Origin: Eledone cirrhosa
Taxonomy: Eukaryota
Length of the DNA: 64,000 nt
Reading direction: 5' to 3'
Assembly (NCBI GenBank): GCA_964016885.1
Contig: OZ024766.1
Span: 16,244,001-16,308,000 of the forward strand
Part shown: positions 1 through 64,000 of the stretch, in pieces
Layout: each line of letters starts with the position of its first letter
Numbering within the stretch: position 1 is the stretch's first letter
Made by a program: the position numbers and the translations under genes
Notes under the pieces: model-generated
The model's database searches: none
The model's input: the letters and a program-made list of their open reading frames with translations, nothing else
Told to the model about the DNA's origin: nothing

Positions 1-1043
1 TCCTGAAATTTACAACTCTTTCCTACAGTCAGACCTGGACACAATGCAGCAATGGAACACAGACTGGCAACTGAAGCTGGCTGTGGACAAGTGTACCACC
101 ATGCATTTTGGAAGGAAAAATCCAGCATCCACATACTCCCCCCACAACACTGACATCAAAAAGTCCTCTTGTGAACGTGACCTGTCAGCAACTATTTGCG
201 TTGGACAAAGCATGTCTCTAAGATTGTCAAGAAGGCCGAGGGTGTCTTGGCATCACTCAACAAGACCTTTGTTAGCCGCTCTCCAGCCATCTATTTAAAA
301 CTGTATACAGCTATGGTGCGACCACACTTGGAATTCGCATCATCAGTCTGGAACCCCTATCTTGCTCGGAACATTGACCTTCTGGAAACTGTTCAGAGAC
401 GTGCAACCAAGCGCATACCCTCCATCAGACACCTACCATACTCTGAACGCCTTGCTTTCCTGGGCATGGATTCATTGAAGCTCCGACGTCTGGCAATGGA
501 CTTGGTGAATACCCACAAAGTTTTTAACCATCTCGCCAACTGCAACCCTGAGCAGTCTCTTTGATCTCCATGTGTCTAACACACGTGGACATGCCTACAA
601 GATAAGAAAACAGCACAGCTCCCATGACTTTCGCAGACATTTTTTCACGCTCAAAGTTGCTGAAGCATGGAATAAACTGCCTGCGTCAATTGTTAGCTGC
701 CGAGACACTGCATCCTTTAAGACACTCATGCTTCCCGAAATACGCCAAAACTACACCTGATGTACCCCTTCCATACACATGCACACATGTGTGTATCATG
801 ACTCGTGCACTGTTCATTTTACTGATGTTTGTGCATTGCCCTATGTACTGTACATGCACTTTTTTGATGAGTTGTGGTGCACCTGGGCACTGTACACAAT
901 ATTTCATTATTGTTATTGTTATTATATCATGACTCATACACTGTTCATTTTCCTGACATTTGTACATTATTCTATGTACTATACATGCACCTTTGATGAG
1001 TTGTAATGCACCTGAGCACTGTACACAATAATTTCATTATTAT
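1..1043 (+). mobile_element. CR1-clade LINE, 3' end (disrupted ORF2 C-terminus plus 3'UTR), inserted in the intron of ZNF gene 1
   Basis: ORFs 196-564 and 572-760 read LYTAMVRPHLEFASSVWNPY...LETVQRRATK...ERL...TRGH..K...RRHFFT...WNKLP, the typical CR1 post-RT region, broken by a frameshift and a stop. The 3'UTR has an internal ~130-bp duplication and an (ATT)n tail abutting the 115-bp repeat. It is absent from the other cassettes. Confidence 0.85.
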
Positions 1044-1420
1044 AAAATAAAATATAGTTTATATTTAGCTGTACCTTGTCATTGCTTTAAGTTAGTTAAA
1101 TATATTTTTATTATTTAAATTACTTCCGTCTATTTATTTATCTTGTTCACTACTTTACATTATAAAATATAGTTTATATTTAGCTGTAAAGATATATTTA
1201 TTATTTAAATTACCTCCGTCTATTTAATTATCTTGTTCACTACCTTACATTATAAAATATAGTTTATATTTAGCTGTACCTTGTTGTTGCTTTAAGTAAA
1301 TTAAAGATATTTTTATTATTTAAATTACCTCCGTCTATTTAATTATGTGGTTCACTACCTTACATTATAAAATATAGTTTATATTTAGCTGTACCTTGTT
1401 ATTGCTTTAAGTAAATTAAT
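1044..1420. repeat. 115-bp AT-rich intronic tandem repeat (cassette 1, ~3.5 visible units)
   Basis: Repeating unit ttaaattacctccgtctatttaattatcttgttcactaccttacattataaaatatagtttatatttagctgtaccttg... Confidence 0.9.
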
Positions 1421-1690
1421 ATTTTGTCTATTTTAGTCTAAATCTCTTACAATTTAATTAACTTCATCTACTTATGGTTGAACATTACTTTATTGTGGGT
1501 TTCATTTCATTATAATTATGTCTGATTAGCCAGCCAAGTAGGGGTTGAGTATCTGTATTTCAGGGAACTGCTTTGATGGTGAAAGAACATCTGTTGGTGT
1601 GGGATCTCGGTGGCTGTACATAATAAGGTTCTAATACTCTAAAGAGCTAGCTGAATAACCGTCTGATACATGTCTTGTATACAGGATCAT

Positions 1691-2057
1691 AAAGCCATGT
1701 ATAGAAGAGCAGTCAGCAATGTCAGGATTAACATTCATTATAGTGAAGTGGCAGTATCGGTAGAGAGTCGGACACCATGCTTTGAAGCACAGAGTTACGT
1801 CCCTTTATGATCTGAGTTCAAATCCCGCCGAGTTTAACTTTGCCAATCATCCTTATGGGGTCGATAAAATAAAGTACCAGTAATGTACTGGTTAATTGCT
1901 GGCCTTGTGTTTAAAATAGAAACAATTATAGTGAATAATTTGGAGTGTAGTCTGGTGTCCACCAGGGCTCTGTTCTTAGCCCTCACTTAGTTATTATCGT
2001 CCTGCAGCCTATAACAGAAATGTTTAAGACTGGCTGCCCATGGGAACTCCTGTATGC
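1691..2057 (+). mobile_element. Internal RT-core fragment of an RTE LINE related to the element at 6883-10880, interrupted by a SINE
   Basis: gccatgtatagaagagcagtcagcaa...gtccaccagggctctgttcttagccctc...tttaagactggctgcccatgggaactcctgtatgct aligns by eye to 9447-9623. Copies begin near 14874, 24726, 33426, 44361 and 53980. Confidence 0.85.
1749..1924 (+). mobile_element. tRNA-derived SINE with a Meta-like central domain
   Basis: Box A-like tggcagtatcgg and box B gttcaaatcc, then aactttgcc..catcc...ggggtcgataaaataaagtaccag. It is flanked by an ~11-12-bp TSD attatagtgaa(g) at 1737 and 1925. Present in every cassette. Confidence 0.75.
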
Positions 2058-2610
2058 TCAGCAGGTCCTGAAGAATGCAATCATGTGCATTTTCCAGGTC
2101 TATAAAACGATAATATATACCTCTTGGCAATACTCCCATGATTTCTCAAAGACCTGCCACAGTGTGAATATTTGGTGGGTTATGTTGCACCCAGGGAGAA
2201 AACAGCACTGTCCATCACCTAGCTCGGACTCGCTACATCACTTTGCCAGAAACTTAGCATATACTTTACCAGGGAGTCTTAACAAGGTGATCCCTCTCTA
2301 TTTGGAACAATCTCTCATGTCTCCCTTTTTATAAATTGAGATTATCACTCCCGAGTGCCATTTCAGAGACCCAGGCCATCTGACACACATGAGTCGGTCA
2401 CATTTGAGCTCTTTAATTGCTCTTGTGACCTCAGCCTCCGAGAGATTAGTCACCGCTATCAGATTCACATCATGTACATCCGAAGATGCTGTTGTGATCG
2501 GGTTTGGGAGATCAGCAAAGTATTCTCTCCACCTCATGAGGATCCATCTCTCTGAAGAGAAAAGAACCCCAGATACACTCATGGTTGCAGGTGTGGAGGA
2601 AGATTTCTTG
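2058..2610 (-). mobile_element. Decayed antisense fragment of a second RTE-type LINE (linker plus N-terminal RT)
   Basis: The minus strand reads ILMRWREYFADL.N...LSEAEVTRAIKELK...GVIIPIYKKGD.RDCSK, continuing into YRGI/QIFTL-like motifs. Copies end near 15800, 25652, 34356, 45280 and 54912. Confidence 0.8.
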
Positions 2611-2724
2611 TAACAAATTAAAAATTAAAATAATTTGATTTTTCAATAAAAAGTTTCCAGGGTTTATAGATGTAAAATTTCCACTGTTAAATCTATCTCT
2701 GCTTCTTAAGTATTCTCTATTATT

Positions 2725-2749
2725 TCATACTGTTTCTTTTTCATTTCAG
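2725..2749 (+). promoter_or_regulatory. Splice acceptor of the coding exon (pyrimidine tract plus CAG)
   Basis: tactgtttctttttcatttcAG|aatatc is conserved in all cassettes (AG ending 2749, 15940, 25792, 34496, 45419, 55050). Confidence 0.65.
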
Positions 2750-3087
2750 AATATCAGATGACATTGGGATAAATTATTATTTTCAATCTTGGATACATCA
2801 CCTCTATTTATCATCATTTGAAGATTAAAACTTTTTAAACAGAACTTATATAACACTGTTTATATAAATCTATCAGAATTACTGTGATATATTTCCTCAG
2901 AACTGAGTTTAAAGACAAAATTCCTTTTCTTCACTGTGTGGTATATATATGAGAGATATATTTTGTATTTTAACTCAGCTTCAATGACAAAGAAGTTTGC
3001 ATCATCTTCAGGTATTAACTGAGATCATAATTGAGGGAAATATAACAGAAGAAATATTTTTTAGGAATATAATATGAAAAATATTAA

Positions 3088-4770
<1,683 letters not shown>

Positions 4771-4861
4771 ATAAGGTTACTTAATGTAACACAAACACAA
4801 TCAGACAAGATAAAAACTGTCACTCACCCAAAATAGTGCCACCAATGTTGTTAGTATCTTG

Positions 4862-4867
4862 AATAAA
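4862..4867 (+). terminator. Candidate polyadenylation signal
   Basis: AATAAA followed by GT-rich cttgtttgttct, conserved after each pseudo-finger tail (e.g. 19003). Confidence 0.4.
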
Positions 4868-5212
4868 ACTTGTTTGTTCTGAAATTATTCTCCTTTCATT
4901 TTATTTGTAGAAGTTGTAACCAAGACTTGTGCTGACAAATCTGTATGGTACAGAATTTACAAACACTGTATATATATATATATATATATATGTGCCAAAA
5001 CATCTATGATCTCGGTTTACAGCTGATAAAGGGTTTATTTTCTCCTTTCATCCATATTACCATCTTAAACTTTGTTTACAGTAACCACACAGCTCCTTTC
5101 GTTTCTTATAATTTTATATATATATATATATATAACAAAGGAGGTGTGGTAAAGAACCAGATGGACCATATACGCACCAGAGTACTCAATACTTAGGGTA
5201 GTAGAGTGGGTA

Positions 5213-5335
5213 ATAAGAAAATGTTTAACCCCGACGGCAGAGCTCAATCCGTTTCGATGGCTATTTCTGGAAACAGTCCAGAAATAACCGTCGAAATGGC
5301 TTGAGCTCTGCCGTCGGGGTTAAAGATTTTCCTAT
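5213..5335. repeat. Palindrome A: ~123-bp GC-rich hairpin (MITE-like)
   Basis: ataggaaaatgtttaaccccgacggcagagctcaa...tatttctgga [aacag] tccagaaata...ttgagctctgccgtcggggttaaacattttcctat. Copies at 19356-19478, 28871-28993, 37062-37184, 47945-48067 and 58409-58530. Confidence 0.9.
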
Positions 5336-5344
5336 ATATATATT

Positions 5345-6019
5345 CATCATCATCATCATCATCACCGTTTTACGTCCGTTCTTCCACGCTAGCATGGGTT
5401 AGACGGTTGTCCTGTTGTGTGCAGTGTCTGGTCGGCTGACCATGCCTTGCTCATACAGGAACTGATCTGGCTTTGATTTCTACAGCTGGATGCCCTTCCT
5501 AACACCAACCTCATTTACAGTGAGTGCTGGGTGCTTTTTCGTGGCGCCTACACGTCCACTTTACAGTGTGGGCTGGGTGCTTTTTTGCCGTGGCACCTCC
5601 ACGACCACCTTGCGGTGGGGGCATATTGTTTATATGCTTCAGCATGTACCCATGGGAGGTCGGGTACCCTGTATTACTGCGTGACGCCAGAAGTCACGGT
5701 CGTGTGTCATTGACTTTGAGAGGTGTAATTGGGTAAGGTTGGCTTTTATCACCTCATCCCAGGTCATATTGGGTCTCCCCACTCCGCGGTTTCCATCAAC
5801 TTCTAGTGCTCTGCACCTTTTTATGCAGCTGTCATCCTTCATACGCATCACATGTCCATACCAGCGTAACCGCCTCTCCTGCACACAGCATTTGATTCCT
5901 CTTATGTTCAGTGTCTCTCTCAATTCATTTATGCTTTGTCGTTCACGTTTACTACTGTTACACATCCATCGGAGCATGCAGGCTTCGTTTCTCTCTAATC
6001 TCCGTAAGTCTTCCACCTT
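5345..6019 (-). mobile_element. 5'-truncated copy of the RTE LINE with a ~25-bp TSD
   Basis: Near-identical reverse complement of ~10199-10880, with a (CAT)n tail at 5345. TSD ttaaa[g/c]attttcctatatatatatt at 5320-5344 and 6018-6042. Confidence 0.93.
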
Positions 6020-6882
6020 AAACATTTTCCTATATATATATTATATATATGTATGAGTGTATATGTCAGTGAGTAGAAATTTCTGTCCATGAATATGATT
6101 ATCTTTATTTGTATATATATGTGTGTGTATATGTATGTGTATGTTTATATGTTTTCTTATATACATGTGTGCACATCTTGATATATTTTCAGTGTCTGTT
6201 CTAGTTCTCAGAGTACAAATCCCACTGAGGTAAAGTTGCTTTGCTATTTTGAGGCCAATAAATGAAATACCAGTGAAATACTGGGGTGGTTAATTCCTCT
6301 TCTTTGTCATTGTCTGTTTGTCTACTCTTCTCTTTCTCTGTATATATATATATATATCTTTTTGGTATGACACCCACAATTTGATTTAGATTAATTTTAT
6401 TTTAATTTATCTTAATTTTGGATATATATATATATAAATACGGCCCCTTAATTGTAGAGCTAACTCTGTTGAAAGGACCTGACTGCTGTTTCTAGTTGTC
6501 AATAACCCTATTCACGCAACTAGGATGAAGCTGGTATGATGTGTGTATTTTTAGTAGATACAGCACGTGTTACTGGTCAGTCGCTGATTTGAACTTGATG
6601 CGTAAACACAGATGGTTGGACTTCTTCCTGGTTGAGAATCCAAGATCTGGCTACTGTCGCTTACCAATCGATTAATTGGTGAAATATATTTCTTTAATGG
6701 AATATATACAAGGAAGATTAATCATTTTCTAAGGTATCTATCTTTGAAGTTCTAGTTAAACTTTATTTAGTTACCTACCTAGCTATGTGTGCTTACACAC
6801 TTTTACAAATTATCCCCTGTGATTGTTTCATATGTTTATTTATATGTCAATCAATTTCTAGTTGATATATATATAAATATAT

Positions 6883-9800
6883 GCACTTCTTTAAGGCTTA
6901 CTACCCTGTCTTTAACCTAATTCATTCAATCTGAAAATATTGAAGAGATAAGACACTTTCCCATTCTTCTCTGCTAAAATGTATCACTAGAGCTGATTCC
7001 AATTTTCCCAGCCAGCCATCCATCTAATCTACGAAGGTATTTTAGCCTACATATTGTCGTTAATATTATGATGTTCCCTGCTGTATTAGTGTTAAATTTT
7101 CCCTGCTGTATTAGCGATAAATTTTCGAGGGTTTCTCTTAGTAGTTTTTTTCATGACGTTATTATTGTTAATTTTACTGATGTAGTATTAACTTGGATAT
7201 TTACCATGCGACCCTCAGTTCCTACCTCACAATTTCCCTCCCCCCCACCCCCACACACCACCATAGTCTATTCGACCAATCAAACCTAGCATGCCATTTC
7301 CACTGCTGCTGCTGCTACTACCTGCCTAACTAACTCTCTCCTCCTCTGGCGCATCCCAACACACCCTGCCATTACCCCACCACCACTGTCCTTCTAGCCC
7401 TCAATTTTCCCACCGTTATGGATGGATGAGCTGGGAATACATGAGCAACTCTGAATCAATAGATGAAATATGAATCTGCGAGCTACCAAGCACCCACGTG
7501 AAGCGCCAACCCAGAGACCCTCCCCTACGAGTGTCGACAAATGCCCAAAACTCCGTGTTGGTACCATCAATGTAGGCTCAATGAAAGGAAGAGCAGGAGA
7601 AATCGTAGAAATGCTAGAGCGAAAGGAAGTTGATGTATGCTGTGTGCAAGAGACTAGATGGAGAGGAGGGTCTGCTAGAGTCCTTGTAGGAAAAAGCCAG
7701 TGCTACAAATTTTTCTGGGTGGGAAATGACGATGGGATGGGTGGTGTAGGTATACTATTAGCTGACAAGTGGGTAGATAAAGTAATCTCAGTGTACAGAG
7801 TAAATGCAAGAATCATTAAACTCAGACTAGTCCTGAATAAGACAATTACCACAATAATATCAGCTTACGCACCCCAATCGGGGCTGCCAGACGAACTTAA
7901 GGATAGGTTTTACGAGTCCCTAATACACACTACTGCTCTAACAGACGACAAGGACTTCCTAATCATTGCAGGAGATTTTAACGGACACGTAGGTAAACAC
8001 TGCGACGGCTTCAATAGAGTACATGGAGTTGGCACAAGGAATGAGGAAGGATTCAGACTTCTAGAATTCTGCGACGCCAATGACATGTCGATATGTAACA
8101 CAAACTTTAAAAAACCCGACAACCACCTGATCACCTATAGATCAGGGGAGCACTCTAGTCAGTTAGATTTTATCCTCATCAGAGGACGTGACAGATGGAC
8201 GGTCGTAAACACAAAAGCCTTCCCTAGTGAGGAATGTACATCCCAACATAGCTTAGTTGTCAGCGACCTCACGGTCAGAACTAGACGAGCCCTGAAACAG
8301 AGGCCAACCTGGAGAAGAAAGATCTGGAAGCTGAAAGTCCCCTCAACCAGTAACAGATTTAAAGATATTTTACTCAACGCCTACGACAGTAAAGAAGAAC
8401 AGATAGAGACATTTAACGTAGAAGAGAACTGGGAGTTCCTAAAAAATAACTTACTAGAGGCGACGGATGAGGTTTGTGGCTGGAGTAAGACCTCAAGCAG
8501 GAGGAGAGTGACTTGGTGGTGGAACAATAAGGTAGATGAAGCAGTCAAGGCCAAGAGACAGGCATGGAAAGAATGGAAGAACGGGGGGAGCAGGGTACAT
8601 TACATAGAGACCAAGAGGGAAGCTAGGCGACAAGTATACTTAGCTAGGAGGGAAGCAGAGGATAGAAAATTCAAGCATGTTTTACAACGTGAGGACCAGA
8701 AACAGGAGGTATTCAAGATTGCGAGGCAGTGTGTCAGAGATAGTTGTGATGTCATTGGAGAGAAGTGTATCCGGAATGATAAAGGTGAGCTTGCCCTCAC
8801 AAGTGCTGAGAAGAAAGATGCATGGAAGAGTCATTATGATAGATTACTAAATGAGGAGAATGCATGGGAAGAAGAGACCCTACCCCACGTAGACCCTATA
8901 GAGGGACCAGCAGTACAAGTCAGCGGCAGCGTAGTAAGTAAGGCAATCAGAGATATGAAGATAGGGAAGGCAACCGGTCCATCGGGTATAGCTGCCGAGA
9001 TGCTGAAGGCATCTGGGTCTGTAGGTCACACTATAACCACACGTATCGTTAACCAGGTAATACTAGAGGGGGCCATACCAAAAGATTGGTGCAGTAGCAT
9101 CATTGTCAACTGCTACAAAGGTAAAGGCGATGCACTAGATAGAGGAAACTATAGAGGTATAAAGTTGATGGACCAGGTCATGAAAGTAACAGAAAGAGTT
9201 ATAGCACAGCTGATTAGGGACCGGGTGAATATAGACGAGATGCAATTTGGGTTTGTACCAGGGAAAGGCACCACTGATGCGCTCTTCCTTGTGAGGCAAT
9301 TACAGGAAAAGTACCTAGCTAAAAGTAAGCCACTCTACTTGGCATTTGTCGACCTTGAGAAAGCCTTTGACAGAGTTCCACGTGCAGTAATCTGGTGGGC
9401 TCTTAGAAAACTAGGAGTAGATGAATGGCTTGTGAAAGCGGTACAAGCCATGTATAGGGGAGCAGTCAGCAAAGTTAGGATTGGCAATGAGTATAGCGAG
9501 GAATTTAGCGTACAGGTTGGGGTCCACCAGGGCTCTGTTCTTAGCCCTCTCCTGTTCATCATAGTCCTGCAGGCAATAACGGAGGAGTTTAAGACCGGAT
9601 GCCCATGGGAACTCCTGTATGCTGATGACCTCGCACTCATAGCTGAATCTATGGTAGAACTAGAGAATAAATTCCAAACCTGGAAGCAGGGACTAGAGAG
9701 AAAGGGCCTCAAAGTCAACATGACAAAGACTAAGGTCCTTATAAGTAGACGAGAAAACAGAACCCAGATCCCCTCAGGGAAATGGCCTTGCTCAGTATGT

Positions 9801-10880
9801 AGGAAAGGTGTAGGTAGGAACTCCATTCTTTGCCCCAAATGCAAACAATGGGTACACAAGAGATGTAGCGGGATCTCAGGAAGCTTAATTAAGAATGTAG
9901 GATTCACATGCAGCAGCTGTGCTGAAACAGCAAGCAAACAGCCACAGGAAACAAGTACCACCAATCTCTGGGAGGGCCCTGTAGAAACAGTAGACAGCTT
10001 CTGCTACCTAGGTGACCGAATTAGCAACGGAGGTGGGTGCTCAGAAAGTACAATAACTAGGGTAAGAACGGGATGGAAGAAGTTTAGGGAACTACTACCA
10101 CTGCTAGCTGCAAAAGGCTTCTCCCTCAGAATGAAAGGCAGACTGTATGATGCGTGTATCCGAACAGCGATGTTGCATGGTAGTGAGACCTGGGCGCTGA
10201 AGGTGGAAGACTTACGTAGATTAGAGAGAAACGAAGCCTGCATGCTCCGATGGATGTGTAACAGTAATATACGTGAACGACAAAGCATAAATGAATTGAG
10301 AGAGAGACTGAGCATAAGAGGAATCAAATGCTGCGTGCAGGAGAGGCGGTTACGCTGGTATGGACATGTGATGCGTATGAAGGATGACAGCTGCATAAAA
10401 AGGTGCAGAGCACTAGAAGTTGATGGAAACCGCGGAGTGGGGAGACCCAAGATGACTTGGGATGAGGTGATAAAAGCCGACCTTACCCAACTACACCTCT
10501 CAAAGTCAATGACACACGACCGTGACTTCTGGCGTCACGCAGTAATACAGGGTACCCGACCTCCCATGGGTACATGCTGAAGCATATAAACAATATGCCC
10601 CCCCCCCCCACCGCAAGGTGGTCGTGGAGGTGCCACGGCAAAAAAGCACCCAGCCCACACTGTAAAGTGGACGTGTAGGCGCCACGAAAAAGCACCCAGC
10701 ACTCACTGTAAATGAGGTTGGTGTTAGGAAGGGCATCCAGCTGTAGAAATCAAGCCAGATCAGTTCCTGTATGAGCAAGGCATGGTCAGCCGACCAGACA
10801 CTGCCCACAACAGGACAACCCGTCTAACCCATGCTAGCGTGGAAGAACGGACGTAAAACGGTGATGATGATGATGATGAT
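6883..10880 (+). mobile_element. Full-length or near full-length RTE-clade non-LTR retrotransposon inserted in a (TA)n tract
   Basis: The empty site gttgat(at)n-acgtggaaaag is seen at ~20420-20450 and ~38140-38190. The element has a single long ORF, a ~280-bp 3'UTR and a (TGA)n tail. Confidence 0.92.
7470..10580 (+). CDS. RTE LINE ORF: APE endonuclease plus reverse transcriptase with an internal PHD-like Cys/His finger
   Basis: APE motifs TINVG, QETRW, YAP, GDFN, QLDF, SQH. RT motifs YRGIKL, QFGF, FVDLEKAFDRV, GVHQGSVLSPLLF, YADD, YLG. 1036 aa with no stops. Confidence 0.95.
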   Translation: MNLRATKHPREAPTQRPSPTSVDKCPKLRVGTINVGSMKGRAGEIVEMLERKEVDVCCVQETRWRGGSARVLVGKSQCYKFFWVGNDDGMGGVGILLADKWVDKVISVYRVNARIIKLRLVLNKTITTIISAYAPQSGLPDELKDRFYESLIHTTALTDDKDFLIIAGDFNGHVGKHCDGFNRVHGVGTRNEEGFRLLEFCDANDMSICNTNFKKPDNHLITYRSGEHSSQLDFILIRGRDRWTVVNTKAFPSEECTSQHSLVVSDLTVRTRRALKQRPTWRRKIWKLKVPSTSNRFKDILLNAYDSKEEQIETFNVEENWEFLKNNLLEATDEVCGWSKTSSRRRVTWWWNNKVDEAVKAKRQAWKEWKNGGSRVHYIETKREARRQVYLARREAEDRKFKHVLQREDQKQEVFKIARQCVRDSCDVIGEKCIRNDKGELALTSAEKKDAWKSHYDRLLNEENAWEEETLPHVDPIEGPAVQVSGSVVSKAIRDMKIGKATGPSGIAAEMLKASGSVGHTITTRIVNQVILEGAIPKDWCSSIIVNCYKGKGDALDRGNYRGIKLMDQVMKVTERVIAQLIRDRVNIDEMQFGFVPGKGTTDALFLVRQLQEKYLAKSKPLYLAFVDLEKAFDRVPRAVIWWALRKLGVDEWLVKAVQAMYRGAVSKVRIGNEYSEEFSVQVGVHQGSVLSPLLFIIVLQAITEEFKTGCPWELLYADDLALIAESMVELENKFQTWKQGLERKGLKVNMTKTKVLISRRENRTQIPSGKWPCSVCRKGVGRNSILCPKCKQWVHKRCSGISGSLIKNVGFTCSSCAETASKQPQETSTTNLWEGPVETVDSFCYLGDRISNGGGCSESTITRVRTGWKKFRELLPLLAAKGFSLRMKGRLYDACIRTAMLHGSETWALKVEDLRRLERNEACMLRWMCNSNIRERQSINELRERLSIRGIKCCVQERRLRWYGHVMRMKDDSCIKRCRALEVDGNRGVGRPKMTWDEVIKADLTQLHLSKSMTHDRDFWRHAVIQGTRPPMGTC

Positions 10881-11349
10881 ATATAATAAACGTGGAAAAG
10901 TAAAATATAGCAGAACAGACCGTTAAAAGATGTTTATTTAAAATAGCACCTATGTACGTTTCACCTGGATGGGCTTCTCAAGGGTATAAATAACTAAAAA
11001 GTGTTCCTTACATGGCCCAGAATGTGTTTTTAGAGATAAGTTCACGTCAGAGTTCATTCTACGCAAAAAAGCGTGTTTTGATTTTGCAGTAGGTCAAGGG
11101 AGGTAACTCTAGCTGGTGTTAGGGCAGTCTTTCCCGGAAATTTTTTTATCTGTTAAAAGATATGGTTACAACCCTACCATTGTCGATACGCACAGGGTCA
11201 GGTATGCAACGTTTGTTTGCTGCACCTGCCCGCCTGGGTCACTTGAAGCCATGTCTGGGATGCATGGTTAGTTTCCGGATGTTTTTTGCAGCGCCTGCTA
11301 TATATATATATATATGAGCGAGACACGGTCACCCGACCTAACTTGCTTC

Positions 11350-11415
11350 TAAATACGACAAACCCGTCCAACCCATGCTAGCATGGAAGATAGACATTAA
11401 TCAATGATGATGATA
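11350..11415 (+). mobile_element. Short old RTE/SINE 3' tail remnant
   Basis: aacccgtccaacccatgctagcatggaaga...atgatgatgat matches the LINE end at 10817-10880. Also near 20915 and 60275. Confidence 0.65.
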
Positions 11416-11686
11416 TCTAGGGATTGTAACATTACCACAACAGAAGTCTGACAAGCTTTTAATTCCAGAGTCAGGCTAGATCAATACAGATCAAACCTTG
11501 AGCTGATCGATAGCAAAACGTGCTTCACTGCTCAATAAATGTAATGAAGACATGACAAATTGTCCTCTCGCTCTCTCTCTCTATATAGAGAAAAGGTGAA
11601 GTTTGAAATAGCACGGAAAATATATTTTAGGGCCTGTTTTTCTGTTATATATCTTTTGATTCGTTAAAGTGACCCTATTGAAAAAA

Positions 11687-11810
11687 TCATCATTCATCAT
11701 CATTTCATTTCACGTCCGCTTTTTCCCTGCTTGCAAGGGTGGTGCGGGAACTGATTGTGGCTGGGTGCCCTTCCTAATGCCAACCTCATTTACAGTGAGT
11801 GCTGGGTGCT
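11687..11810 (-). mobile_element. Antisense 3' tail of the RTE-dependent SINE family
   Basis: The reverse complement matches 59655-59784 (agcacccagcactcactgtaaatgaggttgg...cccttgcaagcagggaaaa..ggacgt.aaatgaaatgatgatg). Also near 21243, 38400 and 60604. Confidence 0.7.
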
Positions 11811-12985
11811 GTCATGTTGAATGTTTTTCATGATGTTGTGGTAGGCATATTTCTGGTCATCCACCAGTCAAGGTTTATTTTGATCCACAAACTTACGCAA
11901 CACTTCAATATCATGGTTTGTCTCCTGAAAAACTGATTGTGTTACCTCAATTTCTTCTGGCTCTGGCATCCCGCATTGCTATTCATTGCTGGAATTCAAT
12001 GGGACAGTTTGCACAGAGGTTGATTGTAAATCCTGGAGGTAGATTCCACATAAATATTGCTATAACATCTTTGGTCTAGGTGTAGATAGTCGTCTGACAT
12101 ATTGTTTTTGTGCTCCTTCCAGGGTAGATGAGATTTATTCCACATGCTGTGAGTATAGTAGGAAACAACTGTCTTATTTAACTGGCTACTCCAGTGACTG
12201 CTCCTTCTAGTACCTTCTCCCAATGTCAGTTGTCATACAGGTGTCCATGGCCATCTTATTTAACTGGCTACTCCAGTGTCTGCTCCTTCTCGTCTCTTCT
12301 TCCAATGCCAGTTGTCATACAGGAGTCCATGGCTGTCTTATTTAACTGGCTACTCCAGTTACTGCTCCTTCTAGTCTCTTCTTCCAATGTCAGTTGTCAT
12401 ACAGGTGTCCATGGCTGTCTTATTTAACTGACTACTCCAGTGACTGCTCCTTCTAGTCTCTCTTTCCAATGTCAGTTGTCATACAGAAGTCCATGGCTGT
12501 CTTATTTAACTGGCTACTCCAGTGACTGCTCCTTCTAGTCTATTCTTCCAATGTCAATTGCCATGCAGGAGTTGATGTTCTTTAGATGCTTCTTGGTATG
12601 TGCTGCACTCTTCCACCAAATCACCTGAGATCCTCAAATGACGTTGGTCCTTGAACAATATGCAGAAGTGGCTGTAAATAAAAACTCTCTCTGTCGTTGG
12701 GTTGTCATTGTAAACATGCCCAATAGCATCACTTGCCTTGACTTCATCACCTTCCACTAAATGACCCTGCTTCCTTTGATTCCAAGTCTTACAATTGGTC
12801 CAGGTGTAGTATTTTGGGATGTCAGCATATAGGAGGGATCGAACAAATTCTTTATTCTGGCAGTGTTTCAAAAAAGCAGTTAGAGTAGTGTCAGGTGGTG
12901 CTGGTGTCAACTGATGAGCAGTGGTTTCAGTGAAGTACACACTCTGTCCATTTTCTATATGTATAGAGATAAGGATGAAAAGCAA
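11811..12985 (-). mobile_element. Helitron RepHel internal fragment (between the Rep and Pif1-helicase domains), decayed
   Basis: IHIENGQSVYF...TTLTAF...LLYADIPKYYTW...WNQRK...IGHVY..HP...ESFYL..LL.IV.GPTSFEDLR...TY.EA...LL.....HW...IRQLF.TIL...MSDD...DQKYAY matches the conserved Helitron linker and stops before Walker A. Copies at ~21381-22460, 29446-31760, 38539-42736, 49050-52003 and 60740-63186. Confidence 0.85.
12169..12576. repeat. 82-bp minisatellite, 5 copies
   Basis: Unit ccatggctgtcttatttaactggctactccagtgactgctccttctagtc(c/t)cttcttccaatgtcagttgtcatacagg(t/a)gt. Confidence 0.95.
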
Positions 12986-13397
12986 AGTTAATCTCTCAGA
13001 GGTTAGCTTTGCCTTTCATCCCTACGGGGTCGATAAAATAAAGTACCAGTAATACACTGGGGTAATTGCTGGCCTTGTGCCTAAAGTAGAAACAATTTTT
13101 ACGGGGTCGATAAAATAAAGTGCTAGTAATACACTGGGGTAATTTGCTGGCCTTGTGGCTGAAGTAGAAACAGTTATTATGGGGTTGATAAAATAAAGTA
13201 CCAGTAATTCACTGGTGTTATTTGTTGGCCTTGTTCCTAAAGTAGAAACAGTTATTACGGGGTTGACAAAATAAACTACCAGTAATTCACTGGAGTTATT
13301 TACTGGCCTTGTGCCCAAAGTAGAAACAGTTATTACCTGGCTGATAAAATATAGTACCAGTAATTACTGGCCTTGTGTTAAAAGTAGAAACAATTAT
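12986..13397 (+). repeat. SINE-derived 77-78-bp tandem repeat (5 copies here)
   Basis: The 3' half of the Meta-like SINE (acggggtcgataaaataaagtaccag...ctggccttgtgcctaaagtagaaacaattatt) is reiterated. About 7 copies at 22461-23024, 2 at 31762-31952, 3 at 42737-43003, 2 at 52004-52193 and 3 at 63187-63453. Confidence 0.88.
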
Positions 13398-13803
13398 CAC
13401 ATTTCTTTTTAATATATCACATCACTATAGAATTAAATACGACTGGAAATGTGTCTGAAGGTATTAAATTATGTCAGGGACTTTTAACGTTTGACACCGG
13501 TACGAGAGTTGATACATTCGCTAAGACACCGAGTACCTGCTGCCTTCATTATAACTTTAATTAATCTAATTATATCTTGTGTAACAATTATATATATATA
13601 TACACACACACAATTTTAATTCCCCGACATCAGTCTTACACTGTCATATCTATTCTTACTTTACAATTGTGTCTACTAAGAGTGCCATTACAATCTGTAG
13701 TAGTAAAACTACTATTTCACCAGAACATCTGCTATCAGTCATTTATAGACAATATATATATTTGAGACCACGTATCAACCTAATATATATATATTTCCTA
13801 TCA

Positions 13804-14017
13804 AATCTGTAGCTAAAGACATAAAGTCAGCCTCACTACTTCATTCTGACAAGATATCAATTTATGACTAAAGATGAAGAAGATACACCAACGTTAATGT
13901 CGTGAAATAAAGCTGATAACATTGAAACTTCTAATTTGATAACAAAGAGATTATTTCTTTGGTTGTTTAGTAACAACTAACAACACAATACATTGATTAT
14001 ATGTTAAGGAGGTAAGT
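13804..14017 (+). promoter_or_regulatory. Putative core promoter / non-coding exon 1 with splice donor
   Basis: A block invariant across cassettes contains an Inr-like TCATTC and ends in aaggag|GTAAGT (introns start 14012, 23636, 32571, 43615, 52802). Confidence 0.6.
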
Positions 14018-14147
14018 TGACAAAGATTTACTTAATGTCTATATTAATGTGTGTAAATAATATAATTATTTTAACCCTACAACGATCTAGTAATTAACCA
14101 GATTCCACTGTTACATGTGATATAAAATATATTGTTATCATGACTGT

Positions 14148-14600
14148 CTTTATTATTTAAATTACCTCCGTCTCTTTAATTATCTTGTTCACTACCTTAC
14201 ATTATAAAATATAGTTTATATTTAGCTGTACCTTGTTGTTGCTTTAAGTAAATTAAAGATATATTTATTATTTAAATTACCTCCGTCTATTTAATTATCT
14301 TGTTCACTACCATACATTATAAAATATAGTTTATATTTAGCTGTACCTTGTCATTGCTTTAAGTAAATTAAAGATATTTTTGTTATCTAAATTACCGCCG
14401 TCTATTTAATTATCTTGTTCACTACCTTACATTATAAAATATAGTTTATATTTATCTGTACCTTGTCATTGCTTTAAGTAAATTAAAGATATATTTATTA
14501 TTTAAATTACCTCCGTCTATTTAATTATGTGGTTCACTACCTTACATTATAAAATATAGTTTATATTTAGCTGTACCTTGTTATTGCTTTAAGTAAATTA
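14148..14600. repeat. 115-bp AT-rich intronic VNTR (4 copies)
   Basis: acctccgtc recurs at 14164, 14279, 14394 (variant accgccgtc) and 14509. There are 6 copies at 23770-24452, 4 at 32707-33152, 3 at 43750-44087 and ~7 at 52938-53706. Confidence 0.9.
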
Positions 14601-15961
14601 ATATTTTGTCTGTTTTAGTCTAAATCTCTTACAATTTAATTAACTTCATCTACTTATGGTTGAACATTATTTTATTGCGGGTTTCATTTAATTGTAATTA
14701 TGTCTGAGTTAGCCAGCCAAGTAGGGGTTTAGTATCTGTATTTCAGGGAACTGGTTTGATGGTGAAGGGACATCTGTTGGTGTGGGATCTCGGTGGCTGT
14801 ACATAATAAGGTTCTAATACTCTAAAGAGCTAGCTGAATAACCGTCTGATACATGTCTTGTATAGACGATCATAAAGCCATGTATAGAAGAGCAGTCAGC
14901 AATGTCAGGATTTACATTCATAGTGAAGTGGCAGTATCGGTAGGGAGTCGGACACCATGGTTTGAGGCACAGAGTTACGTCCCTTTATGATCTGAGTTCA
15001 AATCCAGCTGAGGTTAACTTTGCCTTACATCCATACAGGGTCGATAAAATAAAGTACCAGTAATGTACTGGGTAATTGCTGGCCTTGTGTTTAAAATAGA
15101 AACAATTATAGTGAAGAATTTGGAGTGTAGTCTGGTGTCCACCAGGGCTCTGTTCTTAGCCCTCACTTAGTTATTATCGTCCTGCAGCCTATAACAGATG
15201 TTTAAGACTGGCTGCCCAGGGGAACTCCTGTATGCACAGCAGGACCTGAAGAATGCGATCATATGCATTTTCAAGGTCTATAAAACGATAATATATACCT
15301 CTTAGCAATACTCCCACGATTTCTCAAAGACCTGCCACAGTGTGAATATTTGGTGGGTTATGTTGCACCCAGGGAGCAAACAGCACTGTCCATCAGCTAG
15401 CTTGGACTCGCTACATCACTTTGCCAGAAACTTAGCATATACTTTACCATGGAGTCTTAACAAGGTGATCCCTCTCTATTTGGAACAATCTCTTGTGTGT
15501 CCCTTTTTATCAATTGGGATTATCACTCCCGATTGCCTTTGCTTGAGTGCCATTTCAGAGACCCAGGCCATCTGACACACATGAGTCGGTCATATTTGAG
15601 CTCTTTAATTGCTCTTGTGACCTCAGCCTCCGAGAGATTAGTCACCGCTATCAGATTCACCTCATGTACATCTGAAGATGGTGTTGTGATCGGGTTTGGG
15701 AGATCAGCAAAGTATTCTCTCCACCTCATGAGGATCCATCTCTCTGAAGAGAAAAGAACCCCAGATACACTCATGGTTGCAGGTGTGGAGAAAGATTTCT
15801 TGTAACTAATTAAAAACTAAAATAATTTGATTTTTCAATAAAAATTTCCAGGGTTTATAGATGTAAAATTTCCACTGTTAAATCTATCTCTGCTTCTTAA
15901 GTATTCTCTATTATTTCATACTGTTTCTTTTTCATTTCAGAATATCAGATGACATTGGGAT

Positions 15962-16194
15962 AAATTATTATTTTCAATCTTGGATACATCACCTCTATTT
16001 ATCATCATTTGAAGATTAAAACTTTTTAAACAGAACTTATATAACACTGTTTATATAAATCTATCAGAATTACTGTGAAAATTATTATTTTCAATCTTGG
16101 ATACATCACCTCTATTTATCATCATTTGAAGATTAAAACTTTTTAAACGGAGCTTATATAACACTGTTTATATAAATCTATCAGAATTACTGTG
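15962..16194 (+). repeat. 117-bp tandem duplication in the 5'UTR (genes 2, 3 and 4 only)
   Basis: aaattattattttcaatcttggatacatcacc...cagaattactgtg occurs twice here, near 25813-26046 and near 34517-34750, but once in genes 1, 5 and 6. Confidence 0.9.
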
Positions 16195-16437
16195 ATATAT
16201 TTCCTCAGAACTGAGTTTAAAGACAAAATTTCTTTTCTTCACTGTGTGGTGTATATATGAGAGATATATTTTGTATTTTAACTCAGCTTCAATGACAAAG
16301 AAGTTTGCATCATCTTCAGGTATTAACTGAGATCATAATTGAGGGAAATATAACAGAAATAATATTTTTTAGGAATATAATATAAAAAATATTAAAGAAT
16401 AACATCTGTAAATTCTGCCAAGGGAAGAAGAATTATT

Positions 16438-18303
16438 ATGGAAAATAAATTGAGTGAAAAGAATATTAAATGTGAAACAATGACTAAAGATATGGCTATT
16501 ACAGAAGAGATGTCAAAGGATAGAGGAGAGAAGCCATATCACTGTGATGTCTGTGGTAAATCATTCTCTGTTAGTAGTAAATTAACTAGTCACAAACGTA
16601 TACATACAGTAGAGAAGCCATATCACTGTGATATCTGTGGTAAATCATTCTTTGTTAATGGTAATTTAACAAGCCACAAACGTACACATACAGGAGAGAA
16701 GCCATACCACTGTGATATCTGTGGTAAATCATTCTCTGAAAGTGGTAACTTAACTAGACACAAACGTATACATACAGTAGAGAAGCCATATCACTGTGAT
16801 ATCTGTGGTAAATCATTCTTTGTTAATGGTAATTTAACAAGCCACAAACGTACACATACAGGAGAGAAGCCATATCACTGTGATATCTGTGGTAAATCAT
16901 TCTTTGTTAATGGTAATTTAACTAGCCACATGCGTATACATACAGGTGAGAAGCCATATCACTGTGATATCTGTGGTAAATCATTCTTTGTTAATAGTAA
17001 ATTAACTAGACACAAACGTACACATACAGGAGAGAAGCCATATCACTGTGATATCTGTGGTAAATCATTCTCTGGAAGTAGTAATTTAACTAGCCACGTG
17101 CGTATACATATAGGTGACAAACCATATCACTGTGATATCTGTGGTAAATCATTCTCTCTAAGTAGTATATTAACTTGTCACATCCGTCCCCATACAGGTG
17201 ATAAGCCATATCACTGTGATGTCTGTGGTAAATCATTCTCTCGAAGTGGTACCTTAACTAGCCACAAACGTACCCATACAGGAGACAAACCATATCACTG
17301 TGATATCTGTGGTAAATCATTCTCTCGAAGTAGTCATTTAACTACACACAAACATATACATACAGGAGAGAAGCCATATCACTGTGATATCTGTGGTAAA
17401 TCATTCTCTTTTAGTAGTAATTTAACTTCTCACATACGTACTCATACAGGAGACAAGCCTTATCACTGTGATATCTGTGGTAAATCATTCTCTGAAAGTG
17501 GTAACTTAACTAGTCACAAAAGTATACATACAGGAGAGAAGCCATATAACTGTGATATCTGTGGTAAATCATTCTCTAAAAGTAGTATATTAACTAACCA
17601 CATGCTTATACATATAGGTGAGAAACCATATCGCTGTGATATCTGTGGTCAATCATTCTCTCTAAGTAGTATATTAACTTGTCACATCCGTACCCATACA
17701 GGTGACAAGCCATATCACTGTGATATCTGTGGTAAATCATTCTCTGAAAGTGGTAACTTAACTAGACACAGACGTATACATACAGGAGAGAGGCCATATC
17801 ACTGTGATATCTGTGGTAAATCATTCTCTTTTAGTAGTAACATAAATTCTCACATACGTACTCATACAGGAGAGAAGCCTTATCACTGTGATATCTGTGG
17901 TAAATCATTCTTTAATAATTTTAGTTTAACTAGACACGAACGTACCCATTCAGGAGAGAAGCCATATCACTGTGATATCTGTGGTAAATCATTCTTTGTT
18001 AATAGTAATTTAACTAGACACAAAAGTATACATACAGGAGAGAAGCCATATCACTGTCATATCCGTGGTAAATCATTCTCTCGAAGAAGTTACTTAACTG
18101 AGCACTTACGTACCCATACAGGTGAGAAGCGATATCGCTGTGATATCTGTGGTAAATCGTTCTCTCAAAGTAGTCCCTTAACTCAACACTTACGTATCCA
18201 TACAGGTGAGAAGCCACATCACTGTGATATCTGTGGTGAATCATTCTCTCAATTAAGTAGTTTAACTAAACACAAATATACCCATACAGGTAAGAAACCA
18301 TAA
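16438..18303 (+). CDS. C2H2 zinc-finger protein, 21 fingers (finger 19 lacks its second Cys)
   Basis: 621-aa ORF of tandem 28-aa C2H2 repeats with TGEKP linkers. Confidence 0.95.
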
Positions 18304-18438
18304 CAAAGTCATATCTCATTGTCTCAAAATTGTAAATTAATTAGACACAAATACATTCATATGAGTGAAGTCATACCACTGTGATATTGCGGAGAAATTG
18401 TTCTCTTGTATTGCTACATTAACTACATACAAACATAA

Positions 18439-18573
<135 letters not shown>

Positions 18574-19104
18574 TGAAATAAGTCACTTCACTCGGCACTA
18601 ACATTTAAAGAAAAGGAACCATATCGTTGTGATATCTGCAGTAAATCATTCTCTAAATGTTGTGGCTTCCCTACACACTAACATATACAGGAGAGGAACC
18701 ATATCACTGTGATATCTGCAGTAAATCCTTCTCTAAATGTGGCTTCACTAGACACTAACATATGCAGGAGAGGAACCATATCACTGTGATGTCTGTGATA
18801 AATCCTTCTCTAAATGTTGTGACTTTACTAGACACTAACATATACAGGAGAGGAACCATATCACTGTGTTGTCTGTGGTAAATCATTTTCTAAATGTTGT
18901 GTTACCAACATAAGGTTACTTAATGGAACACAAACACGATCAGACAAGATAAAAACCATGTCACTCACCGAAAATAGTGCCACCAATGTTGTTAATGTTT
19001 TGAATAAAACTTGTTTGTTCTGAAATTATTCTCCTTTCATTTTATTTGTAGAAGTTGTAACCAAGACTTATGCTGACAAATCTGTATGGTACAGAATTTA
19101 CAAA

Positions 19105-19143
<39 letters not shown>

Positions 19144-19789
19144 CCAAAACATCTATGATCTCGGTTTACAGCTGATGAAGGGTTTCTTCTCTCCTTTCAT
19201 CCATATTACCATCTTAAACTTTGTTTACAGTAACCACACAACTCCTTTCGTTTCTTATGATTTTATATATATATATAACAAAGGAGGTGTGGTAAAGAAC
19301 CAGATGGACCATATACGCACCAGAGTACTCAATACTTAGGGTAGTAGAGCGGGTAATAGGAAAATGTTTAAACCCGACGGCAGAGCTCAATCCGTTTCGA
19401 CGGCTATTTCTGGAAACAGTCCAGAAATAACCGTCGAAATGACTTTAGCTCTGCTGTCGGGGTTAAACATTTTCCTATATATATATATATATATATATGT
19501 ATGAGTGTATATGTCAGTGTGTAGAAAATTCTGTCCATGAAAATGATTATCTTTATTTGTATATATGTATGTGTATGTTTATATGTGTTCTTATATACAT
19601 GTGTGCACATCTTGATATATTTTCAGTGTCTGTTCTAGTTCTCAGAGTACAAATCCCACTGAGGTAAAGTTGCTTTGATATTTTGAGGCCAATAAATGAA
19701 ATACCAGTGAAATACTGGGGTGGTTAATTCCTCTTCTTTGTCATTGTCTGTTGTCTACTCTTGTCTTTCTCTGTATTTATATATATATA

Positions 19790-19985
19790 CACAAAATTAA
19801 AATAAATTAAAATAAAATTAATCTAAATCAAATTATGGGTGTCATGCCAGAAAGACATGTGACATATCACCCGTAAAATAAGCTCCATGGAGCTTATTTT
19901 ACGGGTGATATGGCGCATGTCTTTCTGGCATGACACCCATAATTTGATATAGATTAATTTTATTTTAATTTATCTTAATTTTGGA
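19790..19985. repeat. Palindrome B: ~195-bp spacerless inverted repeat in (TA)n (foldback/MITE-like)
   Basis: Centred on gctcca|tggagc at 19887/19888. Intact also at 37515-37701, 48399-48592 and 58849-59043. The left arm is deleted near 6358 and 29185. Confidence 0.92.
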
Positions 19986-21738
19986 TATATATATATAAAT
20001 ACGGCCCCTTAATTGTAGAGATAACTCTGTTGAAAGGACGTGACTGCTGTTTCTAGTTGTCAATAACCCTATTCACGCAACTGGGACGAAGCTGGTATGA
20101 TGTGTGTATTTTTAGTAGATACAGCACGTGTTACTGGTCAGTCGCTGATTTGAACTTGATGCGTAAACACAGATGGTTGGACTTCTTCCTTGTTGAGAAT
20201 CCAAGATCTGGCTACTGTCGTTTACCAATCGATTAATTGGTGAAATATATTTCTTTAATGGAATATATACAAGGAAGATTAATCATTTTCTAAGGTATCT
20301 ATTTTTGAAGTTCTAGTTAAATTTATTTAGTTACCTACCTAGCTATGTCTGCTTACACACTTTTACAAATTATCCCCTGTGATTGTTTCATATGTTTATT
20401 TATATGTCAATCAATTTCTAGTTGATATATATATATATATATACGTGGAAAAGTAAAATATAGCAGAACAGACCGTTAAAAGATGTTTATTTAAAATAGC
20501 ACCTATGTAATTTTCACCTGGATGGGCTTCTCAAGGGTATAAATAACTAAAAAGTGTTCTTTACATGGCCCAGAATGTGTTTTTAGAGATTAGTTCACGT
20601 CAGAGTTCATTCTTTGCAAAAAAGCGTGTTTTGATGTTGCAGTAGGTCAAGGGAGGTAACTCTAGCTGGTGTTAGGGCAGTCTTTCCCAGAAAATGTTTT
20701 TCTCTGTTAAAAGACATGGTTACAACCCTACCATTGTCGATACGCACAGGGTCAGGTATGCAACGTTTGTTTGCTGCACCTGCCCGCCTGGGTCATATGA
20801 AGCCATGTCTGGGATGCATGGTTAGTTTCCGGATTTTTTTTGCAGCGCCTGCTATATATATATATATATGAGCGAGACACAGTCACCCGACCTAACTTGC
20901 TTCTAAATACGACAAACCCGTCCAACCCATGCTAGCATGGAAGATAGACATTAATCGATGATGATGATATCTAGGGATTGTAACATTACCACAACAGAAG
21001 TCTGACAAGCTTTTAATTCCAGAGTCAGGCTAGATCAATACAGATCAAACCTTGAGCTGATCGATAGCAAAACGTGCTTTACTGCTCAATAAATGTAATG
21101 AAGACATGACAAATTGTCCTCTCGCTCTCTCTCTATATATAGAGAGAAAAGGTGAAGTTTGAAATAGCACGGAAAATATATTTTAGGGCCTGTTTTTCTG
21201 TTATATATCTTTTGATTCGTTAAAGTGACCCTATTGAAAAAATCATCATTCATCATCATTTCATTTCACGTCCGCTTTTTCCCTGCTTGCAAGGGTGGGA
21301 CGGGAACTGATTCTGGCTTGATTTCTAAAGATGGATGCCCTTCCTAATGCCAACCTCATTTACAGTGAGTGCTGGGTGCTGCCATGTTGAATGTTTTTCA
21401 TGATGTTGTGGTAGGCATATTTCTGGTCATCCACCAGTCAAGGTTTATTTTCATCCACAAACTTACGCAACACTTCAATATCATGGTTTGTCTCCTGAAA
21501 AACTGATTGTATTACCTCAATTTCTTCTGGCTCTGGCATCCTGCAGTGCTATTCATTGCTGGAATTCAATGGGACACGTTGCACAGAGGTTGATTGTAAA
21601 TCCTGGAGGTAGATTCCACATAAATATTGCTATAACATCTTTGGGCTAGGTGTAGATAGTCGTCTGACATATTGTTTTTGTACTCCTGCTAGGGTAGATG
21701 AGATTTATTCCAGATGCTGTGAGTATCGTAGCAAACAA

Positions 21739-22050
21739 CTGTCTTATTTAACTGACTGCTCCTTCTAGTCCCTTCTTCCAATGTCAGTTGTCATACAGGT
21801 GTCCATGGCTGTCTTATTTAACTGGCTACTCCAGTGACTGCTCCTTCTAGTCCCTTCTTCCAATGTCAGTTGTCATACAGGTGTCCATGGCTGTCTTATT
21901 TAATTGGCCACTCCAGTGACTGCTCCTTCTAGTCTCTTCTTCCAATGTCAGTTGTCATACAGGAGTCCATGGCTGTCTTATTTAACTGGCTACTCCAGTG
22001 ACTGCCCCTTCTTGTCTCTTCTTCCAATGTCGATTGCCATGCAGGAGTTG
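21739..22050. repeat. 82-bp minisatellite, 4 copies (one 70-bp variant)
   Basis: Same unit as 12169-12576. Confidence 0.93.
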
Positions 22051-25000
22051 ATGTTCTTTAGATGCTTCTTGGTATGTGCTGCTCTTCCACCAAATCACCT
22101 GAGATCCTCAAATGACGTTGGTCCTTGAACAATAAGCAGATGTGACTGTAAATAAAAACTCTCTCTGTTGTTGGGGTGGTCATTGTAAACATGCCCAATA
22201 GCATCACTTGCCTTGACTTCATCACCTTCCACTAAATGACCCTGCTTCCTTTGATTCCAAGTCTTACAATTGGTCCATGTGTAGTATTTTGGGATGTCAG
22301 CATATAGGAGGGATCGAACAAATTCTTTATTCTGGCAGTGTTTCAAAAAAGCAGTTAGAGTAGTGTCAGGTGGTGCTGGTGTCAACCGATGAGCAGTGGT
22401 TTCAGTGAAGTACACACTCTGTCCATTTTCTATATGTATAGAGATAAGGATGAAAAGCAAAGTTAATCCCTCAGAGGTTAGCTTTGCCTTTCATCCCTAC
22501 GGGGCGGATAAAATAAAGTACCAGTAATGTACTGGGGTATTTCCTAGCCTTGTGCCTAAATTAGAAACAATTATTACGGGATCGATAAAATAAAGTACCA
22601 GTCATACACTGGGGTAATTGCTGGCCTTGTGCCTAAAGTAGAAACAATTATTACGGGATCGATAAAATAAAGTACCAGTAGTACACTGGGGTAATTGCTG
22701 GCCTTGTGGCTGAAGTAGAAACAGTTATTACGGGGTTGATAAAATAAAGTACCAGTAATTCACTGGTGCTATTTGCTGGCCTTGTGCCTAAAGTAGAAAC
22801 AGTTATTACGGGGTTGACAAAATAAACTACCAGTAATACACTGGGGTATTGCCGGCCTTGTGGCTAAAGTAGAAACAATTATTACGGGGTTGATAAAATA
22901 AAGTACCAGTAATTCACTGGAGATATTTGCTGGCCTTGTGCCTAAAGTAGAAACAGTTATTACCTGGCTGATAAAATATAGTACCAGTAATTACTGGCCT
23001 TGTGTTAAAAGTAGAAACAATTATCACATTTCTTTTTAATAAATCACATCACTATAGAATTAAATACGACTGGAAATGTGTGTGAAGGTATTAAATTATG
23101 TCACGGACTTTTAACGTTTGACACCGTACGAGAGTTGAAATATACGCAACGAGACCGAGTACCTGCTGCCTTCATTATAACTTTAATTAATCTGATTATA
23201 TCTTGTGTAACAATTATATATATATACACACACACAAGTTTAATAACCCGACATCTGTCTTACACTGTCATATCTATTCTTACTTTACAATTGTGTCTAC
23301 TAAGAGTTCCATTACAATCTGTAGTAGTAAAACGACTATTTCACCAGAACATCTGCTATCAGTCATTTATAGACAATATATATATTTGAGACCACGTATC
23401 AACCTAATATATATATATTTCCTATCAAATCTGTAGCTAAAGACATAAAGTCAGCCTCACTACTTCATTCTGACAAGATATCAATTTATGACTAAAGATG
23501 AAGAAGATACACCAACGTTAATGTCGTGAAATAAAGCTGATAACATTGAAACTTCTAATTTGATAACAAAGAGATTATTTCTTTGGTTGTTTAGTAACAA
23601 CTAACAACACAATACATTGATTATATGTTAAGGAGGTAAGTTGACAAAGATTTACTTAATGTCTATATTAATGTGTGTAAATAATATAATTATTTTAACC
23701 CTACAACGATCTAGTAATTAACCAGATTCCACTGTTACATGTGATATAAAATATATTGTTATCATGACTCTTTATTATTTAAATTACCTCCGTCTATTTA
23801 ATTATCTTGTTCACTACCTTACATTATAAAATATAGTTTATATTTAGCGGTACCTTGTTGTTGCTTTAAGTAAATTAAAGATATATTTATTATTTAAATT
23901 ACCTCCGTCTATTTAATTATCTTGTTCACTACCTTACATTATAAAATATAGTTTATATTTAGCGGTACCTTGTTGTTGCTTTAAGTAAATTAAAGATATA
24001 TTTATTATTTAAATTACCTCCGTCTATTTAATTATCTTGTTCACTACCTTACATTATAAAATATAGTTTATATTTAGCTGTACCTTGTCATTGCTTTAAG
24101 TAAATTAAAGATATTTTTGTTATCTAAATTACCGCCGTCTATTTAATTATCTTGTTCACTACCTTACATTATAAAATATAGTTTATATTTAGCTGTACCT
24201 TGTTGTTGCTTTAAGTAAATTAAAGATATATTTATTATTTAAATTACCTCCGTCTATTTAATTATCTTGTTCACTGCCTTACATTATAAAATATAGTTTA
24301 TATTTAGCTGTACCTTGTTGTTGCTTTAAGTAAATTAAAGATATATTTATTATTTAAATTACCTCCGTCTATTTAATTATGTGGTTCACTACCTTACGTT
24401 ATAAAATATAGTTTATATTTAGCTGTACCTTGTTATTACTTTAAGTAAATTAATATTTTGTCTATTTTAGTCTAAACCTCTTACAATTTAATTAACTTCA
24501 TCTACTTATGGTTGAACATTATTTTATTGCGGGTTTCATTTAATTGTAATTATGTCTGAGTTAGCCAGCCAAGTAGGGGTTTAGTATCTGTATTTCAGGG
24601 AACTGGTTTGATGGTGAAGGGACATCTGTTGGTGTGGGATCTCGGTGGCTGTACATAATAAGGTTCTAATACTCTAAAGAGCTAGCTGAATAACCGTCTG
24701 ATACATGTCTTGTATAGACGATCATAAAGCCATGTATAGAAGAGCAGTCAGCAATGTCAGGATTTACATTCATAGTGAAGTGGCAGTATCGGTAGGGAGT
24801 CGGACACCATGGTTTGAGGCACAGAGTTACGTCCCTTTATGATCTGAGTTCAAATCCGTCTGAGGTTAACTTTGCCTTACATCCATACGGGGTCGATAAA
24901 ATAAAGTACCAGTAATGTACTGGCTAATTGCTGGCCTTGTGTTTAAAATAGAAACAATTATAGTGAAGAATTTGGAGTGTAGTCTGGTGTCCACCAGGGC

Positions 25001-26289
25001 TCTGTTCTTAGCCCTCACTTAGTTATTATCGTCCTGCAGCCTATAACAGATGTTTAAGACTGGCTGCCCATGGGAACTCCTGTATGCACAGCAGGACCTG
25101 AAGAATGCGATCATATGCATTTTCAAGGTCTATAAAACGATAATATATACCTCTTAGCAATACTCCCACGATTTCTCAAAGACCTGCCACAGTGTGAATA
25201 TTTGGTGGGTTATGTTGCGCCCAGGGATAAAACAGCACTGTCCATCAGCTAGCTCGGACTCGCTACATCACTTTGCCAGAAACTTAGCATAGACTTTACC
25301 AGGGAGGCTTAACAAGGAGATCCCTCTCTATTTGGAACAATCTCTCGTGTGTCCCTTTTTATAAATTGGGATTATCACTCCCGATTGCATTGCTTGAGTG
25401 CCATTTCAGAGACCCAGGCCATCTGACACACATGAGTCGGTCATATTTGAGCTCTTTAATTGCTCTTGTGACCTCAGCCTCCGAGAGATTAGTCACCGCT
25501 ACCAGATTCACCTCATGTACATCCGAAGATGCTGTTGTGATTGGGTTTGGGAGATCAGCAAAGTATTCTCTCCATCTCATAAGGATCCATCTCTCTGAAG
25601 AGAAGAGAACCCCAGATGCACTCATGGTTGCAGGTGTGGAGAAAGATTTCTTGTAACTAATTAAAAACTAAAATAATTTGATTTTTCAATAACATGTTTC
25701 CAGGGTTTATAGATGTAAAATTTCCACTGTTAAATCTATCTCTGCTTCTTAAGTATTCTCTATTATCTCATACTGTTTCTTTTTCATTTCAGAATATCAG
25801 ATGACATTGGGATAAATTATTACTTTCAATCTTGGATACATCACCTCTATTTATCATCATTTGAAGATTAAAACGTTTTAAACAGAACTTATATAACACT
25901 GTTTATATAAATCTATCAGAATTACTGTGAAAATTATTATTTTCAATCTTGGATACATCACCTCTATTTATCATCATTTGAAGATTACAACTTTTTAAAC
26001 AGAACTTATATAACACTGTTTATATAAATCTATCAGAATTACTGTGATATATTTCCTCAGAACTGAGTTTAAAGACAAAATTCCTTTTCTTCACTGTGTG
26101 GTATATATATGAGAGATATATTTTGTATTTTAACTCAGCTTCAATAACAAAGAAGTTTGCATCATCTTCAGATCTTAACTGAGATCATAATTGAGGGAAA
26201 TATAACAGAAGTAATATTTTTTAGGAATGTAATATAAAAAATATTAAAGAATAACATCTGTAAATTCTGCCAAGGGAAGAAGAATTATT

Positions 26290-27900
26290 ATGGAAAATAT
26301 ATTGAGTGAAAAGAAGATTAAATGTGAAACAATGACTAAAGATATGGCTATTACAGAAGAGATGTCAAAGGATAGAGGAGAGAAGCCATATCACTGTGAT
26401 GTCTGTGGTAAATCATTCTTTTTTAAGGGTAATTTAACAAGCCACAAACGTACACATACCGGAGAGAAGCCATACCACTGTGATATCTGTGGTAAATCAT
26501 TCTCTCAAAATAGTAATTTAACTAGCCACATGCGTATACATACAGGTGACAAACCATATCACTGTGATATCTGTGGTAAATCATTCTCTCGAAGTAGTAT
26601 ATTAACTAGCCACATGCGTATACATACAGGTGAGAAACAATATCACTGTGATATCTGTGGTAAATCATTCTCTCAAAGTGGTCACTTAACTAGCCACAAA
26701 CGTACACATACAGGAGAGAAGCCAAATCACTGTGATATCTGTGGTAAATCATTCTCTCTAAGTAGTATATTAACTAGACACAAACGTATACATACAGGAG
26801 AGAAGCCATATCACTGTGATATCTGTGGTAAATCATTCTCTCAAAGTAGTGCCTTAACTAGCCACAAACATATACATACAGGAGAGAAGCCATATCACTG
26901 TGATATCTGTGGTAAATCATTCCATAGAAGTAGTAAATTAACTACTCACATACGTTCCCATACAGGAGAGAAGCCATATAACTGTGATATCTGTGGTAAA
27001 TCATTCTCTCAAAGTAGTATATTAACTAACCACATGTATATACATATAGGTGAGAAACCATATCGCTGTGATATCTGTGGTAAATCATTCTCTCTAAGTA
27101 GTATATTAACTTGTCACATCCGTACCCATACAGGTGACAAACCATATCACTGTGATATCTGTGCTAAATCATTCTCTGAAAGTCGTAACTTAACTAGACA
27201 CAAACGTATGCATACAGTAGAGAAGCCATATCACTGTGATATCTGTGGTAAATCATTCTTTGTTAATGGTAATTTAACTAAACACAAACATATACATACA
27301 GGAGAGAAGCCATATTGTGATATCTGTGGTAAATCATTCTCTCAAAGTGGTAGTTTAACTATACACGAACGTATACATACAGGAGACAAACCATATGTCT
27401 GTGATATCTGTGGTATATCATTCTCTGATAGTGGTAGCTTAGCTAGCCACAAACGTATACATACAAAAGAGAAGCCATATCACTGTGATATCTGTGGTAA
27501 ATCATTTTCTCAGAGTAATGCCTTAACTAGCCACAAACGTATACATACAGGAGAGAAACCATATCACTGTGATATCTGTGGTAAATCATTCTCTGAAAGT
27601 GGTAACTTAACTAGCCACAAACGTATACATACGGGAGACAAGCCATATCACTGTGATATCTGTGGTAAATCATTCTCTGATAGTAGTACCTTAACTAGCC
27701 ACAAACGTATACATACAGGAGAGAAGCCATATCACTGTGATATCTGTGGTAAATCATTCTCTGAAAGTGGTAACTTAACTAGCCACATACGTACCCATAC
27801 AGGTGAGAAGCCATATCGCTGTGATATCTGTGGTAAATCATTCTCTCAATTAAGTAGTTTAACTAAACACAAATATACCCATACAGGTAAGAAACCATAA
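26290..27900 (+). CDS. C2H2 zinc-finger protein, 18 fingers
   Basis: 536-aa ORF of tandem C2H2 repeats with the same leader and terminal finger. Confidence 0.95.
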
Positions 27901-28626
27901 CAAAGTCATATCTCATTGTCTCAAAATTGTAAATTCATTAGACACAAATACATTCATATGAGTGAGAAGCCATACCACTGTGATATTGTGGAGAAATTAT
28001 TCTCTTGTATTGCTACATTAACTACATACAAACATAAATATATACTGGAGAAAAACCATATTACTGTGATATCTGTGGAAATTGTTATCTATAAAAGCTA
28101 GCTTAACTAGACACAAACATATACATACAGGAGATAAACCATATCACTGTGATATCTGTGGAAATCATTCTCTGAAATAAGTCACTTCACTCAGTACTAA
28201 CATTTACAGAAAAGGAAACATATCATTGTGATATCTGCAGTAAATCATTCTCTAAATGTTGAGGCTTCACTACACACTAACATATACAGGAGAGGAACCA
28301 TATCACTGTGATATCAGCAGTAAATCCTTCACTAAATGTGGCTTCACTAGATACTAACATATACAGGAGAGGAACCATATCACTGTGTTGTCTGTGGTAA
28401 ATCATTTTCTAAATGTTCTGGTACCAACATAAGGTTACTTAATGTAACACAAACACAATCAGACAAGATAAAAACTATGTCACTCACCCAAAATAGTGCC
28501 ACCAATGTTGTTAATGTTTTGAATAAAACTTGTTTGTTCTGAAATTATTCTATGTTCATTTTATTTGTAGAAGTTGTAACCAAGACTTATGCTGACAAAT
28601 CTGTATGGTACAGAATTTACAAACAC

Positions 28627-28658
<32 letters not shown>

Positions 28659-29445
28659 CCAAAACCTCTATGATCTCGGTTTACAGCTGATGAAGGGTTT
28701 CTTCTCTCCTTTCATCCATATTACCATCTTAAACTTTGTTTACAGTAACCACACAGCTCCTTTCGTTTCTTATAATTTTATATATAAATATAACAAAGGA
28801 GGTGTGGTAAAGAACCAGATGGACCATATACGCACCAGAGTACTCAATACTTAGGGTAGTAGAGCGGGTAATAGGAAAATGTTTAACCCCGCCGGAAGAG
28901 CTCAGTCCGTTTCGATGGCTATTTCTGGAAACAGTCCAGAAATAACCGTCGAAATGGCTTGAGCTCTGCCGTCGGGGTTAAACATTTTCCTATATATATA
29001 TATATATATATGTATGAGTGTATATGTCAGTGTGTAGAAATTTCTGTACATGAAAATGATTATCTTTATTCGTGTATATGTATGTGCATGTTTATATGTG
29101 TTCTTATATACATGTGTGCACATCTTGATATATTTTCAGTGTCTGTTCTAGTTCTCAGAGTACAAATCCCACTGAGGTAAAGTTACTCCATGGAGCTTAT
29201 TTTACGGGTGATATGGCGCATGTCTTTCTGGCATGACACCCATAATTTGTTATAGATTAATTTTATTTTAATTTATCTTAATTTTTGATATATATAAATA
29301 CGGCCTCTGAATTGTAGTGCTAACTCTGTTGAAAGAACCTTACTGCTGTTTCTAGTTGTCAATAACCCTATTCACGCCACTGGGACGAAGCTGGTATGAT
29401 GTGTGTATTTTTAGTAGATACAGCACGTGTTACTGGTCAGTTACT

Positions 29446-31355
29446 TACTCCAGTGACTGCACCTTCTAGTCTCTTCTGCCAATGTCAGTTGTCATACAGG
29501 AGTTCATGGATGTCTTATTTAACTGACTGCTCCTTATAGTGCCTTCTTCCAATGTCAGTTGACATACAGGAGTCCATGGATGTCTTATTTAACTGACTGC
29601 TCCTTCTAGTCCCTTCTTCCATTGTCAGTTGTCATACAGGTGTCCATGGCCATATTATTTAACTGGCTACTCCAGTGATTGCTCCTTCTAGTCCCTTCTT
29701 CCAATGTCAGTTGACATAAAGTTATCCATGGCTGTCTTATTTAACTGGCTACTCCAGTGATTGCTCCTTCTAGTCCCTTCTTCCAATGTCAGTTGACATA
29801 AAGTTATCCATGGCTGTCTTATTTAACTGACTGCTCCTTTTAGTCCCTTCTTCCAATGTCAGTTGTCATACAGGAGTCCATGGCTGTCTTATTTAACAGG
29901 CTACTCCAGTGACTGCTCCTTCTAGTCCCTTCTTCCAATGTCAGTTGTCATACAGGAGTCCATGGCTGTCTTATTTAACTGGCTACTCCAATGATTGCTC
30001 CTTCTAGTCTCTTCTTCCAATCTCAGTTGTCATACAGGTGTCCATGGCTGTCTTATTTAACTGGCTACTCCAGTGACTGCTCCTTCTAGTCCCTTCTTCC
30101 AATGTTAGTTGTCATACAGGAGTCCATGGCTGTCTTATTTAACTTGCTACTCCAATGATTGCTCCTTCTAGTCTCTTCTTCCAATCTCAGTTGTCATACA
30201 GGTGTCCATGGCTGTCTTATTTAACTGGCTACTCCAGTGACTGCTCCTTCTAGTCCATTCTTCCAATGTTAGTTGTCATACAGGAGTCCATGGCTGACTT
30301 ATTTAACTGGCTACTCCAGTGACTGCTCCTTCTAGTCCCTTCTTCCAATGTCAGTTGTCATACAGGAGTCCATGGCTGTCTTATTTAACTGGCTACTCCA
30401 GTGACTGCTCCTTCTAGTCCCTTCTTCCAATGTTAGTTGTCATACAGGAGTATCTGGCTGTCTTATTTAACTGGCTACTCCAGTGACTGCTCCTTCTAGT
30501 CCCTTCTTCCAATGTCAGTTGTCATACAGGAGTCCATGGCTGTCTTATTTAACTGGCTACTCCGGTGACTGCTCCTTCTAGTCCCTTCTTCCAATGTCAG
30601 TTGTCATACAGGAGTCCATGGCTGTCTTATTTAACTGGCTACTCCAGTGATTGCTCCTTCTAGTCTCTTCTTCCAATGTCAGTTGTCATACAGGTGTCCA
30701 TGGCTGACTTATTTAACTGGCTACTGCAGTGACTGCTCCTTCTAGTCTCTTCTTCCAATGTCAGTTGTCATACAGGTGTCCATGGCTGTCTTATTTAACT
30801 GGCTACTCCAGTGACTGCTCCTTCTAGTCTCTTCTTCCAATGTCAGTTGTCATACGGGTGTCCATGGCTGTCTTATTTAACTGGCTACTCCAGCGTCTGC
30901 TCCTTCTAGTCTCTTCTTCCAAAGTCAGTTGTCATATAGGTGTCCATGGCTGACTTATTTAACTGGCTACTCCAATGACTACTCCTTCTAGTCCCTTCTT
31001 CCAATGTCAGTTGTCCTACAGGAGTCCATGACTGTCTTATTTAACTGGCTATTCCAGTGACTGCTCCTTCTAGTCTCTTCTTCCAATGTCAATTGTCATA
31101 CAGGTGTCCATGGCTGTCTTATTTAACTGGCTACTCCAGATACTGCTCCTTCTAGTCTCTTCTTCCAATATCAGTTGTCATACAGGTGTCCATGGCTGTC
31201 TTATTTAACTGGCTACTCCAGGGACTGCTCCTTCTAGTCCCTTCTTCCAATGTCAGTTGTCATACAGGAGTCCATGGCTGTCTTATTTAACTGGCTACTC
31301 CAGTGACTGCTCCTTCTTGTCTCTTCTTCCAATGTCAATTGCCATGCAGGAGTTG
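29446..31355. repeat. 82-bp minisatellite, ~23-24 copies
   Basis: Same unit, with three 70-bp variants. The left flank is deleted. Confidence 0.95.
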
Positions 31356-34300
31356 ATGTTCTTTAGATGCTTCTTGTTATTTGCTGCACTCTTCCAACAA
31401 ATCACCTGAGATCCTCAAATGACGTTGGTCCTTGAACAATATGCAGAAGAGGCTGTAAAGAAAACTCTCTCTGTTGTTGGGGTGGTCATTGTAAACATGC
31501 CCAATAGCATCACTTGCCTTGACTTCATCACCTTCCACTAAATGACCCTGCTTCCTTTGATTCCAAGTCTTACAATAGGTCCAGGTGTAGTATTTTGGGA
31601 TGTCAGCATATAGGAGGGATCGAACAAATTCTTTATTCTGGCAGTGTTTCAAAACAGCAGAGTAGTGTCAGGTGGTGCTGGTGTCAACTGATGAGCAGTG
31701 GTTTCAGTGAAGTACACACCCTGTCCATTTTCTATATGTATAGAGATAAGGATGAAAAGCAAAGTTAATCCCTCAGAGGTTAGCTTTGCCTTTCATCCCT
31801 ACGGGGTCGATAACATAAAGTACCAGTAATGTACTGCCGTATTGCTGGCCTAGTGCCTAATGTAGAAACAATTATTACGGGATCGATAAAATAAAGTACC
31901 AGTAATTCAATGATTTATTTACTGGCCTTGTGCCAAAAGTAGAAACAATTATCACCTTTCTTTTTAATAAATCACATCACTATAGAATTAAATACGACTG
32001 GAAATGTGTGTGAAGGTACTAAATTATATCAGGGACTTTTCACGTTTGACACCGTCACGAGACTCGAAACATTCGCTAAGACACCGAGTACCTGCTGTCT
32101 TCGTTATAACTTTAATTAATCTAATTATATCTTGTGTAACAATTATATATATATATATATACACACACACAATTTTAATTCCCCGACATCAGTCTTACAC
32201 TGTCATATCTATTCTTACTTTACAATTGTGTCTACTAAGAGTTCCATTACAATCTGTAGTAGTAAAACTACTATTTCACCAGAACATCTGCTATCAGTCA
32301 TTTATAGACAATATATATATTTTAGACCACATATCAACCTAATATATATATATTTCCTATCTAATCTGTAGCTAAAGACATAAAGTCAGCCTCACTACTT
32401 CATTCTGACAAGATATCAATTTATGACTAAAGATGAAGAAGATACACCAACGTTAATGTCGTGAAATAAAGCTGATAACATTGAAACTTCTAATTTGATA
32501 ACAAAGAGATTATTTCTTTGGTTGTTTAGTAACAACTAACAACACAATACATTGATTATATGTGAAGGAGGTAAGTTGACAAAGATTTACTTAATGTCTA
32601 TATTAATGTGTGTAAATAATATAATTATTTTAACCCTACAACGACCAGTAATTAACCAGATTCCACTGTTACATGTGATATAAAATATATTGTTATCATG
32701 ACTGTCTTTATTATTTAAATTACCTCCGTCTATTTAATTATCTTGTTCACTACCTTACATTATAAAATATAGTTTATATTTAGCTGTACCTTGTTGCTTT
32801 AAGTAAATTAAAGATATATTTATTATTTAAATTACCTCCGTCTATTTAATTATCTTGTTCACTACCTTACATTATAAAATATAGTTTATATTTAGCTGTA
32901 CCTTGTTGTTGCTTTAAGTAAATTAAAGATATATTTATTATTTAAATTACCTCCGTCTATTTAATTATCTTGTTCACTACCTTACATTATAAAATATAGT
33001 TTATATTTAGCTGTACCTTGTTGCTTTAAGTAAATTAAAGATATATTTATTATTTAAATTACCTCCGTCTATTTAATTATCTTGTTCACTACCTTACATT
33101 ATAAAATATAGTTTATATTTAGCTGTACCTTGTTATTGCTTTAAGTAAATTAATATTTTGTCTGTTTTAGTCTAAATCTCTTACAATTTAATTAACTTCA
33201 TCTACTTATGGTTGAACATTACTTTATTGTGGGTTTCATTTCATTATAATTATGTTTGAGTTAGCCATCCAAGTAGGGGTTTAGTATCTGTATTTCAGGG
33301 CACTGCTTTGATGGTGAAGGGACATCTGTTGGTGTGGGATCTCGGTGGCTGTACATACTAAGGTTCTAATACTCTAAAGAGCTAGCTGAATAACCGTCTG
33401 ATACATGTCTTGTATACAGGATCATAAATCCACGTATAGAAGAGCAGTCAGCAATGTCAGGATTAACATTCATTATAGTGAAGTGGCAGTATCGGTAGAG
33501 AGTCGGACACCGTGCTTTGAAGCACAGAGTTACGTCCCTTTATGATCTGAGTTCAAATGCCGCCGAGGTTAACTTTGCCTTACATCCATACCGGGTCGAT
33601 AAAATAAAGTACCAGTAATGTACTGGGTAATTGCTGGCCTTGTGTTTAAAATAGAAACAATTATAGTGAAGAATTTGGAGTGTAGTCTGGTGTCCACCAG
33701 GGCTCTGTTCTTAGCCCTCACTTAGTTATTATCGTCCTGCAGCCTATAACAGAGATGTTTAAGACTGGCTGCCCATGGCAACTCCTGTGTGCTCAGCAGG
33801 TCCTGAAGAATGCGATCATGTGCATTTTCCAGGTCTATAAAACGATAATATATACCTCTTAGCAATACTCCCACGATTTCTCAAAGACCTGCCACAGTGT
33901 GAATATTTGGTGGGTTATGTTGCACCCAGGGAGCAAACAGCACTGTCCATCAGCTAGCTCGGACTCGCTACATCACTTTGTCAGAAACTTAGCATATACT
34001 TTACCAGGGAGGCTTAACAAGGTGATCCCTCTCTATTTGGAACAATCTCTCTTGTCTCCCTTTTTATAAATTGGGATTATCACTCCCGATTGCCTTTGCT
34101 TGAGTGCCATTTCAGAGACCCAGGCCATCTGACACACGAGTCGGTCACATTTGAGCTCTTTAATTGCTCTTGTGACCTCAGCCTCCGAGAGATTAGTCAC
34201 CGCTACCAGATTCACCTCATGTACATCCGAAGATGCTGTTGTGATCGGGTTTGGGAGATCAGCAAAGTATTCTCTCCACCTCATGAGGATCCATCTCTCT

Positions 34301-34993
34301 GAAGAGAAGAGAACCCCAGATGCACTCATGGTTGCAGGTGTGGAGGAAGAATTCTTGTAACTAATTAAAAACTAAAATAATTTGATTTTTCAATAAAAAG
34401 TTTCCAGGGTTTATAGATGTAAAATTTCCACTGTTAAATCTATCTCTGCTTCTTAAGTATTCTCTATTATCTCATACTGTTTCTTTTTCATTTCAGAATA
34501 TCAGATGACATTGGGATAAATTATTATTTTCAATCTTGGATACATCACCTCTATTTATCATCATTTGAAGATTAAAACTTTTTAAACAGAACTTATATAA
34601 CACTGTTTATATAAATCTATCAGAATTACTGTGAAAATTATTGTTTTCAATCTTGGATACATCACCTCTATTTATCATCATTTGAAGATTAAAACTTTTT
34701 AAACAGAACTTATATAGCACTGTTTATATAAATCTATCAGAATTACTGTGATATATTTCCTCAGACCTGAGTTTAAAGACAAAATTCCTTTTCTTCACTG
34801 TGTGGTATATATATGAGAGATATATTTTGTATTTTAACTCAACTTCAATGACAAAGAAGTTTATATCATCTTCAGATATTAACTGAGATCATAATTGAGG
34901 GAATATAACAGAAGAAATATTTTTTAGGAATATAATGTAAAAAAATATTAAAGAATAACATCTGTAAATTCTGCCAAGGGAAGAAGAATTATT

Positions 34994-35935
34994 ATGGAAA
35001 ATAAATTGAGTGAAAAGAAGATTAAATGTGAAACAATGTCTAAACATATGGCTATTACAGAAGAGATGTCAAAGGATAGAGGAGAGAAACCATATCACTG
35101 TGATGTCTGTGGTAAATCATTCTCTCTAAGTCGTATATTAATTTGTCACATACGTACCCATACAGGTGACAAACCATATCACTGTGATATCTGTGGTAAA
35201 TCATTCTCTCAAAGTAGTACCTTAACTACACACAAACATATACATACAGGAGACAAGCCTTATCACTGTGATATCTGTGGTAAATCATTCTCTTTTAGTA
35301 GTAATTTAACTTCTCACATACGTACTCATACAGGAGACAAGCCTTATCACTGTGATATCTGTGGTAAATCATTCTTTAATAATATTAGTTTAACTAGACA
35401 CGAACGTACCCATTCAGGAGAGAAGCCATATCACTGTGATATCTGTGGTAAATCATTCTTTGTTAATAGTAATTTAACTAGACACAAAAGTATACATACA
35501 GGAGAGAGGCCATATCACTGTGATATCTGTGGTAAATCATTCTCTCAAAGTGGTCACTTAACTAGCCACAAACGTATACATACAGGAGAGAAGCCATATC
35601 TCTGTGATATCTGTGGTAAATCATTCTCTGATAGGAGTACCTTAACTAACCACAAACGTGTACATACAGGAGACAAGCCATATCACTGTGATATCTGTAG
35701 TAAATCATTCTCTGAAAGTGGTAACTTAACTAGCCACAAACGTATCCATACAGGAGAGAAGCCATATCACTGTCATATCTGTGGTATATCATTCTCTCAA
35801 AGTAGTCACTTAACTAAGCACTTACGTATCCATACAGGAGACACGCCATACCACTGTGATATCTGTGGTAAATCATTCTCTCAATTAAGTAATTTAACTA
35901 AACACAAATATACCCATACAGGTAAGAAACCATAA
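34994..35935 (+). CDS. C2H2 zinc-finger protein, 10 fingers
   Basis: 313-aa ORF of tandem C2H2 repeats. Confidence 0.95.
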   Translation: MENKLSEKKIKCETMSKHMAITEEMSKDRGEKPYHCDVCGKSFSLSRILICHIRTHTGDKPYHCDICGKSFSQSSTLTTHKHIHTGDKPYHCDICGKSFSFSSNLTSHIRTHTGDKPYHCDICGKSFFNNISLTRHERTHSGEKPYHCDICGKSFFVNSNLTRHKSIHTGERPYHCDICGKSFSQSGHLTSHKRIHTGEKPYLCDICGKSFSDRSTLTNHKRVHTGDKPYHCDICSKSFSESGNLTSHKRIHTGEKPYHCHICGISFSQSSHLTKHLRIHTGDTPYHCDICGKSFSQLSNLTKHKYTHTGKKP

Positions 35936-36072
35936 CAAAGTCATATCTCATTGTCTCAAAATTGTAAATTAATTAGACACAAATACATTCATATGAGTGA
36001 GAAGCTATACCACCGTGATATTGTGGAGAAATTATTCTCTTGTATTGCTACATTAACTACATACAAACATAA

Positions 36073-36234
<162 letters not shown>

Positions 36235-38143
36235 TAACATTTACAGAAAAGGAATCATATCATTGTGATATCTGCAGTAAATCATTCTCTAAATGTGGCT
36301 TCACTACACACTAACATATACAGGAGAGGAACCATATCACTGTGATGTCTGTGGTAAATCCTTCTCTAAATGTTGTGGTTTCTCTAGACACTAACATATA
36401 CAGGAGAGGAACCATATCACGGTGATGTCTGTGGTAAATCCTTCTCTAAAAGTTGTGGTTTCTCTAGATACTAACATATACAGGAGAGGAACCATATCAC
36501 TGTGATGTCTGTGGTAAATCATTCTCTAAATGTTGTGGCTTCACTAGACACTAACATATACAGGAGAGGAACCATATCACTGTGATATCTGTGGTAAATC
36601 ATTTTCTAAATGTTGTGGTACCAACATAAGGTTACTTAATGTAACACAAACACAATCAGACAAGATAAAAACCATGTCACTCACCCAAAATAGTGCCACC
36701 AATGTTGTTAATGTCTTGAATAAAACTTGTTTGTTCTGAAATTATTCTCCTTTCATTTTATTTGTAGAAGTTGTAACCAAGACTTATGCTGACAAATCTG
36801 TATGGTACAGAATTTACAAACACTATATATATATATATATATATATGTGCCAAAACATCTATGATCTCGGTTTACAGCTGATGAAGGGTTTCTTCTCTCC
36901 TTTCATCCATATTACCATCTTAAACTTTGTTTACAGTAACCACACAACTCCTTTCGTTTCTTATGATTTTATATATATATATAACAAAGGAGGTGTGGTA
37001 AAGAACCAGATGGACCATATACGCACCAGAGTACTCAATACTTACGGTAGTAGAGTGGGTAATAGGAAAATGTTTAACCCCGACGGCAGAGCTCAATCTG
37101 TTTCGACGGCTATTTCTGGAAACAGTCCAGAAATAACCATCGAAATGGCTTGAGCTCTGCCGTCGGGGTTAAACATTTTCCTATATATATATATATATAT
37201 ATGTATGAGTGTATATCTCAGTGTGTAGAAATTTCTGTCCATGAAAATGACTATCTTTATTTGTGTATATATATGTGTGTATATGTATGTGTATGTTTAT
37301 GTGTTCTTATATACGTGTGTGCACATCTTGATGTATTTTCAGTGTCTGTTCTAGTCCTCAGAGTACAAATCCCACTGAGGTAAAGTTGCTTCGTTATTTT
37401 GAGGTCAATAAATGAAATACCAGTGAAATACTGGGGGTGTGGGGTTAATTCCTCTTCTTTGTCATTGTCTGTTTGTCTACTCTTCTCTTTCTCTGTATAT
37501 ATATATATATATATCCAAAATTAAGATAAATAAAATTAATCTATATCAAATTATGGGTGTCTGCCAGAAAGACAGGCGCCATATCACTCGTAAAATAAGG
37601 TCCATGGAGCTTATTTCATGAGCGATATGGCGCCTGTCTTATTGGCATGACACCCATGATACGATTCAGATTAATTTCATTTTAATTTATCTTAATTTTG
37701 GATATATATATATATAAATAGGGCCTCTTAATTGTAGAGCTAACTCTGTTGAAAGGACCTGACTGCTGTTTCTAGTTGTCAATAACCCTATTCACGCAAC
37801 TGGGACGAAGCTGGTATGATGTGTGTATTTTTAGTAGATACAGCACGTGTTACTGGTCAGTCGCTGATTTGAACTTGATGCGTAAACACAGATGGTTGGA
37901 CTTCTTCCTTGTTGAGAATCCAAGATCTGGCTACTGTCGTTTACCAATCGATTAATTGGTGAAATATATTTCTTTAATGGAATATATACAAGGAAGATTA
38001 ATCATTTTCTAAGGTATCTATTTTTGAAGTTCTAGTTAAACTTTATTTAGTTACCTACCTAGCTATGTGTGCTTACACACTTTTACAAATTATCCCCTGT
38101 GATTGTTTCATATGTTTATTTATATGTCAATCAATTTCTAGTT

Positions 38144-38183
<40 letters not shown>

Positions 38184-38896
38184 CGTGGAAAAGTAAAATA
38201 TAGCAGAACAGACCGTTAAAAGATGTTTATTGAAAATAGCACCTATGTAATGAAGACATGACAAATTGTCCTCGCGCTCTCTCTATATATAGAGAAAAGG
38301 TGAAGTTGGAAATAGCACGGAAAATATATTTTAGGGTCTGTTTTTCTGTTATTTATCTTTTGGTTCGTCAAAGTGACATTATTGAAAATATGGGAGGGAC
38401 ATCATCATTCATCATCATTTCATTTCACGTCCGCTTTCTCCCTGCTTGCAAGGGTGGGACGGGAACTGATTCTGGCTTGATATCTACAGATGGATGCCCG
38501 TCTTAACGCCAACCTCACTTACAGTGAGTGCTGGGTACTGTCATGTTGAATGTTTTTCATGATGTTGTGGTCGGCATATTTCTGGTCATCCACCAGTCAA
38601 GGTTTATTTTCATCAACAAACTTACGCAACACTTCAATATCATGGTTTGTCTCCTGAAAAACTGATTGTATTACCTCAATTTCTTCTGGTTCTGGCATCC
38701 CGCATTGCTATTCATTGCTGGAATTCAATGAGGAGGTTGCACAGAGATTGATTGTAAATCCTGGAGGTAGATTCCACATAAATATTGCTATAACATCTTT
38801 GGGCTAGGTGTAGATAGTCGTCTGACATATTCTTTTTGTACTCCTGCCAGGGTAGATGAGATTTATTCCAGATGCTGTGAGTATAGTAGCAAACAA

Positions 38897-41800
38897 CTGT
38901 CTTATTTAACTGGCTACTCCAGTGACTGCTCCTTCTAGTCCCTTCTTCCAATGTCAGTTGTCATACAGGTGTCCATGGCTGTCTTATTTAACTGGCTACT
39001 CCAGTGACTGCTCCTTCTAGTCCCTTCTTCCAATGTTAGTTGTCATACAGATGCCCATGGCTGTCTTATTTAACTGGCCACTCCAGTGACTGCTCCTTCT
39101 AGTCTCTTCTTCCAATGTCAGTTGTCATACAGGTGTCCATGGCTGTCTTACTTAACTGGCTACTCCAGTGACTGCTCCTTCTAGTCTCTTCTTCCAATGT
39201 CAGTTGTCATACAGGTGTCCATGGCTGTCTTATTTAACTGGCCACTCCAGTAACTGCTCCTTCTAGTCTCTTCTTCCAATGTCAGTTGTCATACAGGTGT
39301 CCATGGCTGTCTTACTTAACTGGCTACTCCAGTGACTGCTCCTTCTAGTCTCTTCTTCCAATGTCAGTTGTCATACAGATGCCCATGGCTGTCTTATTTA
39401 ACTGGCCACTCCAGTGACTGCTCCTTCTAGTCTCTTCTTCCAATGTCAGTTGTCATACAGGTGTCCATGGCTGTCTTACTTAACTGGCTACTCCAGTGAC
39501 TGCTCCTTCTAGTCTCTTCTTCCAATGTCAGTTGTCATACAGGTGTCCATGGCTGTCTTATTTAACTGGCTACTCCAGTAACTGTTCCTTCTAGTCTCTT
39601 CTTCCAATGTCAGTTGTCATACAGGTGTCCATGGCTGTCTTATTTAACTGGCCACTCCAGTGACTGCTCCCTCTAGTCCCTTCTTCCAATGTCAGTTGTC
39701 ATACAGGAGTCCATGGCTGTCTTATTTAACTGGCTACTCCAGTGACTGCTCCTTCTAGTCCCTTCTTCCAATGTCAGTTGTCATACAGGAGTCCATGGCT
39801 GACTTATTTAACTAGCTACTCCAGTGACTGCTCCTTCTAGTCCCTTCCTCCAATGTCAGTTGTCATACAGGTGTCCATGGCTGTCTTATTTAACTGGCTA
39901 CTCCAGTGACTGCTCCCTCTAGTCCCTTCTTCCAATGTCAGTTGTCATACAGGTGTCCATGGCTGTCTTATTTAACTGTCCACTCCAGTGACTGCTCCTT
40001 CTAGTCTCTCTTTCCAATGTCAGTTGTCATACAGGAGTCCATGGCTGTCTTATTTAACTGGCTACTCCAGTGACTGCTCCTTCTAGTCCATTCTTCCAAT
40101 GTCAGTTGTCATACAGGAGTCCATGGCTGTCTTATTTAACTGGCTACTCCCGTGACTGCTCCTTGTAGTCTCTTCTTCCAATGTCAGTTGTCATACAGGA
40201 GTCCATGGCTGTCTTATTTAACTGGCTACTCTAGTGACTGCTCCTAGTCTCTTCCAATGTCAGTTGTCATACAGGTGTCCATGGCTGTCTTATTTAACTG
40301 GCTACTCCAGTGACTGCTCCTTCTAGTCCCTTCTTCCAATGTTAGTTGTCATACAGGTGCCCATGGCTGTCTTATTTAACTGGCCACTCCAGTGACTGCT
40401 CCTTCTAGTCTCTTCTTCCAATGTCAGTTGTCATACAGGTGTCCATGGCTGTCTTATTTAACTGGCTACTCCAGTGACTGCTCCTTCTAGTCCCTTCTTC
40501 CAATGTCAGTTGTCATACAGGTGTCCATGGCTGTCTTATTTAACTGGCTACTCCAGTGACTGCTCCTTCTAGTCCCTTCTTCCAATGTTAGTTGTCATAC
40601 AGGTGCCCATGGCTGTCTTATTTAACTGGCCACTCCAGTGACTGCTCCTTCTAGTCTCTTCTTCCAATGTCAGTTGTCATACAGGTGTCCATGGCTGTCT
40701 TACTTAACTGGCTACTCCAGTGACTGCTCCTTCTAGTCTCTTCTTCCAATGTCAGTTGTCATACAGGTGTCCATGGCTGTCTTATTTAACTGGCTTCTCC
40801 AGTGACTGCTCCTTCTAGTCTCTTCTTCCAATGTCAGTTGTCATACAGGTGTCCATGGCTGTCTTATTTAACTGGCCACTCCAGTGACTGCTCCCTCTAG
40901 TCCCTTCTTCCAATGTCAGTTGTCATCCAGGAGTCCATGGCTGTCTTATTTAACTGGCTACTCCAGTGACTGCTCCTTCTAGTCCCTTCTTCCAATGTCA
41001 GTTGTCATACAGGAGTCCATGGATGTCTTACTTAACTGGCTACTCCAGTGACTGCTCCTTCTAGTCTCTTCTTCCAATGTCAGTTGTCATACAGAAGTCC
41101 ATGGCTGTCTTATTTACCTGGCTACTCCAGTGACTGCTCCCGCTAGTCCCTTCTTCCAATGTCAATTGTCATACAGGTGTCCATGGCTGTCTTATTTAAC
41201 TGGCTACTCCAGTGTCTGCTCCTTCTAGTCCCTTCTTCCAATGTCAGTTGTCATACAGGTGTCCATGGCTGTCTTATTTAACTGGCTACTCCAGTGACTG
41301 CTCCTTCTAGTCCCTTCTTCCAATGTCAGTTGTCATACAGGTGTCCATGGCTGTCTTATTTAACTGTCCACTCCAGTGACTGCTCCTTCTAGTCTCTCTT
41401 TCCAATGTCAGTTGTCATACAGGAGTCCATGGCTGTCTTATTTAACTGGCTACTCCAGTGACTGCTCCTTCTAGTCCCTTCTTCCAATGTCAGTTGTCAT
41501 ACAGGAGTCCATGGCTGTCTTATTTACCTGGCTACTCCACTGACTGCTCCTTGTAGTCCCTTCTTCCAATGTCAGTTGTCATACAGGTGTCCATGGCTGT
41601 CTTATTTAACTGGCTACTCCCGTGACTGCTCCTTGTAGTCTCTTCTTCCAATGTCAGTTGTCATACAGGAGTCCATGGCTGTCTTATTGAACTGGCTACT
41701 CTAGTGACTGCTCCTAGTCTCTTCCAATGTCAGTTGTCATACAGGTGTCCATGGCTGTCTTATATAACTAGCTACTCCAGTGATTGCTCTTTCTAGTCTA

Positions 41801-42325
41801 TTCTTCCAATGTCAGTTGTCATACAGGAGTCCATGGCTGTCTTATATAACTGGCTACTCCAGTGACTGTTCCTTCTAGTCTCTTCTTCCAATGTCAGTTG
41901 TCATACAGGAGTCCATGGCTGTCTTATTTAACTGGCTACTCCAGTGACTGTTCCTTCTAGTCCCTTCTTCCAATGTCAGTTGTCATACAGGTGTCCATGG
42001 CTGTCTTATTTAATTGGCCACTCCTGTGACTGCTCCTTCTAGTCCCTTCTTCCAATGTCAGTTGTCATACAGGAGTCCATGGCTGTATTATATAACTGGC
42101 TACTCCAGTGACTGTTCCTTCTAGTCTCTTCTTCCAATGTCAGTTGTCATACAGGAGTCCATGGCTGTCTTATATAACTGGCTACTCCAGTGACTGTTCC
42201 TTCTAGTCTCTTCTTCCAATGTCAGTTGTCATACAGGAGTCCATGGCTGTCTTATTTAACTGGCTACTCCAGTGACTGCCCCTTCTTGTCTCTTCTTCCA
42301 ATGTCAATTGCCATGCAGGAGTTGA
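38897..42325. repeat. 82-bp minisatellite, ~42 copies
   Basis: ccatgg recurs every 82 bp (38973, 39055, ...) over ~3.4 kb. Confidence 0.96.
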
Positions 42326-45300
42326 TGTTCTTTAGATGCTTCTCGGTATGTGCTGCACTCTCCCTCCAAATCACCTGAGATCCTCAAATGACGTTGGTCC
42401 TTGAACAATATGCAGAAGTGGCTGTAAATAAAAACTCTCTCTGTTGTTGGGGTGGTCATTGTAAACATGCCCAATAGCATCACTTGCCTTGACTTCATCA
42501 CCTTCCACTAAATGACCCTGCTTCCTTTGATTCCAAGTCTTACAATTGGTCCATGTGTAGTATTTTGGGATGTCAGCATATAGGAGGGATCGAACAATTT
42601 CTTTATTCTGGCAGTGTTTCAAAAAAGCAGTTAGAGTAGTGTCAGGTGGTGCTGGTGTCAACTGATGAGCAGTGGTTTCAGTGAAGTACACACTCTGTCC
42701 ATTTTCTATATGTATAGAGATAAGGATGAAAAGCAAAGTTAATCCCTCAGAGGTTAGCTTTGCCTTTCATCCCTACGGGGTCGGTAAAATAAAGTACCAG
42801 TAATGTACTAGGGTATTGCTGGCCTTGTGCCTAATGTAGAAACAATTATTACGGGGTCGATAAAATAAAGTACCAGTAATTCACTGGGGTATTTACTGGC
42901 CTTGTGCCTAAAGTAGAAACAATTATTACGGGGTTGATAAAATAAAGTACCAGTAATACACTGGTGGAATTGCTGGCCTTGTGCCAAAATTAGAAACAAT
43001 TATCACATTTCTTTTTAATAAATCACATCACTATAGAATTAAATACGACTGGAAATGTCTGTGAAGGTACTAAATTATGTCAGGGACTTGTCACGTTTGA
43101 CACCGTACGAGAGTCGAAACATTCGCTAAGACACCGAGTACCTGCTGTCTTCGTTATAACTTTAATTAATCTAATTATATCTTGTGTAACAATTATATAT
43201 ATATACACACACACAATTTTAATACCCCGACACCAGTCTTACACTGTCATATCTATTCTTACTTTACAATTGTGTCTACTAAGAGTTCCATTACAATCTA
43301 TAGTAGTAAAACTACTATTTCACCAGAACATCTGCTCTCAGTCATTTATAGACAATATATATATATTTTAGACCACATATCAACCTAATATATATATTTC
43401 CTATCAAATCTGTAGCTAAAGACATAAAGTCAGCCTCACTACTTCATTCTGACAAGATATCAATTTATGACTAAAGATGAAGAAGATACACCAACGTTAA
43501 TGTCGTGAAATAAAGCTGATAACATTGAAACTTCTAATTTGATAACAAAGAGATTATTTCTTTGGTTGTTTAGTAACAACTAACAACACAATACCTTGAT
43601 TATATGTGAAGGAGGTAAGTTGACAAAGATTTACTTAATCTCTATATTAATGTGTGTAAATAATATAATTATGTGACCCCTACAACGACCAGTAATTAAC
43701 CAGATTCCACTGTTACATGTGATATAAAATATATTGTTATCATGACTGTCTTTATTATCTAAATTACCTCCGTCTATTTAATTATCTTGTTCACTACCTT
43801 ACATTATAAAATATAGTTTATATTTAGCTGTACCTTCTTATTGCTTTAAGTAAGTTAAGGATATATTTATTATTTAAATTACCTCCGTCTATTTAATTAT
43901 CTTGTTCACTACCTTACATTATAAAATATAGTTTATATTTAGCTGTACCTTGTCATTGCTTTAAGTAAATTAAAGATATATTTATTATTTAAATTACCTC
44001 CGTCTATTTAATTATGTGGTTCACTACCTTACATTATAAAATATAGTTTATATTTAGCTGTACCTTGTTGTTGCTTTAAGTAAATTAATATTTTGTGGAT
44101 TTTAGTCTAAACCTCTTACAATTTAATTAACTTCATCTACTTATGGTTGAACATTACTTTATTGTGGGTTTCATTTCATTATAATTATGTCTGAGTTAGC
44201 CAGCCAAGTAGGGGTTGAGTATCTGTATTTCAGGGCACTGCTTTGATGGTGAAGGGACATCTGTTGGTGTGGGATCTCGGTGGCTGTACATACTAAGGTT
44301 CTAATACTCTAAAGAGCTAGCTGAATAACCGTCTGATACATGTCTTGTATACAGGATCATAAAGCCATGTATAGAAGAGCAGTCAGCAATGTCAGGATTA
44401 ACATTCATTATAGTGAAGTGGCAGTATCGGTAGAGAGTCGGACACCATGCTTTGAGGCACAGAGTTACGTCCCTTTGTGATCTGAGTTCACATCCAGCCG
44501 AGGTTAACTTTGCCTTACATCCATACAGGGTCGATAAAATAAAGTACCAGTAATGTACTGGTTAATTGCTGGCCTTGTGTTTAAAATAGAAACAATTATA
44601 GTGAATAATTTGGAGTGTAGTCTGGTGTCCACCAGGGCTCTGTTCTTAGCCCTCACTTAGTTATTATCGTCCTGCAGCCTATAACAGAGATGTTTAAGAC
44701 TGGCTGCCCATGGGCACTCCTGTATGCTCAGCAGGTCCTGAAGAATGCGATCATGTGCATTTTCAAGGTCTATAAAACGATAATATATACCTCTTAGCAA
44801 TACTCCCACGATTTCTCAAAGACCTGCCACAGTGTGAATATTTGGTGGGTTATGTTGCACCCAGGGAGAAAACAGCACTGTCCATCAGCTAGCTTCGACT
44901 CGCTACATCACTTTGCCAGAAACTTAGCATATACTTTACCAGGGAGGCTTAACAAGGTGATCCCTCTCTATTTGGAACAATCTCTCGTGTCTACCTTTTT
45001 ATAAATTGGGATTATTACTCCCGAGTGCCATTTCAGAGACCCAGGCTACCTGACACACATGAGTCGGTCACATTTGAGCTCTTTAATTGCTCTTGTGACC
45101 TCAGCCTCCGAGAGATTAGTCACCGCTATCAGATTCACCTCATGTACATCCGAAGATGCTGTTGTGATCGGGTTTGGGAGATCAGCAAAGTATTCTCTCC
45201 ACCTCATGAGGATCCATCTCTCTGAAGAGAAGAGAACCCCAGATGCACTCATGGTTGCAGGTGCGGAGGAAGAATTCTTGTAACTAATTAAAAACTAAAA

Positions 45301-45787
45301 TAATTTGATTTTTCAATAAAAAGTTTCCAGGGTTTATAGATGTAAAATTTCCACTGTTAAATCTATCTCTGCTTCTTAAGTATTCTCTATTATCTCATAC
45401 TGTTTCTTTTTCATTTCAGAATATCAGATGACATTGGGATAAATTATTATTTTCAATCTTGGATACATCACCTCTATTTATCATCATTTGAAGAGTAAAA
45501 CTTTTTAAACAGAACTTATATAACACTGTTTATACAAATCTATCATATATTTCCTCAGAACTGAGTTTAAAGCCAAAATTTCTTTTCTTCACTGTGTGGT
45601 GTATATATGAGATATATATTTTGTATTTTAACTCAGCTTCAATGACAAAGAAGTTTGCATCATCTTCAGGTATTAACTGAGATCATAATTGAGCGAAATA
45701 TAACAGAAGAAATATTTTTTAGGAATATAATATAAAAAATATTAAAGAATAACATCTGTAAATTCTGCCAAGGGAAGAAGAATTATT

Positions 45788-47065
45788 ATGGAAAATAAAT
45801 TGAGTGAAAAGAAGATTAAATGTGAAACAATGACTAAAGATATGGCTATTACAGAAGAGATGTCAAAGGATAGAGGAGAGAAGCCATATCACTGTGATGT
45901 GTGTGGTAAATCATTCTCTCAAAGTAGTACCTTAACTAGACACAAACGTACACATACGGGAGAGAAGCCATACCACTGTGATATCTGTGGTAAATCATTC
46001 TCTCATAGTAGTAATTTAACTAGCCACATGCGTATACATACAGGTGACGAACCACATCACTGTGATATCTGTGGTAAATCATTCTCTCGAAGTATTATAT
46101 TAACTAGCCACATGCGTATACATACAGGTGACAAGCCATATCACTGTGATATCTGTGGTAAATCATTCTCTCATAGTAGTAATTTAACTAGCCACATGCG
46201 TATACATACAGGTGACAAGCCATATCACTGTGATATCTGTGGTAAATCATTCTCTCGAAGTATTATATTAACTAGCCACATGCGTATACATACAGGTGAC
46301 AAGCCATATCACTGTGATATCTGTGGTAAATCATTCTCTGAAAGTGGTCACTTAACTAGCCACAAACGTACACATACAAGAGAGAAGCCATATCACTGTG
46401 ATATCTGTGGTAAATCATTTTCTCAGAGTAATGCCTTAACTAGACACAAACGTATACATACAGGAGACACGCCATATCACTGTGATATCTGTGGTAAATC
46501 ATTCTCTGAAAGTGGTAACTTAACTAGCCACAAACGTATACATCCGGGAGACAAGCCGTTTCACTGTGATATCTGTGGTAAATCATTCTCTGATAGTAGT
46601 ACATTAACTAGACACAAACGTACACATACAGGAGAGAAGCCATATCACTGTGATATCTGTGGTAAATCATTCTCTGAAAGTAGTACCTTAACTAGCCACA
46701 AACGTATCCATACAGGTGAGAAGCCATACCACTGTGATATCTGTGGTAAATCGTTCTCTCAAAGTAGTCACTTAACTAAACACATACGTATCCATACAGG
46801 AGACACGCCATATCACTGTGATATCTGTGGTAAATCATTCTCTCAAAGTAGTAACTTAACTAGCCACAAACTTATACATACAGGAGACAAGCCATACCAC
46901 TGTGATATCTGTGGTAAATCATTCTCTCAAAGTAGTCCCTTAACTCAACACTTACGTATCCATACAGGTGAGAAGCCACATCACTGTGATATCTGTGGTA
47001 AATCATTCTCTCAATTAAGTTATTTAACTAAACACAAATTTACCCATACAGGTAAGAAACCATAA
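45788..47065 (+). CDS. C2H2 zinc-finger protein, 14 fingers
   Basis: 425-aa ORF of tandem C2H2 repeats. Confidence 0.95.
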
Positions 47066-49049
47066 CAAAGTCATATCTCATTGTCTCAAAATTGTAAATT
47101 AATTAGACACAAATACATTCATATGAGTGAGAAGCCATACCACTGTGATATTGTGGAGAAATTATTCTCTTGTATTGCTACATTAACTACATACAAACAT
47201 AAATATATACTGGAGAAAAGCCATATCACTGTGATATCTGTGGGAAATTGTTATCTATAAAAGCTAGCTTAACTAGACACAAACATATATATACAGGAGA
47301 GAAACTATATCACTGTGATATCTGTGGGAAATCATTCTCTGAAATAAGTCACTTCACTCAGCACTAACATTTACAGAAAAGGAACCATATCACTGTGATA
47401 TCTGCAGTAAATCATTCTCTAAATGTTGTGACTTCACTAGACACTAACATATACAGGAGATGAACTATATCACTGTGATGTCTGTGGTAAATCATTTTCT
47501 AAATGTTCTGGTACCAACATAAGGTTACTTAATGTAACACAGACACAATCAGACAAGATAAAAACCATGTCACTCACCCAAAATAGTGCCACCAATGTTG
47601 TTAATGTCTTGAATAAAACTTGTTTGTTCTGAAATTATTCTCCTTTCATTTTATTTGTAGAAGTTGTAACCAAGACTTGTGCTGACAAATCTATATGGTA
47701 CAGAATTTACAAACACTGTATATATATATATGTGCCAAAACATCTATGATCTCGGTTTACAGCTGATGAAGGGTTTCTTCTCTCCTTTCATCCATATTAC
47801 CATCTTAAACTTTGTTTACAGTAACCACACAGCTCCTTTCGTTTCTTATAATTTTATATATATATGACAAAGTAAGTGTGGTAAAGAACCAGATGGACCA
47901 TATACGCACCAGAGTACTCGATACTTAGGGTAGTAGAGCGGGTAATAGGAAAATGTTTAACCCCGACGGCAGAGCTCAGTCCGTTTCGACGGCTATTTCT
48001 GGAAACAGTCCAGAAATAACCGTCAAAATGGCTTGAGCTCTGCCGTCGGGGTTAAACATTTTCCTATATATATATATATATATATATATGTATGAGTGTA
48101 TATGTCAGTGTGTAGAAGTTTCTGACCATGAAAATGATTATCTGTATTTGTGTATATGTGTGTGTGTATATATGTATGTGTATGTTTATATGTGTTCTTA
48201 TATACATGTGTGCACATCTTGATATATTTTCAGTGTCTGTTCTAGTTCTCAGAGTACAAATCCCACTGAGGTAAATTTGCTTCGATATTTTGAGGCCAAT
48301 AAATGAAATACCAGTGAAATACTGGGGTGGTTAATTACTCTTCTTTGTCATTGTCTGTTTGTCTACTCTTCTCTTTCTCTGTATTTATATATATATATCC
48401 AAAATTAAGATAAATTAAAATAAAATTAATGTAAATCAAATTATGGGAGTCATGCCAGAAAGACATGTGACATATCACCCGTAAAATAAGCTCCATGGAG
48501 CTTATTTTATGGGTGATATGGCGCATGTCTTTCTGGCATGCCACCCATAATTTGATATAGATTAATTTTATTTTAATTTATCTTAATTTTGGATATATAT
48601 ATATATAAATAGGGCCTCTTAATTGTAGAGCTAACTCTGTTGAAAGAACCTGACTGCTGTTTCTAGTTGTCAATAACCCAATTCACGCCACTGGGACGAA
48701 GCTGGTATGATGTGTGTATATTTAGTAGATACAGCACGTGTTACTGGTCAGTCGCTGATTTGAACTTGATGCGTAAACACAGATGGTTGGACTTCTTCCT
48801 TGTTGAGAATCCAAGATCTGGCTACTGTCGTTTACCAATCGATTAATTGGTGAAATATATTTCTTTAATGGAATATATACAAGGAAGATTAATCGTTTTC
48901 TAAGGTATCTATTTTTGAAGTTCTAGTTAAACTTTATTTAGTTACCTACCTAGCTATGTGTGCTTACACACATTTACAAATTATCCCCTGTGATTGTTTC
49001 ATATGTTTATTTATATGTCAATCAATTTCTAGTTGATATATATATATAT

Positions 49050-51590
49050 CCATGGCTGTCTTATTTAACTGACTACTCCAGTGACTGCTCCTTCTAGTCT
49101 CTTCTTCCAATGTCAGTTGTCATACAGGTGTCCATGGCTGTCTTATTTAACTAGCTACTCCAGTGACTGCTCCTTCTAGTCCCTTCTTCCAATGTCAGTT
49201 GTCATACAGGTGTCCATGGCCATATTATTTAACTGGCTACTCCAGTGACTGCTCCTTCTAGTCTCTTCTTCCAATGTCAGTTGTCATACAGGAGTCCATG
49301 GCTGTCTTATTTAACTGGCTACTCCAGTGACTGCTCCTTCTAATCCCTTCTTCCAATGTCAGTTGTCATACAGGTGTGCATGGCTGTCTTATAAAACTAG
49401 CTACTCCAGTGACTGCTCCTTCTAGTCCATTCTTCCAATGTCAGTTGTCATACAGGTGTCCATGTCTGACTTATTTAACTGGCTACTCCAGTGACTGCTC
49501 CTTCTAGTCCCTTCTTCCAATGTCAGTTGTCATACAGGAGTCCATGGCTGTCTTATTTAACTGGCTACTCCAGTGATTGCTCCTTCTAATCCCTTCTTCC
49601 AATGTCAGTTGTCATACAGGTGTGCATGGCTGTCTTATAAAACTAGCTACTCCAGTGACTGCTCCTTCTAGTCCATTCTTCCAATGTCAGTTGTCATACA
49701 GGTGTCCATGGCTGTCTTATTTAACTGGCTACTCCAGTGACTGCTCCTTCTGGTCCCTTCTTCCAATGTCAGTTGTCATACAGGAGTCCATGGCTGTCTT
49801 ATTTAACTGGCTACTCCAGTGATTGCTCTTTCTAGTCTCTTCTTCCAATGTCAGTTGTCATACAGTTGTCCATGGCTGTCTTATTTAACTGGCTACTCCA
49901 GTGATTGCTCTTTCTAGTCTCTTCTTCCAATGTCAGTTGTCATACAGGTGTCCATGGCTGTCTTATTTAACTAGCTACTCCAGTGACTGCTCCTTCTAGT
50001 CCCTTCTTCCAATGTCAGTTGTCATACAGGTGTCCGTGGCCATATTATTTAACTGGCTACTCCAGTGTCTGCTCCTTCTAGTCCCTTCTTCCAATGTCAG
50101 TTGTCATACAGGTGTCCATGGCTGTCTTATTTAACTAGCTACTCCAGTGACTGCTCCTTCTAGTCTCTTCTTCCAATGTCAGTTGTCATACAGGTGTCCA
50201 TGACTGTCTTATTTAACTGGCTACTCCAGTGACTGCTCCTTCTAGTCCCTTCTTCCAATGTCAGTTGTCATACAGGTGTCCATGGCTGTCTTATTTAACT
50301 GTCCACTCCAGTGACAGCTCCTTCTAGTCTCTCTTTCCAATGTCAGTTGTCATACAGGAGTCCATGGCTGTCTTATTTAACTGGCTACTCCAGTGACTGC
50401 TCCTTCTAGTCTCTCTTTCCAATGTCAGTTGTCATACAGGAGTCCATGGCTGTCTTATTTAATTGGCCACTCCAGTGACTGCTCCCTCTAGTCCCTTCTT
50501 CCAATGTCAGTTGTCATACAGGAGTCCATGGCTGTCTTATTTAACTGGCCACTCCAGTGACTGCTCCTTCTAGTCTCTCTTTCCAATGTCAGTTGTCATA
50601 CAGGAGTCCATGGCTGTCTTATTTAACTGGCTACTCCAGTGACTGCTCCTTCCAGTCTCTTCTTCCAATGTTAGTTGTCATACAGGTGTCCATGGCTGTC
50701 TTATTTAATTGGCCACTCCAGTGACTGCTCCCTCTAGTCCCTTCTTCCAATGTCAGTTGTCATACAGGAGTCCATGGCTGTCTTATTTAACTGGCTACTC
50801 CAGTGACTGCTCCTTCTAGTCCCTTCTTCCAATCTCAGTTGTCATACAGAAGTCCATGGCTGTCTTATTTAACTGGCTACTCCAGTGACTGCTCCTTCTA
50901 GTCCCTTATTCCAATATCAGTTGTCATATAGGTGTCCATGGCTGTTATTTAACTGGCTACTCCAGTGACTGCTCCTTCTAGTCCCTTCTTCCAATGTTAG
51001 TTGTCATACAGGTGTCCATGACTGTCTTATTTAACTGGCTACTCCAGTGACTGCTCCCTCTAGTCTCTCTTTCCAATGTCAGTTGTCATACAGGAGTCCA
51101 TGGCTGTCTTATTTAACTGGCTATTCCAGTGACTGCTCCTTCTAGTCCCTTCTTCCAATGTCAGTTGTCATACAGGTGTCCATGGCTGTCTTATTTAGCT
51201 GGCTACTCCAGTGACTGCTCCTTCTAGTCCCTTCTTCGAATGTTAGTTGTCATACAGGAGTCCATGACTGTCTTATTTAAATGGCTACTCCAGTGACTGC
51301 TCCTTCTAGTCCCTTCTGCCAATGTCAGTTGTCATACAGAAGTCCATGGCTGTCTTATTTAAATGGCTACTCCAGTGACTGCTCCTTCTAGTCTCTTCTT
51401 CCAATCGCAGTTGTCATACAGAAGTCCATGGCTGTCTTATTTAACTGGCTACTCCAGTGACTGCTCCTTCTAGTCCCTTCTTCCAATGTCAGTTGTCATA
51501 CAGGAGTCCATGGCTGTCTTATTTAACTGGCTACTCCAGTGACTGCCCCTTCTAGTCTCTTCTTCCAATATCAATTGCCATGCAGAATTT
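49050..51590. repeat. 82-bp minisatellite, ~31 copies
   Basis: Same unit, joined directly to the (TA)n tract by a deletion. Confidence 0.95.
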
Positions 51591-54500
51591 GATGTTCTTT
51601 AGATGCTTCTTGTTATTTGCTGCACTCTTCCACCAAATCACCTGAGATCCCCAAATGACATTGGTCCTCGAACAATAAGCAGAAGTGGCTGTAAATAAAA
51701 ACTCTCTCTGTTGTTGGGGTGGTCATTGTAAACATGCCCAATAGCATCACTTTCCTTGACTTCATCACCTTCCTCTAAATGACCCTGCTTCCTTTGATTC
51801 CAAGTCTTACAATTGGTCCAGGTGTAGTATTTTGGGATGTCAGCATATAGGAGGGATCGAACAAATTCTTTATTCTGGCAGTGTTTCAAAAAAGCAGTTA
51901 GAGTAGTGTCAGGTGGTGCTGGTGTCAACTGATGAGCAGTGGTTTCAGTGAAGTACACACTCTGTCCATTTTCTATATGTATAGAGATAAGGATGAAAAG
52001 CAAAGTTAATCTCTCAGAGGTTAGCTTTGCCTTTCATCCCTACGGGGTCTGTAAAATAAAGTACCAGTAATGTCCTTGGGTATTGCTGGCCTTGTGCCTA
52101 ATGTAGAAACAATTATTACAGGGTCGATAAAATTAAGTACCAGTAATATACTAGGGTAATTGCTGGCCTTGTGCCAAAAGTAGAAACAATTATCACATTT
52201 CTTTATAATAAATCACATCACTATAGAATTAAATACGACTGGAAATGTGTGTGAAAGTACAAATTATGTCAGGGACTTTTCACGTTTGACACCGAACGAG
52301 AGTCGAAACATTCGCTAAGACACCGAGTACCTGCTGTCTTCGTTATAACTTTAATTAATCTAATTATATCTTGTGTAACAATTATATATATATACACACA
52401 CAATTTTAATTCCCCGACATCAGTCTTACACTGTCATATATATTCTTACTTTACAATTGTGTCTACTAAGAGTTCCATTACAATCTGTAGTAGTAAAACT
52501 ACTATTTCACCAGAACATCTGCTATCAGTCATTTATAGACAATATATATATTTTAGACCACATATCAACCTAACATATATATATTTCCTATCTAATCTGT
52601 AGCTAAAGACATAAAGTCAGCCTCACTACTTCATTCTGACAAGATATCAATTTATGACTAAAGATGAAGAAGATACACCAACGTTAATGTCGTGAAATAA
52701 AGCTGATAACATTGAAACTTCTAATTTGATAACAAAGAGATTATTTCTTTGGTTGTTTAGTAACAAGTAACAACACAACACATTGATTATATGTGAAGGA
52801 GGTAAGTTGACAAAGATTTACTTAATGTCTATATTAATGTGTGTAAATAATATAATTATATGACCCCTACAACGATTCAGTAATTAACTAGATTCCACTG
52901 TTACATGTGATATAAAATATATTGTTATCATGACTGTCTTTATTATTTAATTATCTTGTTCACTACCTTACATTATAAAATATAGTTTATATTTAGCTGT
53001 ACCTTGTTGTTGCTTTAAGTAAGCTAAAGATATCTTTATTATTTAAATTACCTCCGTCTATTTAATTATCTTGTTCACTACCTTACATTATAAAATATAG
53101 TTTATATTTAGCTGTACCTTCTCATTGCTTTAAGTAAGTTAAAGATATTTTTATTATCTAAATTACCTCCGTCTATTTAATTATGTGGTTCACTACCTTA
53201 CATTATAAAATATAGTTTATATTTAGCTGTACCTTGTTATTGCTTTAAGTAAATTAAAGATATCTTTATTATTTAAATTACCTCCGTCTATTTAATTATC
53301 TTTTTCACTACCTTACATTATAAAATATAGTTTATATTTAGCTGTACCTTGTTATTGATTTAAGTAAATTAAAGATATCTTTATTATTTAAATTACCTCC
53401 GTCTATTTATTTATCTTGTTCACTACCTTACGTTATAAAATATAGTTTATATTTAGCTGTACCTTGTCATTGCTTTAAGTAAATTAAAGATATATTTATT
53501 ACTTAAATTACCTCCGTCTATTTAATTATCTTGTTCACTACCTTACATTATAAAATATAGTTTATATTTAGCTGTACCTTGTTATTGCTTTAAGTAAATT
53601 AAAGATATATTTATTATTTAAATTACCTCCGTCTATTTAATTATGTGGTTCACTACCTTACATTATAAAATATATTTTATATTCAGCGATTCCTTTAAGC
53701 AAATTAATATTTTGTCTATTTTAGTCTAAATCTCTTACAATTTAATTAACTTCATCTACTTATGGTTGAACATTACTTTATTGTGGGTTTCATTTCATTA
53801 TAATTATGTCTGAGTTAGCCAGCCAAGTAGGGGTTTAGTATCTGTATTTCAGGGAACTGCTTTGATGGTGAAGGGACATCTGTTGGTGTGGGATCTCGGT
53901 GGCTGTACATAATAAGGTTCTAATACTCTAAAGAGCTAGCCGAATAACCGTCTGATACATGTCTTGTATACAGGATCATAAAGCCATGTATAGAAGAGCA
54001 GTCAGCAATGTCAGGATTAACATTCATTATAGTGAAGTGGCAGTATCGGTAGAGAGTCGGACACCATGCTTTGAGGCACAGAGTTACGTCCCTTTATGAT
54101 CTGAGTTCAAATCCCGCCGAGGTTAACTTTGCCTTACATCCATACGGGTTCTATAAAATAAAGTATCAGTAATGTACTGGGTAATTGCTGGCCTTGTGTT
54201 TAAAATAGAAACAATTATAGTGAAGAATTTGGAGTGTAGTCTGGTGTCCACCAGGGCTCTCTTCTTAGCCCTCACTTAGTTATTATCGTCCTGCAACCTA
54301 TAACAGAGATGTTTAAGACTGGCTGCCCATGGGAACTCCTGTATGCTCAGCAGGTCCTGAAGAATGCGGTCATGTGCATTTTCCAGTTCTATAAAACGAT
54401 AATATATACCTCTTAGCAATACTCCCACGATTTCTCAAAGACCTGCCACAGTTTGAATATTTGGTGGGTTATGTTGCACCCAGGGAGAAAACAGCACTGT

Positions 54501-55430
54501 CCATCAGCTAGCTTGGACTCGCTACATGACTTTGCCAGAAACTTTGCATATACTTTACCAGGGAGTCTTAACAAGGTGATCCCTCTCTATTTGGGACAAT
54601 CTCTCGTGTGTCCCTTTTTATAAATTGGGATTATCACTCCCGATTGCCTTGCTTGAGTGCCATTTCAGAGACCCAGGCCATCTGACACACATGAGTCGGT
54701 CACATTTGAGCTCTTTAATTGCTCTTGTGACCTCAGCCTCCGAGAGATTAGTCACCGCTATCAGATTCACCTCATGTACATCCGAAGATGCTGTTGTGAT
54801 CGGGTTTGTGAGATCAGCAAAGTATTCTCTCCACCTCATGAGGATCCATCTCTCTGAAGAGAAAAGAACCCCAGATACACTCATGGTTGCAGGTGTGGAG
54901 AAAGATTTCTTGTAACTAATTAAAAACTAAAATAATTTGATTTTTCAATAAAAAGTTTCCAGGGTTTATAGATGTAAAATTTCCACTGTTAAATCTATCT
55001 CTGCTTCTTAAGTATTCTCTATTATTCATACTGTTTCTTTTTCATTTCAGAATATCAGATGACATTGGGATAAATTATTATTTTCAATCTTGGATACATC
55101 ACCTCTATTTATCATCATTTGAAGATTAAAACTTTTTAAACAGAACTTATATAACACTGTTTATATAAATCTATCAGAATTACTGTGATATATTTCCTCA
55201 GAACTGAGTTGAAAGACATAATTCCTTTTCTTCACTGTGTGGTATATATATGAAAGATATATTTTGTATTTTAACTCAACTTCAATGACAAAGAAGTTTG
55301 CATCATCTTCAGGTATTAACTGAGATCATAATTGAGGAAAATATAACGGAAGAAATATTTTTTAGGAATATAATATAAAAAATATTAAAGAATAAAATCT
55401 GTAAATTCTGCTAAGGGAAGAAGAATTAGT

Positions 55431-57452
55431 ATGGAAAATAAATTGAGTGAAAAGATTAAATGTGAAACAATGTCTAAAGATATGGCTATTACAGAAGAGA
55501 TGTCAAAGGATAGAGGAGAGAAGTCATATCACTGTGATGTGTGTGGTAAATCATTCTCTCGAAGTAGTAGATTAACTAGCCACAAACGTACACATACAGG
55601 AGACAAGCCTTATCACTGTGATATCTGTGGTAAATCATTCTCTTTTAGTAGTAATTTAACTTCTCACATACGTACTCATACAGGAGACAAGCCTTATAAC
55701 TGTGATATCTGTGGTAAATCATTCTTTAATAATATTAGTTTAACTAGACACGAACGTACCCATTCAGGAGAGAAGCCATATCACTGTGGTAAATCATTCT
55801 TTGTTAATAGTAATTTAACTAGACACAAAAGTATACATACAGGAGAGAAGCCATATCACTGTGATATCTGTGGTAAATCATTCTCTCGAAGAAGTTACTT
55901 CACTAGCCACAAACGTACCCATACAGGAGACAAGCCATATCACTGTGATATCTGTGGTAAATCATTCTCTGATAGTAGTACCTTAACTGGCCACAAACGT
56001 ATACATACAGGAGACAAGCCATATCACTGTGATATCTGTGGTAATTCATTCTATAATAGTAGTACCTTAACTGGCCACAAACGTACACATACAGGAGACA
56101 AGCCATATCACTGTGATATCTGTGGTAAATCATTCTCTTTTAGTAGTAATTTAACTTCTCACATACGTACTCATACAGGAGACAAGCCTTATCACTGTGA
56201 TATCTGTGGTAAATCATTCTTTGTTAATAGTAATTTAACTAGACACAAAATTATACATACAGGAAAGAAGCCATATCACTGTGATATCTGTGGTAAATCA
56301 TTCTCTCGAAGAAGTTACTTAACTGGCCACAAACGGACACATACAGGAGAGAAGCCATATCACTGTGATATCTGTGGTAAATCATTCTCTGATAGTAGTA
56401 CCTTAACTGGCCACAAACGTATACATACAGGAGAGAAGCCATATAACTGTGATATCTGTTGTAAATCTTTCTTTAATAATATTAGTTTAACTAGACACGA
56501 ACATACCCATTCAGGAGAGAAGCCATATCACTGTGATATCTGTGGTAAATCATTCTTTGTTAATAGTAATTTAACTAGACACAAAAGTATACATACAAGA
56601 GAGAAGCCATATCACTGTGATATCTGTGGTAAATCATTCTCTGAAAGTGGTACCTTAACTAGCCACAAACGTATCCATACAGGAGAGAAGCCATACCACT
56701 GTGATATCTGTGGTAAATCATTCTCTCAAAGTAGTACCTTAACTAGACACAAACGTATACATACAGGAGAGAAGCCATATAACTGTGATGTCTGTGGTAA
56801 ATCTTTTTCTGAAAGTGGTACCTTAACTAGACACAAACGTATACATACAGTAGAGAAGTCGTATCACTGTGATATCTGTGGTAAATCATTCTTTGTTAAT
56901 AGTAATTTAATAAGACACAAACGTAAACATACAGGAGACAAGCCATATCACTGTGATATCTGTGGTAAATCATTCTTTGTTAATAGTAAATTAACTAGAC
57001 ACAAACGTATACATAAAGTAGACAAGCCATACCACTGTGATATCTGTGGTAAATCATTCTCTGAAAGTGGTACCTTAACTAGACACAAACGTACACATAC
57101 AGGAGACAAGCCATATCGCTGTGATATCTGTGGTAAATCATTCTCTGTTAGTGGTAGCTTAACTAACCACAGACGTATACATACAAGAGAGAAGCCATAT
57201 CACTGTGATACCTGTGGTAAATCATTCTCTCAAAGTCCTGGCTTAACTAGCCACAAACGTACTCATACAGGAGAGAAGCCATATCACTGTGATATCTGTG
57301 GTAAATCATTCTCTGAAAGTGGTAACTTAACTAGCCACAAACGTATACATGCAGGAGAGAAGCCATATCACTGTGATATCTGTGGTAAATCATTCTCTCA
57401 ATTTAGTAGTTTAACTAGACACAAATATACCCATACAGGTAAAAAACCATAA
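55431..57452 (+). CDS. C2H2 zinc-finger protein, 23 fingers (finger 4 has a 9-bp deletion removing a Cys)
   Basis: 673-aa ORF of tandem C2H2 repeats. Confidence 0.95.
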
Positions 57453-58525
57453 TAAAGTCATATCTCATTGTTTCAAAATTGTAAATTAATTAGACACAAA
57501 TACATTCATATGAGTGAGAAGCCATACCACTGTGATATTGTGGAGAAATTATTCTCTTGTATTGCTACATTAACTACATACAAACATAAATATATACTGG
57601 AGAAAAGCCATATTACTGTGATATCTCTGGAAATTGTTATCTATAAAAGATAGCTTAACTAGACACAAACATATACATACTGGAGAGAAACCATATCACT
57701 GATATCTGTGGGAAATCATTCTCTGAAATAAGTCACTTCACTCAGCATTAACATTTACAGAAAAGGAACCATATCACTGTGATATCTGTAGTAAATCATT
57801 CTCTAAATATTGTGGCTTCACTATACACTAACATATACAGGAGAGGAACCATATCACTGATATCTGCAGTAAATCATTCTCTAAATGTTGAGGCTTCCCT
57901 ACACACTAACATATACAGGAGAGGAACCATATCACTGTGATGTCTGTGGTAAATCATTTTCTAAATGTTGTGGTACCAACATAAGGTTACTTAATGTAAC
58001 ACAAACACAATCAGACAAGATAAAAACTATGTCACTCAGCCAAAAGAGTGCCACCAATGTTGTTAATGTTTTGAATAAAACTTGTTTGTTCTGAAATTAT
58101 TCTCCTTTCATTTTATTTGTAGAAGTTGTAACCAAGACTTATGCTGACAAATCTGTATGGTACAGAATTTACAAACACTATATATATATATATGTGCCAA
58201 AAATTCTATGATCTCGGTTTACAGCTGATGAAGGGTTTCTTCTCTCCTTTCATCCATATTACCATCTTAAACTTTGTTTACAGTAACCACACAACTCCTT
58301 TCGTTTCTTATAATTTGATATATATATATAACAAAGGAGGTGTGGTAAAGAACCAGATGGACCATATACGCACCAGAGTACTCAATACTTACGGTAGTAG
58401 AGCGGGTAATAGGAAAATGTTTAACCCCGACGGCAGAGCTCAATCCGTTTCGACGGCTATTTCTGGAAACAGTCCAGAAATAACCGTCGAAATAGCTTGA
58501 GCTCTGCGTCGGAGTTAAACATTTT

Positions 58526-58561
<36 letters not shown>

Positions 58562-59498
58562 CGTGTATATGTCAGTGTGTAGAAATTTCTGTCCATGAAA
58601 ATGATTATCTTTATTTGTGTATATGTATGTGTATGTTTATGTGTTCTTATATACATGTGTGCACATCTTGATATATTTTCAGTGTCTGTTCTAGTTCTCA
58701 GAGTACAAATCCCACTGAGGTAAAGTTGCTTCGTTATTTTGAGGTCAATAAATGAAATACCAGTGTAATACTGGGGTGATTAATTCCTCTTCTTTGTCGT
58801 TGTCTGTTTGTCTACTCTTCTCTTTCTCTGTATTTATATATATATATATCCAAAATTAAGATAAATTAAAATAAAATTAATCTATATCAAATTATGGGTG
58901 TCATGCCAGAAAGACATGAGCCATATCACCCGTAAAATAAGCTCCATGGAGCTTATTTTACGGGTGATATGGCGCATGTCTTTCTGGCATGACACCCATA
59001 ATTTGATATAGATTAATTTTATTTTAATTTATCTTAATTTTTGATATATATAAATACGGCCTCTTAATTGTAGAGATAACTCTGTTGAAAGGACCTGACT
59101 GCTGTTTCTAGTTGTCAATAACCCTATTCACGCCACTGGGACGAAGCTGGTATGATGTGTGTATTTTTAGTAGATACAGCACGTGTTACTGGTCAGTCGC
59201 TGATTTGAACTTGATGCGTAAACACAGATGGTTGGACTTCTTCCTGGTTGAGAATCCAAGATCTGGCTACTGTCGTTTACCAATCGATTAATTGGTGAAA
59301 TATATTTCTTTAATGGAATATATACAAGGAAGATTAATCATTTTCTAACGTATCTATTTTTGAAGTTCTAGTTAAACTTTATTTAGTTACCTACCTAGCT
59401 ATGTGTGCTTACACACTTTTACAAATTATCCCCTGTGATTGTTTCATATGTTTATTTATATTTCAATCAATTTCTAGTTGATATATATATATATATAT

Positions 59499-59784
59499 CA
59501 GTTCAATTCTCAGACCGGGTGATGTGTTGTTTCCTTGAGCAAGACACTTTATTTCACATTGCTCCAGTTTACTCAGCTGTAGAAATGAAATGATAGGGAC
59601 TGGGGTCCCTATCATTCCACTTTAAAGTGGTCGTGGAGGTGCCACGGCAAAAAAGCACCCAGCACTCACTGTAAATGAGGTTGGTGTTAGGAAGGGCATC
59701 CAGCTGTAGAATTCAAGCCAGAATCAGTTCCCGTCTCACCCTTGCAAGCAGGGAAAAGTGGACGTAAAATGAAATGATGATGAT
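59499..59784 (+). mobile_element. 5'-truncated CORE-like SINE with an RTE-derived 3' tail
   Basis: Box B-like gttcaattc, then CORE-like ccttgagcaagacactt...ccagtttactcagctgtagaaatg, then gtggtcgtggaggtgccacggcaaaaaagcacccagc...gaagggcatccagctgtagaa shared with the LINE 3'UTR (10618-10770), and a (TGA)n end. Flanked by (TA)n. Confidence 0.78.
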
Positions 59785-59854
59785 ATGTATATATATATAC
59801 ACGTGGAAAAGTAAGATATAGCAGAATAGACCGTTAAAAGATGTTTATTTAAAA

Positions 59855-59900
59855 TAGCACCTATGTACATTTCACCTGGATGGGCTTCTCAAGGGTATAA
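59855..59900 (-). ncRNA. Minimal hammerhead-ribozyme-like motif (Penelope-type), probably degenerate
   Basis: The minus strand reads auaccc UUGAGAA gcc-caucca-ggu GAA AU-GUAC-AU A ggug, followed by AATAAA. Weaker copies lie at ~10945-10990 and ~20497-20542. Confidence 0.4.
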
Positions 59901-61137
59901 ATAACTAAAAAGTGTTCTTTACATGGCCCAGAATGTGTTTTTAGAGATAAGTTCACGTCAGAGTTCATTCTTCGCAAAAAAGCGTGTTTTGATGTTGCAG
60001 TAGGTCAAGGGAGGTAACTCTAGCTGGTGTTAGGGCAGTCTTTCCCGGAAAATTTTTTTATCTGTTAAAAGATATGGTTACAACCCTACCATTGTCGATA
60101 CGCACAGGGTCAGGTATGCAACGTTTGTTTGCTGCACCTGCCCGCCTGGGTCATATGAAGCCATGTCTGGGATGCATGGTTAGTTTCCGGATCTTTTTTG
60201 CAGCGCCTGCTATATATATATATATATATGAGCGAGACACGGTCACCCGAACTAACTTGCTTCTAAATACGACAAACCCGTCCAACCCATGCTAGCATGG
60301 AAGATAGACATTAATCAATGATGATGATATCTAGGGATTGTAACATTATTACCACAACAGAAGTCTGACAAGCTTTTAATTCCAGAGTCAGGCTAGATCA
60401 ATACAGATCAAACCTTGAGCTGATCGATAGCAAAACGTGCATCACTGCTCAATAAATGTAATGAAGACATGACAAATTGTCCTCTCGCTCTCTCTCTATA
60501 TATAGAGAAAAGGTGAAGTTGGAAATAGCACGGAAAATATATGTTAGGGCCTGTTTTTCTGTTACATATCTTTTGATTCGCTAAAGTGACCCTATTGAAA
60601 AAATCATCATTCATCATCATTTCATTTCACGTCCGCTTTTTCCCTGATTGCAAGGGTAGTACGGGAACTGATTGTGGCTTGATTTCTAAAGATGGATGCC
60701 CTTCCTAACGCCAACCTCATTTACAGTGAGTGCTGGGTGTTGTCATGTTGAATGTTTTTCAAGATGTTGTGGTAGGCATATTTCTGGTCATCCACCAGTC
60801 AAGGTTAATTTTCATCCACAAACTTACGCAACACTTCAATATCATGGTTTGTCTCCTGAAAAACTGATCGTATTACCTCAATTTCTTCTGGCTCTGGCAT
60901 CCTGCATTGCTATTCATTACTGGAATTCAATGGGACAGGTTGCACAGAGGTTGATTGTAAATCCTGGAGGTAGATTCCACATATATATTGCGATAACGTC
61001 TTTGGGCTAGGTGTAGATAGTCGTCTGACATATTGTTTTTGGGCTAGGTGTAGATAGTCGTCTGACATATTGTTTTTGTACTCCTGCCAGGGTAGATGAG
61101 ATGTATTCCACATGCTGTGGGTATAGTAGCAGACAAC

Positions 61138-62775
61138 TGTCTTAGTTAACTGGCTACTCCAGTGACTGCTCCTTCTAGTACCCTCTCCCAATATCAGTTG
61201 TCATACAGAAGTCCATGGCTGTCTTATTTAACTGGCTACTCCAGTGACTGCTCCCTCTAGTCCCTTCTTCCAATGTCAGTTGTCATACAGGAGTCCATGG
61301 CTGTCTTATTTAACTAGCTACTCCAGTGACTGCTACTTCTAGTCCCTTCTTCCAATGTCAGTTGTCATACAGGAGTCCATGGTTGTCTTATTTAACTGGC
61401 TACTCCAGTGACTGCTCCTTCTAGTCTCTTCTTCCAATGTCAGTTGTCATACAGGAGTCCATGGCTGTCTTATTTTACTGGCTACTCCAGTGACTGCTCC
61501 TTCTAGTCTCTTCTTCCAATGTCAGTGGTCATACAGGTGTCCATGGCTGTCTTATTTAACTAGATACTCCAGTGACTGCTCCTTCTAGTCCCTTCTTCCA
61601 ATGTCAGTTGTCATACAGGAGTCCATAGCTGTCTTATTTAACTGGCTACTCCAGTGACTACTCCTTCTAGTCCCTTTTTCCAATGTCAGTTGTCATACAG
61701 GTGTCCATGGCTGTCTTATTTAACTGGCTACTGCAGTGACTGCTCCTTCTAGTCTCTTCTTCCAATGTCAGTTGACATACAAGTGTGTCCATGGCTGTAT
61801 TATTTAACTGACTGCTCCTGTGACTGCTCCCTCTAGTCCCTTCTTCCAATGTCAGTTGTCATACAAGTGTCCATGGCTGTCTTATTTAACTGACCACTCC
61901 AGTGACTGCTCCCTCTAGTCCCTTCTTCCAATGTTAGTTGTCATACAGGTGTCACTGGCTCTCTTATTTAACTGGCTACTCCGGTGACTGCTCCTTCTAG
62001 TCCCTTCTTCCAATGTCAGTTGTCATACAGGTGTCCATGTCTGTCTTATTTAACTGGCTACTCCAGTGACTGTTCCTTCTAGTCCCTTCTTCCAATGTCA
62101 GTTGTCATATAGGTGTCCATGGCTGTCTTATTTAACTGGCTACTCCAGTGACTGCTCCTTCTAGTCCCTTCTTCCAATGTCAGTTCTCATACAGGAGTCC
62201 ATGGCTGTCTTATTTAACTGGCCACTCCAGTGACTGCTCCTTCTAGTCCCTTCTTCCAATGTCAGTTGTCATACAGGTGTCCATGGCTGTCTTATTTAAC
62301 TGGCTACTCCAGTGACTAATACTTCTAGTCCCTTCTTCCAATGTCAGTTGTCATACAGGAGTCCATGGCTGTCTTATTTAACTGGCTACTCCAGTGACTG
62401 CTCCTTCTAGTCCCTTCTTCCAATCTCAGTTGTCATATAGAAGTTCATGGCTGTCTTATTTAACTGGCTACTCCTGTGACTGCTCCCTCTAGTCCCTTCT
62501 TCCGATGTCAGTTGTCATACAGGTGTCCATGGCTGTCTTATTTAACTGGCCACTCCAGTGACTGCTCCTTCTAGTCTCTTCTTCCAATGTCAGTTGTCAT
62601 ACAGGCGTCCATGGCTGTCTTATTTAACTGGCTACTGCAGTGACTGCTCCTTCTAGTCTCTTCTTCCAATGTCAGTTGTCATACAGGAGTCCATAGCTGT
62701 CTTATTTAACTGGCTACTCCAGTGACTGCCCCTTCTTGTCTCTTCTTCCAATGTCGATTGCCATGCAGGAGTTGA
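61138..62775. repeat. 82-bp minisatellite, ~20 copies
   Basis: Same unit. Confidence 0.95.
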
Positions 62776-63453
62776 TGTTCTTTAGATGCTTCTCGGTATG
62801 TGCTGCACTCTTCCACCAAATCACCTGAGATCCTCAATTGACGTTGGTCCTTGAACAATATGCAGAAGTGGCTGTAAATAAAAACTCTCTCTGTTGTTGG
62901 GGTGGTCATTGTAAACATGCCCAATAGCATCACTTGCCTTGACTTCATCACCTTGCACTAAATGACCCTGCTTCCTTTGATTCCAAGTCTTACAATTGGT
63001 CCAGGTGTAGTATTTTGGGATGTCAGCATATAGGAGGGATCGAACAAATTCTTTAGTCTGGCAGTGTTTCAAAAAAGCAGTTAGAGTAGTGTCAGGTGGT
63101 GCTGGTGTCAACTGATGAGCAGTGGTTTCAGGGAAGTACACACTCTGTCCATTTTCTATATGTATAGAGATAAGGATGAAAAGCAAAGTTAATCCCTCAG
63201 AGGTTAGCTTTGCCTTTCATCCCTACGGGTTTGATAAAATAAAGTACCAGTAATGTACTGGGGTATTGCTGGCCTTGTGCCTAATGTAGAAACAATTATT
63301 ACGTGGTCGATAAAATAAAGTACCAGTAATTCACTGCCGTATTTACTGGCCTTGTGCCTAAAGTAGAAACAATTATTACGGGGTCGATAAAATAAAGTAC
63401 CAGTAATACACTAGGGTAATTGCTGGCCTTGTGCCAAAAGTAGAAACAATTAT

Positions 63454-64000
63454 CACATTTCTTTTTAATAAATCACATCACTATAGAATTAAATACGACT
63501 GGAAATGTGTGTGAAGGTACTAAATTATGTCAGGGACTTGTCACGTTTGACACCGTACGAGAGTTGAAACATTCGCTAAGACACCGAGTACCTGCTGTCT
63601 TCGTTATAACTTTAATTAATCTAATTATATCTTGTGTAACAATTATATATATATACACACACACAATTTTAATTCCCCGACATCAGTCTTACACTGTCAT
63701 ATCTATTCTTACTTTACAATTGTGTCTACTAAGAATTCCATTACAATCTAGTAAAACTACTATTTCACCAGAACATCTGCTATCAGTCATTTATAGACAA
63801 TATATATATTTTAGACCACATATCAACCTAATATATATATTTCCTATCAAATCTGTAGCTAAAGACATAAAGTCAGCCTCACTACTTCATTCTGACAAGA
63901 TATCAATTTATGACTAAAGATGAAGAAGATACACCAACGTTAATGTCGTGAAATAAAGCTGATAACATTGAAACTTCTAATTTGATAACAAAGAGATTAT
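63454..64000 (+). promoter_or_regulatory. Upstream region / exon 1 of a seventh cassette, cut by the window end
   Basis: Same sequence as 13398-13954, including the invariant block. It predicts another ZNF ORF roughly 2-3 kb beyond the window. Confidence 0.7.

What the first reader, a model, noticed from the sequence alone, without database searches (positions are those of the whole stretch)
38897..42325. 82-bp minisatellite born inside Helitron coding sequence, with a different length in front of every ZNF promoter
Seen: on the minus strand the unit reads HGLLYDN*HWKKRLEGAVTGVAS*IRQ, the stretch of the RepHel linker between ...TY.EA..HQLL and QLFATIL. The Helitron protein is colinear on both sides of the array. 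Copy number is about 5, 4, 23-24, 42, 31 and 20, and each array ends roughly 1-1.4 kb upstream of the next invariant promoter block. Known: Helitrons often seed satellites, usually from non-coding parts. Inferred: a coding-derived satellite caught mid-expansion, which could act as a tunable binding-site or heterochromatin array for each gene.
Basis: partly seen in the sequence, partly recalled or inferred. Interest (0 to 1): 0.7.

Follow-up and report, generated by a model that had tools for sequence, protein, structure and literature searches.

The report
Minisatellite inside a dead Helitron gene
An 82-base piece of a dead rolling-circle transposon (Helitron) gene is repeated in tandem at six matching places in a zinc-finger gene cluster; it likely arose once, was copied along with the genes, and has since grown and shrunk as a neutral passenger, with no evidence yet that its length tunes the genes.

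Summary
Six 82-bp arrays (5, 4, 24, 42, 31, 20 copies) sit inside a pseudogenised fragment of a Helitron RepHel linker. The unit maps exactly to the gap between colinear flanks, and none of 139 RepHel relatives spanning the site carries an extra unit. The downstream flank survives in only 4 of 6 copies. The interpretation needs correcting. All six arrays are paralogues of one event inside an 8-14 kb ZNF tandem duplicon (about 3% divergence). Monomers within arrays differ by 6.2% and share rare variant combinations between arrays, so the array likely predates the duplicon's spread and the short arrays are likely contractions; only the 42-copy array shows a recent block doubling. It is therefore not 'caught mid-expansion'. 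The 77-bp, 115-bp and finger repeats in the duplicon vary in number as well. The 'invariant promoter block' ends in a perfect splice donor and is probably a 5'-UTR exon. Best reading: a neutral VNTR turning over by unequal exchange in a probably octopus C2H2 cluster. The regulatory idea is untested, not excluded.

The parts
38897..42322 (-). 82-bp minisatellite array 4, 41.9 copies; unit = 27 codons of the RepHel linker (profile 143-170) plus 1 nt; strand given in Helitron sense
42247..42322 (-). edge monomer (first in Helitron sense); 8-10% from the majority unit but only 3.1% between the six arrays
38979..41754 (.). recent internal block duplication in array 4: units 2-17 (38979-40284) repeated as units 18-35 (40285-41754), including an identical deletion monomer
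   Evidence: score 55.9; 60 shuffles max 39.7
42323..42721 (-). RepHel linker upstream of the array (full-length profile about 783-915 of 1508), with a stop in all six copies and a frameshift shared by the four copies aligned
38537..38896 (-). RepHel linker downstream of the array, ending just before helicase motif I; present in units 1, 2, 4 and 6 only
12169..12572 (-). array 1, 4.9 copies; the most diverse internally (8.7%); RepHel flanks 11808-12168 and 12573-12973
21739..22048 (-). array 2, about 4 copies, first unit a 70-bp deletion variant also seen three times in array 3; RepHel flanks 21378-21738 and 22049-22445
29446..31353 (-). array 3, about 24 copies; downstream Helitron flank and about 1 kb of spacer deleted; upstream flank 31354-31747
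49049..51587 (-). array 5, 31 copies; downstream Helitron flank deleted up to a (TA)n tract; upstream flank 51590-51991
61137..62772 (-). array 6, 19.9 copies; no identical informative monomer pair and no internal block repeat; RepHel flanks about 60739-61136 and 62773-63171
36621..47511 (+). one complete tandem duplicon (unit 4): ZNF 3' flank, MITE-like palindromes, Helitron fragment with array, 77-bp repeat, putative promoter and 5'-UTR exon, 115-bp repeat, ZNF exon. Other units: 4764-18900, 18901-28421, 28422-36620, 47512-57975, 57976-end
42774..43003 (+). 77-bp tandem repeat from a dispersed repeat (single copy also at 44492-44599); 5, 7, 2, 3, 2, 3 motif copies in the six units
43001..43200 (+). 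CpG-rich patch (o/e 1.5 against 0.37 for the window); candidate promoter or TSS (inferred), 0.69-1.06 kb from the array end in the four units where it was located
43751..44088 (+). 115-bp tandem repeat in the predicted intron (3.9, 5.9, 3.9, 2.9 and 6.5 copies in units 1-5)
45746..47065 (+). C2H2 zinc-finger ORF of unit 4 (439 aa stop to stop, 14 fingers), after a splice acceptor at 45420 conserved in 6 of 6 copies. Paralogues at 3088, 16396, 26248, 34952 and 55389

Best explanation
The 82-bp array is a tandem repeat of part of a dead Helitron RepHel linker, present at six matching positions of a zinc-finger gene duplicon; it likely arose once, diversified, was copied with the genes and has since likely gained and lost units by unequal exchange and deletion as a neutral passenger. 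Step 1 (shown): an internal piece of about 0.9 kb (about 290 codons) of a Helitron1-type RepHel gene, with no Rep or helicase domain, lies between two ZNF genes and carries shared stops and a frameshift. Step 2 (junction shown, mechanism inferred): 81 nt of it were duplicated head to tail with one extra base at the junction, as in slippage or end-joining repair, so each copy shifts frame. Step 3 (inferred from divergence): the array grew, probably to 15-20 units, and diversified to about 6% between monomers while the edge monomer stayed apart. Step 4 (shown): the 8-14 kb ZNF unit was amplified in tandem (about 3%, star-like), carrying the array. Step 5 (partly shown): each copy then changed length, by a 16-17-unit block doubling in array 4, end deletions in arrays 3 and 5 and likely collapse in arrays 1 and 2, like the 77-bp, 115-bp and finger repeats beside it.
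For: Flank homology and colinearity. No extra unit in 139 of 139 spanning RepHel domains, from 244 proteins searched. The same right junction in 6 of 6 arrays and the same left junction in the 4 of 6 that keep it. Duplicon map and 3.1% pooled flank divergence. Monomers 6.2% within and 6.7% between arrays (F=0.067, p=0.0035); 41 of 100 variants occur in two or more arrays, and rare variant pairs are shared by short and long arrays. Column-bootstrap lower bounds exceed 3.1% in 5 of 6 arrays. None of 123 monomers lacks both stop codons. Block duplication in array 4, and 14 identical informative pairs within arrays against 1 between. The 77-bp repeat, 115-bp repeat and finger number (10-22) vary just as freely. 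No credible unit match outside the six arrays (126 of 127 hits inside, the other a 13-nt match).
Against: Neutrality is inferred from the absence of a signal, not measured; there are no expression, chromatin or population data. The higher monomer diversity could partly come from faster mutation in arrays or from later exchange between arrays rather than from age; array 2 (2 monomers) and array 4 without its two common variant columns (4.2%) are close to the flank value. Monomer order does not align between arrays, so the ancestral length is an estimate. Monomers are significantly, though weakly, more alike within arrays, so local turnover is real and ongoing. No closely related Helitron was found (best 59-62%), so the exact ancestral junction and whether other genomic copies carry the array are unchecked.
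Confidence: 0.8

Rival explanations
1. Tunable cis-element: array length sets expression of the next ZNF through repeated protein-binding sites or an H3K9me3/piRNA domain, possibly bound by the cluster's own ZNFs.
For: The array ends 0.69-1.06 kb from a CpG-rich candidate promoter in the four units located and 1.05-1.42 kb from the conserved exon-like block; it is retained in all six units and its length varies tenfold. Precedent: Helitron-supplied heat shock elements rewire genes in Caenorhabditis (PMC6927752, abstract and passages).
Against: Proximity follows from the compact head-to-tail cluster (the previous gene's putative poly(A) signal is 0.9-7.3 kb away). Neighbouring repeats vary in the same way. 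CpG o/e is 0.02-0.06, so there is little substrate for CpG methylation. No HSE core occurs in any array. Length changes look like deletion and block-doubling accidents. Copy number shows no relation to finger number, but n=5 has no power.
Confidence: 0.1
2. Rolling-circle amplification from cryptic ends: after the first duplication each monomer, read on the + strand, looks like a mini-Helitron (TC ... hairpin ... CTAG) and was amplified by a RepHel supplied in trans.
For: Each intact unit has a 5-bp hairpin 11 nt before CTAG followed by TC; the same pattern occurs in 32 of 3000 dinucleotide shuffles and 14 of 1295 window 82-mers. These are the HLE1 end signals (PMC11417382 passages), and rolling-circle tandemisation is described (PMC12628747 passages).
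Against: The pattern was noticed after the fact, lies antisense to RepHel and has a weak stem (dimer fold z=-1.5). It is not conserved (2.38 variant events per column against 2.06 elsewhere) and is intact in only 69 of 117 monomers. Array ends are not in the TC...CTAG phase. There are no dispersed monomers in the window, and the one clear expansion is a 16-17-unit block. PMC11417382 itself warns that such signals give many false positives.
Confidence: 0.04
3. The array was already part of a non-autonomous Helitron family and came in with it, like the minisatellite-bearing Heli2Xen, DINE-1 or Helentron elements.
For: Monomer diversity is older than the duplicon, so the early growth could have happened elsewhere. 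Minisatellite-rich Helitrons are documented (PMC12001565 passages).
Against: No convincing Helitron 3' end was found near the fragment and no other RepHel piece lies in the window. The fragment is internal and bounded by other repeats. Only the window could be searched.
Confidence: 0.1
4. Assembly or haplotype artefact: the arrays and their length differences come from collapsed or expanded repeats.
For: Long tandem repeats are hard to assemble, and no reads were available.
Against: 98 of 117 full monomers are distinct and the differences are mostly substitutions. Identical multi-variant monomers recur in order in array 4. The six units have different finger sets and private indels and insertions.
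Confidence: 0.03

Closest known systems
Helitron-borne minisatellites (Xenopus Heli2Xen 166-bp arrays, Drosophila DINE-TR1, oyster Helentron central repeats)
   Same: A tandem array of about 80-170-bp units inside Helitron-derived DNA with variable copy number (PMC12001565 passages; PMC12628747 passages; PMC6947457 passages).
   Different: Those arrays lie at the ends or centre of mobile elements and spread with them. This one lies inside the RepHel reading frame of a terminus-less fossil and, within the window, spread only by segmental duplication of the host gene.
Satellites derived from transposon coding regions (gag or pol of LTR retrotransposons; central parts of DNA transposons)
   Same: A protein-coding stretch of a transposable element becomes the monomer (PMC12628747, passage in section 3).
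   Different: The source is a Helitron Rep-helicase linker; the array is short (at most 3.4 kb) and still has both original flanks in 4 of 6 copies. No paper describing this exact source came up in my searches, which cover only the open-licence library.
Helitron-supplied transcription-factor site arrays (Caenorhabditis HSE Helitrons)
   Same: Repeated sequence in Helitron DNA close to genes (PMC6927752, abstract and passages).
   Different: There, binding and induction were measured and the insertions are independent. Here there is one insertion, no HSE core and no functional data.
Short tandem repeats flanking expanded C2H2 clusters (octopus 70-90-bp repeat; human beta satellite in ZNF clusters)
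   Same: An approximately 80-bp tandem repeat beside each gene of a tandem C2H2 cluster. Recalled from the 2015 Octopus bimaculoides genome paper, which I could not read; three searches did not retrieve the statement. The C2H2 expansion and clustering itself is in PMC9068888, PMC12513265 and PMC12988792 (passages).
   Different: I cannot tell whether the published repeat is this 82-mer, the 77-bp repeat or the degenerate 78-86-bp finger repeats; all occur in this window. None of those three main texts mentions Helitrons or satellites.

Membership tests
Helitron1 (HLE1) element | RepHel homology | tested here: met
   94 hits, best 59%; full-length profile positions 782-1073 of 1508
Helitron1 (HLE1) element | intact RepHel ORF with Rep and PIF1 helicase domains | tested here: not met
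   only the linker is present, with shared stops and frameshifts, and it ends before helicase motif I
Helitron1 (HLE1) element | 5' TC and 3' hairpin-CTRR ends inserted at A|T | tested here: not met
   no hairpin-CTRR-T on the RepHel strand near the fragment in any unit; the scan was simple and old ends may have decayed
Helitron-borne minisatellite (Heli2Xen/DINE-TR1/Helentron type) | array between conserved element ends, outside the RepHel frame | tested here: not met
   the array is inside the RepHel frame of a terminus-less fragment
Helitron-borne minisatellite (Heli2Xen/DINE-TR1/Helentron type) | dispersed by transposition to unlinked loci | not testable with these tools
   only the window is searchable; within it there is no unit outside the six paralogous arrays
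Minisatellite / VNTR | head-to-tail units of 10-100 bp in arrays of up to a few kb | tested here: met
   82-bp period, 0.3-3.4 kb
Minisatellite / VNTR | variable copy number with variant units and block duplications | tested here: met
   4-42 copies among paralogues; block doubling in array 4
Minisatellite / VNTR | allelic length polymorphism | not testable with these tools
   only one assembled haplotype is available
Classical satellite DNA | long arrays (tens of kb or more) | tested here: not met
   the longest array is 3426 bp; other loci are unchecked
Classical satellite DNA | heterochromatic state | not testable with these tools
   no chromatin data; the arrays are CpG-poor, o/e 0.02-0.06
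Helitron-supplied TF-site array (HSE type) | recognised factor motif repeated in each unit | tested here: inconclusive
   no HSE core in any array; no other motif library was available
Helitron-supplied TF-site array (HSE type) | binding and an effect on neighbouring gene expression | not testable with these tools
   needs ChIP and expression data

The most novel reading that the evidence does not exclude
A fossil transposase exon became a length dial for a transposon-silencing gene family: the cluster's own zinc-finger proteins (or a piRNA/H3K9me3 system) recognise the Helitron-derived unit, so that 4 versus 42 copies sets the output of each ZNF paralogue and unequal exchange retunes it.
Probability: 0.07. 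Interest if true: 0.75.

Novelty: new variant of a known kind. Interest (0 to 1): 0.3.

Why it matters
As it stands, it is an unusually clean record of minisatellite birth. The unit, both breakpoints and the single-copy ancestral state can be read against a protein family, and six paralogues record gain and loss from one starting array. It may also identify the source of one of the short tandem repeats said to flank octopus C2H2 genes (recalled, unverified). If length did tune expression, it would link transposon decay to dosage control in the largest cephalopod transcription-factor family, and the six near-identical promoters with 4-42 copies would be a ready-made test. Nothing found here shows such a function.

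Tried and rejected
Pfam scan of the Helitron ORF: no family hit, since the linker lies between the modelled domains. Rfam gathering scan of the window: 0 matches. Monomer-alone profile score: not significant against shuffles. Search for further RepHel pieces or Helitron ends that would make the whole ZNF duplicon a gene-capturing Helitron: none, so rolling-circle origin of the duplicon was rejected for lack of support. Monomer-order alignment between arrays: no better than shuffles in all pairs; self-alignment significant only for array 4 (array 3: 22 of 60 shuffles as good; array 5: 4 of 60). Arrays as recombination breakpoints between duplicons: not shown; the clearest haplotype switch (units 1 and 2 sharing variants) starts at the 77-bp repeat, and informative sites are few. 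Copy number against finger number or 115-bp copies: rho -0.10 and -0.36, n=5, uninformative. The conservation P-value of 0.003 used too high a background rate; the corrected value is 0.018. A close host-lineage Helitron was sought and not found (best 59% and 62%). Taxon: the LINE search gave almost only unnamed hits; among 14 named ZNF hits compared, the four highest finger-level identities were Octopus (0.68-0.77), but two Octopus proteins scored 0.67 and 0.50 against 0.53-0.67 for others, so 'octopus' is likely, not shown. Monomer statistics used 117 internal full units and left out the edge units, partial units, the 70-bp unit at 21739 and the left end of array 3 before 29580. The rest of the genome, and the viral and metagenome contig collections, stayed unchecked. 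No supplementary files were read; repeat tables in cephalopod genome supplements may already list this unit.
Full report
What is there. Tandem Repeats Finder and a wrap-around decomposition give six arrays of an 82-bp unit: 12169-12572, 21739-22048, 29446-31353, 38897-42322, 49049-51587 and 61137-62772, with about 5, 4, 24, 42, 31 and 20 copies. The window is a head-to-tail cluster of C2H2 zinc-finger genes, with six ORFs of 327-687 aa and 10-22 fingers. Finger-level identity points to an octopus, but not decisively (inference).

Helitron origin. The 114-aa frame at 42374-42715 (minus strand) matches 94 of 148 candidate proteins, many with Helitron_like_N and PIF1 domains, best 59% identity; a full scan of cluster representatives gave 1119 hits, best 62%. 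With a 340-column profile from 64 of the 94 proteins, the upstream flank covers positions 9 to about 142 in all six copies, the unit's best place is 143, and the downstream flank covers 171-299. The unit alone is not significant against shuffles, so the argument rests on the flanks. The downstream flank scores 95-115 (25 shuffles each, max 29-35) in arrays 1, 2, 4 and 6 and at null level in arrays 3 and 5, where two different deletions run into the array. Of 244 proteins searched, 139 domains span both anchors: 134 have exactly 69 residues there and none has an extra 27. The ancestral state is therefore single-copy. On a full-length profile the fragment covers only positions 782-1073 of 1508, the linker between Rep and helicase; no other RepHel piece or convincing end signal lies nearby.

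It was dead first. All six upstream flanks share one stop, the four downstream flanks share another, and the four aligned copies share a frameshift. In the monomers, 119 of 123 have a stop at the first site and 113 of 123 at the second, and none lacks both. Two edge monomers still read CGA at the first site, so that stop is likely CpG decay. The unit is 81 nt of coding sequence plus one base at the junction. The repeat arose in a fossil and never encoded a repeat protein (inference from these lesions).

One birth, six copies. Masked self-comparison shows that the whole 8-14 kb unit is a tandem duplicon: 3' flank, spacer, Helitron fragment with array, 77-bp repeat, putative promoter and 5'-UTR exon, 115-bp repeat, ZNF exon. 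Pooled divergence is 3.1% and mostly singletons. The right junction is the same in 6 of 6 arrays and the left in the 4 that retain it. No unit occurs outside the arrays, bar one 13-nt chance match.

Not caught mid-expansion. The 117 internal full monomers differ by 6.2% within and 6.7% between arrays (F=0.067, p=0.0035), while the six edge monomers differ by 3.1%, like the flanks. Column-bootstrap lower bounds exceed the flank value in 5 of 6 arrays. Of 100 variants, 41 occur in two or more arrays, and rare pairs are shared between the short and long arrays; the 5-copy array is the most diverse (8.7%). A 70-bp deletion unit is shared by arrays 2 and 3, though it removes a hairpin and could recur. 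The simplest reading is that a diversified multi-unit array existed before the duplicon spread and that the short arrays are remnants; faster mutation or later exchange between arrays may contribute. Recent growth is clear only in array 4, where units 2-17 are repeated as 18-35 (score 55.9, 60 shuffles max 39.7; 13 of the 14 identical informative within-array pairs). Array 6 has no such pairs and looks static. This pattern fits unequal exchange and deletion (established knowledge of minisatellite turnover).

The promoter claim. It is 1.1% divergent (P=0.018, one of 11 segments; 37861-38140 is as conserved) and ends in a consensus donor present in 5 of 5 copies, matched by a conserved acceptor before the ZNF exon in 6 of 6. 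It is more likely a 5'-UTR exon. A CpG-rich patch at 43001-43200 is a better promoter candidate, but no TSS can be shown. The 77-bp repeat (2-7), the 115-bp repeat (2.9-6.5) and finger number (10-22) also differ in every unit, so differing length is a property of the duplicon, not a sign of regulation. The arrays are almost CpG-free (o/e 0.02-0.06) and lack HSE cores. A regulatory effect remains possible and untested.

A curiosity. Read antisense to RepHel, each unit has a 5-bp hairpin, then CTAG, then TC, like a head-to-tail Helitron junction. About 1% of shuffles and of window 82-mers show this, but it is post hoc, not conserved and intact in only 69 of 117 units. I give rolling-circle amplification 0.04.

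Against what is known. Helitron-borne minisatellites are well documented, at element ends or centres (PMC12001565, PMC12628747, PMC6947457; passages read). Satellites from gag, pol and internal transposon segments are also known. I found no paper on a minisatellite from a RepHel reading frame (searches; open-licence library only). From memory, the 2015 octopus genome paper reported a 70-90-bp tandem repeat enriched beside C2H2 genes; I could not read it, and three cephalopod papers searched by keyword do not mention Helitrons or satellites. It works like a transposon-derived VNTR; it is not a member of the mobile Helitron-borne class on the features testable here.

Verdict. Real and correctly identified in origin, but a single old event hitch-hiking on a gene duplicon, with no evidence of function. 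New variant of a known kind; interest 0.3.

Noticed in passing
window 7467-10580 (+): Intact 1037-aa non-LTR retrotransposon ORF (endonuclease, RT, PHD finger) present only in duplicon unit 1; relatives up to 70% identical, almost all unnamed. A 680-bp inverted piece of its 3' end lies at 5339-6019, 96.8% identical.
   Followed up: partly
window 37861-38140 and paralogues at 6581, 20142, 48752, 59197: A 280-bp spacer block only 1.2% divergent (P=0.006 uncorrected), CpG o/e about 0.9, upstream of the array and deleted in unit 3. It could be an exon or promoter; if it is the ZNF first exon, the array would be intronic.
   Followed up: partly
each 82-bp unit, + strand: 5-bp hairpin, 11 nt, then CTAG|TC, resembling a tandem Helitron junction antisense to RepHel; about 1% by chance, not conserved.
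   Followed up: yes
window 61001-61078: A perfect 37-bp tandem duplication in the downstream Helitron flank of unit 6 only: a second, very young repeat birth in the same fossil.
   Followed up: no
window 13023-13364, 22498-22991, 42774-43003, 52041-52197, 63224-63453: A 77-bp tandem repeat made from a dispersed repeat that also occurs singly in the ZNF intron (44492-44599, about 85% identical). It resembles an octopus SINE (recalled, untested). It is longest where the 82-bp array is shortest (n=6).
   Followed up: partly
units 1 and 2, about 13400-16000 and 23030-25900: These two units share many variants from the 77-bp repeat through the intron but none in the Helitron flank, which suggests a conversion or crossover breakpoint near the 77-bp repeat.
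   Followed up: partly
window 37062-37184 and 37496-37720: Two palindromic MITE-like elements in the spacer of the duplicon.
   Followed up: no
ZNF ORFs at 3088, 16396, 26248, 34952, 45746, 55389: The paralogues reuse a small set of finger types in shuffled order and number (10-22 fingers), each followed by a tail of degenerate, out-of-frame finger repeats.
   Followed up: no
window 1-1046: The first ZNF lacks the usual upstream blocks within the window; other sequence, with a 131-bp duplication at 794-1041, joins directly to the 115-bp repeat.
   Followed up: partly
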